From: Macrostomum lignano
Taxonomy: Eukaryota
Length of the DNA: 64,000 nt
Direction of reading: 5' to 3'
NCBI GenBank assembly: GCA_002269645.1
Contig: NIVC01001740.1
Span: 62,001 to 126,000 of the forward strand
Of the stretch, positions 1-64,000 are shown piece after piece (position 1 is the first letter of the stretch; every line of letters starts with the position of its first letter). The notes below the pieces were generated by a model, which saw only the letters and a list, made by a program, of their open reading frames with translations, was not told the origin of the DNA and did not search any database. Both the position numbers and the translations under genes were made by a program.

Positions 1-701
1 CGTACCCGTAGTCTTGAACTCGATCTTGGCTGTGTTGGGTACGGGCTCCGCCCGGAAGTGAACCCGTGCGTATCAGCTATCAGGTACCTCTGGCCATGGC
101 TCTTAGGAACAGGTACGTACACCCTCTGACCTTAACAGGGTATGCGGCCAGTCCGCAGGCTCCGGGGACAGCCTTTTGTCTCCCTCAGGGGCCCAGTGTA
201 GTACCGCGCTGATGGTCCTTTGATTCGGCCTCTGGTTCTCCAAGCCGCCCGGTCGCTATCTTTTGGCTGGCTGTTGGGTTTGGGGTTACGGCCCAAAAGC
301 TTCTCATTTCTAGTCCCCATTCGCCTTTCAGCGACTCATGGAGTATTCATTTACCTCCGACACGTCCGAGGTTGCTGGAGCACCAACCGAGGTTGGTACC
401 GCGGCCCAGCCGGACATTCGCAACACTGGAACCCCGGTGCCTCCCAGTCAGCCCCTGCCGCCGCTCAGGACAATACCGAAGCGGCTGGACAACAGGACGG
501 CGGACCTCAGCCCTCTAAGAAGAAGGCCCGTAGCATTGCTCGCTACAAAGCTTTTCTCCAGCGCAAAGCGGAGGAACGGAGGAGTGCGAAAGCCGCCCCT
601 CCGGCCGCCTCCGAGGAGGGTGCCGGTAACTCTGCGAATCCCGCGGAGGAGCCGACATCCGACAAGGGGCGAACCCCGCGCGCCGGTCAAAAGCGTCAGG
701 A

Positions 702-1420
702 GTGCAGCGAGTGCTAGCAGGACTGACCGGCGTCAAGTGGATCCACGATGACATCATAATCCACAGTCAGGACCTGGAGTCTCACCAGGCGCACGTGGCT
801 GCCTGCCTGGCTAGACTGCGAGAGCACGGCATCCCCCTGAACGCCAGCAAGTGCCACTGGGGCATCAGCAAGCTGGATCGTACGAAAGGGCCAGGAATTC
901 GTCTGGGACAGCGAGCAGCAGCAGGCCTTCCAGGCCGTCAAAGACGGCATCTTTGAGAGCTCCACTCTGGCCTTCTTTGACAAGCAGCTGCCGACTGAGC
1001 TGGTGGTCGACGCATCGCCCGTCGGTGTCGGCGCCATCCTGCAGCAGCGACACCACGGCAGCCAGACTCGCCCGGTGGCCTACGCGAGCCGAACCCTCAG
1101 CGACGTCGAGCGGCGGTACAGTCAGATCGAACGCGAGGCCCTGGGCGTCAAGTTCGGTTGCCTGAAGTTCGCGTTTTACCTGGAAGGCTGCCCGCACTTT
1201 GATGTCTACACTGACCACAAGCCGCTGCTCGGCATCTACAGGGCGGACTCTAGGCCGCCGCCCCGACTCGAGCGTATTGTGCTGCAGACCCAGCACTTCT
1301 CGTTTACGCTGCACTACCGCAAGGGCGAGGACAATCCAGCAGATCCCCTCAGTCGCAACCCGCTGCCGAGCACATCGCCCGGCAAAGGCGAGAGGCCGCA
1401 GAGACTCGACTGCTCAACAC
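702..1420 (+). pseudogene. Gypsy pol fragment: C-terminal RT (IHDD motif), connection domain and RNase H, with internal deletion and frameshifts
   Basis: ORF 702-956 gives QRVLAGLTGVKWIHDDIIIHS...HVAACLARLREHGIPLNASKC. A different frame from ~890 gives QEFVWDSEQQQAFQAVKDGIFESSTLAFFDKQLPTELVVDAS. The usual RT thumb segment (FLGH...FLG) between them is absent. Confidence 0.9.
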
Positions 1421-1639
1421 TGTGGTGCAGGCAGCCACGCCAAAGGGCCTGACAGTCGACAAGATCCGGGCTGCAACCGAGTCGGACCCGACCCTGACGG
1501 CCGTCATGCAGGCGCTGGCAACTGGGAACTGGAGCTGTGGGGCGACAGCGCCAGCGCACAGCTTCCGGTCTCTGAAAGACGAACTCAGCGTCCACGCAGG
1601 CCTGCTGCTCCGAGGCAGTAGAATTGTCATCCCAGCAGA

Positions 1640-2739
1640 ACTGCAGCAGTTGACCATCAGCCTGGCGCATCAGGTCACCTGGACCAGAAAAAAACGTCCG
1701 ATCGACTTCAACGCAAGATCTGGTGGCCCGGCATGATCAAACAGGTGGAAGCCGTCGTCTCCCGCTGCCGCCCGTGCCAGGCGGCCCGGCCTGATGGGGC
1801 CACCAAGCAGCCGCCGATGCAGCCGACGCCTCTTCCGTCGGGGCCATGGCAATCGCTTAGCATGGATGTCTGCAAGCCATTCCCGACCGGCGAGAACATT
1901 GTCGTGCTGGTTGACTACTTCAGCCAATACCCGGATGTCTACGTGGTGCGAAGCCTCACCAGCTCCAGCGTCATCACCTGTGCCATGGCCTCGTTCAGCC
2001 GCTTTGGTGTGCCGCAGCAGATCACCACGGACAACGCCACGTACTTCACGAACGACGAGTTCAGAGAGTTTCTCGATGGCCTCGGAGTTCAGCATCGCCG
2101 CGTCACCCCGCTCTACCCGGCAGCGAATGGTGAAGTGGAGCGCTTCAACCGCAGCCTCAACAAGGCCGTCAACGCCGCCACAGCCGAAGGCAAAGACTGG
2201 CGCCGGGCCATCCACGAGTGGCTTCTCGGCTACCGCAACTCCGTGCACCTGGCACCGACCGCTCGCCCAACGACCTCTTGTTCAACAGGGCCGTCGGCGA
2301 CGTCTTGCCTGCCATCTCGACGAAGCAGCGCGGCAGCCGCGAGCGGCAACTCCAGAGCCACGACCGCAGCTACAAGCAAGCGATCCGGCAGACAGCCGAC
2401 ACGCGACGAGCGGCTGGGCCGCACGGCATTCAGGCGGGAGTCCGCGTGCTGCTCAAGAATCGCGGCAAAGCCAAGCTGAGGTGTCCGTTTGACCCGCACC
2501 CCTGGATCGTTAAAGCGGTAAACGGCAGCGCCCTGACTCTGGAACGTGACGGGGCCGTCTTGCGACGGCACGTGACCGAGACGAAGCTGCTGCACGAGTG
2601 CCCCTGGGAGCCCGAAGAACTGGATGCCGGCAAGCCAGCCGAGACTCCGCCCACCACGCTTGGAGGCGCGAACGAGGGAGCCATTGCGCAGAGGCCCCAT
2701 CCCAGGAAGGCTAAGTGGCAAATCTATTACAAACTATAA
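1640..2739 (+). pseudogene. Gypsy integrase (HHCC zinc finger plus DDE core), frameshifted
   Basis: AHQ/(G)HL...IWWPGM...CRPC zinc finger broken by a -1 shift near 1672. The core SMD...TTDNA...NGEVERFNRSL lies in ORF 1733-2479, with a second shift near 2250 into the C-terminal domain. Confidence 0.92.
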
Positions 2740-2846
2740 GTTGGAGCGCAAACAAACTTTTTGTTCATTGCTTTACTACCGTTGCTTCATTCTGTTACAA
2801 TTCTTCCAACTCTAGCGTATCGAAATGCGGCCTCAACCCTCTGCTT

Positions 2847-2856
2847 GGGGGAGAGG
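2847..2856 (+). promoter_or_regulatory. Polypurine tract (plus-strand primer) of the Gypsy element
   Basis: GGGGGAGAGG immediately followed by TGTAGTG at 2857, downstream of the integrase. Confidence 0.8.
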
Positions 2857-3256
2857 TGTAGTGTACGCCTCTCTACGCCTGTAGGCTAGTATGTGACTCT
2901 AGCTATGAGTTCTCTCGACCGACGTGCGCTAGCTCTGCCCCGCCCCCCTTAACCATTGCAACGCTGTGGCCGCACAATAAAATCGTAAAATTTAACAAAG
3001 AGATTCTTAGATACATGTATGTTGTGTATTGTAGTTGCAATTGATAAAATAAAAGGGTAAGTGAGCTATAGAGAGAGCTCCAATTTGCACTCGTATAATG
3101 AATGATACGTACACGTACTTGGCTGGACCCGCCACACGCCACGAATTATCGTATTTAAAACCAAAGACCACTATAGGAACACTTCCTAGTATAGTAGTCT
3201 AGTAGTCCTTGTATAAAACTAACTGACTGAGAAAGTAAAATACAACGTACACTAAT
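2857..3256 (+). repeat. Probable 3' LTR (~400 bp)
   Basis: Starts TGTAGTGTACG after the PPT. CGTACACTA at 3246-3254 is the reverse complement of its start. Contains AATAAA motifs. No second LTR in the window to confirm, so the right end is approximate. Confidence 0.6.
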
Positions 3257-3861
3257 TAAAAAGTACCTATTCTAATTTATTACACTACTTTAATTTAATA
3301 CCCTACTGGCAGTAGAAATACGAGGAGAATACGCTAAGAAAATAATCAATAAATACATTTCGAATACATTTTACTGTTTTAACTAAATGAATATTTCATG
3401 CAGTCTTTGCACAACAATCTTCTTAATACTAAAGATGAAAACCATATTGTATATTTCAATACTCCTCCTAGACTGTTGGACCAAAATTTATCAAACTTGC
3501 ACTATTTTGATTGGAAGTTTTTACGGGACTATATGCATGACTATTTTGATTCTTGATATTCACAAAGATGGCCCTTTAAAGTTGAGAAAACCTGCTTTTT
3601 GCCAATGCTTTCAGTGCATTTTTGCTGGCAGTCAGAGCCAACTATGACTCAGGGCCATAGACTAAAAACATATTCTTTGTTTGATCCTTCGTTTCTTTAT
3701 ATTCGTATTCGTAATATATTAAATCTATACGAATAATGATAGAATACGAATAAATCTATACGACTATACGAACAATTCGTCCGTTGAATTAACCTAAATC
3801 ACAGAATAGTAGACTTGCGAAGCAACAACGACGTAACGAAAGTCGAACCGGCGGGCAAATC

Positions 3862-6800
3862 CTGTCTGTGGGATGCTTGCTGTCTTGGGGATGCTTGCTG
3901 TCTGTGGGATGCTTGCTGTCTTGGGGATGCTTGCTGTCTGGGGGATGCTTGCTGTCTTGGGGATGCTTGCTGTCTGGGGGATGCTTGCTGTCTGGGGGAT
4001 GCTTGCTGTCTTGGGGATGCTTGCTGTCTTGGGGATGCTTGCTGTCTGTGGGATGCTTGCTGTCTTGGGGATGCTTGCTGTCTGGGGGATGCTTGCTGTC
4101 TTGGGGATGCTTGCTGTCTGTGGGATGCTTGCTGTCTTGGGGATGCTTGCTGTCTGTGGGATGCTTGCTGTCTTGGGGATGCTTGCTGTCTGGGGATGCT
4201 TGCTGTCTTGGGGATGCTTGCTGTCTGGGGGATGCTTGCTGTCTGGGGATGCTTGCTGTCTTGGGGATGCTTGCTGTCTTGGGGATGCTTGCTGTCTGTG
4301 GGATGCTTGCTGTCTTGGGGATGCTTGCTGTCTGGGGGATGCTTGCTGTCTTGGGGATGCTTGCTGTCTGTGGGATGCTTGCTGTCTTGGGGATGCTTGC
4401 TGTCTGTGGGATGCTTGCTGTCTTGGGGATGCTTGCTGTCTGGGGATGCTTGCTGTCTTGGGGATGCTTGCTGTCTTGGGGATGCTTGCTGTCTTGGGGA
4501 TGCTTGCTGTCTTGGGGATGCTTGCTGTCTTGGGGATGCTTGCTGTCTGGGGGATGCTTGCTGTCTGTGGGATGCTTGCTGTCTTGGGGATGCTTGCTGT
4601 CTGGGGAATGCTTGCTGTCTGGGGGATGCTTGCTGTCTGGGGGATGCTTGCAATCTGGGGGATGCTTGCTGTCTTGGGGATGCTTGCTGTCTTGGGGATG
4701 CTTGCTGTCTTGGGGATGCTTGCTGTCTTGGGGATGCTTGCTGTCTGTGGGATGCTTGCTGTCTGTGGGATGCTTGCTGTCTTGGGGATGCTTGCTGTCT
4801 TGGGGATGCTTGCTGTCTTGGGGATGCTTGCTGTCTTGGGGATGCTTGCTGTCTGGGGGATGCTTGCTGTCTGGGGATGCTTGCTGTCTGGGGATGCTTG
4901 CTATCTGGGGATGCTTGCTGTCTGGGGATGCTTGCTGTCTGGGGGATGCTTGCTGTCTTGGGGATGCTTGCTGTCTGGGGATGCTTGCTGTCTGGGGATG
5001 CTTGCTGTCTGGGGATGCTTGCTGTCTGGGGGATGCTTGCTGTCTGGGGATGCTTGCTGTCTTGGGGATGCTTGCTGTCTGTGGGATGCTTGCTGTCTGG
5101 GGATGCTTGCTGTCTTGGGGATGCTTGCTGTCTGGGGGATGCTTGCTGTCTGGGGGATGCTTGCTGTCTGGGGATGCTTGCTGTCTGGGGGATGCTTGCT
5201 GTCTGGGGGATGCTTGCTGTCTGGGGATGCTTGCTGTCTTGGGGATGCTTGCTGTCTGGGGGATGCTTGCTGTCTGGGGGATGCTTGCTGTCTTGGGGAT
5301 GCTTGCTGTCTTGGGGATGCTTGCTGTCTGTGGGATGCTTGCTGTCTTGGGGATGCTTGCTGTCTTGGGGATGCTTGCTGTCTGGGGATGCTTGCTGTCT
5401 GTGGGATGCTTGCTGTCTGGGGATGCTTGCTGTCTTGGGGATGCTTGCTGTCTGGGGGATGCTTGCTGTCTGTGGGATGCTTGCTGTCTGTGGGATGCTT
5501 GCTGTCTTGGGGATGCTTGCTGTCTTGGGGATGCTTGCTGTCTTGGGGATGCTTGCTGTCTGGGGGATGCTTGCTGTCTTGGGGATGCTTGCTGTCTGGG
5601 GATGCTTGCTGTCTTGGGGATGCTTGCTGTCTTGGGGATGCTTGCTGTCTTGGGGATGCTTGCTGTCTGTGGGATGCTTGCTGTCTTGGGGATGCTTGCT
5701 GTCTTGGGGATGCTTGCTGTCTTGGGGATGCTTGCTGTCTTGGGGATGCTTGCTGTCTTGGGGATGCTTGCTGTCTTGGGGATGCTTGCTGTCTGTGGGA
5801 TGCTTGCTGTCTTGGGGATGCTTGCTGTCTTGGGGATGCTTGCTGTCTGGGGGATGCTTGCTGTCTGTGGGATGCTTGCTGTCTTGGGGATGCTTGCTGT
5901 CTGGGGGATGCTTGCTGTCTGGGGGATGCTTGCTGTCTTGGGGATGCTTGCTGTCTTGGGGATGCTTGCTGTCTGGGGGATGCTTGCTGTCTTGGGGATG
6001 CTTGCTGTCTTGGGGATGCTTGCTGTCTGTGGGATGCTTGCTGTCTTGGGGATGCTTGCTGTCTGGGGATGCTTGCTGTCTGGGGATGCTTGCTGTCTGT
6101 GGGATGCTTGCTGTCTGGGGGATGCTTGCTGTCTTGGGGATGCTTGCTGTCTGGGGATGCTTGCTGTCTGTGGGATGCTTGCTGTCTGGGGGATGCTTGC
6201 TGTCTTGGGGATGCTTGCTGTCTTGGGGATGCTTGCTGTCTTGGGGATGCTTGCTGTCTTGGGGATGCTTGCTGTCTGGGGATGCTTGCTGTCTGGGGAT
6301 GCTTGCTGTCTGGGGATGCTTGCTGTCTGGGGATGCTTGCTGTCTGGGGATGCTTGCTGTCTGGGGATGCTTGCTGTCTTGGGGATGCTTGCTGTCTGGG
6401 GATGCTTGCTGTCTGGGGATGCTTGCTGTCTGGGGATGCTTGCTGTCTGGGGATGCTTGCTGTCTGGGGATGCTTGCTGTCTTGGGGATGCTTGCTGTCT
6501 TGGGGATGCTTGCTGTCTTGGGGATGCTTGCTGTCTGTGGGATGCTTGCTGTCTGTGGGATGCTTGCTGTCTTGGGGATGCTTGCTGTCTTGGGGATGCT
6601 TGCTGTCTGGGGGATGCTTGCTGTCTGGGGATGCTTGCTGTCTGGGGATGCTTGCTGTCTGGGGATGCTTGCTGTCTGGGGATGCTTGCTGTCTGGGGAT
6701 GCTTGCTGTCTGGGGATGCTTGCTGTCTGGGGATGCTTGCTGTCTTGGGGATGCTTGCTGTCTGGGGATGCTTGCTGTCTGGGGATGCTTGCTGTCTGGG

Positions 6801-9800
6801 GATGCTTGCTGTCTGGGGATGCTTGCTGTCTGGGGATGCTTGCTGTCTGGGGATGCTTGCTGTCTGGGGATGCTTGCTGTCTGGGGATGCTTGCTGTCTG
6901 GGGATGCTTGCTGTCTGGGGATGCTTGCTGTCTGGGGATGCTTGCTGTCTGGGGATGCTTGCTGTCTGGGGATGCTTGCTGTCTGGGGATGCTTGCTGTC
7001 TGGGGATGCTTGCTGTCTGGGGATGCTTGCTGTCTGGGGATGCTTGCTGTCTGGGGGATGCTTGCTGTCTGGGGATGCTTGCTGTCTTGGGGATGCTTGC
7101 TGTCTGGGGATGCTTGCTGTCTGGGGATGCTTGCTGTCTGGGGATGCTTGCTGTCTGGGGATGCTTGCTGTCTGTGGGATGCTTGCTGTCTGGGGATGCT
7201 TGCTGTCTTGGGGATGCTTGCTGTCTGGGGATGCTTGCTGTCTGGGGATGCTTGCTGTCTGGGGATGCTTGCTGTCTTGGGGATGCTTGCTGTCTGGGGA
7301 TGCTTGCTGTCTTGGGGATGCTTGCTGTCTGGGGATGCTTGCTGTCTGGGGATGCTTGCTGTCTGGGGATGCTTGCTGTCTTGGGGATGCTTGCTGTCTT
7401 GGGGATGCTTGCTGTCTGGGGATGCTTGCTGTCTTGGGGATGCTTGCTGTCTTGGGGATGCTTGCTGTCTTGGGGATGCTTGCTGTCTTGGGGATGCTTG
7501 CTGTCTTGGGGATGCTTGCTGTCTTGGGGATGCTTGCTGTCTGTGGGATGCTTGCTGTCTTGGGGATGCTTGCTGTCTGGGGATGCTTGCTGTCTGGGGA
7601 TGCTTGCTGTCTGTGGGATGCTTGCTGTCTTGGGGATGCTTGCTGTCTGGGGATGCTTGCTGTCTGGGGATGCTTGCTGTCTTGGGGATGCTTGCTGTCT
7701 TGGGGATGCTTGCTGTCTGGGGATGCTTGCTGTCTTGGGGATGCTTGCTGTCTTGGGGATGCTTGCTGTCTGTGGGATGCTTGCTGTCTGGGGGATGCTT
7801 GCTGTCTTGGGGATGCTTGCTGTCTGGGGATGCTTGCTGTCTGGGGATGCTTGCTGTCTGGGGATGCTTGCTGTCTGGGGATGCTTGCTGTCTGGGGATG
7901 CTTGCTGTCTGTGGGATGCTTGCTGTCTGGGGATGCTTGCTGTCTTGGGGATGCTTGCTGTCTGGGGATGCTTGCTGTCTTGGGGATGCTTGCTGTCTGG
8001 GGATGCTTGCTGTCTTGGGGATGCTTGCTGTCTGGGGATGCTTGCTGTCTGGGGATGCTTGCTGTCTGGGGATGCTTGCTGTCTTGGGGATGCTTGCTGT
8101 CTTGGGGATGCTTGCTGTCTTGGGGATGCTTGCTGTCTGGGGATGCTTGCTGTCTGGGGATGCTTGCTGTCTGGGGATGCTTGCTGTCTTGGGGATGCTT
8201 GCTGTCTGGGGATGCTTGCTGTCTTGGGGATGCTTGCTGTCTGGGGATGCTTGCTGTCTTGGGGATGCTTGCTGTCTGGGGATGCTTGCTGTCTTGGGGA
8301 TGCTTGCTGTCTGGGGATGCTTGCTGTCTGGGGATGCTTGCTGTCTTGGGGATGCTTGCTGTCTGGGGATGCTTGCTGTCTGGGGATGCTTGCTGTCTGG
8401 GGATGCTTGCTGTCTTGGGGATGCTTGCTGTCTGGGGATGCTTGCTGTCTGGGGATGCTTGCTGTCTTGGGGATGCTTGCTGTCTTGGGGATGCTTGCTG
8501 TCTGGGGATGCTTGCTGTCTGGGGATGCTTGCTGTCTTGGGGATGCTTGCTGTCTGGGGATGCTTGCTGTCTTGGGGATGCTTGCTGTCTGGGGATGCTT
8601 GCTGTCTGGGGATGCTTGCTGTCTGGGGATGCTTGCTGTCTGGGGATGCTTGCTGTCTGGGGATGCTTGCTGTCTGGGGATGCTTGCTGTCTGGGGATGC
8701 TTGCTGTCTGGGGATGCTTGCTGTCTTGGGGATGCTTGCTGTCTGGGGATGCTTGCTGTCTTGGGGATGCTTGCTGTCTGGGGATGCTTGCTGTCTTGGG
8801 GATGCTTGCTGTCTGGGGATGCTTGCTGTCTGGGGATGCTTGCTGTCTTGGGGATGCTTGCTGTCTTGGGGATGCTTGCTGTCTGGGGATGCTTGCTGTC
8901 TGGGGATGCTTGCTGTCTTGGGGATGCTTGCTGTCTGGGGATGCTTGCTGTCTGGGGATGCTTGCTGTCTTGGGGATGCTTGCTGTCTTGGGGATGCTTG
9001 CTGTCTGGGGATGCTTGCTGTCTGGGGATGCTTGCTGTCTGGGGATGCTTGCTGTCTGGGGATGCTTGCTGTCTGGGGATGCTTGCTGTCTGGGGATGCT
9101 TGCTGTCTGGGGATGCTTGCTGTCTGGGGATGCTTGCTGTCTGGGGATGCTTGCTGTCTGGGGATGCTTGCTGTCTGGGGATGCTTGCTGTCTGGGGATG
9201 CTTGCTGTCTGGGGATGCTTGCTGTCTTGGGGATGCTTGCTGTCTTGGGGATGCTTGCTGTCTGGGGATGCTTGCTGTCTGGGGATGCTTGCTGTCTGGG
9301 GATGCTTGCTGTCTTGGGGATGCTTGCTGTCTGGGGATGCTTGCTGTCTTGGGGATGCTTGCTGTCTGGGGATGCTTGCTGTCTGGGGATGCTTGCTGTC
9401 TGGGGATGCTTGCTGTCTGGGGATGCTTGCTGTCTGGGGATGCTTGCTGTCTGGGGATGCTTGCTGTCTGGGGATGCTTGCTGTCTGGGGATGCTTGCTG
9501 TCTGGGGATGCTTGCTGTCTGGGGATGCTTGCTGTCTGGGGATGCTTGCTGTCTGGGGATGCTTGCTGTCTGGGGATGCTTGCTGTCTGGGGATGCTTGC
9601 TGTCTGGGGATGCTTGCTGTCTGGGGATGCTTGCTGTCTGGGGATGCTTGCTGTCTGGGGATGCTTGCTGTCTGGGGATGCTTGCTGTCTGGGGATGCTT
9701 GCTGTCTGGGGATGCTTGCTGTCTGGGGATGCTTGCTGTCTGGGGATGCTTGCTGTCTGGGGATGCTTGCTGTCTGGGGATGCTTGCTGTCTGGGGATGC

Positions 9801-12800
9801 TTGCTGTCTTGGGGATGCTTGCTGTCTGGGGATGCTTGCTGTCTGGGGATGCTTGCTGTCTGGGGATGCTTGCTGTCTGGGGATGCTTGCTGTCTGGGGA
9901 TGCTTGCTGTCTGGGGATGCTTGCTGTCTGGGGATGCTTGCTGTCTGGGGATGCTTGCTGTCTGGGGATGCTTGCTGTCTGGGGATGCTTGCTGTCTGGG
10001 GATGCTTGCTGTCTTGGGGATGCTTGCTGTCTGGGGATGCTTGCTGTCTGGGGATGCTTGCTGTCTGGGGATGCTTGCTGTCTGGGGATGCTTGCTGTCT
10101 GGGGATGCTTGCTGTCTGGGGATGCTTGCTGTCTTGGGGATGCTTGCTGTCTGGGGATGCTTGCTGTCTGGGGATGCTTGCTGTCTTGGGGATGCTTGCT
10201 GTCTTGGGGATGCTTGCTGTCTGGGGATGCTTGCTGTCTGGGGATGCTTGCTGTCTTGGGGATGCTTGCTGTCTGTGGGATGCTTGCTGTCTGGGGATGC
10301 TTGCTGTCTGGGGATGCTTGCTGTCTGGGGATGCTTGCTGTCTGTGGGATGCTTGCTGTCTGGGGATGCTTGCTGTCTGGGGATGCTTGCTGTCTGGGGA
10401 TGCTTGCTGTCTGGGGATGCTTGCTGTCTGGGGATGCTTGCTGTCTGGGGATGCTTGCTGTCTGGGGATGCTTGCTGTCTTGGGGATGCTTGCTGTCTGG
10501 GGATGCTTGCTGTCTGGGGATGCTTGCTGTCTGGGGATGCTTGCTGTCTGGGGATGCTTGCTGTCTGGGGATGCTTGCTGTCTGGGGATGCTTGCTGTCT
10601 GGGGATGCTTGCTGTCTGGGGATGCTTGCTGTCTGGGGATGCTTGCTGTCTGGGGATGCTTGCTGTCTGGGGATGCTTGCTGTCTGGGGATGCTTGCTGT
10701 CTGGGGATGCTTGCTGTCTGGGGATGCTTGCTGTCTGGGGATGCTTGCTGTCTGGGGATGCTTGCTGTCTTGGGGATGCTTGCTGTCTGGGGATGCTTGC
10801 TGTCTGGGGATGCTTGCTGTCTGGGGATGCTTGCTGTCTTGGGGATGCTTGCTGTCTGGGGATGCTTGCTGTCTGGGGATGCTTGCTGTCTGGGGATGCT
10901 TGCTGTCTTGGGGATGCTTGCTGTCTGGGGATGCTTGCTGTCTGGGGATGCTTGCTGTCTGGGGATGCTTGCTGTCTTGGGGATGCTTGCTGTCTGGGGA
11001 TGCTTGCTGTCTGGGGATGCTTGCTGTCTGGGGATGCTTGCTGTCTGGGGATGCTTGCTGTCTGGGGATGCTTGCTGTCTGGGGATGCTTGCTGTCTGGG
11101 GATGCTTGCTGTCTGGGGATGCTTGCTGTCTGGGGATGCTTGCTGTCTGGGGATGCTTGCTGTCTGGGGATGCTTGCTGTCTGGGGATGCTTGCTGTCTT
11201 GGGGATGCTTGCTGTCTGGGGATGCTTGCTGTCTGGGGATGCTTGCTGTCTTGGGGATGCTTGCTGTCTGGGGATGCTTGCTGTCTGGGGATGCTTGCTG
11301 TCTGGGGATGCTTGCTGTCTGGGGATGCTTGCTGTCTGGGGATGCTTGCTGTCTGGGGATGCTTGCTGTCTGGGGATGCTTGCTGTCTGGGGATGCTTGC
11401 TGTCTGGGGATGCTTGCTGTCTGGGGATGCTTGCTGTCTGGGGATGCTTGCTGTCTGGGGATGCTTGCTGTCTGGGGATGCTTGCTGTCTGGGGATGCTT
11501 GCTGTCTGGGGATGCTTGCTGTCTGGGGATGCTTGCTGTCTTGGGGATGCTTGCTGTCTGGGGATGCTTGCTGTCTTGGGGATGCTTGCTGTCTGGGGAT
11601 GCTTGCTGTCTTGGGGATGCTTGCTGTCTGGGGATGCTTGCTGTCTGGGGATGCTTGCTGTCTGGGGATGCTTGCTGTCTGGGGATGCTTGCTGTCTGGG
11701 GATGCTTGCTGTCTGGGGATGCTTGCTGTCTGGGGATGCTTGCTGTCTGGGGATGCTTGCTGTCTGGGGATGCTTGCTGTCTGGGGATGCTTGCTGTCTG
11801 GGGATGCTTGCTGTCTGGGGATGCTTGCTGTCTGGGGATGCTTGCTGTCTGGGGATGCTTGCTGTCTTGGGGATGCTTGCTGTCTGGGGATGCTTGCTGT
11901 CTGGGGATGCTTGCTGTCTGGGGATGCTTGCTGTCTGGGGATGCTTGCTGTCTTGGGGATGCTTGCTGTCTGGGGATGCTTGCTGTCTGGGGATGCTTGC
12001 TGTCTGGGGATGCTTGCTGTCTGGGGATGCTTGCTGTCTGGGGATGCTTGCTGTCTGGGGATGCTTGCTGTCTGGGGATGCTTGCTGTCTGGGGATGCTT
12101 GCTGTCTGGGGATGCTTGCTGTCTGGGGATGCTTGCTGTCTGGGGATGCTTGCTGTCTGGGGATGCTTGCTGTCTGGGGATGCTTGCTGTCTGGGGATGC
12201 TTGCTGTCTGGGGATGCTTGCTGTCTGGGGATGCTTGCTGTCTGGGGATGCTTGCTGTCTGGGGATGCTTGCTGTCTGGGGATGCTTGCTGTCTGGGGAT
12301 GCTTGCTGTCTGGGGATGCTTGCTGTCTGGGGATGCTTGCTGTCTGGGGATGCTTGCTGTCTGGGGATGCTTGCTGTCTGGGGATGCTTGCTGTCTGGGG
12401 ATGCTTGCTGTCTGGGGATGCTTGCTGTCTGGGGATGCTTGCTGTCTGGGGATGCTTGCTGTCTGGGGATGCTTGCTGTCTGGGGATGCTTGCTGTCTGG
12501 GGATGCTTGCTGTCTGGGGATGCTTGCTGTCTGGGGATGCTTGCTGTCTGGGGATGCTTGCTGTCTTGGGGATGCTTGCTGTCTGGGGATGCTTGCTGTC
12601 TGGGGATGCTTGCTGTCTGGGGATGCTTGCTGTCTGGGGATGCTTGCTGTCTTGGGGATGCTTGCTGTCTGGGGATGCTTGCTGTCTGGGGATGCTTGCT
12701 GTCTGGGGATGCTTGCTGTCTGGGGATGCTTGCTGTCTGGGGATGCTTGCTGTCTGGGGATGCTTGCTGTCTGGGGATGCTTGCTGTCTGGGGATGCTTG

Positions 12801-15800
12801 CTGTCTGGGGATGCTTGCTGTCTGGGGATGCTTGCTGTCTGGGGATGCTTGCTGTCTGGGGATGCTTGCTGTCTGGGGATGCTTGCTGTCTGGGGATGCT
12901 TGCTGTCTGGGGATGCTTGCTGTCTGGGGATGCTTGCTGTCTGGGGATGCTTGCTGTCTGGGGATGCTTGCTGTCTGGGGATGCTTGCTGTCTGGGGATG
13001 CTTGCTGTCTTGGGGATGCTTGCTGTCTTGGGGATGCTTGCTGTCTGGGGATGCTTGCTGTCTGGGGATGCTTGCTGTCTGGGGATGCTTGCTGTCTGGG
13101 GATGCTTGCTGTCTGGGGATGCTTGCTGTCTGGGGATGCTTGCTGTCTGGGGATGCTTGCTGTCTGGGGATGCTTGCTGTCTGGGGATGCTTGCTGTCTG
13201 GGGATGCTTGCTGTCTGGGGATGCTTGCTGTCTGGGGATGCTTGCTGTCTGGGGATGCTTGCTGTCTGGGGATGCTTGCTGTCTGGGGATGCTTGCTGTC
13301 TTGGGGATGCTTGCTGTCTGGGGATGCTTGCTGTCTGGGGATGCTTGCTGTCTGGGGATGCTTGCTGTCTGGGGATGCTTGCTGTCTGGGGATGCTTGCT
13401 GTCTGGGGATGCTTGCTGTCTGGGGATGCTTGCTGTCTGGGGATGCTTGCTGTCTGGGGATGCTTGCTGTCTGGGGATGCTTGCTGTCTGGGGATGCTTG
13501 CTGTCTGGGGATGCTTGCTGTCTGGGGATGCTTGCTGTCTGGGGATGCTTGCTGTCTGGGGATGCTTGCTGTCTGGGGATGCTTGCTGTCTGGGGATGCT
13601 TGCTGTCTGGGGATGCTTGCTGTCTGGGGATGCTTGCTGTCTGGGGATGCTTGCTGTCTGGGGATGCTTGCTGTCTGGGGATGCTTGCTGTCTGGGGATG
13701 CTTGCTGTCTGGGGGATGCTTGCTGTCTGGGGATGCTTGCTGTCTGGGGGATGCTTGCTGTCTGGGGATGCTTGCTGTCTGGGGATGCTTGCTGTCTGGG
13801 GATGCTTGCTGTCTGGGGATGCTTGCTGTCTGGGGATGCTTGCTGTCTGGGGATGCTTGCTGTCTGGGGATGCTTGCTGTCTGGGGATGCTTGCTGTCTG
13901 GGGATGCTTGCTGTCTTGGGGATGCTTGCTGTCTGGGGATGCTTGCTGTCTGGGGATGCTTGCTGTCTGGGGATGCTTGCTGTCTGGGGATGCTTGCTGT
14001 CTGGGGATGCTTGCTGTCTGGGGATGCTTGCTGTCTTGGGGATGCTTGCTGTCTGGGGATGCTTGCTGTCTTGGGGATGCTTGCTGTCTGGGGATGCTTG
14101 CTGTCTGGGGATGCTTGCTGTCTGGGGATGCTTGCTGTCTTGGGGATGCTTGCTGTCTGGGGATGCTTGCTGTCTGGGGATGCTTGCTGTCTGGGGATGC
14201 TTGCTGTCTTGGGGATGCTTGCTGTCTGGGGATGCTTGCTGTCTGGGGATGCTTGCTGTCTGGGGATGCTTGCTGTCTGGGGATGCTTGCTGTCTTGGGG
14301 ATGCTTGCTGTCTGGGGATGCTTGCTGTCTGGGGATGCTTGCTGTCTGGGGATGCTTGCTGTCTGGGGATGCTTGCTGTCTGGGGATGCTTGCTGTCTGG
14401 GGATGCTTGCTGTCTGGGGATGCTTGCTGTCTGGGGATGCTTGCTGTCTGGGGATGCTTGCTGTCTGGGGATGCTTGCTGTCTGGGGATGCTTGCTGTCT
14501 GGGGATGCTTGCTGTCTGGGGATGCTTGCTGTCTGGGGATGCTTGCTGTCTGGGGATGCTTGCTGTCTGGGGATGCTTGCTGTCTGGGGATGCTTGCTGT
14601 CTGGGGATGCTTGCTGTCTGGGGATGCTTGCTGTCTGGGGATGCTTGCTGTCTGGGGATGCTTGCTGTCTGGGGATGCTTGCTGTCTGGGGATGCTTGCT
14701 GTCTGGGGATGCTTGCTGTCTGGGGATGCTTGCTGTCTGGGGATGCTTGCTGTCTGGGGATGCTTGCTGTCTGGGGATGCTTGCTGTCTGGGGATGCTTG
14801 CTGTCTGGGGATGCTTGCTGTCTGGGGATGCTTGCTGTCTGGGGATGCTTGCTGTCTGGGGATGCTTGCTGTCTGGGGATGCTTGCTGTCTGGGGATGCT
14901 TGCTGTCTGGGGATGCTTGCTGTCTGGGGATGCTTGCTGTCTGGGGATGCTTGCTGTCTGGGGATGCTTGCTGTCTGGGGATGCTTGCTGTCTGGGGATG
15001 CTTGCTGTCTGGGGATGCTTGCTGTCTGGGGATGCTTGCTGTCTGGGGATGCTTGCTGTCTGGGGATGCTTGCTGTCTGGGGATGCTTGCTGTCTGGGGA
15101 TGCTTGCTGTCTGGGGATGCTTGCTGTCTGGGGATGCTTGCTGTCTGGGGATGCTTGCTGTCTGGGGATGCTTGCTGTCTGGGGATGCTTGCTGTCTGGG
15201 GATGCTTGCTGTCTGGGGATGCTTGCTGTCTGGGGATGCTTGCTGTCTGGGGATGCTTGCTGTCTGGGGATGCTTGCTGTCTGGGGATGCTTGCTGTCTG
15301 GGGATGCTTGCTGTCTGGGGATGCTTGCTGTCTGGGGATGCTTGCTGTCTGGGGATGCTTGCTGTCTGGGGATGCTTGCTGTCTGGGGATGCTTGCTGTC
15401 TGGGGATGCTTGCTGTCTGGGGATGCTTGCTGTCTGGGGATGCTTGCTGTCTGGGGATGCTTGCTGTCTGGGGATGCTTGCTGTCTGGGGATGCTTGCTG
15501 TCTGGGGATGCTTGCTGTCTGGGGATGCTTGCTGTCTGGGGATGCTTGCTGTCTGGGGATGCTTGCTGTCTGGGGATGCTTGCTGTCTGGGGATGCTTGC
15601 TGTCTGGGGATGCTTGCTGTCTGGGGATGCTTGCTGTCTGGGGATGCTTGCTGTCTTGGGGATGCTTGCTGTCTGGGGATGCTTGCTGTCTGGGGATGCT
15701 TGCTGTCTGGGGATGCTTGCTGTCTGGGGATGCTTGCTGTCTGGGGATGCTTGCTGTCTGGGGATGCTTGCTGTCTGGGGATGCTTGCTGTCTGGGGATG

Positions 15801-18800
15801 CTTGCTGTCTGGGGATGCTTGCTGTCTGGGGATGCTTGCTGTCTGGGGATGCTTGCTGTCTGGGGATGCTTGCTGTCTGGGGATGCTTGCTGTCTGGGGA
15901 TGCTTGCTGTCTTGGGGATGCTTGCTGTCTGGGGATGCTTGCTGTCTGGGGATGCTTGCTGTCTGGGGATGCTTGCTGTCTGGGGATGCTTGCTGTCTGG
16001 GGATGCTTGCTGTCTGGGGATGCTTGCTGTCTGGGGATGCTTGCTGTCTGGGGATGCTTGCTGTCTGGGGATGCTTGCTGTCTGGGGATGCTTGCTGTCT
16101 GGGGATGCTTGCTGTCTGGGGGATGCTTGCTGTCTGGGGATGCTTGCTGTCTGGGGATGCTTGCTGTCTTGGGGATGCTTGCTGTCTGGGGATGCTTGCT
16201 GTCTGGGGATGCTTGCTGTCTGGGGATGCTTGCTGTCTTGGGGATGCTTGCTGTCTTGGGGATGCTTGCTGTCTGGGGATGCTTGCTGTCTGGGGATGCT
16301 TGCTGTCTGGGGATGCTTGCTGTCTTGGGGATGCTTGCTGTCTTGGGGATGCTTGCTGTCTGGGGGATGCTTGCTGTCTGGGGATGCTTGCTGTCTGGGG
16401 ATGCTTGCTGTCTGGGGATGCTTGCTGTCTGGGGATGCTTGCTGTCTGGGGATGCTTGCTGTCTGGGGATGCTTGCTGTCTGGGGATGCTTGCTGTCTGG
16501 GGATGCTTGCTGTCTTGGGGATGCTTGCTGTCTGGGGATGCTTGCTGTCTGGGGATGCTTGCTGTCTGGGGATGCTTGCTGTCTGGGGATGCTTGCTGTC
16601 TGGGGATGCTTGCTGTCTGGGGATGCTTGCTGTCTGGGGATGCTTGCTGCTCTGTCTGGGGATGCTTGCTGTCTGGGGATGCTTGCTGTCTGGGGATGCT
16701 TGCTGTCTTGGGGATGCTTGCTGTCTGGGGATGCTTGCTGTCTGGGGATGCTTGCTGTCTGGGGATGCTTGCTGTCTGGGGATGCTTGCTGTCTGGGGAT
16801 GCTTGCTGTCTGGGGATGCTTGCTGTCTGGGGATGCTTGCTGTCTGGGGATGCTTGCTGTCTGGGGATGCTTGCTGTCTGGGGATGCTTGCTGTCTGGGG
16901 ATGCTTGCTGTCTGGGGATGCTTGCTGTCTGGGGATGCTTGCTGTCTGGGGATGCTTGCTGTCTGGGGATGCTTGCTGTCTGGGGATGCTTGCTGTCTGG
17001 GGATGCTTGCTGTCTGGGGATGCTTGCTGTCTGGGGATGCTTGCTGTCTGGGGATGCTTGCTGTCTGGGGATGCTTGCTGTCTGGGGATGCTTGCTGTCT
17101 TGGGGATGCTTGCTGTCTGGGGATGCTTGCTGTCTGGGGATGCTTGCTGTCTGGGGATGCTTGCTGTCTGGGGATGCTTGCTGTCTGGGGATGCTTGCTG
17201 TCTGGGGGATGCTTGCTGTCTGGGGATGCTTGCTGTCTGGGGATGCTTGCTGTCTGGGGGATGCTTGCTGTCTGGGGATGCTTGCTGTCTGGGGATGCTT
17301 GCTGTCTGGGGATGCTTGCTGTCTGGGGATGCTTGCTGTCTGGGGATGCTTGCTGTCTGGGGATGCTTGCTGTCTGGGGATGCTTGCTGTCTGGGGATGC
17401 TTGCTGTCTGGGGATGCTTGCTGTCTGGGGATGCTTGCTGTCTGGGGATGCTTGCTGTCTGGGGATGCTTGCTGTCTGGGGATGCTTGCTGTCTGGGGAT
17501 GCTTGCTGTCTGGGGATGCTTGCTGTCTGGGGATGCTTGCTGTCTGGGGATGCTTGCTGTCTGGGGATGCTTGCTGTCTGGGGATGCTTGCTGTCTGGGG
17601 ATGCTTGCTGTCTGGGGATGCTTGCTGTCTGGGGATGCTTGCTGTCTGGGGATGCTTGCTGTCTGGGGATGCTTGCTGTCTGGGGATGCTTGCTGTCTGG
17701 GGATGCTTGCTGTCTGGGGATGCTTGCTGTCTGGGGATGCTTGCTGTCTGGGGATGCTTGCTGTCTGGGGATGCTTGCTGTCTGGGGATGCTTGCTGTCT
17801 GGGGATGCTTGCTGTCTGGGGGATGCTTGCTGTCTGGGGATGCTTGCTGTCTGGGGGATGCTTGCTGTCTTGGGGATGCTTGCTGTCTGGGGATGCTTGC
17901 TGTCTGGGGATGCTTGCTGTCTGGGGATGCTTGCTGTCTTGGGGATGCTTGCTGTCTGGGGATGCTTGCTGTCTTGGGGATGCTTGCTGTCTGGGGATGC
18001 TTGCTGTCTTGGGGATGCTTGCTGTCTGGGGATGCTTGCTGTCTGGGGATGCTTGCTGTCTGGGGATGCTTGCTGTCTGGGGATGCTTGCTGTCTGGGGA
18101 TGCTTGCTGTCTGGGGATGCTTGCTGTCTGGGGATGCTTGCTGTCTGGGGGATGCTTGCTGTCTGGGGATGCTTGCTGTCTGGGGATGCTTGCTGTCTGG
18201 GGATGCTTGCTGTCTGGGGATGCTTGCTGTCTGGGGATGCTTGCTGTCTGGGGATGCTTGCTGTCTGGGGATGCTTGCTGTCTGGGGATGCTTGCTGTCT
18301 GGGGATGCTTGCTGTCTGGGGATGCTTGCTGTCTGGGGATGCTTGCTGTCTGGGGATGCTTGCTGTCTGGGGATGCTTGCTGTCTGGGGATGCTTGCTGT
18401 CTGGGGATGCTTGCTGTCTGGGGATGCTTGCTGTCTGGGGATGCTTGCTGTCTGGGGATGCTTGCTGTCTGGGGATGCTTGCTGTCTGGGGATGCTTGCT
18501 GTCTGGGGATGCTTGCTGTCTGGGGATGCTTGCTGTCTGGGGATGCTTGCTGTCTGGGGATGCTTGCTGTCTGGGGGATGCTTGCTGTCTGGGGATGCTT
18601 GCTGTCTGGGGGATGCTTGCTGTCTGGGGATGCTTGCTGTCTGGGGATGCTTGCTGTCTGGGGATGCTTGCTGTCTGGGGGATGCTTGCTGTCTGGGGAT
18701 GCTTGCTGTCTGGGGATGCTTGCTGTCTGGGGATGCTTGCTGTCTGGGGATGCTTGCTGTCTGGGGATGCTTGCTGTCTGGGGATGCTTGCTGTCTGGGG

Positions 18801-20450
18801 ATGCTTGCTGTCTGGGGATGCTTGCTGTCTGGGGATGCTTGCTGTCTGGGGATGCTTGCTGTCTGGGGATGCTTGCTGTCTGGGGATGCTTGCTGTCTGG
18901 GGATGCTTGCTGTCTGGGGATGCTTGCTGTCTGGGGATGCTTGCTGTCTGGGGATGCTTGCTGTCTGGGGATGCTTGCTGTCTGGGGATGCTTGCTGCTG
19001 CTTGCTGTCTGGGGATGCTTGCTGTCTGGGGATGCTTGCTGTCTGGGGATGCTTGCTGTCTGGGGATGCTTGCTGTCTGGGGATGCTTGCTGTCTGGGGA
19101 TGCTTGCTGTCTGGGGATGCTTGCTGTCTGGGGATGCTTGCTGTCTGGGGATGCTTGCTGTCTGGGGATGCTTGCTGTCTGGGGATGCTTGCTGTCTGGG
19201 GGATGCTTGCTATCTGGGGATGCTTGCTGTCTGGGGATGCTTGCTGTCTGGGGATGCTTGCTGTCTGGGGATGCTTGCTGTCTGGGGATGCTTGCTGTCT
19301 GGGGATGCTTGCTGTCTGGGGGATGCTTGCTGTCTGGGGATGCTTGCTGTCTGGGGATGCTTGCTGTCTGGGGATGCTTGCTGTCTGGGGATGCTTGCTG
19401 TCTGGGGATGCTTGCTGTCTGGGGATGCTTGCTGTCTGGGGATGCTTGCTGTCTGGGGATGCTTGCTGTCTGGGGATGCTTGCTGTCTGGGGGATGCTTG
19501 CTGTCTGGGGATGCTTGCTGTCTGGGGATGCTTGCTGTCTGGGGATGCTTGCTGTCTGGGGGATGCTTGCTGTGGGGATGCTTGCTGTCTGGGGATGCTT
19601 GCTGTCTGGGGATGCTTGCTGTCTGGGGATGCTTGCTGTCTGGGGATGCTTGCTGTCTGGGGATGCTTGCTGTCTGGGGATGCTTGCTGTCTGGGGGATG
19701 CTTGCTGCTGTCTGGGGGATGCTTGCTTGCTGTCTGGGGAATGCTTGCTATCTGGGGATGCTTGCTGTCTGGGGATGCTTGCTATCTGGGGATGCTTGCT
19801 GTCTGGGGGATGCTTGCTGTCTGGGGATGCTTGCTATGCTGCTTGCTGTCTGGGGATGCTTGCTATGGGCTGCTTGCTGTCTGGGGATGCTTGCTGTCTG
19901 GGGGATGCTTGCTGTCTGGGCGATGCTTGCTGTCTGGGCGATGCTTGCTGTCTGGGCGATTCTTGCTGTCTGGGGGATGCTTGCTTGCTGTCTGGGGGAT
20001 GCTTGCTTGCTGTCTGGGGGATGCTTGCTTGCTGTCTGGGGAATGCTTGCTATCTGGGGAATGCTTGCTATGGGCTGCTTGCTGTCTGGGGGATGCTTGC
20101 TATGGGCTGCTTGCTATCTGGGGGATGCTTGCTGTCTGGGGGATGCTTGCTGTCTGGGCGATGCTTGCTGTCTGGGCGATGCTTGCTGTCTGGGCGATGC
20201 TTGCTGTCTGGGGGATGCTTGCTGTCTGGGGGATGCTTGCTGTCTGGGGGATGCTTGCTGTCTGGGGGATGCTTGCTGTCTGGGGGATGCTTGCTGTCTG
20301 GGGGATGCTTGCTGTCTGGGGGATGCTTGCTGTCTGGGCGATGCTTGCTGTCTGGTGGATGCTTGCTGTCTGGGCGATGCTTGCTGTCTGTGGGATTCTT
20401 GCTGTCTGGGGGATTCTTGCTGTCTGGGGGATGCTTGCTGATGCTTGCTG
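3862..20450 (+). repeat. 16.6-kb satellite, 17-bp consensus GGGGATGCTTGCTGTCT with 18-bp variants (roughly 950 copies)
   Basis: Direct reading. Variants differ almost only at the T/G junction (TCT-GGGG, TCTT-GGGG, TCT-GGGGG, TCT-GTGGG). The unit has no stop codon, which explains the three ~5500-aa ORFs. Confidence 0.99.
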
Positions 20451-21324
20451 GCGTAGATTGCTAAGATTTCAAAGCTGACTGGGCTTGGCCAACTACTGAA
20501 ATCTTTTAAGAATTTTGTAAGATTCATATTTACAAATGATGCTGCAAGATCTATATATCAAGAAGTTTCCAAGGATTTATAGCTATCTTACAAGCTAAAG
20601 GACCTACAGAAGTAAAATAGTAGTCAGGGTAATTCAGAAGAGCTAATTAAATTATAAGTGTCAGGATTTTCAGTTAATTTAGTCCAATTCAGAATTTATT
20701 GTTAACCGCTGGGGTCTTCCTAATACATTTTTTACAGCAATGTGCACGCGCAATCCGGAAAAAATCGCACGCATTTCATGACAATCGATCGACGTTCCCA
20801 TTCGTAGCAGCTACCAAAGCCTCGCTGATGTCACAAACATAAAAGCAGCGCCCGCTTCAATTGCGTCTGCTAAAATTACAGTCGATTTTGAGAGAAAAGT
20901 GGTAATTTTATCGTTTTAATCATGGAAGTTTAGCCGACACTTCATGCAGGGGCCTATGCTAAATTATAAATAAGGCTAGGATTTAATGCTTAATTAATTG
21001 CTGCCCTGTTATGTAAGGTCATAGAAGTCAAACCATATAAACGTCGAAGAGGAAGCTGGATGACCAGTGGAAATTAGCTGCATTAACAGGGTTGTGATGC
21101 AGCGAAGCACTTCAGCTGTAATGAGATGGTCGTAGTAAATGTTATGCAGATGAAGATTAGGAAGGTTCTGGCATATCTCTGGCATATTTAAAAGACAGAC
21201 AGCTGTCTATGCAGCGTTGTCTGAAGCCAAGTACTTGTATGAGTATTCGAGCACTTTGCTGTTCCCTGAAATACGAGTACATTGTACATTTGTACACAAA
21301 GGTTTGTATACACGTACAATGGCG

Positions 21325-21890
21325 TGGGTGCTGTGGGTGTTGCTGAGGTGTTGTGGGATGTTGCTGAGGTGTTGTGGGTTTTGCTGAGGTGTTGTGGGTG
21401 TTGTTGAGGTGTTGTGGGTGTTGCTGAGGTGTTGTGGGTTTTGCTGAGGTGTTGTGGGTGTTGTTGAGGTGTTGTGGGTGTTGCTGAGGTGATGTGGGTG
21501 TTGCTGAGGTGCTGTGGGTGTTGCTGAGGTGCTGTGGGTGTTGCTGAGGTGTTGTGGGTGTTGTTGAGGTGTTGTGGGTGTTGCTGAGGTGCTGTGGGTG
21601 TTGCTGAGGTGCTGTGGGTGTTGCTGAGGTGCTGTGGGTGTTGCTGAGGTGCTGTGGGGTGTTGTTGAGGTGTTGTGGGTGTTGTTGAGGTGTTGTGGGT
21701 GTTTCTGAGGTGTTGTGGGTGTTGCTGAGGTGTTGTGGATGTTGCAGTGGTGCTGTGGGTGTTGTTGAGGTGTTGTGGGGTGTTGTTGTGGTGCTGTGGG
21801 TGTTGCTGAGGTGCTGTGGGTGTTACTGAGGTGTTGTGGGTATTACTGAGGTTTTGTGGGTGTTGCTGAGGTGTTGTGGGTGTTGATGAG
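21325..21890 (+). repeat. 20-bp minisatellite (GTGTTGCTGAGGTGYTGTGG)n, ~28 copies
   Basis: Direct reading; GT-rich strand. Confidence 0.95.
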
Positions 21891-22408
21891 GCACTGTAGA
21901 TGAGCTGTGCAGTTTTCGAGCCCATTTTCATTTGACCAAATATGGAATGCCAACAGTGAATAAACAGACCTGTTGGCAACAGTAAACAGTAACAGCCCAA
22001 AAAACGGAAACTCGATTACAACGACACAGAATACGAAAGCGAGGGCCATCGATTTGACTTTTGCAGAAGGGCCGGCAGTCAAAAGAAAGATTAATTAACG
22101 GCAGGTGTCTGCAGCGATTTGCAGCTTCACTGAGACAAATGCGCATAGGGGCTGGGCAAGAATGGGAAAAATTTCCATTTACTTTGGCCGGCCCCCGCAG
22201 CGGAGGCAGGTCGAGATTTGGGAAATATTTACCTGGGGAGATGAATTTCCACTGTTTTTTCTTTCCCGACTTGCTCACTCTGCATAACTGCGTGAGCAAA
22301 CCGGCTTGCAATGCAGTGCGGAAGTAAGTGAAATGGGCCTGCACTGCTTCTATCCGTCTATCTACCTGAGTGATCTTACTACTTACCTACATACCTACCT
22401 ACCCACCT

Positions 22409-22804
<396 letters not shown>

Positions 22805-22860
22805 CATCTAATCTAATCAAATTTAATCTAATCTAATCTAGGCTAAGCGAATTTAATATT

Positions 22861-23485
<625 letters not shown>

Positions 23486-24062
23486 CATCCTCTATCTATT
23501 GCAGTAAAGCGCCTATCGCCTTTTTTACCTATCTTGTAATTGTTTTGTTTCTAGGAAAGCGTCGTCTATCGCAGTCCTCCAATCTGGCCAACAAGGATAT
23601 CAGAGGCGCCCCTGGATCAGTAAGCAGCTCAGCGCCATCTGGGGAAGCGCATAAGCAAGGGAGTCAAGTGGCACAAAAGGCGATCCCACAGAATGAAACA
23701 CCATTGACAGCATTTAAGATTTTGTCTCCTTTCTGCTTCGTCTCTTTTAAATCAATTTTCTTTTATTTTTTTGCTTTTTGGATATTCGAAAAGCTTTGAG
23801 AAATGATTAATAAAGATTTATCTTAATAGCGTCGATTGTAGATTAAGCTTGAAATCCTCTGCAGATGCAATAACCGAAATTTTGCAGCTCTTCAAAAGAA
23901 TTTTTTTGGACGAGGCTGCCAGTCCTTAAACTGAATTCCGAAATATTTTATGCGCCGGATTTGAGTGATGCAGTCTGCAGAACAGAAAAATTCATGCCTC
24001 ATCAATAAGTGGCGCAGGAGCTCAATTTTTGGCTCATCTTGGACGTTTAACTCACGGGCCCA

Positions 24063-25095
24063 ACAGACAGGGGCGCCCACCCAAGAGACAGGGGCGCCCA
24101 CCCAAGAGACAGGGGCGCCCACCCAAGAGACAGGGGCGCCCACCAAGAGACAGGGGCGCCCACCCAAGAGACAGGGGCGCCCACCCAAGAGACAGGAGTG
24201 CCCACCAAGAGACAGGGTCACCCACCCAAAAGACAGGGGCGCCCACAAAAAGACAGGGGCGCCCACCAAGAGACAGGGGCGCCCACCAAGAGACAGGGGC
24301 GCCCACCAAGAGACAGGGGCGCCCACCAAGAGACAGGGGCGCCCACCAAGAGACAGGGGTGCCCACCAAGAGACAGGGGCGCCCACCAAGAGACAGGGGC
24401 GCCCACAAAAAGACAGGGGCGCCCACCAAAAGACAGGGGCGCCCACCCAAGAGACAGGGGCGCCCACCAAGAGACAGGGGCGCCCACCAAGAGACAGGGG
24501 CGCCCACCAAGAGACAGGGGCGCCCACCAAGAGACAGGGGTGCCCACCAAGAGACAGGGGCGCCCACCAAGAGACAGGGGCGCCCAAAAAAAGACAGGGG
24601 CGCCCACAAAGAGACAGGGGCGCCCACAAAGAGACAGGGGCGCCCACAAAAAGACAGGGGCGCCCACCAAAAGACAGGGGCGCCCACCCAAGAGACAGGG
24701 GCGCCCACCAAGAGACAGGGGCACCCACAAAAAGACAGGGGCGCCCACCAAAAGACAGGGGCGCCCACCCAAGAGACAGGGGCGCCCACCAAGAGACAGG
24801 GGCGCCCACCAAGAGACAGGGGCGCCCACCAAGAGACAGGGGCGCCCACAAAGAGACAGGGGCGCCCACCATGAGACAGGGGCGCCCACCAAGAGACAGG
24901 GGCGCCCACCAAGAGACAGGGGCGCCCACCAAGAGACAGGGGCGCCCACAAAAAGACAGGGGCGCCCACCATGAGACAGGGGCGCCCACCATGAGACAGG
25001 GGCGCCCACAAAAAGACAGGGGCGCCCACCAAGAGACAGGGGCGCCCACAAAAAGACAAGGTCGCCCACCCAGGAGACAGGGGCGCTCACCAAGA
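24063..25095 (+). repeat. 20/21-bp minisatellite (AAGAGACAGGGGCGCCCACC)n, ~50 copies
   Basis: Direct reading. The overlapping ORFs here are translations of the repeat. Confidence 0.97.
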
Positions 25096-26257
25096 CAGCA
25101 AATATCGATCCCCTATAAGGTTGCTGAAAATATCTGTGCTCGGCAGTGCCTTCAATGCATTTTGAAAAGAAAACCAGTGTCCTTCAAATAAATTTCCATA
25201 TTTTGAAGTGTTGAATACTTCCACTACCATTCAAGTGCAGCTTGGATCTTCCAAATTGTGACCTTTGAAACATTTTCTAAGTGAAGGGACAAATTCTAAG
25301 TTGCACTCTTAGTCATCCCTGCTGCTTCGAGGACGCATATAAAGATTAATACTGCAGAGATATTTTAATGTCTGTCTGACTGTCTTTGAATTATTTTTTC
25401 ATCAGTAAATTTCTGCTAAATCATTAGCAGATTCTTAGTCTGATTTGCTTCATTTTCAATTTCCATCAGGAAATATAACGCAATTCCACTTCCAGAAATT
25501 ATAGAAAGAATTTTGTGCTCAATAAAATATTCAGCCAGTCATGCAGTCAAGAAAATGTTACCATGGCTTTGTGTGGCTCGCAAATTAATTAATTTATCAA
25601 ATTACAAGGTAGCTCGGGGCTGTCCTGCAGAAGACGCGCACAATACAGCATGGGACAAAAGCAATGGCTATTAAGACTAGACTGGACAACTGAGAGGGCA
25701 GGTGCCAAACAATACACAGTCAGATGCCGAGAGTGTCACGTGAAAATTCAATAATATAAGTCATATTGGGCAGCATGTACGGAGGTCAATTCAAAAGTAG
25801 CTACAGTGCATTGCAACTAGCTTTTTGGTGTTACTGACAGTGTCGAAAAAGGAATGCAGAACGCTATGGACGCTGTTGCCTGCAATGTAGAAATACTGGA
25901 AACCATAACATAAATCTCGTTCCCATCAAAAGAGCGAGAGGTTAATCCTCTCGCCCCACAGGCAACAAAATCTCGACTTTGATTTGTTAAGCTTGAGTGC
26001 GACAGTGGATTAAGCAGAGCGCATCATTATTCTTAATCCCAGATTTTATATGCCTGACAAAGAAAAGACAGAGGCAGCGAGGATGTTAGGATTGGAAAGA
26101 ATGATTTGGCTGAAGGGACTGCTTAATAACCAAGGGGCTGCAGTGCGAGTGCGGCGAATACTCGTAGCTCTGCTGTTTAACTAATAAAAGTACTTCCGAG
26201 TGGTTGACATTAACTTGCAACTTTAATGCCAATTAGACCGCTAAGTTCAATATCTGA

Positions 26258-26278
26258 GTCTGTCTGTCTGTCTGTCTA

Positions 26279-26377
<99 letters not shown>

Positions 26378-26390
26378 GTCTCTCTGTCTT

Positions 26391-26469
<79 letters not shown>

Positions 26470-26480
26470 TTCTGTCTGTC
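26258..26480. repeat. (GTCT)n microsatellite
   Basis: Direct reading. Confidence 0.98.
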
Positions 26481-26544
26481 CGCGCATCTCTATAAGAGAG
26501 TCTATTTTCTCCCAGCCAGAGCTTAAATAACTATTTTTTTATCT

Positions 26545-26830
26545 TGCTCATCAGCTCAAGTTGGGTTACAATTTCTTCAATTTATACCAAAGCCTCAACC
26601 AGTTTTGCTACTCAACTTTCTCAATTTGCTTGTGACTTGAGCTCTCTGGTTGCCCGGCTCAACTAAAAAGAGCAAAGCTGACTTGCAGTGAATGAAAATG
26701 GACCCGATGTCTGTGTCTCTCTTATCTGCTGCATCCAAGTCTACAGGGACATGACAGTTATTTTACAGGTCCTCAAATTGCAATCCTCAAGTTAGCAAAT
26801 AGATAAACTTCTTGTTTGTGGTCAGAAGTC
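26545..26830 (-). pseudogene. Possible decayed Penelope-type GIY-YIG endonuclease C-terminal fragment
   Basis: Minus-strand translations TTNKKFIYLLT*GLQF and IEKVE*QNWLRLWYKLKKL*PNLS resemble the PLE endonuclease motifs (VIYLLTC..GLQY; IEKV...WIYKLxTLxPxGLN). In-frame stops are present; similarity judged by eye. Confidence 0.35.
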
Positions 26831-27127
26831 AGCTCGGAATGGGCAGAATTGTTGTCAGCGCTGTCTGTGGGACCATGTCGCCGAAGAGTGCCCTCAGATT
26901 TCTAAATCTGAGAATTCTTCCCAATTCTCAGGGAAGAAGTGTTCAGTCTCTTCTACGTAGTTATACGAGTACAATGACCTAGAACAGCTGTCTTTGACGA
27001 CTATTTTTTCAGTTTGAAAAAAAAACACGGCCTTGAACTTTTTCTTTACATAGCGATGCGTCATATGCAAAACTGTGCTGCAAGTTCGCAAAATAATTTA
27101 CTGTGCATAAAACACTCGCATGGAACA

Positions 27128-27466
27128 CTACAACTGCGTCACAAACTGTGTCAAAACAGTTCCAACTCTCCTGCTCCGCTGTCGGTGCTGCATCAGCTGC
27201 TGCCGGTCTTCATCGCCTCTGTCAGGGTCGGCCAGAATCATCGGCCCCTGTGTGACGCCAGTTGAGACTGCGCCGCCGGGAACGTCCTGCAGCTCGAAGA
27301 CGGACCCGCCCAGAGTGCGGTAGTCGCGGCCGCGGTCGCGGATCGGTCTTGGATGCCTCGAATGTTCAACTGCGGAGGCTGCGGGCAGGGGCGTCAGCTG
27401 GCAGCCGCGGCGGAGGCAGCTGGGCAGTGCCCGGCAGACTGGCTTCATCAGCGTGGCGAGGTCGTT
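27128..27466 (-). CDS. Class A neuropeptide-type GPCR, exon 3 (helix 8 and C-tail: NDLATLMKPVCRALPSCLRR...TQFVTQL*)
   Basis: Acceptor TTTAG at 27467-27471. A phase-0 join to exon 2 gives NPIVYGFLNDSFR|NDLATL and continues in frame into ORF 27128-27448. Confidence 0.8.
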   Translation of the reverse strand, partial: NDLATLMKPVCRALPSCLRRGCQLTPLPAASAVEHSRHPRPIRDRGRDYRTLGGSVFELQDVPGGAVSTGVTQGPMILADPDRGDEDRQQLMQHRQRSRRVGTVLTQFVTQL

Positions 27467-28270
27467 CTAAACCGTACGGAGGATTAATAACGCAGCAGAT
27501 TGGCTTTCTGATGATGATAATAACAATAAAGCTGCTTGTTGTTCTTCGCACGTCTCAGGGGGGGGGGAGATTTTAATCTTTTCCCAAAAAATAGACAGAA
27601 ACGCGAGGTGCCTATTGGAAAATCGCTCCAAGCAGAGGGGTGATGGCGAACTGTTTACATTCGCTACCATGCGAGCTTATCAGACTGTGCAGATCTGGTC
27701 GCTCCACATGGCTAGGTTGATTAAGAAGCACATTATCAGTGGCTAATATTGATTCGAGAAAAAGTAAGAAGTCTTGCAGTCTTCTTCATAGTTTTGCCTT
27801 AGCCACCGCCTCATCTCGCCCCTCCCCCTCCCCCTGTATCGACTCTAAATTGTAAATAAAATTCTATAAGCTTAATGATAAAGTCACAGAAGGCCTACGA
27901 GCGTAAGTCCCTAACTGGATCTCCTGGGTCAGTGGATATCGCGTCCAAGGTAATAAATGTTGATCTGCGGTCATTCGTTTCTGGCGTACGTCACTAAGTC
28001 CTTCCAATTTAGACGAGAAGCTACGAGTACATTTCTTGGAAATATTTGGGAAATTTTTAAACTAAAATTTTAGTTTTCTGAATTTAATTTATCAATCCCC
28101 CTATGTCCGTAATGTATTTTTCGGTAAAACCTGTCTCTTGAAATTTCCAAGAAACGTATAGTTTATCGTCCTTGTACTTGAGAGGTCCTTGATGAATGCA
28201 CGCCCGACTTTCGGTGTCTAATATAGGGTTTAAAAAAGAACCTCAGCGTCTTTCCTCATCGAACTCTCAC

Positions 28271-28480
28271 CCGAAAAGAGTCGTTCAGGAATCCGTAGAC
28301 GATTGGATTGACGAACGAGTTTGCCATGGCGGTCCAGTGGAATGCGACAAAAATCCTCTCCAGGGTGACGCTGTCCAGCCACGCCTGCACCTGGGTATAG
28401 TCCACTAGCACGTTGAATATGTGCAGCGGCAGCCAGCAGATGGCGAACAGTAGGACCACAATAATCAGCATTTTCACAAC
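28271..28480 (-). CDS. Class A GPCR, exon 2 (TM6-TM7: VVKMLIIVVLLFAICWLPLH...HWTAMANSFVNPIVYGFLNDSFR)
   Basis: CWLP and NPxxY motifs. Acceptor CTAAC..CCTGCCAG upstream and donor GTGAGA at 28270. Confidence 0.93.
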
Positions 28481-28954
28481 CTGGCAGGTGTTAGGTTTAG
28501 GGACAATTTAGTTACTATGGGCGTATGTCGTATATTTGTCATATTCATAAATGAAAATATACAATTTGCGGAGAGCGCATCTGTGACCATCATTTCGTTT
28601 CCTTTCCCAGAGAAAAGCAAAAGAAAAAAGGAAAAAGGAGACTGGGCCTTGGCTGCAGACAGCGATTTTAGAGGGTTTTCCAAAAGTAACGAAAAGTTTT
28701 ATCGTGACTTTTTTAATGGGTAACAGCTGTCTACCTGTCTACTCGTTACCTATAGCTACTCTGTCGGCTCTCTGGTTTTTTTGGTTTATGAGCCTTGAAG
28801 TCTTTTAAGTGAGTCTACCAGTATTTGCAAAATTGTTGGCTTTAAAATGTTGTCTAAAGTCTGCCCCATCCAGGAGTTATCACACCATCCACTCTCATTC
28901 TCATTGCTTATGAAACATCTTTCGTATATTATGTTTACTAGTGTTGGGCACAAT

Positions 28955-29090
28955 TCCGATACTCCGATACTCCGATACTATCGGCGATACCTTTTGGGTA
29001 TCGGAGTATCGGAAGTCGATACTTTTTTGACGGTATCGGACTTCGGTAACTTCCGATACAATTTTCAAATTTTCCCGATAATCCGATAGT
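28955..29090. repeat. Cluster of direct and inverted CCGATACT/AGTATCGG sub-repeats (probable MITE terminus)
   Basis: CCGATACT x3 followed by GTATCGG copies in the opposite orientation. Confidence 0.6.
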
Positions 29091-29414
29091 CCTATACTTT
29101 TAAAATTTTGAGTATGCAAACAATCAAAATTTTGTTAAAATGAATGAAATTGTTGCGTAGTTTTACAGAGAGTAATGATAAATACTTCACTTTTAGGTCA
29201 ATTAAGCTGAAATAATTAATACTTTCGATCTTAAAGTAAGTTTTTAGAACTTTTTAAAATAGCCTGCGCCCATATAATTAGCTTATACTATAGTAATTAG
29301 TAATTATCATTAAAATGATATTATTTAGTCAATTATCATGCTGCAAGTTCTGCAACACTGTCAGTCACTGATTGCCGATCGATTCTACAATTTCTACAAT
29401 AACAATTTCTACAA

Positions 29415-30135
29415 TAGCAAATAGCAAATAGCAAATAGCAAATAGCAAATAGCAAATAGCAGATAGCAAATAGCAAATAGCAAATAGCAAATAGCAAAAT
29501 AGATAGTAGCAAATAGCAAATAGCAAATAGCAAATAGCAAATAGCAAATAGCAGATAGCAAATAGCAAATAGCAAATAGCAAAATAGATAGTAGCAAATA
29601 GCTAGCAAATAGCAAATAGGAAATAGCAAAATAGATAGTAGCAAATAGCAAATAGCAAATAGCAAATAGCAAATAGCAAATAGCAAAATAGATAGTAGCA
29701 AATAGCAAATAGCAAATAGCAAATAGCAAAATAGATAGTAGCAAATAGCAAATGGCAAATAGCAAATAGCAAATAGCAAATGGCAAATAGCAAATAGCAA
29801 ATAGCAAATAGCAAATAGCAAATAGCAAAATAGCAATAGCAAATAGCAAATAGCAAATAGCAAATAGCAAAATAGATAGTAGCAAATAGCAAATAGCAAA
29901 TAGCAAAATAGATAGTAGCAAATAGCAAATAGCAAATAGCAAATAGCAAAATAGATAGTAGCAAATAGCAAATAGCAAATAGCAAATAGCAAAATAGATA
30001 GTAGCAAATAGCAAATAGCAAATAGCAAATGGCAAATAGCAAATAGCAAAATAGATAGTAGCAAATAGCAAATGGCAAATAGCAAATAGCAAATAGCAAA
30101 TAGCAAATAGCAAATAGCAAAATAGCAATAGCAAA
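29415..30135 (+). repeat. 7-bp satellite (AGCAAAT)n with periodic AGCAAAATAGATAGT interruptions, ~100 units
   Basis: Direct reading; lies in GPCR intron 1. Confidence 0.97.
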
Positions 30136-30294
30136 AAACAAGGCTGAGGTTAAGCGTACAGGTGCACCAATTGCAGACTGACAGTCGACCACACTATACT
30201 AAAACAATAACAGTGCTAATAGGAGTAAAGAAGGCTGACTACAGAGGCTAGTAAATAGTTAATGATCGACAACAGTGGCAACTGTTGGTTTTCA

Positions 30295-31330
30295 TTCCGC
30301 AGGCACTCATTTTAGCGCCGCAGGCACTCATTTTGGCGCCGCAGGCACTCATTTTGGCGCCGCATGTATTCCTTTTAGCGCAACAGGCACTCATTTTAGC
30401 GCCCCAGGCACTCATTTTGGCGCCGCAGGCACTCATTTTAGCGCCGCAGGCACTCATTTTGGCGCCACAGGCACTCATTTTAGCGCCGCAGGCACTCATT
30501 TTAGCGCCGCAGGAACTCATTTTGGCGCCGCAGGCACTCATTTTGGCGCCGCAGGTATTCCTTTTAGCGCCACAGGCACTCATTTTGGCGCCGCAGGCAC
30601 TCATTTTGGCGCCGCAGGCACTCATTTTGGCGCCGCAGGCACTCATTTTGGCGCCGCATGTATTCCTTTTAGCGCAACAGGCACTCATTTTAGCGCCGCA
30701 GGCACTCATTTTGGCGCCGCAGGCACTCATTTTGGCGCCGCAGGCACTCATTTTGGCGCCGCATGTATTCCTTTTAGCGCAACAGGCACTCATTTTAGCG
30801 CCGCAGGCACTCATTTTGGCGCCGCAGGCACTCATTTTAGCGCCGCAGGCACTCACTTTGGCGCCGCAGGCACTCATTTGGCGCCGCAGGCACTCATTTT
30901 GGCGCCGCAGCCACTCATTTTTGCGCCGCATGTATTCCTTTTAGCGCCACAGGCACTCATTTTGGCGCCGCATGTATTCCTTTTAGCGCCACAGGCACTC
31001 ATTTTGGCGCCGCAGGCACTCATTTTAGCGCCGAAGGCACTCATTTTGGCGCCGCATGTATTCCTTTTAGCGCCACAGGCACTCATTTTGGCACCGCAGG
31101 CACTCATTATAGCGCCGAAGGCACTCATTTTGGCGCCGCAGGAACTCATTTGGCGCCGCAGGCACTCATTTTGGCGCCGCAGGCACTCATTTGGCGCCGC
31201 AGGCACTCATTTTAGCGCCGAAGGCACTCATTTTGGCGCCGCAGGAACTCATTTGGCGCCGCAGGCACTCATTTTAGCGCCGCAGGCACTCATTTTGGCA
31301 CCGCAGACACTCATTATAGCGCCGAAGGCG
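30295..31330 (+). repeat. 21-bp minisatellite (GGCGCCGCAGGCACTCATTTT)n, ~49 copies, with a variant unit GCATGTATTCCTTTTAGCGC
   Basis: Direct reading. It is followed by a GC-rich MITE-like end ...CCCCCGGTGGCGACGCGCCTG at ~31450-31470. Confidence 0.96.
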
Positions 31331-31734
31331 CTAAATTTTGGGGCCTTGAAGAAAAATTATTGATTACCACGAGTGACAAGGTGGGGTGGGGGTACAAAGC
31401 ATTGGCATGTCCCCCCCCATAGCTTTTACTGGGGGGGATCCCCCCTGTCCCCCCGGTGGCGACGCGCCTGTCCGCATATTTGAAAGACAGCCCAGGCTAT
31501 GCTACTTTTCCTTATCGACTTCTAAATAAAACCAAAGGCGGCTAAAACTTGCTGTGACTCCCGAAATTTTTTTGAGATTCGACTCTATCCGAAGAAATGG
31601 CTTAACCGCCCGTTGGTCACCGTTGGATACTTGATTTCCGTGACCCCCATAAGCGCACAATTCAGTGGCCTTTTTTATTGCGTCTTCTGAAATTTTGCGT
31701 CTTCCAAAATTCGCAACAAAAATTTTATTGCGTC

Positions 31735-32125
31735 TACCAGAATTTTCTCCAAAATTCTCCGCAACCTTTCCATGTGATCCGAACAAGTTCGATAGAGTCG
31801 GACGACGTCATCCATGCAATATAAAGCGTCGCTAAGCACATAAGATCTCACGAAACGACGCTCATTAGACGGCATACTATAGACAAGCCGAATTGACAAC
31901 CTTGCTCCCATTTATGCTGATCCCATGGTTACCACGAAGCTCGTTAGGATCCTTTTCCTTATCATTCAGCGGCATCTGATAGTGCTCTGATTTGGCATCC
32001 AGCGTCGAGAAGTAGCGACCTTGCCTTGCCTGTCAATCAAACTACCCATGGATGCATGTTGTTAGGCAAATACCTCGAATTGAGACCTCGGTATAGTCTA
32101 TGGCAATCCTTGGCCGCCTATGCTT
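31735..32125 (-). pseudogene. Decayed Ty3/Gypsy reverse transcriptase fragment in the GPCR intron
   Basis: Minus-strand motifs in RT order across frameshifts: RIAIDYTEV; RYFSTLDAKSEHYQMPLNDKEKD-LTSFVVTMG; LYCMDDVVRLYRTCSDHMERLRRILEK (ORF 31675-31911). Confidence 0.8.
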
Positions 32126-34206
32126 CTTCCCACACGATCGGATCGGAGCAAATCGGTGCGTACAGTTCATGAATGTCTCAAAACCGCGTGGCTGGAATCA
32201 ATAGTCTTAAAGTTCACAGAAAACTATGGTGCTAAAGTGGACTTCAATTTTTTCTACTGGAACTGTGAGTGAGCCTCTTAATAGGGATTTTACAGTTCTT
32301 TAAGTGGCACTTTTGGTCCTGAAGCAGCCATGCATTGTTCCTAGAAGCTTATCTACTTAATTCCTGGTGAAGATTCACTAGTCCACATGTAGTGCAGATC
32401 TCCGCCTCTATTTCTGAGGCTCATGCTTAGCTGAGACCAGTCTTGTGCACTTTAAGAAAAAAATTCAGGAAACAGCTCTATTTGAGCGATCTGTAGAGCA
32501 CATAGCGGAGTTTTTCAAAAACTTTTTTCTGCAATACCCTAGTATAATGCCGCATTGCATTGCTTCCGGTCTATTTCAAACAGAGTACCTATGCACTTTG
32601 TCTCCAGTCTATTGCAAAATCAACCAGCACCAAAGCTAAGTGCGCATCGATCTATAGCTAATGTTTGGCACAAGCGGCAGATGACTGCAGCGCCAAAGTC
32701 AGTAGTGCTTATCATAAAGAATTATTCGATTCCCTGAAGCACTTTTACACTACACTGTTGATGTAGCAGGCGTCTATTTTGACGTCGTTGAATTGACAAC
32801 CACGATTGATGAAATCCACGCCGCCGGCCGAATCCGGGGCGCCGGCGTCAACCAGTAGGCAGTCGACGAAACGCCGATTTATCCATTTAAACGATGTATC
32901 CATTTAAAATCCGAGTTATGGTTTTAGCTTTTTTCACGTCTTTTCGATTCCTATCTCGATTCCTAGTTTCAAAGTTTCAAAGTGGCCTAACTTGTTATTC
33001 GGTGTTCAACTTTCAACAATTCGGAATATGTGCAGTTAGGCAAAAAATGAAAAACACGAGTGTACAAGTACGAAGGAAATCTCCAAGTCAAACCGGTACG
33101 AGCCTTGTCCCAAACTAACCGTGCACAGATGCTCCCACATTGAGTTCACCCAAACTTGTAGAGTTGATTCAATGCAAATCGAGAAATTTACAGGAAAACT
33201 AAACAGGGCCTCCACTCACTCCCGAATTCGTCACAGAATCCCGGAGACTTTCCGAACATACTAAGGCGCACTTAAGCACTCTATCCACATCTACTAAAGT
33301 TTTGCCTAACTGCTGCTGGCTAGTTTGCCACATGCTTCAGCCAATCAACCTACTCTAGCGTCCCTCCCACCTCAAATAACTTTCGCGTTCTCTAATTCTT
33401 GGGCCTCCTTGAGTAAGCAATGGAGAGGAAAAGCATTTTAGGTAAGCGCTACTAAACTCGTTTACCTATACTCGTGCTTGAGCAATGCTTGATGGTCAAC
33501 ATGTACAATTATGCGCGCCTCTGAACTCACCAATTAAGCTAATGACATCGAAGTCGCATTGTACGTGTGCGAAATTTATTAAGAATTGTAAGGCCTCTTT
33601 TAACTCTGAATATGGGAATCAAAATTGACCATAAGCTGGGGGGCTTTCGTATTTGACAAGCTACAAGTGCAATATTAACCGCATGAACCCGTATAGAGGC
33701 CAAGTTTCAAACGAGCCTATTGTTAATAAGTGCGAAGTTTGTATTCATTAGATGCTGATGATCGACAATGAACTATAATACTTTACTTTATTACCGCAAT
33801 AAAACAGCAAGTTCGTAGCAATTTTCTGCGCAACATTGAGGAAGTCTTGAGGAAGTTAAGAATGCACTTTCGCAGAACTCCGGAGAGTCTGAGCCCAGCA
33901 ACTACAGTGTAATCCCGGAGGCACTTACAAGATTGCTGGTCTGGATCGATGAGCTTAGAGAGCTGTTCGAGTTTACGAAAAAAAAATTACACAAGCTCTT
34001 CCCGAGTCCTGGGGTGTTAAAATTCCAGAAGAACTGCATGGAGATCTGAATGCGATCAGGATCAGGTAGATGGGTCAAGAAACGGAAAGCAGGTAACAAG
34101 TGCTACGGGTGTCTCCAACTGATGAACTGATGAAGCGCGATGCTTCAGAGACCAAGAACTACTAGAACTATAGAAGAAAGGTTGAACGCCTTTTCCAATA
34201 TGAGCA

Positions 34207-34991
34207 CAAGGACTACTCAAGTAAGAAGTAACATATATATAGGACGCTACACTGGAAATCTGTGGTAAATGTTTTGAAGGAAACTTTTTGCATTTTGTGG
34301 TAATGTAGCTCGCTTTAAAATTGGCAAAAGAGCAAACGTCAAAACAAACATTTAATCTATTTAAACTGCCGACGCGTTCGCTCAATATTTTTCGATTTAA
34401 TTTAAATACGAGTATATTCTCGTTTGTGTTTTCGATGGTTCGTTTGCCCTGAAGATGTCCGCTTTGGACGAAACGCGTCGGCAGTTTAAATAGATTAAAT
34501 GTTTGTTTTGACGTTTGCTCTTTTGCTAATTTTCGCATTTTGTCATTAATTTAAACGTTTTTTCAAGTGACAGAACAATTTAACATGAAAAATCGATTAA
34601 TGCGTCGTTAGAGCAGCATGTGAGGCACAAAATAGTGTGATTAGGACTTTCTCTGACACTGTTTAGAGACCCAATCACTGTTTTAGTGTTGAAAATCGTG
34701 AAATTTCCTATCTCCGTATTGTATTCTTCCGGTGAAACCTGCCTTTAAAACTATTTTTGAACAAAAAGCTTTATGAATATCGATAGAGCAATACGCTCGT
34801 AAGAAAGGCACAACATATCAAAAGATGAACACTGGATCTGCCTCCTATCAAAAGCAATAACAATTTTTGTGCTGAAAAAATGAAAACCTCCTATCTCTGT
34901 AGTGTATTTTTAAGCGAAAATTTGCCTTCAAAACATTTACCACAGATTTCGAGTGTTGCGTCCTGTATATGTGTTACTTGAGTAGTCCTTG
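34207..34991. mobile_element. ~785-bp element bounded by ~70-bp imperfect inverted repeats (CAAGGACTACTC...GAGTAGTCCTTG), containing a nested ~55-60-bp inverted repeat and a hammerhead ribozyme
   Basis: 34207-34280 is the reverse complement of 34925-34991. 34317-34378 is the reverse complement of 34472-34533. 34551-34991 recurs at 46672-47105. Confidence 0.8.
34444..34484 (+). ncRNA. Minimal type I hammerhead ribozyme (Penelope-associated type)
   Basis: Stem I TTGCC/GGCAG; core CTGAAGA (34449-55) plus one extra T; stem II GTCC-GCTTT-GGAC; GAA; palindromic stem III ACGCGT; cleavage triplet GTC with the cut after 34479. Confidence 0.8.
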
Positions 34992-36272
34992 GTTCAATTT
35001 TGATCAAAGTCCAGTTCTAAAAAAACTAGCGAAAATTGAATTCAGACAATTCAGACTGCATGCACCCACTTTCAAAGGACAAAAAAGTCTAAATTACATC
35101 GGTACACCGTAGTGACGCTAACAGATTATTGCTGCGCTAGACCGTACCAAACCAAAATCAGATATGGTAGTTCCTCTTTTGACCTATATAAAAACTTGTT
35201 ATCTCTACGTCTAGTTTAATGCAATGCATTGGCTTCTTCGTTGGTTGTTTTTATAATCTAGCGGCCATAAAACATTGTGACTAGCTAGCGCAAAAAAGGT
35301 CAATCAACAAAGTACTAAAGATTTTTTTGTGAAAACTATACAAACAAATATCAAGCAGTTTTGCTTAGCATCTGTGGCAGTCTGACCCATATATCCGTCG
35401 GGAAATGCTCGACCACCGCTTTCGAAGAGCTTGAAGGGCTGGAAGATCAGCCCAAGCAGACTGAGAGACTAACAGACATCAAATTTATGGCGGCTCAAGT
35501 TGTTCTCTGACAGCGAGAGTCAGTCAGGCTGCACGCAATTGTCAAGAGGAATAGCAAGATGCTTCCCATTGAGCCTACAGTCATGCCATTCCAGTTCCAG
35601 CAACTGGGGCAACCTGTAAGCGCTTCACATTCAAAGACCTTTGTCTAAAACGGTCTTGCCCTGCTCAGCGTTCGAAACAGACCGAGCAGGCTAGGCAATT
35701 GAAAGCAAAGAGAGAAACTGATTGAATTCGAGGTCGTCCTATCCTAACCCTTAACCAGCCCCTCTGCACAAGCCTGTGCATTTTTTAACAACAAACAAAT
35801 ACACTGAGGAAAGTTAATCTACTGATATCACAGCAGTGCGAGCTAATGTCTTGATGTTACTACGAGCGTAAAGTAGCAGGTAGCAGGAATGAGCAATTAT
35901 ACCTGAGAAAGTATACATGTACATGAGTACACTTTGAGATATGAGTATACTTGAGAAAGTATGTGCTGGCTGAAGGAGCCACGAAGGCTATGCAGCTTTT
36001 TAGCTTCGCATGACTGCAGGCCAGAGAAGGGGAAGAGAGGAGAGGTGAGGAAAAAAGATTGGAGACGAGACGAGAGAAGGGATGAAATAGGAGAAGACAG
36101 AAGGGAAGTGGAAAGGGAGAGGTGAGAAGTGCGTGAAAGGAGACACAAACCTTGAGTAGGCCGGATTGCTATTGTGAAGTTTCAAAGGACCCAAGGGCTG
36201 GATAAAGAGGCTTTGCGCATCGAATGTGGCCCACGAGCCGGATCGTTTGTTGACCCCTGCCCTATGCCGATA

Positions 36273-36509
36273 TGTTCGACCCCAGCCTCAACCGGTACTC
36301 AGCATGGCCTACATGGGGTAATGGCCTACATGGCCTACATGGGGTAATGGCCTACATGGCCTACATGGGGTACGGACTTGCGCCCCAAAGTACCGTGGGT
36401 TTGATTCTGCATACAACTTTAGTTTGGGAAAATTGGTCTGCAAGACCTACAAAGACCATAAATCATGAATCATACGTCGTTTGAATCATACACTCTTGGC
36501 GACGAGATG
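36273..36509 (+). mobile_element. Possible 5' LTR plus primer-binding site of a decayed Gypsy element
   Basis: TG...CA segment (36273-36492) followed by TGGCGACGAG (36497-36506), which is complementary to the 3' end of tRNA-Ser(GCU), and then an ATG. No recognisable intact gag downstream. Confidence 0.4.
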
Positions 36510-37269
36510 GTCACGGATCGCTACACACAAGACCCTGTGAACTCTACCAACCTGGATCCAACGATCAGGTAGATCGAGAGGGCTGTTAGATCGCTTAGAA
36601 GGTCACCTGAGGTGAGCAGACAATTGACTCCTAGAACGAATGACTGGTACAGTAACTAGAGAGCCTGCTGTAACTTCCGAGGCCACCAGAGTCTAAAAAT
36701 CATCAACCCATTATTCGACACAGTCGACCAAACTGAGACGCCACTACCGAAGGCTGTCAATACTGATCTTAGAGAGACTTCTGAGAGATGGAGGGCGCCC
36801 AGCTGATGACTTCCAAGCCAGCCACTTGACCTACCGCTGTTGCTCTATAGATTTTTTGGGAAGGGATGCACTGACGGTCAGTGCTGTCAAACTTTTGAAC
36901 AGTATAAACAAATTTAGTTCAGTGCAGCCCTACTGTATTCACCTTTTTCTTATCCATCGGGCTAAGAACTTTTAGGCCTTACTTTGCGATGCTTGTCAGT
37001 TTTGCGTCATGAACTGAAAATAGCTTGACTTCCCGTCGTGACATTCTTTATTTTTCTATTTTCCATGCGTCAGGGCCAATTGCCAGCAATTGCGTACTCG
37101 TACTGCAGACAACTGAAGTAGGACGCTACACTCGGTTTTCTTAGAAATGAGCTGAAGACCAGTAAGGAAAGGATATTTGCTGTATCTCATTTAGGATGCT
37201 CAACAGAAAGCATACGAGCGCAGCGCCGAATCGAATCATCGAAAATTGATAAAACTAACAAAAACTTGC

Positions 37270-38064
37270 CTTTCGCTTGGCCCTGACGTGCTGCTGATCC
37301 CTGGCCGAGTCTGCATTGCCTGGCAGCGTTCTGGTCCACAGTTTTCTCCCGATGGCAGCGTAGGTGGCGCAGAGAACGGACACGGGCAGCAGGTAGGTGA
37401 GCACCAGGACAAACACTGAGTAGGCCCTCTGGATGCCGGGGCTGTGCCAATGCTCGCGACACATTTCCACCACCACAACTGACGCTGTCTCATTGTCCGA
37501 GGCAGCTGCCGCGCCGTTGTGAGGGTCATCGGGTCCGCCGCCTCCGGTGGCGTACTTTCCACTGACGCGCAGCTGCACCGAGGACAACAGCAGCGACGCC
37601 GTCCACAGAGCGACAATCACTGCTCGAGACCGATTGAAGGTCAGCCGCTGGCTCAGAGGAAACGTCACCACCCAGAAACGATCGAAGCCAATAGCCATGT
37701 TGGTCAGCACAGAAGACGTCACGGCCACCAGCTGGCAGTAAGACACCAGCTTGCACAGAATGTCAGGCAGAGGCCAGCGGCGGTAGAGCACGTTCACGAG
37801 AGTGAAGGGCAGACAGAAGCAGCCGATTAGAAGGTCAGCAACGGCCAGGCTGAGCAGAAAGCCGCGCAGATCTGTCCGGCACTGGCGGCCGCGCGTCACA
37901 ACCACAATGACTGTCAAGTTGCCGACGGTGCTGAGCAGCACTGCGGCTGAGTAGCCGGCGATGAGCAGAGCCTCCTCCGGTGCTGAACGGGTGGGGGCTG
38001 AATAAACCTCCGAATTTGCTCCAGCAGACGTTGCAGTCGCCAGTGAAGGCGCAGGGCTGCTCAT
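37270..38064 (-). CDS. Class A neuropeptide-type GPCR, exon 1 (N-terminus to ICL3); full protein ~447 aa; tachykinin/RYamide-luqin/GPR83-like neighbourhood
   Basis: TM1 GNLTV, TM2 LAVADL, WPLPDILCKL, TM3 AIGFDRF, TM5 YLLP, ending HVRAKRK. It splices to VVKML through an AAG|GCAAGT donor. Subfamily assignment is tentative. Confidence 0.92.
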
Positions 38065-40239
38065 GTTTAGTTAATTGGTTTGCAGCAGCGTTGCCTGCCA
38101 AACTCTTTACCTTTTAATCAATCAACTTTCTTGCACGTCGCTTCCAATTTTTGTCTTCTCGTCTTGCGTCTGTTTGAATAGTCGTCTCGGTCTCCGCTGC
38201 TAAGTTCCTACCTGAATCTTCTTCCCTCGCTCTTTTGTTTCCTACTTTGTCTAAGTTTTCACTTTTTTTCACCCCCCGATGTATTTGTCCCAACTGGAAT
38301 ACTGGAATAGGCTGGCTGGAGGTCCAGTCGATGTGCTGCAATATGGCGATGCACTTGCTATGCTGCTACTATTAAGCTGCAGTGTGCGGCTCTCAGCTAC
38401 GGCCTTTAGGGACAAGCACACACATAAGGAGCGAGGCGCTGCAGCATCAGAAACTGGATGAGGAAGCTGCAGCCAATCAGGCTGCGTCTCCCAATGGCTA
38501 CTCTGATCTCTCTGGCGCACATGCAGAAAAAGACGGCTTTGCCAATTCTGTCAGCTATTCAAAATTTCTGTAGAATAGAACTTGGAGTGCAGCTCATCTG
38601 TTTGCCATTTAACTAAAAGTTCTATTTCACTCTGAACTGTTGGCTTGAAATCCTCAACTAAATGAGGGTGTGTTTTCCAAAGTCGTAGCATAGGCGCAAA
38701 ACTTTTCTCTGAACAGATATCAATTACGAGCTAGCATGATTCAGTTGTGTCTCATCGGTGAGCAGTGCTATGCTATCCACAGATTTTATATACTCCTAGA
38801 TGAGCCACTCCAGCCGCCTTTATGTATGGGAAGTAAAACGGTACGTTTCCAGCCATTCCCATCAAAGTTGCAAGGGCGGACAGAAACGTCATTTCTCTGT
38901 CCGGGAGCCAAAAGACTTATATGGAATCTATGGAATCACTTTCATAGTCTGGCCGAGGTTATAATTCATCTACAGTTAAGTTGAGAGAATTGCGCGCACT
39001 GACGTTAGGATCGTGTTTTAATATTACTCTACGTTGTTTGTTCGCCGCAACTTGCCATGCCTCTGGCGGACTAGTGGACCAATAAATGGTCAGAGTTATG
39101 TTTTCTTTATAACACCAATATTATTCAATGCTAACGTAGCTTGTTGTTACTGTTGTCGTTCAATTCTGACAGCCATTATAAAAATAAACTGTTGTCTACC
39201 TGTATAGGTCCAATCAACTATAGTAACGAGGATTGAAGATTTCCTTGACATTTCTGTCCCCGGTAAGACGCTCCCTGTGGGAATATAAAATCCGTGATGC
39301 TTGCTCGTATCTAGGGTAGACGGTAAGACGGAGTAAAAAATGCTCAAATATAGCAGCTATCAGGTTATAATTGCGAAAGCAAGAGAGATTTTGACAACAG
39401 ACACAGCAGTGAGAATCAAGCGATAGTTCTGCATCGCCCAGCCGCCAGTGCAATTGGCAATATGGCTCTGCTTATCCGAAATATAATTGAGACAGTCCAC
39501 ACGCATTGCCGTGCAGATGCATTCAAGCTGAAGCTTTGGCAGTTCAGCTCCCAGAATTAGGGGAAGGGAGTTACAGTTGAATAGCTGGCAGGGAAGACCG
39601 AACAGCAGCCTCACGCGAGTCTCCATAAACTGGCTAATGAAGGGCCCGCAGGCACAGCGGCCGCACTGGCCGATGAAGTAATTGTGCGGAGCAGCCAGTG
39701 AGGGATGCAGGAGGAGGCTGCAGCACTGGTTTTTGACGGGAGACGGATGGCGAGCAGCGCATGCGAATTGATCTGACAGTTGCATAGTTGCGATTGTGTG
39801 TAGCTCTCTCTGAGAGCGCCTGGATTGTTAAGGCCGCTATGCCATTGCTGTTGAATAGTTTGATTGATTGATTGGTTGACTGAACTCGTCAAGCACTATT
39901 TTGGAAGAATGCGGCTGTTAATTTTAAAACTAAATTCAATACTGGTGACTATAAGTTTAAAAACATTTCTTTAAAATTATTACAACCCTTTGACGTTCGT
40001 CATTTCCTACGTCTGTTCGGTACAATCTCGTATGACGGACAAAGCTAAATGTACACACAGCCATCGTGTTTCACCGACGTAACTCAGGAAGCTCTAGGTC
40101 GTTGCGACCTTACTCTACTCACTTATTATTTATCGATGAGTTCCTCTTCGCATTTCCGCGACAACCCCCTCAGCGAATTCAATCAGTGAACGAATAGATT
40201 AATGAGAGATATTCGAATACCAGAATCAATATCAGAGCT

Positions 40240-40740
40240 CAATGGGCGATTCACATTAATCCAGTGAACAACTGGGCGATTCCCATCATTTCAGTGACCA
40301 CCTTAGCGATTCTCATTGATCCAGTAACTAACTGGGCAATTCCCATCATTTCAGTGACCACCTTGGCGATTCCCATTGATCCAGTAACTAACTGGGCGAT
40401 TCCCATTGATCCAGTGACCAACTGAGCGATTACCATTGATACAGTGAGCAACTGAGTGATTACCATTGATTTAGTGACCAACTGGGCGATTCCCATTGAT
40501 TCAGTGACCAACTGGGCGATTCCCATTGATTCAGTGACCAACTGGGCGATTCCCATTGATTCAGTGACCAACTGGGCGATTCCCATTGATTCAGTGACCA
40601 ACTTGGCGATTCCCATTGATTCAGTGACCAACTGGGCGATTCCCATTGATTCAGTGACCAACTTGGTGATTCCCATTGATTCAGTGACCAACTGGGCGAT
40701 TCAAATTGATCCAGTGACCAACTGGGTGATTCCCATGCGG
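40240..40740. repeat. 30-bp minisatellite (GATTCCCATTGATTCAGTGACCAACTGGGC)n, ~16 copies
   Basis: Direct reading; edges diverged, centre homogeneous. Confidence 0.95.
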
Positions 40741-41626
40741 CCGGTGACTGAGAGTCTGAATTTCACGACTGAAGTCGTCTATGGCCAGAGCTTACTAAAT
40801 GCATGCACCAGCAATACAGCGAATGCTCTAAGTCAGTTGGTAAAAAAAGAAATAAATCGAAATCATTCACTTGCACCCTGACTCTTCATGAAAAGTTTAA
40901 GCTTATAATTTCTGGTCTAACATGCAGCAATAGACTAGTGAAAGTAGTATGTTTGCGAGCGTAACAATAAAAGCGATTTGCATATTACAAAAGCAGTCCT
41001 TTCACATTGCAAGTCCTTACTTGTGAACAGCTAAGAAAATGAAACGATGATGTAGCACTGATGATTATTGGTAAAATTACCACCTTCCTCATCCTAGGAA
41101 GAAAACACATCTCACACTGTTCTCAAGCTCTCAGTCCGATGAGAGGGTGGCCTAATCCTTTTTAAATTGAATTCTTTCACCCGAAGAGCCCTAAGAACCC
41201 TAAGACCATTAGGACAAAAACTAGGACTAGTTTTTAGTTCTTTAGCATCTTCTAAATTCCTCAAATATCTCACATTTGGACTCAAAAGTTTATCAAGCCG
41301 TTTTTTTCATGAAATGCCATACCGAAGACCGACAAGCAGGCAAAATTCCACTGTTCCTGTCTCCTTAGCTCGTAGTGCATTCTTTCTAGAGACTTTTTGA
41401 GGAACCTGGCCCATGGGCGTGCCATCTGATTCCTCCCCCTTGTGGACACTTTGTGTGATTGGTGGGAGGAGTTCTTTGTTGTTGTTTGTTATTCTAGACA
41501 AATTTTTCCACCAAATACGCTTGTAATCTTTACAGATGTTTTGCGAAATCCGTTTAGAATGTAAATCTGGATTTAGAGGGGAATTTTTTTAATTTTCTTC
41601 GAAATTTGCTAACCAGTACAGCAATC

Positions 41627-41798
41627 CGACGTCGGTGACGCTTCTGACGTCTATCTATGTCGCTGAAAAATGTGTCGCTTTATATGACATCGACAGACTA
41701 CGAGTTCATACGACGGATAACGACGTCACGCCAGCTAAATGTAAAAGTACATATTTTTCAGCGACGTCGATAGACGTCGGGAACGTTCGCCGACGTCG
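41627..41798. mobile_element. ~170-bp MITE-like element with ~50-bp imperfect TIRs rich in GACGTC
   Basis: CGACGTCGG..GACGTCTATC..GTCGCTGAAAAAT at the left is mirrored by ATTTTTCAGCGAC..GATAGACGTC..CCGACGTCG at the right. Confidence 0.65.
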
Positions 41799-41951
41799 AT
41801 CGACGTCGTACTTGCTGTACGGGTTACATGTAAATTTCAGCAAAGATGAATAGTTTGAGTGACGTTAGAAAATAACTGATGAGAATTGCAATTGTTGTCA
41901 AAAATCTTAGCATGCAAAGTCCAAGTCAAGCAACATAAACTAAGGCCGTGC

Positions 41952-42416
41952 TCACAGCAGCACGGGGTCGGGCTGCTTAGCCTCTGGATGGCTCTGCTCA
42001 AGCAGAAAACTGCGCTTCGCCGCTGCCTCAGCTCGAACCTTCTCGAGCGCGGCCTCGGCGGCCGCCGCCGCTGCTACCTCATCGACAACTGGCGACGTAT
42101 CGACCTGGACGTCTTTCTCATTGGGGCTGTCCTCGTACAGCGGATTAGTCAAAATAGTCAGGGGAGATTTCTGATCGCCCAGACCTTGAGCTCGATGCTG
42201 ATGTTGCACTGGGCGGATTTCGTACACAGAGTGCTCAGCTTCCTCTTCTAAACCGTCATCGTCCTCATCGTCGGCGTCTTCATCGTTTGACCGTCGTCGA
42301 TTAGGCAAATTTTTGCCACCGTCGATGTCAGAGGAGAATCGGTCTTGAATCACCGTGGTTGTGTAGGTCTCCTGTCCGCTGGCGCCCCTGCGGCACATGA
42401 CCAGACGGTTGCCCAT
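41952..42416 (-). CDS. Candidate orphan 154-aa acidic protein (MGNRLVMC..., NPLY motif, Ala-rich helical C-terminus)
   Basis: GC-rich non-repetitive ORF; GGC-ATG-G start context with an in-frame stop upstream; strong 3' splice acceptor (CTAAC..CTAATCTGCTTCCAG) ~105 nt upstream. No family recognised. Confidence 0.55.
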   Translation of the reverse strand: MGNRLVMCRRGASGQETYTTTVIQDRFSSDIDGGKNLPNRRRSNDEDADDEDDDGLEEEAEHSVYEIRPVQHQHRAQGLGDQKSPLTILTNPLYEDSPNEKDVQVDTSPVVDEVAAAAAAEAALEKVRAEAAAKRSFLLEQSHPEAKQPDPVLL

Positions 42417-43019
42417 GCCGAGGTTTGTTCTGCTTCACTCGGCAACACTCGCAGCCTTTGGATTTGCACCAAACCAAAGCTTTGTGCTGCTAACCAGCTC
42501 TTTAACTTCGGGCTTTCCACTGCTGGAAGCAGATTAGGCTGGTTAGCCAGCAGTTTGAAGGCTAGCGGCGCTCTTATCGGAACTTTTGCACCCCGATTTA
42601 GCGCCTGTAAGTTCGTACCATTGCGTACACTGGGGTTGACTGTGCAAGGCGCGGTCACAGTGCAATATCTAGCTCGTACAGTCCAAGATATGCCACGTGA
42701 AGTCGCGTCTCTCAGGAACGATCCTGCGTACTGCATATTAAGAAGCTTTTATTGAAGCAGCTATCCAAGATATAAAATTGGCTCTAGTGTATTTTAATAG
42801 AAAAATTACGCTCGTACGGATATTAGTAGTAAGAATAAACTGAAGTTTCTGGACAGTTTCTTTTTGCTTCACTAAGGCTGGACTTGTTGGTAGCAAAAAT
42901 CTTTAGACCAATGGACGTCTTTTATCAAGCATTTCTGAAGCTTCCAAATCAGAAAACAGTACAAAACGAGGATAAAAGATTAAATTACAATAATTTTATT
43001 TGTTTCTGATCCCAATTCG

Positions 43020-44762
43020 TCAAGCGTCAACGGAGAACACTTGCAGAGGTTTCATCTCGTCTTCATCAACTTGAGCATTGGCGCCGGAAGCATTGGTTGC
43101 AAGTTCAGTTCTCCGGGCGCCGCAGGGACAGCCCACAGGCTCCATCTCAGCCACGGTGTTGGGCATCGGCCTGTCCTTGCTCTCGGGCAGGAGCAGGATG
43201 GTCAGGCTGGCCAGGACGCAGATCACGCCGTACAACAGAGACGGCAAGTTGTCGTAGAGACTCGCCAGAGCACCGCCGATCTCCGGTGCCAGCAGTTGAG
43301 CGCCCCGCATCAAAATGGAGGCAACGAAGAATGAGCAGCTGCGGACTTTAGTCGGCAAAACTTCGGATCCGTAGACGGCCAGGATACTGAAGGCAACGGT
43401 GACGCTGAACTTGATGGCGATTGCCAGCACGCTGCTGCCTTGGAACACAATGTTCGGGTTGGTTGGAATGAAAGGCATGATGATAAGTCCAACTCCACTG
43501 AATGCCATATTAGCCATGCTGGTGTACTTGCGGCCAGCCCTGTTGGTGAGCTGCCAGGCCAGGATGTAGGCCGGAATCTCCAGTAGGCCAGAGATCAGCA
43601 CGTTCAGGTAGATATCTTTTGTGATGAAGTCTCTCTTGAACGACAGAGCGAAGTAGACCAGGGACACGGTGAAAAAGTTGAACGATAGTACACCGACAGT
43701 GACAAAGTACTCCAGCCGGCATAGGTTCTCCCTGGGAAAAATTTTGAAAATACAGTTCTCCTCTGGGGGCTTGTTTTCATCCGGAGGCTCAACCAGCTCG
43801 TTGTGCTCAAAGTTAAACTCGTTGAGCACCTCCTTGCAACCGGAAAACTTGCAGATTTCTTTTAATATTTTCTTGGCTCTTTTTGTGTAGCCGCGCGTGA
43901 GCAGCCATCTCGGAGACTCCGGAATGACCGGAATAAATGTGGCGTAGCCGACTCCAGCAATGGCGCAGGCCACCGCTGTCTGCACTCTCCAGTTGTGAAT
44001 GAAGTAGCTGATGGCCGCCGAACCGCTGTATCCTAAGCAGAACAGAATCCACATTAGATTTCCGTGGATGCCTCTGTAGTCCTCCGCCACAAGCTCCGTT
44101 ATGAGAATGGTGCTGATGATGACCGCTGGAACACCGAACCCCATGATGAAGCGCAGCACCATCTGCAGCGTCAGGTCTTGGACGAATATCACGGCAATGT
44201 TGCAGGAAATGTCCAGATAGGCAAAGCCGACCAACACCGTCTTTCTGCCGATAATGTCGCCCAGGGGACCAAACACGGTGGACAGACAGATTCCGAACTG
44301 CAGCATCGTCTGGATTCGATCCATCAAGTACTGTCGCTCGCACACCATGGAGTACTCCATGAACATGGTCCAGCGGGTTGGCGGGTCAGGCAAGAACGTC
44401 CACGCGCTGCAGGCCTCGGCCGGGACGCTGGTCCGATTAACCGTCGATGCGTTTCCTTCGGACGATGATTCGAGTCGCAGCGATCCGTCCGAGTCTCGAA
44501 ACAACCGAGGACGACTGCAGGTGAAGCTGTTGATGGTGAAGTTGTCAGGCATGCTCGCATTGTGAGCGATGCTGGACCATGGCACCGTCTGGTTGTCAAG
44601 CGTGACCTCAGCGCAGTGGAAGGGCACACTGGCCGTGACCAGGTTCAGTATGAACATGTCGAATGCGGCTTTCATGTAAATGATGGCGATAAGATTGGTG
44701 ATGACCCATCGGTAGCAGGGTCCGGACTTTGAAATTTTGGTGAGTAGTTCTTCGTACTGCAT
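43020..44762 (-). CDS. SLC22-family (organic ion transporter, MFS) paralog A, intronless, ~580 aa
   Basis: Large Cys-containing extracellular loop after TM1; motifs GDIIGRK, ELVAEDYRG, PESPRWL, GRKYT, EVLPTKVR, LLPESK. The ATG is chosen by alignment to paralogs B and C (MxYEELL). Confidence 0.95.
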   Translation of the reverse strand: MQYEELLTKISKSGPCYRWVITNLIAIIYMKAAFDMFILNLVTASVPFHCAEVTLDNQTVPWSSIAHNASMPDNFTINSFTCSRPRLFRDSDGSLRLESSSEGNASTVNRTSVPAEACSAWTFLPDPPTRWTMFMEYSMVCERQYLMDRIQTMLQFGICLSTVFGPLGDIIGRKTVLVGFAYLDISCNIAVIFVQDLTLQMVLRFIMGFGVPAVIISTILITELVAEDYRGIHGNLMWILFCLGYSGSAAISYFIHNWRVQTAVACAIAGVGYATFIPVIPESPRWLLTRGYTKRAKKILKEICKFSGCKEVLNEFNFEHNELVEPPDENKPPEENCIFKIFPRENLCRLEYFVTVGVLSFNFFTVSLVYFALSFKRDFITKDIYLNVLISGLLEIPAYILAWQLTNRAGRKYTSMANMAFSGVGLIIMPFIPTNPNIVFQGSSVLAIAIKFSVTVAFSILAVYGSEVLPTKVRSCSFFVASILMRGAQLLAPEIGGALASLYDNLPSLLYGVICVLASLTILLLPESKDRPMPNTVAEMEPVGCPCGARRTELATNASGANAQVDEDEMKPLQVFSVDA

Positions 44763-45458
44763 CTTCTCTAGTGCGGTTGAAAGCATTGAGAAATGGACAG
44801 CCTATGGCATATATAGAGAAGCCCAACAAGCCTCAATTGTCCTTTTGAGTTACCGTCCTTTTTTCAAGCAGAGACTGTCAACTTTTCTATTTTGCTCAAG
44901 TTTGATCTCCAGCTCCTAATTGTGCAAGAATGTGCAATGAGCGATGAGCCACAGAATCTCAGCGCTGCTTTTGAGCTTAGCTAGAAATGCTTTTTATTTG
45001 CTATTCATGTTGAAATGGGCTAGCTATATACTTTCTGACCACTTTTTGGCATTTTTTGGTTGGCGATTGCCTGTTAGCTTAGCTTCATAGCTTCATGGCT
45101 TGCAAGGTGCAACGCAACGCAAAGGTACGCTTGCCTTGTACTGTACGAATGTTTTCTAGTGCATAATTATACTCATCTTCGGGCGGGTCTGGCTACAAGG
45201 CTGGCACCTATAGCCACATAATTTAGTCCGTATAACCGCTTTGAAACTTAATCATGAGTTACAGCTGTGTAATGCGATTTATTATCAAAACAGTTGCCTT
45301 CTCCGGGATTTTACTTGGATTTTACCTCGTAATTTTTTTTACCATAAATTTACCATAAAGTCGTTTGGCTTCCAGATCATTTCTACGAAAATCGAGTTGA
45401 AGCTAGCATTCTTCTGCTGTAGTTTCCCGTGTCTTTTTGGCGGTTGCTTGATATTCAA

Positions 45459-45740
45459 GGGGTTCTAGCCTAGTGTTTAGAGTTAGAGCGTCGAACTTAC
45501 GACTGAAAGGTCGGGGGTTCGATTCCCGATCTCAATTGGAACAATTTGCGCCCTTGAGCAAGACACTTACTGTAACTCTGCATTGCTTCAGTTCACCCAG
45601 CTGTAAAATAGGTGCCAGCATTAGTTGGGGTAATTGAGGGTGTGTGGCGACCCCCCAGTCCTTGGACTGAACAGCCAGCCGTACGCAGCCTTCAGATGCG
45701 CCGCGCAATAGCTGCGGCTGAGCTGTCGGTTGCACATCTG
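45459..45740 (+). mobile_element. tRNA-derived SINE with CORE-like central domain, copy 1
   Basis: A-box-like TAGCCTAGTG and B-box GGTTCGATTCC, followed by CCTTGAGCAAGACACTTA...CAGTTCACCCAGCTGTAAAATAGG, which resembles the MIR CORE. A second copy lies at 48402-48605. Confidence 0.8.
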
Positions 45741-45764
45741 CTGCCCAATAGGGCAGGTGAAATC

Positions 45765-46194
45765 GGCTACCGGACATTTGCCCTCCGGCATTTGCCCTCC
45801 GGACATTTGCCCTCCGGCATTTCCCCTCCGGACATTTGCCCTCGAGGACATTTGCCCTCGGGGACATTTGCCCTCCGGACATTTGCCCTCCGGACATTTG
45901 CCCTCGGGGACATTTGCCCTCGGGGACATTTCCCCTCCGGACATTTGCCCTCCGGACATTTCCCCTCTGGAAAAGTACAGGTAAGGCTGGGGATAGGGTA
46001 GGGCGCGGGTATATATTGCTTACTAGAAAAGGATGAGTTGTTGGCTGGAGAAGAACCTGATGGATGCAAGAGGCGGGAGGATGAGGTTGGTGCTGGAGGA
46101 ACGACGGGTGGGTACAGGAGGAGGTGAGGTGAGTAATGTGCGAGGGGGTAAATTTGCAGAGGGCAAATGTGCGGAGGGGAAATGTCCGGAAGCG
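45765..46194. mobile_element. 430-bp Mutator-like MITE with 9-bp TSD and 15-bp subterminal tandem repeats (GGACATTTGCCCTCC)
   Basis: GGTGAAATC occurs directly on both sides (45756-64 and 46195-203). TIRs GCTACCGGACATTT / AAATGTCCGGAAGC. The subrepeats are inverted at the two ends. Confidence 0.85.
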
Positions 46195-46671
46195 GGTGAA
46201 ATCAGTTATTTATTTATTATTTTATAAAAAACAGTAGCTATGAGTAGTTAGTAACCCATGTACAATACTTTGCTGAGATTTCTTGGAACAGCATCCAGCT
46301 GTTGAAGAAATTGAAGGAGGCGACCTGAGTGGATCTGACGTGCGGCGAAGAGATTTTTTGTGAAGCACCGATGCGCTGTCAAATCCAGATCCGGGAAAAA
46401 GCCGATCCGTTCAACTGCCTGCTTCTGACGTTTTGTTTCTGACTAAAAATCAAGACAAGACAGCAAGAGTGTTGTACTTTTCGAATGGCTCACTTCTGAG
46501 CTGAGCTAGTTGCTATGGCTTTTAGTTTCAAACCAGTTTGAGAAGTGTTCATTAGGTCATATATTTTATAAACATTTCCAGGGCTTTTCATTCTGCAGTG
46601 GCTTGCTAGCTCCACTGACTGTGGGCAAGGGCAGTTTAGTGGTAAACGCGTCAGTTTTGGCTCTTATTATA

Positions 46672-47105
46672 TTAAACGTTTTTTCAAGTGACAGAACAAT
46701 TTAACATGAAAAATCGATTAATGCGTCGTTAGAGCAGCATGTGAGGCACAAAATAGTGTGATTAGGACTTTCTCTGACACTGTTTAGAGACCCAATCACT
46801 GTTTTAGTGTTGAAAATCGTGAAGTTTCCTATCTCCGTATTGTATTCTTCCGGTGAAACCTGCCTTTAAAACTATTTTTGAACAAAAAGCTTTATGAATA
46901 TCGATAGAGCAATAAGAAAGGCACAACATATCAAAAGATGAACACTGGATCTGCCTCCTATCAAAAGCAATAACAATTTTTGTGCTGAAAAAATGAAAAC
47001 CTCCTATCTCTGTAGTGTATTTTTAGGCGAAAATTTGCCTTCAAAACATTTACCACAGATTTCGAGTGTAGCGTCCTATATATATGTTACTGGAGTAGTC
47101 CTTGG
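46672..47105 (+). repeat. Second, 5'-truncated copy of the 34551-34991 segment (near-identical)
   Basis: Same sequence from TTAAACGTTTTTTCAAGTGAC to GAGTAGTCCTTGG, with a few substitutions and one short indel (ACGCTCGT missing). Confidence 0.95.
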
Positions 47106-47535
47106 GGTGTTTCATAGACCACTTGTCAGAGTTACAAGTGTGACCAAGTGAGCAGTGAGTAGCGATTTCCGTTTCATAGAATTACAAGTGACAAGTGACA
47201 AGTGAGTAGTGACAAGTGCTAGTTACAAGCGGTTTGTTTCATAGACATCGCTTCTTGAAGAGTGAGCAGCGTTTGATTTTCGACAAGCTTGAGCAGTCCC
47301 GCGAGATTCGTCAAACTTGTAACTATCAGATTTCGCTTCGCATGGCAACATGTTCGATTCTGATTCGGACTTTTTGGTTGAAGCTGTTGGCCACGTTGCA
47401 CTGGCAAAGAGACCCAGAAATTTTAAACCACGAATAAACTTTCAATTTGAGGATCGCGCCGATCATCACCAGTCACGTTTTCGACTGACTGAGGAGGACG
47501 TGGATACAATGTGTACTATGATACAGAATTAGATC
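47105..47535 (+). mobile_element. Probable PIF/Harbinger remnant: terminal sub-repeats plus truncated transposase N-terminus
   Basis: TTTCATAGA x3 and ACAAGTG repeats, then ORF 47350-47532 (KRPRNFKPRINF...SRFRLTEEDV) resembling the RFRL-containing N-terminus of HARBI1-like transposases. Confidence 0.55.
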
Positions 47536-47604
47536 ATATCCAGGGTCCAACGGGAGTCGGCTGTGGCTGCGCCTGGGACGGACTTGATGCTTGGCCCATA
47601 GATA

Positions 47605-47728
47605 TCTAGTCAGAATTGAGGCGCCAGAGTCAGAATTGAGGCGCCAGAGTCAGAACTGATGCGCCAGAGTCAGAACTGATGCGCCAGAGTCAGAACTGAT
47701 GCGCCAGAGTCAGAACTGATGCGCCAGA
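47605..47728 (+). repeat. 20-bp tandem repeat (GCGCCAGAGTCAGAACTGAT)n, ~6 copies
   Basis: Direct reading. Confidence 0.92.
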
Positions 47729-48401
47729 TCCAGGCACCTCAATTTCTAAACTTCCAAATTTCTCTTTCAGCAAGAATTGCCCGAAGTTTGTGAGTGGAAG
47801 CAGCTCCTTTTTCAGTTTCAGCTGTCCATGGCACTCAGTTGTGCGTGCCGGTGACAGGATAGTGACAGGATAGTGACAGGATTGTGACAGGAGCGGCAGA
47901 GTTCAGCCACTCAAGCCCGGCACCAGTGGATTAGATTAACTGCCTCTGCCTGACTTGCGCCGGCCAAAACTGTGCATGCAATATAGGGACTTCACGGACT
48001 CAAAGAAACCAAATAACTGAACTCTGACTGAGGGCAGCTCGCCAGTCAGTCCAAAAAACCGCTGACATCTGCTGCCAAAAATACTCTTTCAAGATCATTT
48101 TCTCGTCAATTTTTTTACATAAGTCAGATACGGTTGGGTGGCTGTTTTGGTGATCGGTCTGACTCTCTGGCTGGGGGCATGAAATTCTAGAGGATCTGGA
48201 GTTGAAGCCTAATAGCCTGACATGCAATCATGAACGACAGGAAGGACACAGGGACAACTAAAACTTGAATTTTTAACGAAAAAAACCTTACTAATCTCTC
48301 GTCTATTTTTCTAGCGCTATTTTTCCTATATCCATCAGGATTCATCAGAACCACAAATCTGTGTTTTAAAGGTTTGCCGCTATCTCAAACTTTCGAAACT
48401 G

Positions 48402-48605
48402 GAACTCACGACTGAAAGGTCGGGGGTTCGATTCTGGATCCCATTTGGAACAATTTGCGTCCATGAGCAAGGCACTCAACTCTGCATTGCTTCAGTTCAC
48501 CCAGCTGTAAAATGGGTGCCAGCATTAGCTGGGGTAATTGAGGGTGTGTGTAGCCTTCAGATGTACCGCGCAATAGCTGCGGCTGAGCTGTCGGTTGCAC
48601 ATCTG
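48402..48605 (+). mobile_element. CORE-like SINE copy 2, 5'-truncated with an internal deletion
   Basis: Matches 45500-45740, including the B box and the CORE-like segment. Confidence 0.85.
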
Positions 48606-49249
48606 GAAATTAGGTTAAGTTAGTAAGTTATTAGGCTATTAAGATATTAAATTATTAACTTTTGAAATGATCAATTTTTTAAAAAAGGAATGCAACTATG
48701 AAATTTTTAGAAACGTTTGCAATTTTTTTCTTTTGGCAGCCTGGCATTGCTTCGATCGCCACTCGCTAGGCATTCTGCTCTGACCTGTCAGTCCTGCCTG
48801 ACAAACTTTGCCGGAGCCAAGCAAAGGGGAAACCAGAGAGAGAGACGGCTTTTATTAATTTTTCCTGCAACCCCACTTTGCCGTTCTTCGTCTCCTCCTC
48901 TGACTTTTCTTCTGCTGCGATTCAGGCCGGCTCTCCAGTGCGCAGGTGCTAAAATTCCCCACGAGGTGAAAAGCACTAAAATGGTTTTACTGCTTGCCTG
49001 CGAAGCCAGCCTTATGGCTGCATGTCGCATTTCCTGCCCGACGTGGGAGCGGGAGGATTAGGAGTAGGAAGTTCAGTTTTGTCAGTCCCCCCCCCAAGCC
49101 AGAGACCCCTGAGGCTAGAAAATCAGCAATGCAACATGGTGTGCAACGCACTACGGACCGCATTTGCAGCCACCACGTTCGGTTTATTTGTTTGACTTTT
49201 TTTCTCAAATTGACTGGGAGAAACGGAAAATTTGAAACGTACAGAACAA

Positions 49250-50226
49250 TATACAGCATACAGAACAGACAATATACAGCATACAGAACAGACAACACAC
49301 AGCATACAGAACAGACAACATACAGCATACAGAACAGACAACATACAGCATACAGAACAGACAACATACAGCATACAGAACAGACAACATACAGCATACA
49401 GAACAGACAACATACAGCATACAGAACAGACAACATACAGCATACAGAACAGACAACATACAGCATACAGAACAGACAACATACAGCATACAGAACAGAC
49501 AACATACAGCATACAGAACAGACAACATACAGCATACAGAACAGACAACATACAGCATACAGAACAGACAATATACAGCATACAGAACAGACAACATACA
49601 GCATATAGAACAGACAACATACAGCATACAGAACAGACAACATACAGCATACAGAACAGACAATATACAGCATACAGAACAGACAACATACAGCATACAG
49701 AACAGACAACATACAGCATACAGAACAGACAACATACAGCATACAGAACAGACAACATACAGCATACAGAACAGACAACATACAGCATACAGAACAGACA
49801 ACATACAGCATACAGAACAGACAACATACAGCATACAGAACAGACAACATACAGCATACAGAACAGACAACATACAGCATACAGAACAGACAACATACAG
49901 CATACAGAACAGACAATATACAGCATACAGAACAGACAACATACAGCATACAGAACAGACAACATACAGCATACAGAACAGACAACATACAGCATACAGA
50001 ACAGACAATATACAGCATACAGAACAGACAACATACAGCATATAGAACAGACAACATACAGCATACAGAACAGACAATATACAGCATACAGAACAGACAA
50101 CATACAGCATACAGAACAGACAACATACAGCATATAGAACAGACAACATACAGCATACAGAACAGACAACATACAGCATACAGAACAGACAATATACAGC
50201 ATACAGAACAGACAACATACAGCATA
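49250..50226 (+). repeat. 23-bp minisatellite (ACAGCATACAGAACAGACAACAT)n, ~42 copies
   Basis: Direct reading; ends ~400 bp upstream of SLC22 paralog B. Confidence 0.98.
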
Positions 50227-50640
50227 CTCTGTCTTACTCTGTCTCCCCTGGCCAAGCAGTGAAGGCGGGCCAAACGGCTTTGTTTCAGTTTTCCTGATCG
50301 CCTCTTGGCGCGATTTATTCGCACCGCCAGCCGCGCTTCTGGCCTCTCCACTTTCTGAGGTGTTGGGGATCGTCCCACGGCCCCCCTCGCGTGATTATGC
50401 AGCTGTTGCTGCGAGCCAATCAAGCGCCTCCACCGACCCCCCCCCCCTGCAGCGAGCAAACAGAGAAGCGGCACAAGCGTGTGTGGCTCGTGGGGCTTCC
50501 TATAGAGAAGTGCAATAAAGTGAAGTGGCGAGCGAAAGAAGTTAAGAGCGGCAAAAAGAAATCTTGACAACGGCTTGCCAGTGAGCTTCTCTGCTATTGT
50601 AAGTTTCTATTTGGAAAGAACCGAGCGACAGAGCAGAGCT

Positions 50641-52368
50641 ATGCTTTACGAAGATCTGCTGACTCACATATCCAAGTCAGGCCCGGCCTACCGATGGATC
50701 ATTACCGTGCTCATCGCCTTCCTATCCATGAAGTCCGCATTCGACATGTTCGTGTTGAACCTGGCCACCGCCAGCGTGCCCTACCACTGCGCCGAAGCGC
50801 TGGTGGACGGCGCCGTGCAGCCCTGGTCGGAGGTGCTCGCCAACAACACCTTCGCTACCAATTTTAGCATCAACGATTTCACCTGTCAGCGGCCGAAGTT
50901 CGTGCGCGGCTTGGACGGCTCGCTGCACATGGCCATGGCCTCGGCGGCTGGCGGCAATGGGTCGACCGCGACGCCCAAGGAGGAGGTCTGCGGCGCCTGG
51001 ACGTTTAGGCCGGACCCGCCCGAGCGGTGGACAATGTTCATGGAGTACGAGATGGTGTGCGACCGCAAGTACCTGATGGACCGCATGCAGACCGTCATGC
51101 AGTTCGGCATCTGCCTGTCGACAATATTCGGTCCTCTGGGCGACATTCTCGGTCGGAAGCCGCTGCTCGTGGCCTTCTGCTACCTGGATCTCACCTGCAA
51201 CATAGCCGTGATCTTCGTCCGCAATCTCACCCTGCAGATGGTGCTCAGATTCTGCATGGGTTTCGGCGCGCCCGCCGTGCTCATTGGGATCATACTCATC
51301 ACGGAGCTGGTGGCGGAGGACTATCGCGGTATCCATGGCAACCTAGTCTGGACTCTGTGGGTGTTCGCTTACAGCGGCTCAGCAGCAATCAGCTACTTTA
51401 TCTACAACTGGCGCATTCAAATGGTGGTGGTCGTGCTCATCATCGGAGCGGGGTACGCCACCTACATCCCGGTGCTGCCGGAGTCACCGCGTTGGCTGCT
51501 CACTCGTGGTAAAACCAAGCGAGCTAAGAAGATTCTGAAAGAGGTCAGCAAGTACTCGGGCTGCAAAGAGGTGCTCAATGAGTTCAACTTCGAGCACAAC
51601 GAGCTGGTTGATCCACCGGAGCACACGAACGAGCGGGAGGAGCAGAGCTGCATCTTTAAGTTCATACCGCGAGAGAACCTGTGCCGCCTGGATTACCTTG
51701 TCACCGTGGGCGTTGTGACCTTCAACTTCTTCACCGTGTCGCTTGTCTACTTCGCCCTGTCGTTCAAGCGCGATTTTATCACCAATAATCCGTACCTGAA
51801 CGTGCTGATCTCTGGCCTGCTTGAGCTGCCGGCCTACATCCTGGCCTGGCAGCTCACGAACAGGGCCGGCCGCAAGTACACCTGTCTCGGCACCATGGCT
51901 TTCTGCGGTGTCGGCCTCATAATTCTGCCTTATGTGCCCACCGACCCGGAAGTGGTGTTTCAGGGCAGCAGCGTCCTGGCTATCGCCATCAAGTTCAGCG
52001 TCACCGTAGCCTTCAGCGTCCTGGCTGTCTACGGCTCCGAGGTGCTGCCAACCAAAGTTCGCAGCTGCTCATTCTTCTTCGCCTGCTTTCTGATGCGCTC
52101 GGCTCAAATCCTTGCCCCGGAGCTGGGCGGAGCTCTGGCTCAATGGTACATCCACCTGCCCTACCTGCTCTATGGTGTGATCTCGGTTCTGGCCAGCCTA
52201 GCTATCCTGCTGCTGCCCGAGACCAAGGACAAGCCCATGCCCAACACCGTGGCCGAGATGGAACAGGTGGGCTGTCCCTGCTGCGTGTCGGGCAGCGATG
52301 AGGCGGAGCGGCAGGGAGCATCGGCTGGGGAGGCCGGCGGCGAAGAGATGAAGCCGCTAAGAGTGTGA
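50641..52368 (+). CDS. SLC22-family transporter paralog B, intronless, ~575 aa
   Basis: Same motif set as paralog A, with high similarity throughout; start MLYEDLL at 50641. Confidence 0.95.
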   Translation: MLYEDLLTHISKSGPAYRWIITVLIAFLSMKSAFDMFVLNLATASVPYHCAEALVDGAVQPWSEVLANNTFATNFSINDFTCQRPKFVRGLDGSLHMAMASAAGGNGSTATPKEEVCGAWTFRPDPPERWTMFMEYEMVCDRKYLMDRMQTVMQFGICLSTIFGPLGDILGRKPLLVAFCYLDLTCNIAVIFVRNLTLQMVLRFCMGFGAPAVLIGIILITELVAEDYRGIHGNLVWTLWVFAYSGSAAISYFIYNWRIQMVVVVLIIGAGYATYIPVLPESPRWLLTRGKTKRAKKILKEVSKYSGCKEVLNEFNFEHNELVDPPEHTNEREEQSCIFKFIPRENLCRLDYLVTVGVVTFNFFTVSLVYFALSFKRDFITNNPYLNVLISGLLELPAYILAWQLTNRAGRKYTCLGTMAFCGVGLIILPYVPTDPEVVFQGSSVLAIAIKFSVTVAFSVLAVYGSEVLPTKVRSCSFFFACFLMRSAQILAPELGGALAQWYIHLPYLLYGVISVLASLAILLLPETKDKPMPNTVAEMEQVGCPCCVSGSDEAERQGASAGEAGGEEMKPLRV

Positions 52369-53849
52369 GAGTCTGCAGGGGGAGGCTGTTTTATAAAGCC
52401 AAGTTCGATCCTAGGATCCAGCAGAACTTGAGAGTGAGCGGTTTCATAAAGAAAAGTTAACCTGAAGACGATAGGTACAAACTAGCTTATATGAATCAGA
52501 AAGAGATTTTACAGAGTGATCAAAAGCTTAAATTTAGGAGGCATCGAAAATGTTTCAATACCTGATTCTACACTGTACTTATTTGCAGTCCCATGGCCAT
52601 GCAGGTTCAAATTGACTCGAATTTAATACCGAGCATTTATAAAAAACAGTCTTGGGACGCAGCTTATAAAACGCCCCCATGTTTTGAGTTTAACCGTTTG
52701 TTTTAAATTTGAAAAGGCAGTCTCAAAGTTTGTTATATTTTGTATTCGTTCGAACTAACTAGCTATCAACTCAAATTTTTTTTGCAACTTTTCAAAACGT
52801 TCATCCTTTGTTCTCATTTTTTATTATGTAAATTTGCTCTGTTGTAGATTAGAAGGCATGTTTGCTGTTCTATTTAACATATAGTTAATCCGCTTCAAAC
52901 TTTATAGATATAAACAAAGTGTTTTCGTTTTCTGTCTAAAAGATTTTTAATAGCATTCATTAATTTAAACGGATTATTTAAAAAAACAATCATATTTAAA
53001 TTAGTTGTACTTTTACTTGTAAAAAAATAATTTTTGGAATTGTTGCGTTTTTTCTTTGTTGGTAATTTTAGTTTTACAATGCTAGTTTATTAGTTTTTAG
53101 TTTTATCTGATTTTTTCGTCACTATATGTTATGTATATGCTGGCAACTTCTTTAATGTACCTAATTGTTATAATCATTGCTTATCAGTTTTATTGGACAC
53201 GATCGTATTAAAAATATATAAAATATATACATTATTTTTAACGTATTTAAAACATATTTAAAAATCATATCACCCAATTGCGCCTAAAACACAAACTTGT
53301 CATATAATGCTTTCTGTTTGTGCAACCCTTTCGCAGAAACAGAAAGAGAGTCCAGGCGATCTACTGGTCTCTGTAACCATGCTGTTTAAATTAGCCCAAC
53401 TGACGCACTGTATTGAAATTTATTTTACATTACAATTTTAACTTTAGTGGACATAGTTTAAATATATAGTTGATAAAAATATATATGTTAATACATTTAA
53501 ATACAATCAATCAAAAGGTGTACTTCTTGCGTTTGAAACAACTACGATATCACTGGAGTATCTGTCGTTGTAAGCTTTCCGACAGTTAATATCTGAAAAG
53601 ACAGCACTTACATGTATCAGTAAACTCAATAGAACAAGAATTCGGGTCTGATATGGCGGAGCCTTCGCTAAGTTAGCTTTGCTGACGGCGGCCGAGACAA
53701 AGAAAGAATTCTGTCTCAAATCGTCTTTTCTTAGCCAATAAGGAGCTGCGGTAAACGCTCGATGATAAGCGCTCTAGATAAGATTTTCGAACTCAAGTGT
53801 GCATGCTTATATCCAGCTTAATGTTTGCAGAATACTACTGATTTGCTGA

Positions 53850-54205
53850 CAGAGGCGTGATAAGGATAATATGTAACTGGTTTGTTTTTTTGAACTGGGT
53901 CTCACAGTTTTTTAAATAGAACTCAGCAGCTTTAGCACCAGGGGCTTAATAAATTAGCACCAGGGACTTTAGCACCGGGGGCTTTAGCACCAGGGGCTTT
54001 AGCACCAGGGGCTTTAGCACCAGGGGCTTTAGCACCAGGGGCTTTAGCACCAGGGGCTTTAGCACCAGGGGCTTTAGCACCAGGGGCTTTAGCACCAGGG
54101 GCTTTAGCACCAGGGGCTTTAGCACCAGGGCTTTAGCACCAGGGGCTTTAGCACCAGGGGCTTTAGCACCAGGGGCGCCATTGTCAGTGACACCATACGC
54201 CTCTG
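53850..54205. mobile_element. MITE-like shell (TIR CAGAGGCGT...ACGCCTCTG) enclosing a 15-bp array (AGCACCAGGGGCTTT)n, ~15 copies
   Basis: 9-bp perfect inverted termini at 53850-58 and 54197-205. No TSD recognised. Confidence 0.6.
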
Positions 54206-54769
54206 CTACATCTATAATGCCTGCTTAATTTTGCCCCATCGAAGCGAAAATATGAATTTATTCCTATGCTTACATCTTGATCTCATTTCTTTAAGATGCT
54301 GAACACCCTACCCTTCATTCCCTACAGAAACTGTCCAAAACTGGATTAAAACAAATTCACTCCCGGTTCGGTCGGATCTGACCTAGACTTTGCTTCCGTC
54401 CACAGAAATGTTGAAGCAAAAATCCACCCCAAAGTCTGGCACCGCAGCCCTTTGAAAATGTCACTGCATGCAGTGGCTTTGCAGGGGCACGCGGGGACAA
54501 GAGGCCAGTGCAGCGGCTTTAATCCCGATTTCGTCATGTTTCAAACTAAATAAAATTCGACCATCTGTGAAAATCTTCTAGCAGATTTTCGATATTCCTG
54601 ACTTGCATGAAGTTTAACAAAAAGATTGCATGTGCGCCTCCAGGATGTTCTTTCGCTTCCTCTCTGCCAGCTGGCTTTGCAATGCAAAAGTAAAATTTTG
54701 ACAGCAGGACAAAGCCAGATTTTTTATTGGGGTGGGGCGCTAGCGCGAGGAGATAGTAAAGTACTGAGG

Positions 54770-55750
54770 GGCTTTAGCACCAAGGGGCGCCAGCACCAAG
54801 GGGCGCCAGCACCCAGAGGCGCCAGTAACAAGGGGCGCCAGCACCAAGAGGCGCCAGCACCAAGAGGCGCCAGCACCAAGAGGCGCCAGCACCAGAGGCG
54901 CCAGCACCAGAGGCGCCAGCATCAGAGGCGCCAGCATCAATGGGGCGCCAGCACCAATAGGCTCCAGCAACAAGAGGCTCCAGCAACAAGAGGCTCCAGC
55001 AACAAGAGGCGCCAGCAACAAGAGGCTCCAGCATCAATGGGGTGCCAGCACCAAGAGGCTCCAGCATCAATGGGGTGCCAGCAACAAGAGGCTCCAGCAT
55101 CAATGGGGTGCCAGCACCAATAGGCTCCAGCAACAAGAGGCTCCAGCATCAATGGGGTGCCAGCACCAAGAGGCTCCAGCATCAATGGGGTGCCAGCACC
55201 AAGAGGCTCCAGCAACAAGAGGCTCCAGCATCAATGGGGTGCCAGCACCAAGAGGCTCCAGCAACAAGAGGCTCCAGCAACAAGAGGCTCCAGCAACAAG
55301 AGGCTCCAGCAACAAGAGGCTCCAGCAACAAGAGGCTCCAGCAACAAGAGGCTCCAGCAACAAGAGGCTCCAGCAACAAGAGGCTCCAGCAACAAGAGGC
55401 TCCAGCAACAAGAGGCGCCAGCATCAATGGGGTGCCAGCACCAATAGGCTCCAGCAACAAGAGGCTCCAGCATCAATGGGGTGCCAGCACCAAGAGGCTC
55501 CAGCATCAATGGGGTGCCAGCACCAAGAGGCTCCAGCATCAATGGGGTGCCAGCACCAAGAGGCTCCAGCAACAAGAGGCTCCAGCATCAATGGGGTGCC
55601 AGCACCAAGAGGCTCCAGCAACAAGAGGCTCCAGCAACAAGAGGCTCCAGCAACAAGAGGCTCCAGCAACAAGAGGCTCCAGCAACAAGAGGCTCCAGCA
55701 CCAAGAGGCGCCAGCAACAAGAGGCGCCAGCAACAAGAGGCGCCAGCACC
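54770..55750 (+). repeat. Composite 16-bp minisatellite (AGCACCAAGAGGCGCC to AGCAACAAGAGGCTCC, with AGCATCAATGGGGTGCC units)
   Basis: Direct reading. It starts with GGGGCTTTAGCACCAAGGGGCGCC, matching the end of the 15-bp array at ~54160-54180. Confidence 0.95.
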
Positions 55751-56244
55751 CATAGGCGCTTACAGTTCAAGCAGCTCAGGAGTGTGCAGTATTGCTTAAC
55801 GGAGATTTTTAAGCGGTGGATATCCGGCCACTTCATGGTTGAGACATCACTTTCTTAACACTGTACCTGAGCTGTATCTGAATGCGCTGAAGTCCCGATT
55901 GACAACCAGACTGTGCCATGGCCCATCACCTTGCGCACCCCGGGGTTCTCAAACTAAAATAAACAGCTGCTACATGTAGCTTGTATGAATGAATAATCAA
56001 ATTACATTATGAAGCTCCGCTTGGACTTTATCGTCAAGGTGTTGATTAGCTAGTCAGTGAAATAATCTGGCTTGTTTATTAGCACTACTCGTTAAGTATA
56101 AACTTGCAGTCGGTCTTTGATTGACAACTGCTGTGCTGTAAAATAATTATTCTGGTATTGACTTCATGCTTAAAAATTAATATATTTTCGTTAATATTTT
56201 TCTGGCGTGCATTTGCTACACTAGCCTACTCATAGTAGTTATTA

Positions 56245-56705
56245 TCGAGAAATCAATGGGGTGATTATTGAGAATTCAATGGGGTGATTATCGAGAAATC
56301 AATGGGGTGATTATCGAGATTTTTTGGGTGATAATCGAGAATTTTTTGGATGATTATCGAAAAATCAATGAGGTGATTATCGAGAAATCAATGGGATGAT
56401 TATCGAGAAATCAATGGGATGATTATCGAGAATTTTTGGGTGATTATCGAGAATTTTTTGGGTGATTATCGAAAAATCAATGAGGTGGTTATCGAGAAAT
56501 CAATTGGATGATTATTGAGAATTTTTGGGTAATTGTCGAGAAATAAATGGGGTGATTATCGAGAAATCAATAGGATGATTATCAAGAATTTTTGGGTGAT
56601 TATCGAGAATTTTTTGGGTGATTATCGAAAAATCAATGAGGTGATTATCGAGAAATCAATAGGATGATTATCGAGAAATCAATGGGGGGATTATCGAGAA
56701 ATTAA
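56245..56705 (+). repeat. 22/23-bp diverged tandem repeat built on GATTATCGAGAA with alternating AAATCAATGGG and ATTTTTTGGG tails
   Basis: Direct reading. Confidence 0.9.
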
Positions 56706-57084
56706 TATGGGACATTTTTCGCATAATTACAGATTTTCAAAGGTCTGAAAGAACTCTAGAAGCGCGACAGGCTGATTCAGAAAGTTGTGTTTACGTTTTC
56801 GTGGCTACTTCAGGTCAAAGAGTTACACCATCAGATTTCACAGAACCGGATCTCTGCCCCCCTCCCCCTACGCAACTTAGAATTAATTTTACTGTTTTTT
56901 TAAGTGCAAGTGAAACAAAAAATCTTTGTTCTTTAAGGTGGGCTGGATAAATCCGGAAATTTCCGGATTTTCGTGATTATTCATATTTTTGATCTTTTGA
57001 GTGATAAAAATATGAATATATATACAGCTACCATAAGGAAAGGCAAACTAGAACAGACGTAGACAAGTAGATTAGTAGACAAAG

Positions 57085-57345
57085 TGAACCCACGGAAGGT
57101 AGACAGGAAGACAAGGTGAATATATGGACAGGTAGACAGGTAGACAAGGGTGAATATATGGACAGGTAGACAGGTAGACAATGGTGAATATATGGACAGG
57201 TGGGCAGGGTAGACAAGCTGAATAAACGGACAAGTAGACAGGTAGACAATGGTGAATATATGGACAGGTAGGCAGGGTAGACATGCTGAATACATGGACA
57301 GGTAGGCAGGGTAGACATGCTGAATACATGGACAGGTAGGTATAG
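57085..57345 (+). repeat. Degenerate ~35-40-bp tandem repeat (GGTGAATATATGGACAGGTAGACAGGTAGACAA-like)
   Basis: Direct reading. Confidence 0.8.
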
Positions 57346-58269
57346 ATAGACAAAGTGCACACATGGACAGTAACGAGCTAGATGGAGAAATTTGTTACAA
57401 AAAAGTAAACCTATCAAGTTTCAATTGGACACATAAAAGCAGATTGATTATACAATAAATGTAACTAAGACCAAAAAGGAGGGTGGCAAGAGGGCAGATT
57501 ACAAAGCTGTCTTTCGTATCTCTCTCCCTTGAACGAAAGTTACAATATGTGAATATTATAGCCTAAAAGGATACAGTGGTGCAGCATGTACGAGTATGCA
57601 GGGTACATTGTGACATTGTGCCATCGCTGAGAAAGCAGCCGTATAATGTAATTAAGACGTTGAAAGGACGCACAGGCACACACTGAGAGAAACCCGCATA
57701 CTTGTTGGAAAAAACCCGAGAACCCGTCTAAAATTAGCGTCATGGAAAATTCCCACAGGCCGGGCGAAGGGGCGAGAAAGACAGACTGAATGAACTGTGG
57801 GTTAATGGCCGCTTGCATGCAGCTTTGAGGGGAGGCAGCGCTAGGATGCGATGAGGTTTTCCGGAGTACAGTGTGGGGCAGAGAAGCTGACAAGTAGTGT
57901 TCCGAGTGGCTGCAGACCTCAAGTGTACAATCATACAGTAATAGCCAGCAGATAAATACAATGCAATGATGCGGAGTACTGCACACTCCCAGCTCCAGCT
58001 GTTCTCGCCGTTCTCTGTCTCGCTCACTTTTTTCCGGCTGTCGCGAAACATTTTGTAGGTCAGCAGCCCCGGCCGACCATCCCATTGTTTTGCTGTAAAA
58101 CATTGCTGAAAGCACTTAAACATTTGCAGACCGTATGGTAGAGGCTGCTCAGCTATCCGAATCATCAAAGTCCGAGGGCAGTGCAAATCGGAAGCAACAA
58201 CGGTAAGTTGTTTACTGGGAGGCTTTGGGAAAAGGCAGAGTGGCCGCAATCTTTTGTTGGATAGAAAGA

Positions 58270-58435
58270 TTTTGTCCGACTGTTCTGTCTGTAAGGGGTT
58301 AAATCGTACGAGGCTCAACATAGGCTGCGTGTACTTTAACCTCGTTTCCCAGTTGGGCATATATAAGTCTGCCCGAACCGGACCAGCGCATTTCACGTAG
58401 ACCCCATCGCCACCTCGGATTGCAGACATATGAAC
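58270..58435 (-). pseudogene. Possible decayed Penelope-type reverse transcriptase fragment
   Basis: Minus strand gives LQSEVAMGST, then after a frameshift GPVRADLYMPNWETRL...LVRF. This resembles the PLE RT motif Q..GVAMGSPLxPxxANLYMxxFE...xRYxDD. Confidence 0.5.
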
Positions 58436-58469
58436 AGGCTGGATCGCCAGATTAAAATAGTCAGTAGAG

Positions 58470-60332
58470 ATGAATTACGAAGAACTGCTGAAGCAAATCT
58501 CCAAGTCGGGGCCCGGCTACCGCTGGACCATCACCATCCTGCTGTCCGTGCTGTCCATGAAGTCCGCATTCGACATGTTCGTGACGAACTTGGCTACGGC
58601 TAGCGTGCCGTTCCACTGCGCCCAAGCGATCGTGGACAATCAGACTTTGTCCTGGACTGACGTCCTTGCAAATAACAGCTTCGCGTTGAATTTTAGCATC
58701 GAGCAGTTCACCTGCAGAGCGCCGAGGTTCTGGCGCGGCGCTGACGGTCTGTTGAACCTGGAGGATGACTTTCAGAACAATTCGAGCTCCGCTGCCGCCA
58801 CCGGGACTGAGAAGTGCGAGGCGTGGCAGTTCAACCCCGACCACCCGGACCGGTGGACCATGCTGATCGAGTACGAAATGGTCTGCGATAGGCAGTATCT
58901 CAACGACCGAATGCAGACGGTGCTGCAGTTCGGCGTCTTCCTGTCCACCCTGGTCGGGCCTCTGGGCGATCTGCTCGGCCGCAAGACAGTGCTTGTGGCT
59001 TTCTGCTACCTCAACCTGGCATGCAACCTGGCTGTGGTCTTCGTCAAGGATCTCACCGCCCAGATGGTGCTCAGATTCTTCATGGGCTGTGGCGACCCCG
59101 CCCTGCTCATGGGCCTCATACTCATCACGGAGCTGGTCGGGGAAAACTACCGCAGCCTGCACGGCAACATGTTCTGGATGACCTGGGTGGTGGCCTACAG
59201 CAGCTCTGCCGCAATTAGCTACTACATGCTGAACTGGCGACACCAGATGATGGCCGTGGTGGTCATCACGGGCCTGAGCTTCGCCACCTACATCCCGGTG
59301 CTGCCCGAGTCGCCTCGCTGGCTGCTCACCCGGGGCAAGACGCGTCGGGCGGAGAAAATCCTCCGACAGGTGTGCAAATTTTCAGGCTGCCCGAACGCGT
59401 TGGACAAGTTCGAACTGACCGACAACGAATTTGTCAACAGCGGCGAAGACTCCGCGTCCTCAAGGCGCATCCTCAAGTGCCTGCCCAAGGAGAACATCTT
59501 CAACGCCGATTATTTGATCACCCTGGCCGTGGTTACTGTCAACTTTTTCACCGCCGCATTTGTCTATCACGCCATGTGCTTTCAGCGCGACTTCATCACC
59601 TTGGATCCGTACCTGAACGTGCTCATCTCCGGCCTGTTGGAGGTGCCGGCCTACCTCATCGCCTGGCAGATGATCAATCGAATTGGTAGGAAGCCAACCA
59701 CCGTGATCACCATGTGCTTCTGCGGCCTGGGCCTCATCCTCATGCCATTCATTCCCAGAGACCCCAGCGTGGTGTTCCAGGCGCACAGCTGCGTGGCCAT
59801 CGCGGTGAAGTTCAGCATCACCGTCGCCTACAGCGAGCTGAACGTCTACGGCTCCGAGGTGCTGCCCACGACCGTGCGCAGCTGCTCGCTGTTCTTTGCA
59901 TTCAGCGTGATGGGCCTCGGCCAGTTCATGGCCCCGGAGCTGGGCGGCATCCTGTCACAAGTGTACCCGCACCTGCCCAGCCTGCTGTACGGATCGGTCA
60001 CCGTCTTGGCCGGCCTGGCGGCGCTGCTACTGCCGGAGTCGCGTGGCCGCGCCATGCCAAACACCGTAGCGCAGATGCGGCCTGTCGGCTGCCGTTGCGG
60101 CGGGCGCGGCGGCGCTTTGAGCACCGGCTCCGCTTTAAACGATGACGTCATCAGCATCGACATGGAGCAGCGGGCGGAGCAGCCGAAGGAGGAGGAGGAC
60201 GATGAAGACGACAGCAGCCAAGAGTATCCGGGCGGATCCAGCGACGAAGAGGAGATCAAACTGCAGAAGAAGTCGTCAAAGCCGAAGTCACAATCGAAGC
60301 AGAGCGACCAGATGAAAGTGGAGCTGGCTTGA
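58470..60332 (+). CDS. SLC22-family transporter paralog C, intronless, 620 aa, with an acidic C-terminal extension
   Basis: Same motif set (GDLLGRK, PESPRWL, EVLPTTVR, LLPESR); AATAAA at 60335-60340 just after the stop. Confidence 0.95.
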   Translation: MNYEELLKQISKSGPGYRWTITILLSVLSMKSAFDMFVTNLATASVPFHCAQAIVDNQTLSWTDVLANNSFALNFSIEQFTCRAPRFWRGADGLLNLEDDFQNNSSSAAATGTEKCEAWQFNPDHPDRWTMLIEYEMVCDRQYLNDRMQTVLQFGVFLSTLVGPLGDLLGRKTVLVAFCYLNLACNLAVVFVKDLTAQMVLRFFMGCGDPALLMGLILITELVGENYRSLHGNMFWMTWVVAYSSSAAISYYMLNWRHQMMAVVVITGLSFATYIPVLPESPRWLLTRGKTRRAEKILRQVCKFSGCPNALDKFELTDNEFVNSGEDSASSRRILKCLPKENIFNADYLITLAVVTVNFFTAAFVYHAMCFQRDFITLDPYLNVLISGLLEVPAYLIAWQMINRIGRKPTTVITMCFCGLGLILMPFIPRDPSVVFQAHSCVAIAVKFSITVAYSELNVYGSEVLPTTVRSCSLFFAFSVMGLGQFMAPELGGILSQVYPHLPSLLYGSVTVLAGLAALLLPESRGRAMPNTVAQMRPVGCRCGGRGGALSTGSALNDDVISIDMEQRAEQPKEEEDDEDDSSQEYPGGSSDEEEIKLQKKSSKPKSQSKQSDQMKVELA

Positions 60333-60721
60333 GTAATAAATTACACTTTTGAAGGCCGATTTTTGAATTCAAAATAACTGTGTGGAAATCCAAGCAAAGC
60401 GCTGAAAAGGACAGGACAGCATTATAGCTACTCAAGTCGTTGTCCTTAAAAGAAAAAAAAATTGTTTAAAAAATCGGCCTTCAAAAATTTCTTATTTAGA
60501 GAAGCTGCTGCACTGCAAAATGCGCCACAGCTCGTAAATCGTTTTTCTACACTTTTCTAATTAGTTTTGCTTAGATCTTAAGCACGCGCGTGTGTAGCAA
60601 CTGTTTAGCCGCTTAAAATAGACATTTATCATTTTTTACGGTAGCCATCAATAAATGCACTTTTAAAAATGCTGCGGTTACGGCTGGTGCAATCCGAGAT
60701 GCTCAATGCAATGTTCAACCA

Positions 60722-61243
60722 AGGGGCGTAGTCAAGGATCCAGTTGACTGGCAAAAGTACCTCCTTGCAGCAGTTCATTCAAATGAGATTGGCGCTTACT
60801 CAAATGAGATTGGCGCTTACTCAAATGAGATTGGCGCTTACTCAAATGAGATTGGCGCTTACTCAAATGAGTTTGGCACTTACTCAAATGAGATTGGCGC
60901 TTACTCAAATGAGATTGGCGCTTACTCAAATGAGATTGGCGCTTACTCAAATGAGATTGGCGCTTACTTAAATGAGATTGGCGCTTACTCAAATGAGATT
61001 GGCGCTTACTCAAATGAGATTGGCGCTTACTCAAATGAGATTGGCGCTTACTCAAATAAGATTGGCGCTTACTCAAATAAGATTGGCGCTTACTCAAATG
61101 AGATTGGCGCTTACTCAAATGAGATTGGCGCTTACTCAAATGAGATTGGCGCTTACTCAAATGAGATTGGCGCCTACTCAAATGATATCAGCTGCTACTT
61201 AGAGGCGCTCCTATTCCCAATGAAGAATCCTGGCTACGCCTAG
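60722..61243. mobile_element. MITE-like shell (GGCGTAGTCAAGGAT...ATCCTGGCTACGCC) enclosing a 21-bp array (CAAATGAGATTGGCGCTTACT)n, ~19 copies
   Basis: Imperfect inverted termini at ~60725-60739 and ~61227-61240; array at 60780-61180. Confidence 0.65.
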
Positions 61244-62034
61244 CAACTGTTTTACTGGGGCTACTGGGGCTGAATTGGAATCTCGGCTTGGCTCTGCTCG
61301 TGCAATTAATGCCATTGAGGGCCAACCCCCAAGGCACAGTGAAGTGTACATGCCTAACGATAAAATAAAGTTAGGGCCGCTGTACACTCCTGTGTGAGTG
61401 TGTGCCTGCTCAGGGGAGTCGGCGGAATGGGCAGTAATGCCTATCGCCAGTTGTGTGACAATGCCGCTTAGGGTGCCTCTAACAAAAAGTAACTGCTGTG
61501 CTGTAATGGGCCTTCTTGCTTTAATATACGAGCCAGCTTATTGCACTAGTCATTTCACACCAGCAGCGTCACTCTGAAACTGAAGGTTTTTTGACAGGTT
61601 TTCAATGGCTGAACTTTTATATAATAGCTGTAACCAACAAGTTTTAGTTACAGTTCCAATTTTAGTTTAGTTTGCACACCTGCAGCTTGTGTTATAGTGA
61701 ACGCCCACACTATGTCTTTATCTTTAATCAGATTATCGATTTTCAGAGAAGAAGCCGTTTGATCGCTAAAGAGCTTTCCTGCCTTTCTCTATCTAGATTT
61801 TTTTCTCAGTCGAAATACTGTAATGCCTTCTTTATAACTATTTGTAAGAAGTTCACCTTTTGCATACCTACCTGATTTTACCGTCAAGAGAGAAAAAATA
61901 TTTCAATTTCATTTATACTGTATGAGCACCGAAAATAAAAAATAAAGTATACTTTCACATCCGCAATGCCTTCAAACATGTCACACAGCCATTGTCCCTG
62001 TGTAAATCGACAAACTTTACATTTCTAAAAGAAA

Positions 62035-62059
62035 AACAGACAGGCAGACACAAAGAGGC

Positions 62060-62110
<51 letters not shown>

Positions 62111-62424
62111 AAGATAGACAGACAGACACTAAGACAGACAGACACAGAGAGGCAGGCAGACAGACAGACAGACGGACAGACAGACAGACAGACAGACGGA
62201 CAGACAGACAGACAGTCAGACAGACAGTCAGACAGACAGACAAGACAGACAGACAGGCAGACAGAAAGACAGACGGACGGACAGACAGACAGACAGTCAG
62301 ACAGACAGACAGACAGGCAGACACAGAGAGGCAGACAGACAGGCAGACAGACAAACAGGCAGGCAGGCAGACAGACAGACAGGCAGACAGACAAACAGGC
62401 AGGCAGGCAGACAGACAGACAGGC

Positions 62425-62467
<43 letters not shown>

Positions 62468-62468
62468 A

Positions 62469-62505
<37 letters not shown>

Positions 62506-62528
62506 GTCAGACAGACAGACAGACAGAA

Positions 62529-62573
<45 letters not shown>

Positions 62574-62596
62574 GTCAGACAGACAGACAGACAGAA

Positions 62597-62629
<33 letters not shown>

Positions 62630-62683
62630 CAGAGAGGCAGACAGACAGACAGACAGACAGACACAGAGAGGCAGACAGACAGG

Positions 62684-62714
<31 letters not shown>

Positions 62715-62936
62715 GCAGACAGACAGGCAGACAGACACTAAGACAGACAGACACAGAGAGGCAGGCAGACAGACAGACAGACGGACAGACAGACAGACAG
62801 ACGGACAGACAGACAGACAGTCAGACAGACAGACAGACAGACAGACAGGCAGACACAGAGAGGCAGACAGACAGGCAGACAGACAAACAGGCAGGCAGGC
62901 AGACAGACAGACAGGCAGACAGACAAACAGGCAGGC

Positions 62937-63016
<80 letters not shown>

Positions 63017-63040
63017 GGACGGACAGACAGACAGACAAAC
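62035..63040. repeat. Compound (AGAC)n microsatellite with repeated internal variant blocks
   Basis: Direct reading. Variant blocks such as ACACTAAGACAGACAGACACAGAGAGGCAGGC recur at ~62125 and ~62735. Confidence 0.97.
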
Positions 63041-63564
63041 ACTGACATTGCTTTTGATGCAGAATGTACTAAAACAGAAAACCAAACAAATTAGTTAGGA
63101 TTTAATAGACGACAATCTGAAGCGCAATCAAGTCATAAATCCTAATAACATAATAGAAAGGAATATATTGTAGTTTAGCAGTCTAACACTCAATCAGCAG
63201 GCGATGGCTTTGACAAAAGAAAAATCTTAGAAGGTACAGTGTATAAAAAGCAAAAATCGGATTAAACAGATTCCAGTCGCAAGGACGGCGCGAGCCGGGG
63301 ACACGGGTGAACTGCTGGTAATTGAACATTAGCTGATTGTTAGCAGGATTAGTCAAAATACCTGTTCAAATTGCACTAAATAGTAAAGCAGGAATTACTG
63401 CAAGAGTAGCGAGTGCACACTGGGTATGTATTGTTTAGGCAAGTTAAATATACTGCTTCAGATAAGTCAGTTAAACTTCCTAAAAGTGCATTACATCTAA
63501 AGCATAAAAACGTGAAATAAATCAGTGGGAGGCGGAGGTTCCAATGGGTGAGCGAGAGGGGGTC

Positions 63565-64000
63565 AAATGGAGTGGCGAGGGGATAGAATGGAGTAGAGAG
63601 GGGATAGAATGGAGTAGAGAGGGGATAGAATGGAGTAGAGAGGGGATAGAATGGAGTAGAGAGGAGATAGATTGGAGTAGAGAGGGGATAGATTGGAGTA
63701 GAGAGGGGATAGAATGGAGTAGAGAGGGGATAGAATGGAGTGGAGAGGGGATAGAATGAAGAGGAGAATGGATAGAATGAAGAGGAGAGGGGACAGAATG
63801 GAGTGGAGAGGGGATAGAATGGAGTGGAGAGGGGATAGAATGGAGTGGAGAGGGGATAGAATGAAGAGGAGAATGGATAGAATGAAGAGGAGAGGGGACA
63901 GAATGGAGTGGAGAGGGGATAGAATGGAGTGGAGAGGGGATAGAATGGAGTGGAGAGGGGATAGAATGGAGTGGAGAGGGGATAGAATGGAGAGGAGAAG
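63565..64000 (+). repeat. 21-bp purine-rich minisatellite (GGGATAGAATGGAGTRGAGAG)n, running off the window end
   Basis: Direct reading. Confidence 0.95.

What the first reader, a model, noticed from the sequence alone, without database searches (positions are those of the whole stretch)
34444..34484. Intact-looking minimal hammerhead ribozyme with a palindromic stem III in a GPCR intron
Seen: TTGCC-CTGAAGA-T-GTCC(GCTTT)GGAC-GAA-ACGCGT-C-GGCAG. All core nucleotides are present; stem I is 5 bp (one G-U), stem II is 4 bp, stem III is the palindrome ACGCGT, the predicted cut is after GTC at 34479, and there is one extra U after A9. Established: Penelope-like elements and metazoan retrozymes carry minimal type I hammerheads with palindromic stem III that cleave as dimers, and variants with a core insertion are known. 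Inference: a potentially active self-cleaving RNA. It is on the strand antisense to the GPCR, so it would process a + strand transcript rather than the receptor pre-mRNA.
Basis: partly seen in the sequence, partly recalled or inferred. Interest (0 to 1): 0.8.

Follow-up and report, generated by a model that had tools for sequence, protein, structure and literature searches.

The report
Penelope-type hammerhead in a dead retroelement insertion
The motif is a genuine minimal hammerhead ribozyme of the kind carried by Penelope-like retrotransposons, but here it sits in a 231-bp truncated, inverted-repeat insertion in a flatworm (Macrostomum lignano) GPCR intron, so it is an ordinary transposon relic and not a host ribozyme.

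Summary
The sequence is exactly as described: a complete type I minimal hammerhead (HHR) at 34444-34484 (+), cutting after C34479. It is the only descriptor or covariance-model hit in the window. Shuffles give 0.01 chance hits per window, and none of 500 shuffles shows its three extra Penelope-specific traits together.

It has every published hallmark of Penelope-like-element (PLE) min-HHRs: an extra base between A9 and G10.1, G10.1-C11.1, a palindromic helix III and a 5-bp helix I. The same variant occurs in metagenome contigs with compensated stem I, directly upstream of PLE genes.

The organism is Macrostomum lignano. A 94-97% identical locus in a public assembly lacks 34299-34529. The HHR therefore lies in a 231-bp insertion with a 14-bp target duplication. 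The insertion comprises a forward fragment, an inverted 5'-truncated copy and an 18-nt one-sided tail, which is the PLE insertion signature.

The insertion is antisense in a roughly 8.7-kb rhodopsin-type GPCR intron. No PLE coding sequence or second HHR is nearby, and a 62-bp hairpin buries the cleavage site. Activity at this locus is therefore unlikely.

Verdict: real, a new member of a known kind, low interest.

The parts
34444..34484 (+). Minimal type I hammerhead ribozyme. Stem I 34444-34448 / 34480-34484; CUGAAGA 34449-34455; extra U 34456; stem II 34457-34460 / 34466-34469; loop 34461-34465; GAA 34470-34472; helix III palindrome 34473-34478; C17 at 34479.
   Evidence: Stem I covaries with unrelated copies of the same variant.
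34479..34480 (+). Predicted self-cleavage site (after GUC).
   Evidence: Position of C17 in the motif. Cleavage itself was not tested.
34473..34478 (+). Palindrome ACGCGU. It gives a 1-bp helix III in the monomer and a 6-bp intermolecular helix III in a dimer.
   Evidence: the homodimer MFE (-26.9 kcal/mol against 2 x -9.9) is the double-hammerhead fold. The monomer with helix III scores only -3.3.
34299..34529 (.). 231-bp insertion unit that carries the hammerhead. Its right boundary is ambiguous by up to 4 T.
   Evidence: Absent from the 94-97% identical homologous locus L006 (M. lignano GCA_002269645.1), where the flanks abut.
34285..34298 (.). Left copy of the 14-bp target-site duplication, TTTTTGCATTTTGT. 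It carries a C>T change at a CpG (34289).
   Evidence: (D6), 41, 56: the empty site has a single copy, CTTTTCGCATTTTGT.
34530..34543 (.). Right copy of the target-site duplication, TTTTCGCATTTTGT.
34299..34316 (-). 18-nt extension present at one end only (the 'tail'). It continues the inverted copy beyond the point where the forward copy ends.
   Evidence: the arms are identical up to ...GCYAATTTT; the left copy then continues AAAGCGAGCTACATTACC before the target sequence.
34317..34378 (-). Inverted 5'-truncated copy of the element's 3' end. It begins inside helix III (AACGCGTCGGCAG...).
   Evidence: I1: 62 nt, 98% complementary, 93 nt apart.
34379..34529 (+). Forward 5'-truncated copy: 65 nt upstream sequence, the hammerhead, then 50 nt down to the element's 3' end.
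34207..34298 (.). Left part of an older, unrelated repeat into which the insertion landed (context only).
   Evidence: (I2, I4).
34544..34991 (.). Right part of the older host repeat (context only). A second copy lies at 46666-47105.
   Evidence: (96% identity).
37258..38064 (-). GPCR exon 1, TM1-TM5 (context).
   Evidence: 7tm_1 E=4e-37, profile positions 1-196.
28259..28507 (-). GPCR exon 2, TM6-TM7 (context).
   Evidence: 7tm_1 E=5e-13, profile positions 200-260.

Best explanation
The motif is the hammerhead ribozyme of a Penelope-like retroelement (PLE) of Macrostomum lignano. It is preserved in a small, non-coding, dead-on-arrival insertion.

In the parent element (inferred from the literature), the ribozyme lies in the pseudo-LTR just upstream of the ORFs and tens of nucleotides upstream of the site where the PLE reverse transcriptase starts copying. 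Transcripts of tandem units bring two copies together. The ACGCGU palindromes pair into a 6-bp helix III, forming a double hammerhead that cuts after GUC. This is probably slow and protein-assisted.

The insertion in this window was made by PLE-type target-primed reverse transcription on both strands of a staggered break in an AT-rich target. Two cDNAs started at the element's 3' end. One started 18 nt further out, which produced the one-sided tail. Both were truncated early (151 and 62 nt) and joined head to head, leaving a 14-bp target duplication.

Shown here: the motif; the covariation of stem I; the insertion boundaries, target duplication, inverted copy and tail; the empty homologous site; and the association of this ribozyme variant with RT/GIY-YIG genes in other contigs.

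Inferred: the both-strand priming history, the dimer mechanism, and that this copy is inactive. The inactivity argument rests on the copy being single, locked in a 62-bp hairpin, antisense in a GPCR intron and not conserved.
For: Motif: complete and unique in the window, and far above chance.

PLE traits: all four descriptor-independent traits listed by Cervera and de la Pena 2014 (PMC4209133) are present. [quoted passage not shown]

Pattern search: CTGANGANGTCCN{3,7}GGACGAAACGCGTC gives 5 metagenome loci and 0 in 596 Gb of prokaryote genomes and in IMG/VR. Their stem I sequences differ but still pair: 83% of cells are paired against 22-44% when slid, and every stem I pair has changes on both sides.

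Link to PLE genes: in L002/L004 and L003 the ribozyme lies 50-90 nt upstream of ORF1, which in L002/L004 is followed by an RT. That RT belongs to a family of more than 1500 proteins carrying RVT_1, HTH_animal and GIY-YIG hits. Four further contigs of that family (L007-L010) carry min-HHRs of the same architecture on the coding strand, upstream of ORF1 or between tandem units.

Insertion anatomy. It matches published PLE insertion features. These are heavy 5' truncation, an adjacent inverted 5'-truncated copy and a one-sided tail (PMC8557442). They also include extension of both target strands, AT-rich targets, RT start sites about 85-92 nt downstream of the HHR cut, and a tail lying between two RT start sites (PMC11167929). 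Here the 3' end lies 50 nt after the cut, or 72 nt with the tail.

Fold: the dimer is predicted as a double hammerhead, and the monomer's helix III is unstable.
Against: No PLE coding remnant (RT or GIY-YIG) is present in the window or in L006. No full-length M. lignano parent with the same 3' end could be retrieved, so derivation from a PLE rests on the ribozyme type and the insertion architecture.

Rfam hammerhead models do not score the motif at all.

The tail is 18 nt, shorter than the published 30-40 nt.

Only this one copy of this particular element was seen. The empty site in L006 could in principle be a precise secondary deletion between the 14-bp repeats.

Cleavage was not assayed.
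Confidence: 0.8

Rival explanations
1. It is a copy of a short non-autonomous, hammerhead-bearing element (SINE-like or retrozyme-like, derived from a PLE pseudo-LTR) that PLE machinery mobilises in trans, and not a 5'-truncated autonomous PLE.
For: No coding sequence is present. [quoted passage not shown] Schistosome SINE-like elements carry hammerheads (PMC6765202).
Against: There is only one hammerhead and no tandem units. The insertion ends do not coincide with the ribozyme cut site, as a linearised retrozyme monomer would predict. The forward copy is only 151 nt and ends where the inverted copy begins, which looks like truncation and not a defined 5' end.
Confidence: 0.13
2. The 231-bp unit is a foldback or MITE-type DNA transposon, and the hammerhead-like motif in it is a coincidence.
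For: It has 62-bp near-perfect inverted arms and a flanking direct repeat. Rfam hairpin (MIR) models score it on both strands. No hammerhead family is reported by Rfam.
Against: The arms are not terminal: 18 nt lie outside the left arm only. A 14-bp target duplication is atypical for DNA transposons (general knowledge). The motif carries three extra PLE-specific traits that occurred together in 0 of 124 chance sites. The identical ribozyme variant is found next to PLE genes with compensatory stem I changes.
Confidence: 0.04
3. It is a host-exapted ribozyme that processes an antisense transcript or regulates the GPCR gene, like the conserved intronic hammerheads of amniotes.
For: It is intronic with an intact catalytic core.
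Against: It is antisense to the gene. It is absent from the 94-97% identical homologous locus. It lacks the loop-loop tertiary contacts of fast hammerheads, has no dimer partner, and is sequestered by a 62-bp hairpin.
Confidence: 0.02

Closest known systems
Minimal hammerheads (min-HHR) of metazoan Penelope-like elements (Cervera and de la Pena 2014, PMC4209133; dimer cleavage, Lunse et al. 2017 as cited in PMC6765202)
   Same: Type I topology, a 4-5 bp helix I without defined loop 1, an extra nucleotide between A9 and G10.1, G10.1-C11.1, and a 1-bp helix III with a palindromic loop that implies dimer activity. Most genomic copies are single motifs in truncated elements, sometimes paired on opposite strands 100-700 bp apart.
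   Different: Stem II is 4-5 bp here, whereas the schistosome families have 7-8 bp. The extra base is U, whereas it is A in all nine related copies I retrieved. No flanking PLE ORF. Not previously described for Macrostomum in the searchable literature.
PLE insertion architecture (Craig et al. 2021, PMC8557442; Poseidon PAc in vitro, PMC11167929)
   Same: Heavy 5' truncation, an adjacent inverted 5'-truncated copy forming flanking inverted repeats, an extension at one end only, an AT-rich target, the hammerhead tens of nt from the 3' end, and both target strands used as primers.
   Different: The unit is extremely short (231 bp in total). The tail is 18 nt, not 30-40. There is no partial tandem or pLTR.
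Metazoan non-LTR retrozymes (de la Pena et al. 2020, PMC7229834; Li et al. 2026 preprint)
   Same: A type I hammerhead with a weak palindromic helix III, and probable origin from PLE pLTRs.
   Different: Retrozymes are tandem 170-400-nt units, each with a hammerhead, that give circular RNAs. Here there is a single hammerhead, no tandem, and ends that do not map to the cut site.
[quoted passage not shown]
   Same: An intronic location in a protein-coding gene.
   Different: Those are in the sense orientation, ultraconserved, and have stable helices and tertiary contacts. This one is antisense, polymorphic and minimal.

Membership tests
Hammerhead ribozyme, type I | Conserved core C3 U4 G5 A6 N7 G8 A9 / G12 A13 A14 / A15.1-U16.1 / H17 | tested here: met
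   every position is present and C17 is at 34479.
Hammerhead ribozyme, type I | Three helices around the core, with the open ends in helix I | tested here: met
   helices I (5 bp) and II (4-5 bp) are predicted. Helix III is only A-U plus a palindrome and is formed in the predicted dimer.
Hammerhead ribozyme, type I | Helices supported by compensatory changes in relatives | tested here: met
   all 7 stem I pairs change on both sides across 5 loci. Stems II and III were fixed by the search pattern, so that set says nothing about them. Stem II varies and stays paired in L007-L010, but those hits were selected by a pairing descriptor.
Hammerhead ribozyme, type I | Mg2+-dependent self-cleavage after H17 | not testable with these tools
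   Needs in vitro transcription of monomer and dimer constructs.
Rfam hammerhead families (Hammerhead_1 and relatives in release 15) | Score at or above the family gathering threshold | tested here: not met
   no hammerhead family is listed, even at E<=10. From my own knowledge, these models are built on canonical hammerheads with loop-loop contacts, which min-HHRs lack.
PLE min-HHR (Cervera and de la Pena 2014) | [quoted passage not shown] | tested here: met
   U34456; feature quoted.
PLE min-HHR (Cervera and de la Pena 2014) | G10.1-C11.1 closing pair of helix II | tested here: met
   G34457-C34469.
PLE min-HHR (Cervera and de la Pena 2014) | Palindromic 15.2-16.2 / loop 3 | tested here: met
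   A-CGCG-U at 34473-34478. Only 3 of 124 chance sites are palindromic.
PLE min-HHR (Cervera and de la Pena 2014) | Located in the pseudo-LTR of an element encoding RT plus GIY-YIG endonuclease | tested here: inconclusive
   No RT or EN remnant in the window or L006, because the insertion is too truncated to hold one. The same ribozyme variant does lie upstream of PLE ORFs in L002-L004.
PLE insertion | 5'-truncated copy with an adjacent inverted 5'-truncated copy, both 3' ends facing outward | tested here: met
PLE insertion | Extension ('tail') at one end only | tested here: met
   18 nt at 34299-34316; shorter than the 30-40 nt published.
PLE insertion | Discrete insertion with a target-site duplication in AT-rich DNA | tested here: met
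   14-bp duplication, and an empty site in L006.
Metazoan non-LTR retrozyme | Tandem repeats of 170-400 nt, each with a hammerhead | tested here: not met
   One hammerhead only and no tandem unit.
Conserved host intronic hammerhead (HH9/HH10 type) | Sense orientation and conservation at the orthologous or homologous locus | tested here: not met
   Antisense; absent from L006.

The most novel reading that the evidence does not exclude
The 231-bp unit may be a clean in vivo footprint of both-strand target-primed reverse transcription by a PLE. It shows two cDNAs primed from a 14-bp staggered break, starting at two template sites 18 nt apart and 50 and 72 nt downstream of the hammerhead cut. That would corroborate in a flatworm what has so far been shown in vitro for one lizard element.

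A further possibility is that such twin-primed insertions routinely turn the ribozyme region into long perfect hairpins, which feed small-RNA silencing of PLEs or perturb host introns.
Probability: 0.35. Interest if true: 0.4.

Novelty: new member of a known kind. Interest (0 to 1): 0.2.

Why it matters
The finding adds Macrostomum lignano, a regeneration model flatworm, to the animals known to carry Penelope-type hammerheads. The presence/absence difference between two near-identical loci shows that the element family moved after those loci diverged.

The insertion is small enough to read the whole event: target duplication, two start points and an inverted join. That could help PLE specialists check the both-strand priming model in vivo.

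For genome annotation, it is a reminder that Rfam hammerhead models miss min-HHRs, and that the resulting hairpins can be mistaken for miRNA precursors.

It does not point to a new ribozyme class or a host regulatory ribozyme.

Tried and rejected
- **Rfam.** The gathering scan of the window gave nothing. The E-value scan of 33400-35500 gave only sub-threshold plant MIR hairpin families on both strands. I rejected these as an artefact of the 62-bp inverted repeat.
- **First model of the element.** I initially took it to run from the hammerhead to 34991, with the outer inverted repeat (34207-34291 / 34914-34991) as part of it. I rejected this once L006 showed that the inner 231 bp is a separate insertion into an older repeat.
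- **AAACGCGTC at 46646-46654.** This sits upstream of the second copy of the outer repeat and looked like a hammerhead remnant. I rejected it because it aligns to the outer repeat's own left part and has no core.
- **The 158-aa ORF on the minus strand across the motif (34062-34538).** It has no Pfam hit and no homologue among 5.8 billion proteins, so it is spurious. This also failed as a route to other copies of the element.
- **Exact-protein look-up of the neighbouring transporter.** Not on record. The organism was identified by homology instead.
- **PLE coding remnants.** tblastn with six PLE RT/EN proteins against the window and L006 gave no hits.
- **Search for an M. lignano parent PLE.** The best 120 homologues of the L004 RT are unnamed metagenome or SRA proteins, with no Macrostomum entry listed.
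- **Element-specific and variant-specific patterns.** Nothing in prokaryote genomes or IMG/VR.
- **Covariance model R1.** No second hammerhead in the window or L006.
- **Pfam scan of the L004 RT.** Empty even at E<=10. RT identity rests on weak PDB hits to RTs only and on precomputed domain hits in its protein family.
- **Literature.** Lunse et al. 2017 is not held in the library.

Full report
**Observation.** Every hammerhead core position is present. Helix I is 5 bp with one U-G, and helix II is 4 bp (5 with a G-U). Helix III is the palindrome ACGCGU, one U is inserted after A9, and the cut would fall after C34479.

A hammerhead descriptor I wrote finds this and nothing else on either strand of the 64 kb, even with helix I relaxed to 3 bp. 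Dinucleotide shuffles give 0.01 hits per window with a 5-bp helix I. With a looser descriptor, 500 shuffles gave 124 chance sites. Of these, 61 had the extra base, 13 had G10.1-C11.1 and 3 had a palindromic helix III; none had all three. My rough product estimate is 3e-5 to 3e-4 per window.

Rfam lists no hammerhead family at the gathering score or at E<=10. As a monomer, the canonical fold without helix III scores -8.3 kcal/mol against an MFE of -9.9. With the 1-bp helix III it scores only -3.3. The 41-mer folds no better than its shuffles, z = -0.43.

**Where it is.** The neighbouring intronless transporter ORF is 98% identical to a Macrostomum lignano protein, so the window is from this free-living flatworm. 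A rhodopsin-type GPCR lies on the minus strand. Exon 1 at 37258-38064 matches Pfam 7tm_1 positions 1-196, and exon 2 at 28259-28507 matches positions 200-260 and carries CWLP and NPIVY.

**Immediate surroundings.** The 3' half of the ribozyme (from A15.1 onward) is the start of a 62-nt arm, 34472-34533. This arm is 98% complementary to 34317-34378, with 93 nt between them. The inverted repeat explains sub-threshold Rfam hits to plant miRNA hairpin families on both strands.

A second, outer inverted repeat (34207-34291 / 34914-34991) and a 96% identical copy of 34545-34992 at 46666-47105 first suggested one large element. The homologous locus showed otherwise.

**The homologous locus settles the anatomy.** L006, from M. 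lignano assembly GCA_002269645.1, is collinear and 94-97% identical to the window. It lacks window 34299-34529.
- L006 reads ...GGCAACTTTTCGCATTTTGTAATTAAT....
- The window has TTTTTGCATTTTGT (34285-34298), then 231 bp, then TTTTCGCATTTTGT (34530-34543).

The hammerhead therefore sits in a discrete 231-bp insertion with a 14-bp target-site duplication, inside an older unrelated repeat. The single difference between the duplicates is a C>T change at a CpG.

The insert has three parts:
- an 18-nt stretch at the left end only (34299-34316);
- an inverted copy (34317-34378);
- a forward copy (34379-34529) that holds the hammerhead 50 nt from its 3' end.

Both copies share the same outward-facing terminus...GCTCTTTTGCYAATTTT. 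The left copy simply continues 18 nt further, AAAGCGAGCTACATTACC.

**What kind of hammerhead.** Cervera and de la Pena (PMC4209133) list four features of metazoan PLE min-HHRs that were not in their search descriptor:
- G10.1-C11.1;
- palindromic 15.2-16.2/loop 3;
- large families with compensatory changes.

They also describe a short helix I of 4-5 bp. The first three features and the short helix I are met here. They also report that most genomic motifs are single copies in truncated elements, and that some occur as pairs on opposite strands 100-700 bp apart.

**Relatives elsewhere.** The pattern CTGANGANGTCCN{3,7}GGACGAAACGCGTC has 24 fixed bases. It hits five metagenome loci. It hits nothing in 596 Gb of prokaryotic genomes or in IMG/VR.

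The flanks of those hits are unrelated to the window, yet helix I pairs in each with different sequences: GCAGU/ACUGC, CCU/AGG, CC..CCCAG/CUGGG..GG and UUGCC/GGCAG. On the alignment, 83% of cells pair against 22-44% when the partner is slid. All seven helix I pairs change on both sides. Helices II and III were fixed by the pattern, so they say nothing in that set.

In L002/L004 (a single 7158-bp circularly permuted unit) and in L003, the ribozyme lies 50-90 nt upstream of ORF1, which in L002/L004 is followed by a 632-aa RT-like ORF. Pfam was silent on that ORF. Its only PDB matches are weak hits to reverse transcriptases. Its more than 1500 homologues carry precomputed RVT_1, HTH_animal and GIY-YIG hits and a CxxC linker before the GIY-YIG motif. 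That is a canonical endonuclease-positive PLE.

Four further contigs of that family hold six min-HHR sites (four distinct sequences) on the coding strand, upstream of ORF1 or between tandem units. All have an extra A after A9, G10.1-C11.1, and palindromic helix III sequences AGCU or ACGU. Their helix II sequences differ but stay paired. About 0.06 chance hits would be expected in that much sequence.

**How the insertion arose (inferred).** Craig et al. (PMC8557442) describe PLE insertions as heavily 5'-truncated. They often have an inverted 5'-truncated copy directly adjacent and a tail at one end only.

The in vitro study of the lizard element PAc (PMC11167929) reports several matching properties:
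- the PLE protein cleaves and extends both target strands;
- it prefers AT-rich sites;
- it starts reverse transcription internally, 85-92 nt downstream of the hammerhead cut;
- the tail is the sequence between two alternative start sites.

The window's unit fits point by point. The target is AT-rich, and the stagger left a 14-bp duplication. Two outward-facing copies share the same 3' end, one 18 nt longer. The hammerhead lies 50 nt (72 nt with the tail) from that end.

**How the ribozyme would work, and why probably not here.** ViennaRNA predicts the homodimer MFE (-26.9 kcal/mol against 2 x -9.9 for monomers) to be the double hammerhead. In that fold, helices II are intramolecular, ACGCGU pairs with ACGCGU as a 6-bp helix III, and helix I forms between molecules.

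The literature reports no cleavage by single min-HHRs, weak cleavage by dimers, and protein assistance for PAc.

At this locus there is no second hammerhead. A + strand transcript of the insert is predicted to form the 62-bp hairpin (-111 kcal/mol). That hairpin pairs helix III, C17 and the 3' strand of helix I with the left arm. The GPCR pre-mRNA contains only the complement of the ribozyme.

The unit is absent from the homologous locus, so no conserved host role is indicated.

**Limits.**
- I found no PLE coding remnant in the window or L006.
- I could not search the rest of the M. lignano genome, so the parent element and other copies remain unseen. A non-autonomous PLE-derived element cannot be separated from a truncated autonomous one.
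- The empty site could be a precise deletion between the 14-bp repeats, though insertion is the simpler reading.
- No paper in the library links Macrostomum with hammerhead ribozymes.

**Verdict.** This is a real hammerhead of a well-described kind in a dead transposon fragment. It is a new member of a known kind and of low general interest. It has modest value as a readable footprint of PLE integration.

Noticed in passing
window 3862-20440: A 16.6-kb minisatellite: the 17-nt unit CTGTCTGGGGATGCTTG repeated about 959 times at 97% match, with strong GC and AT skew. More than a dozen other micro- and minisatellite arrays fill the window.
   Followed up: partly
window 1003-2479 (+): A fragment of an LTR-retrotransposon pol gene (RT_RNaseH and rve integrase domains), unrelated to the hammerhead element.
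   Followed up: partly
window 43020-44786 (-), 50575-52368 (+), 58470-60332 (+): Three intronless SLC22/organic-cation-transporter-like MFS paralogues in a cluster. The first is 98% identical to an M. lignano protein, which identified the organism.
   Followed up: partly
window 34207-34298 + 34544-34991; second copy 46666-47105: The older repeat that hosts the insertion has an 85-nt inverted copy of its own 3' end at its 5' side. This is the same head-to-head layout as the hammerhead unit, but without a hammerhead. The second copy is forward-only. It may be another retroelement integrated by a similar route.
   Followed up: partly
window 34317-34533, both strands: The 62-bp near-perfect hairpin scores below threshold against plant MIR6140, MIR7502, MIR8562 and MIR1435 in Rfam. 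This is a structure-only artefact, but such a hairpin in the GPCR pre-mRNA could be a Dicer or ADAR substrate.
   Followed up: no
L002 and L004 (whole contigs): Two metagenome contigs are one 7158-bp circularly permuted unit with overlapping ends. It holds a hammerhead, a 611-aa ORF1, a 632-aa PLE RT without GIY-YIG, and about 2.5 kb of TA/CA-rich low-complexity sequence. It could be a collapsed tandem array or a circular form.
   Followed up: partly
L007 613-648 and 5891-5926; L008 127-162; L009 3653-3688; L010 445-480 and 6391-6426: PLE contigs with tandem ORF1 + RT-GIY-YIG units carry min-HHRs upstream of ORF1 or between units. Their helix III palindromes are AGCU or ACGU, the cleavage-site base H17 is U or C, and there is always an extra A after A9.
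   Followed up: partly
window 34289: The left target-duplication copy differs from the right copy and from the empty site by C>T at a CpG. Together with the one mismatch in the 62-nt arms, this is all the change seen since insertion.
   Followed up: no
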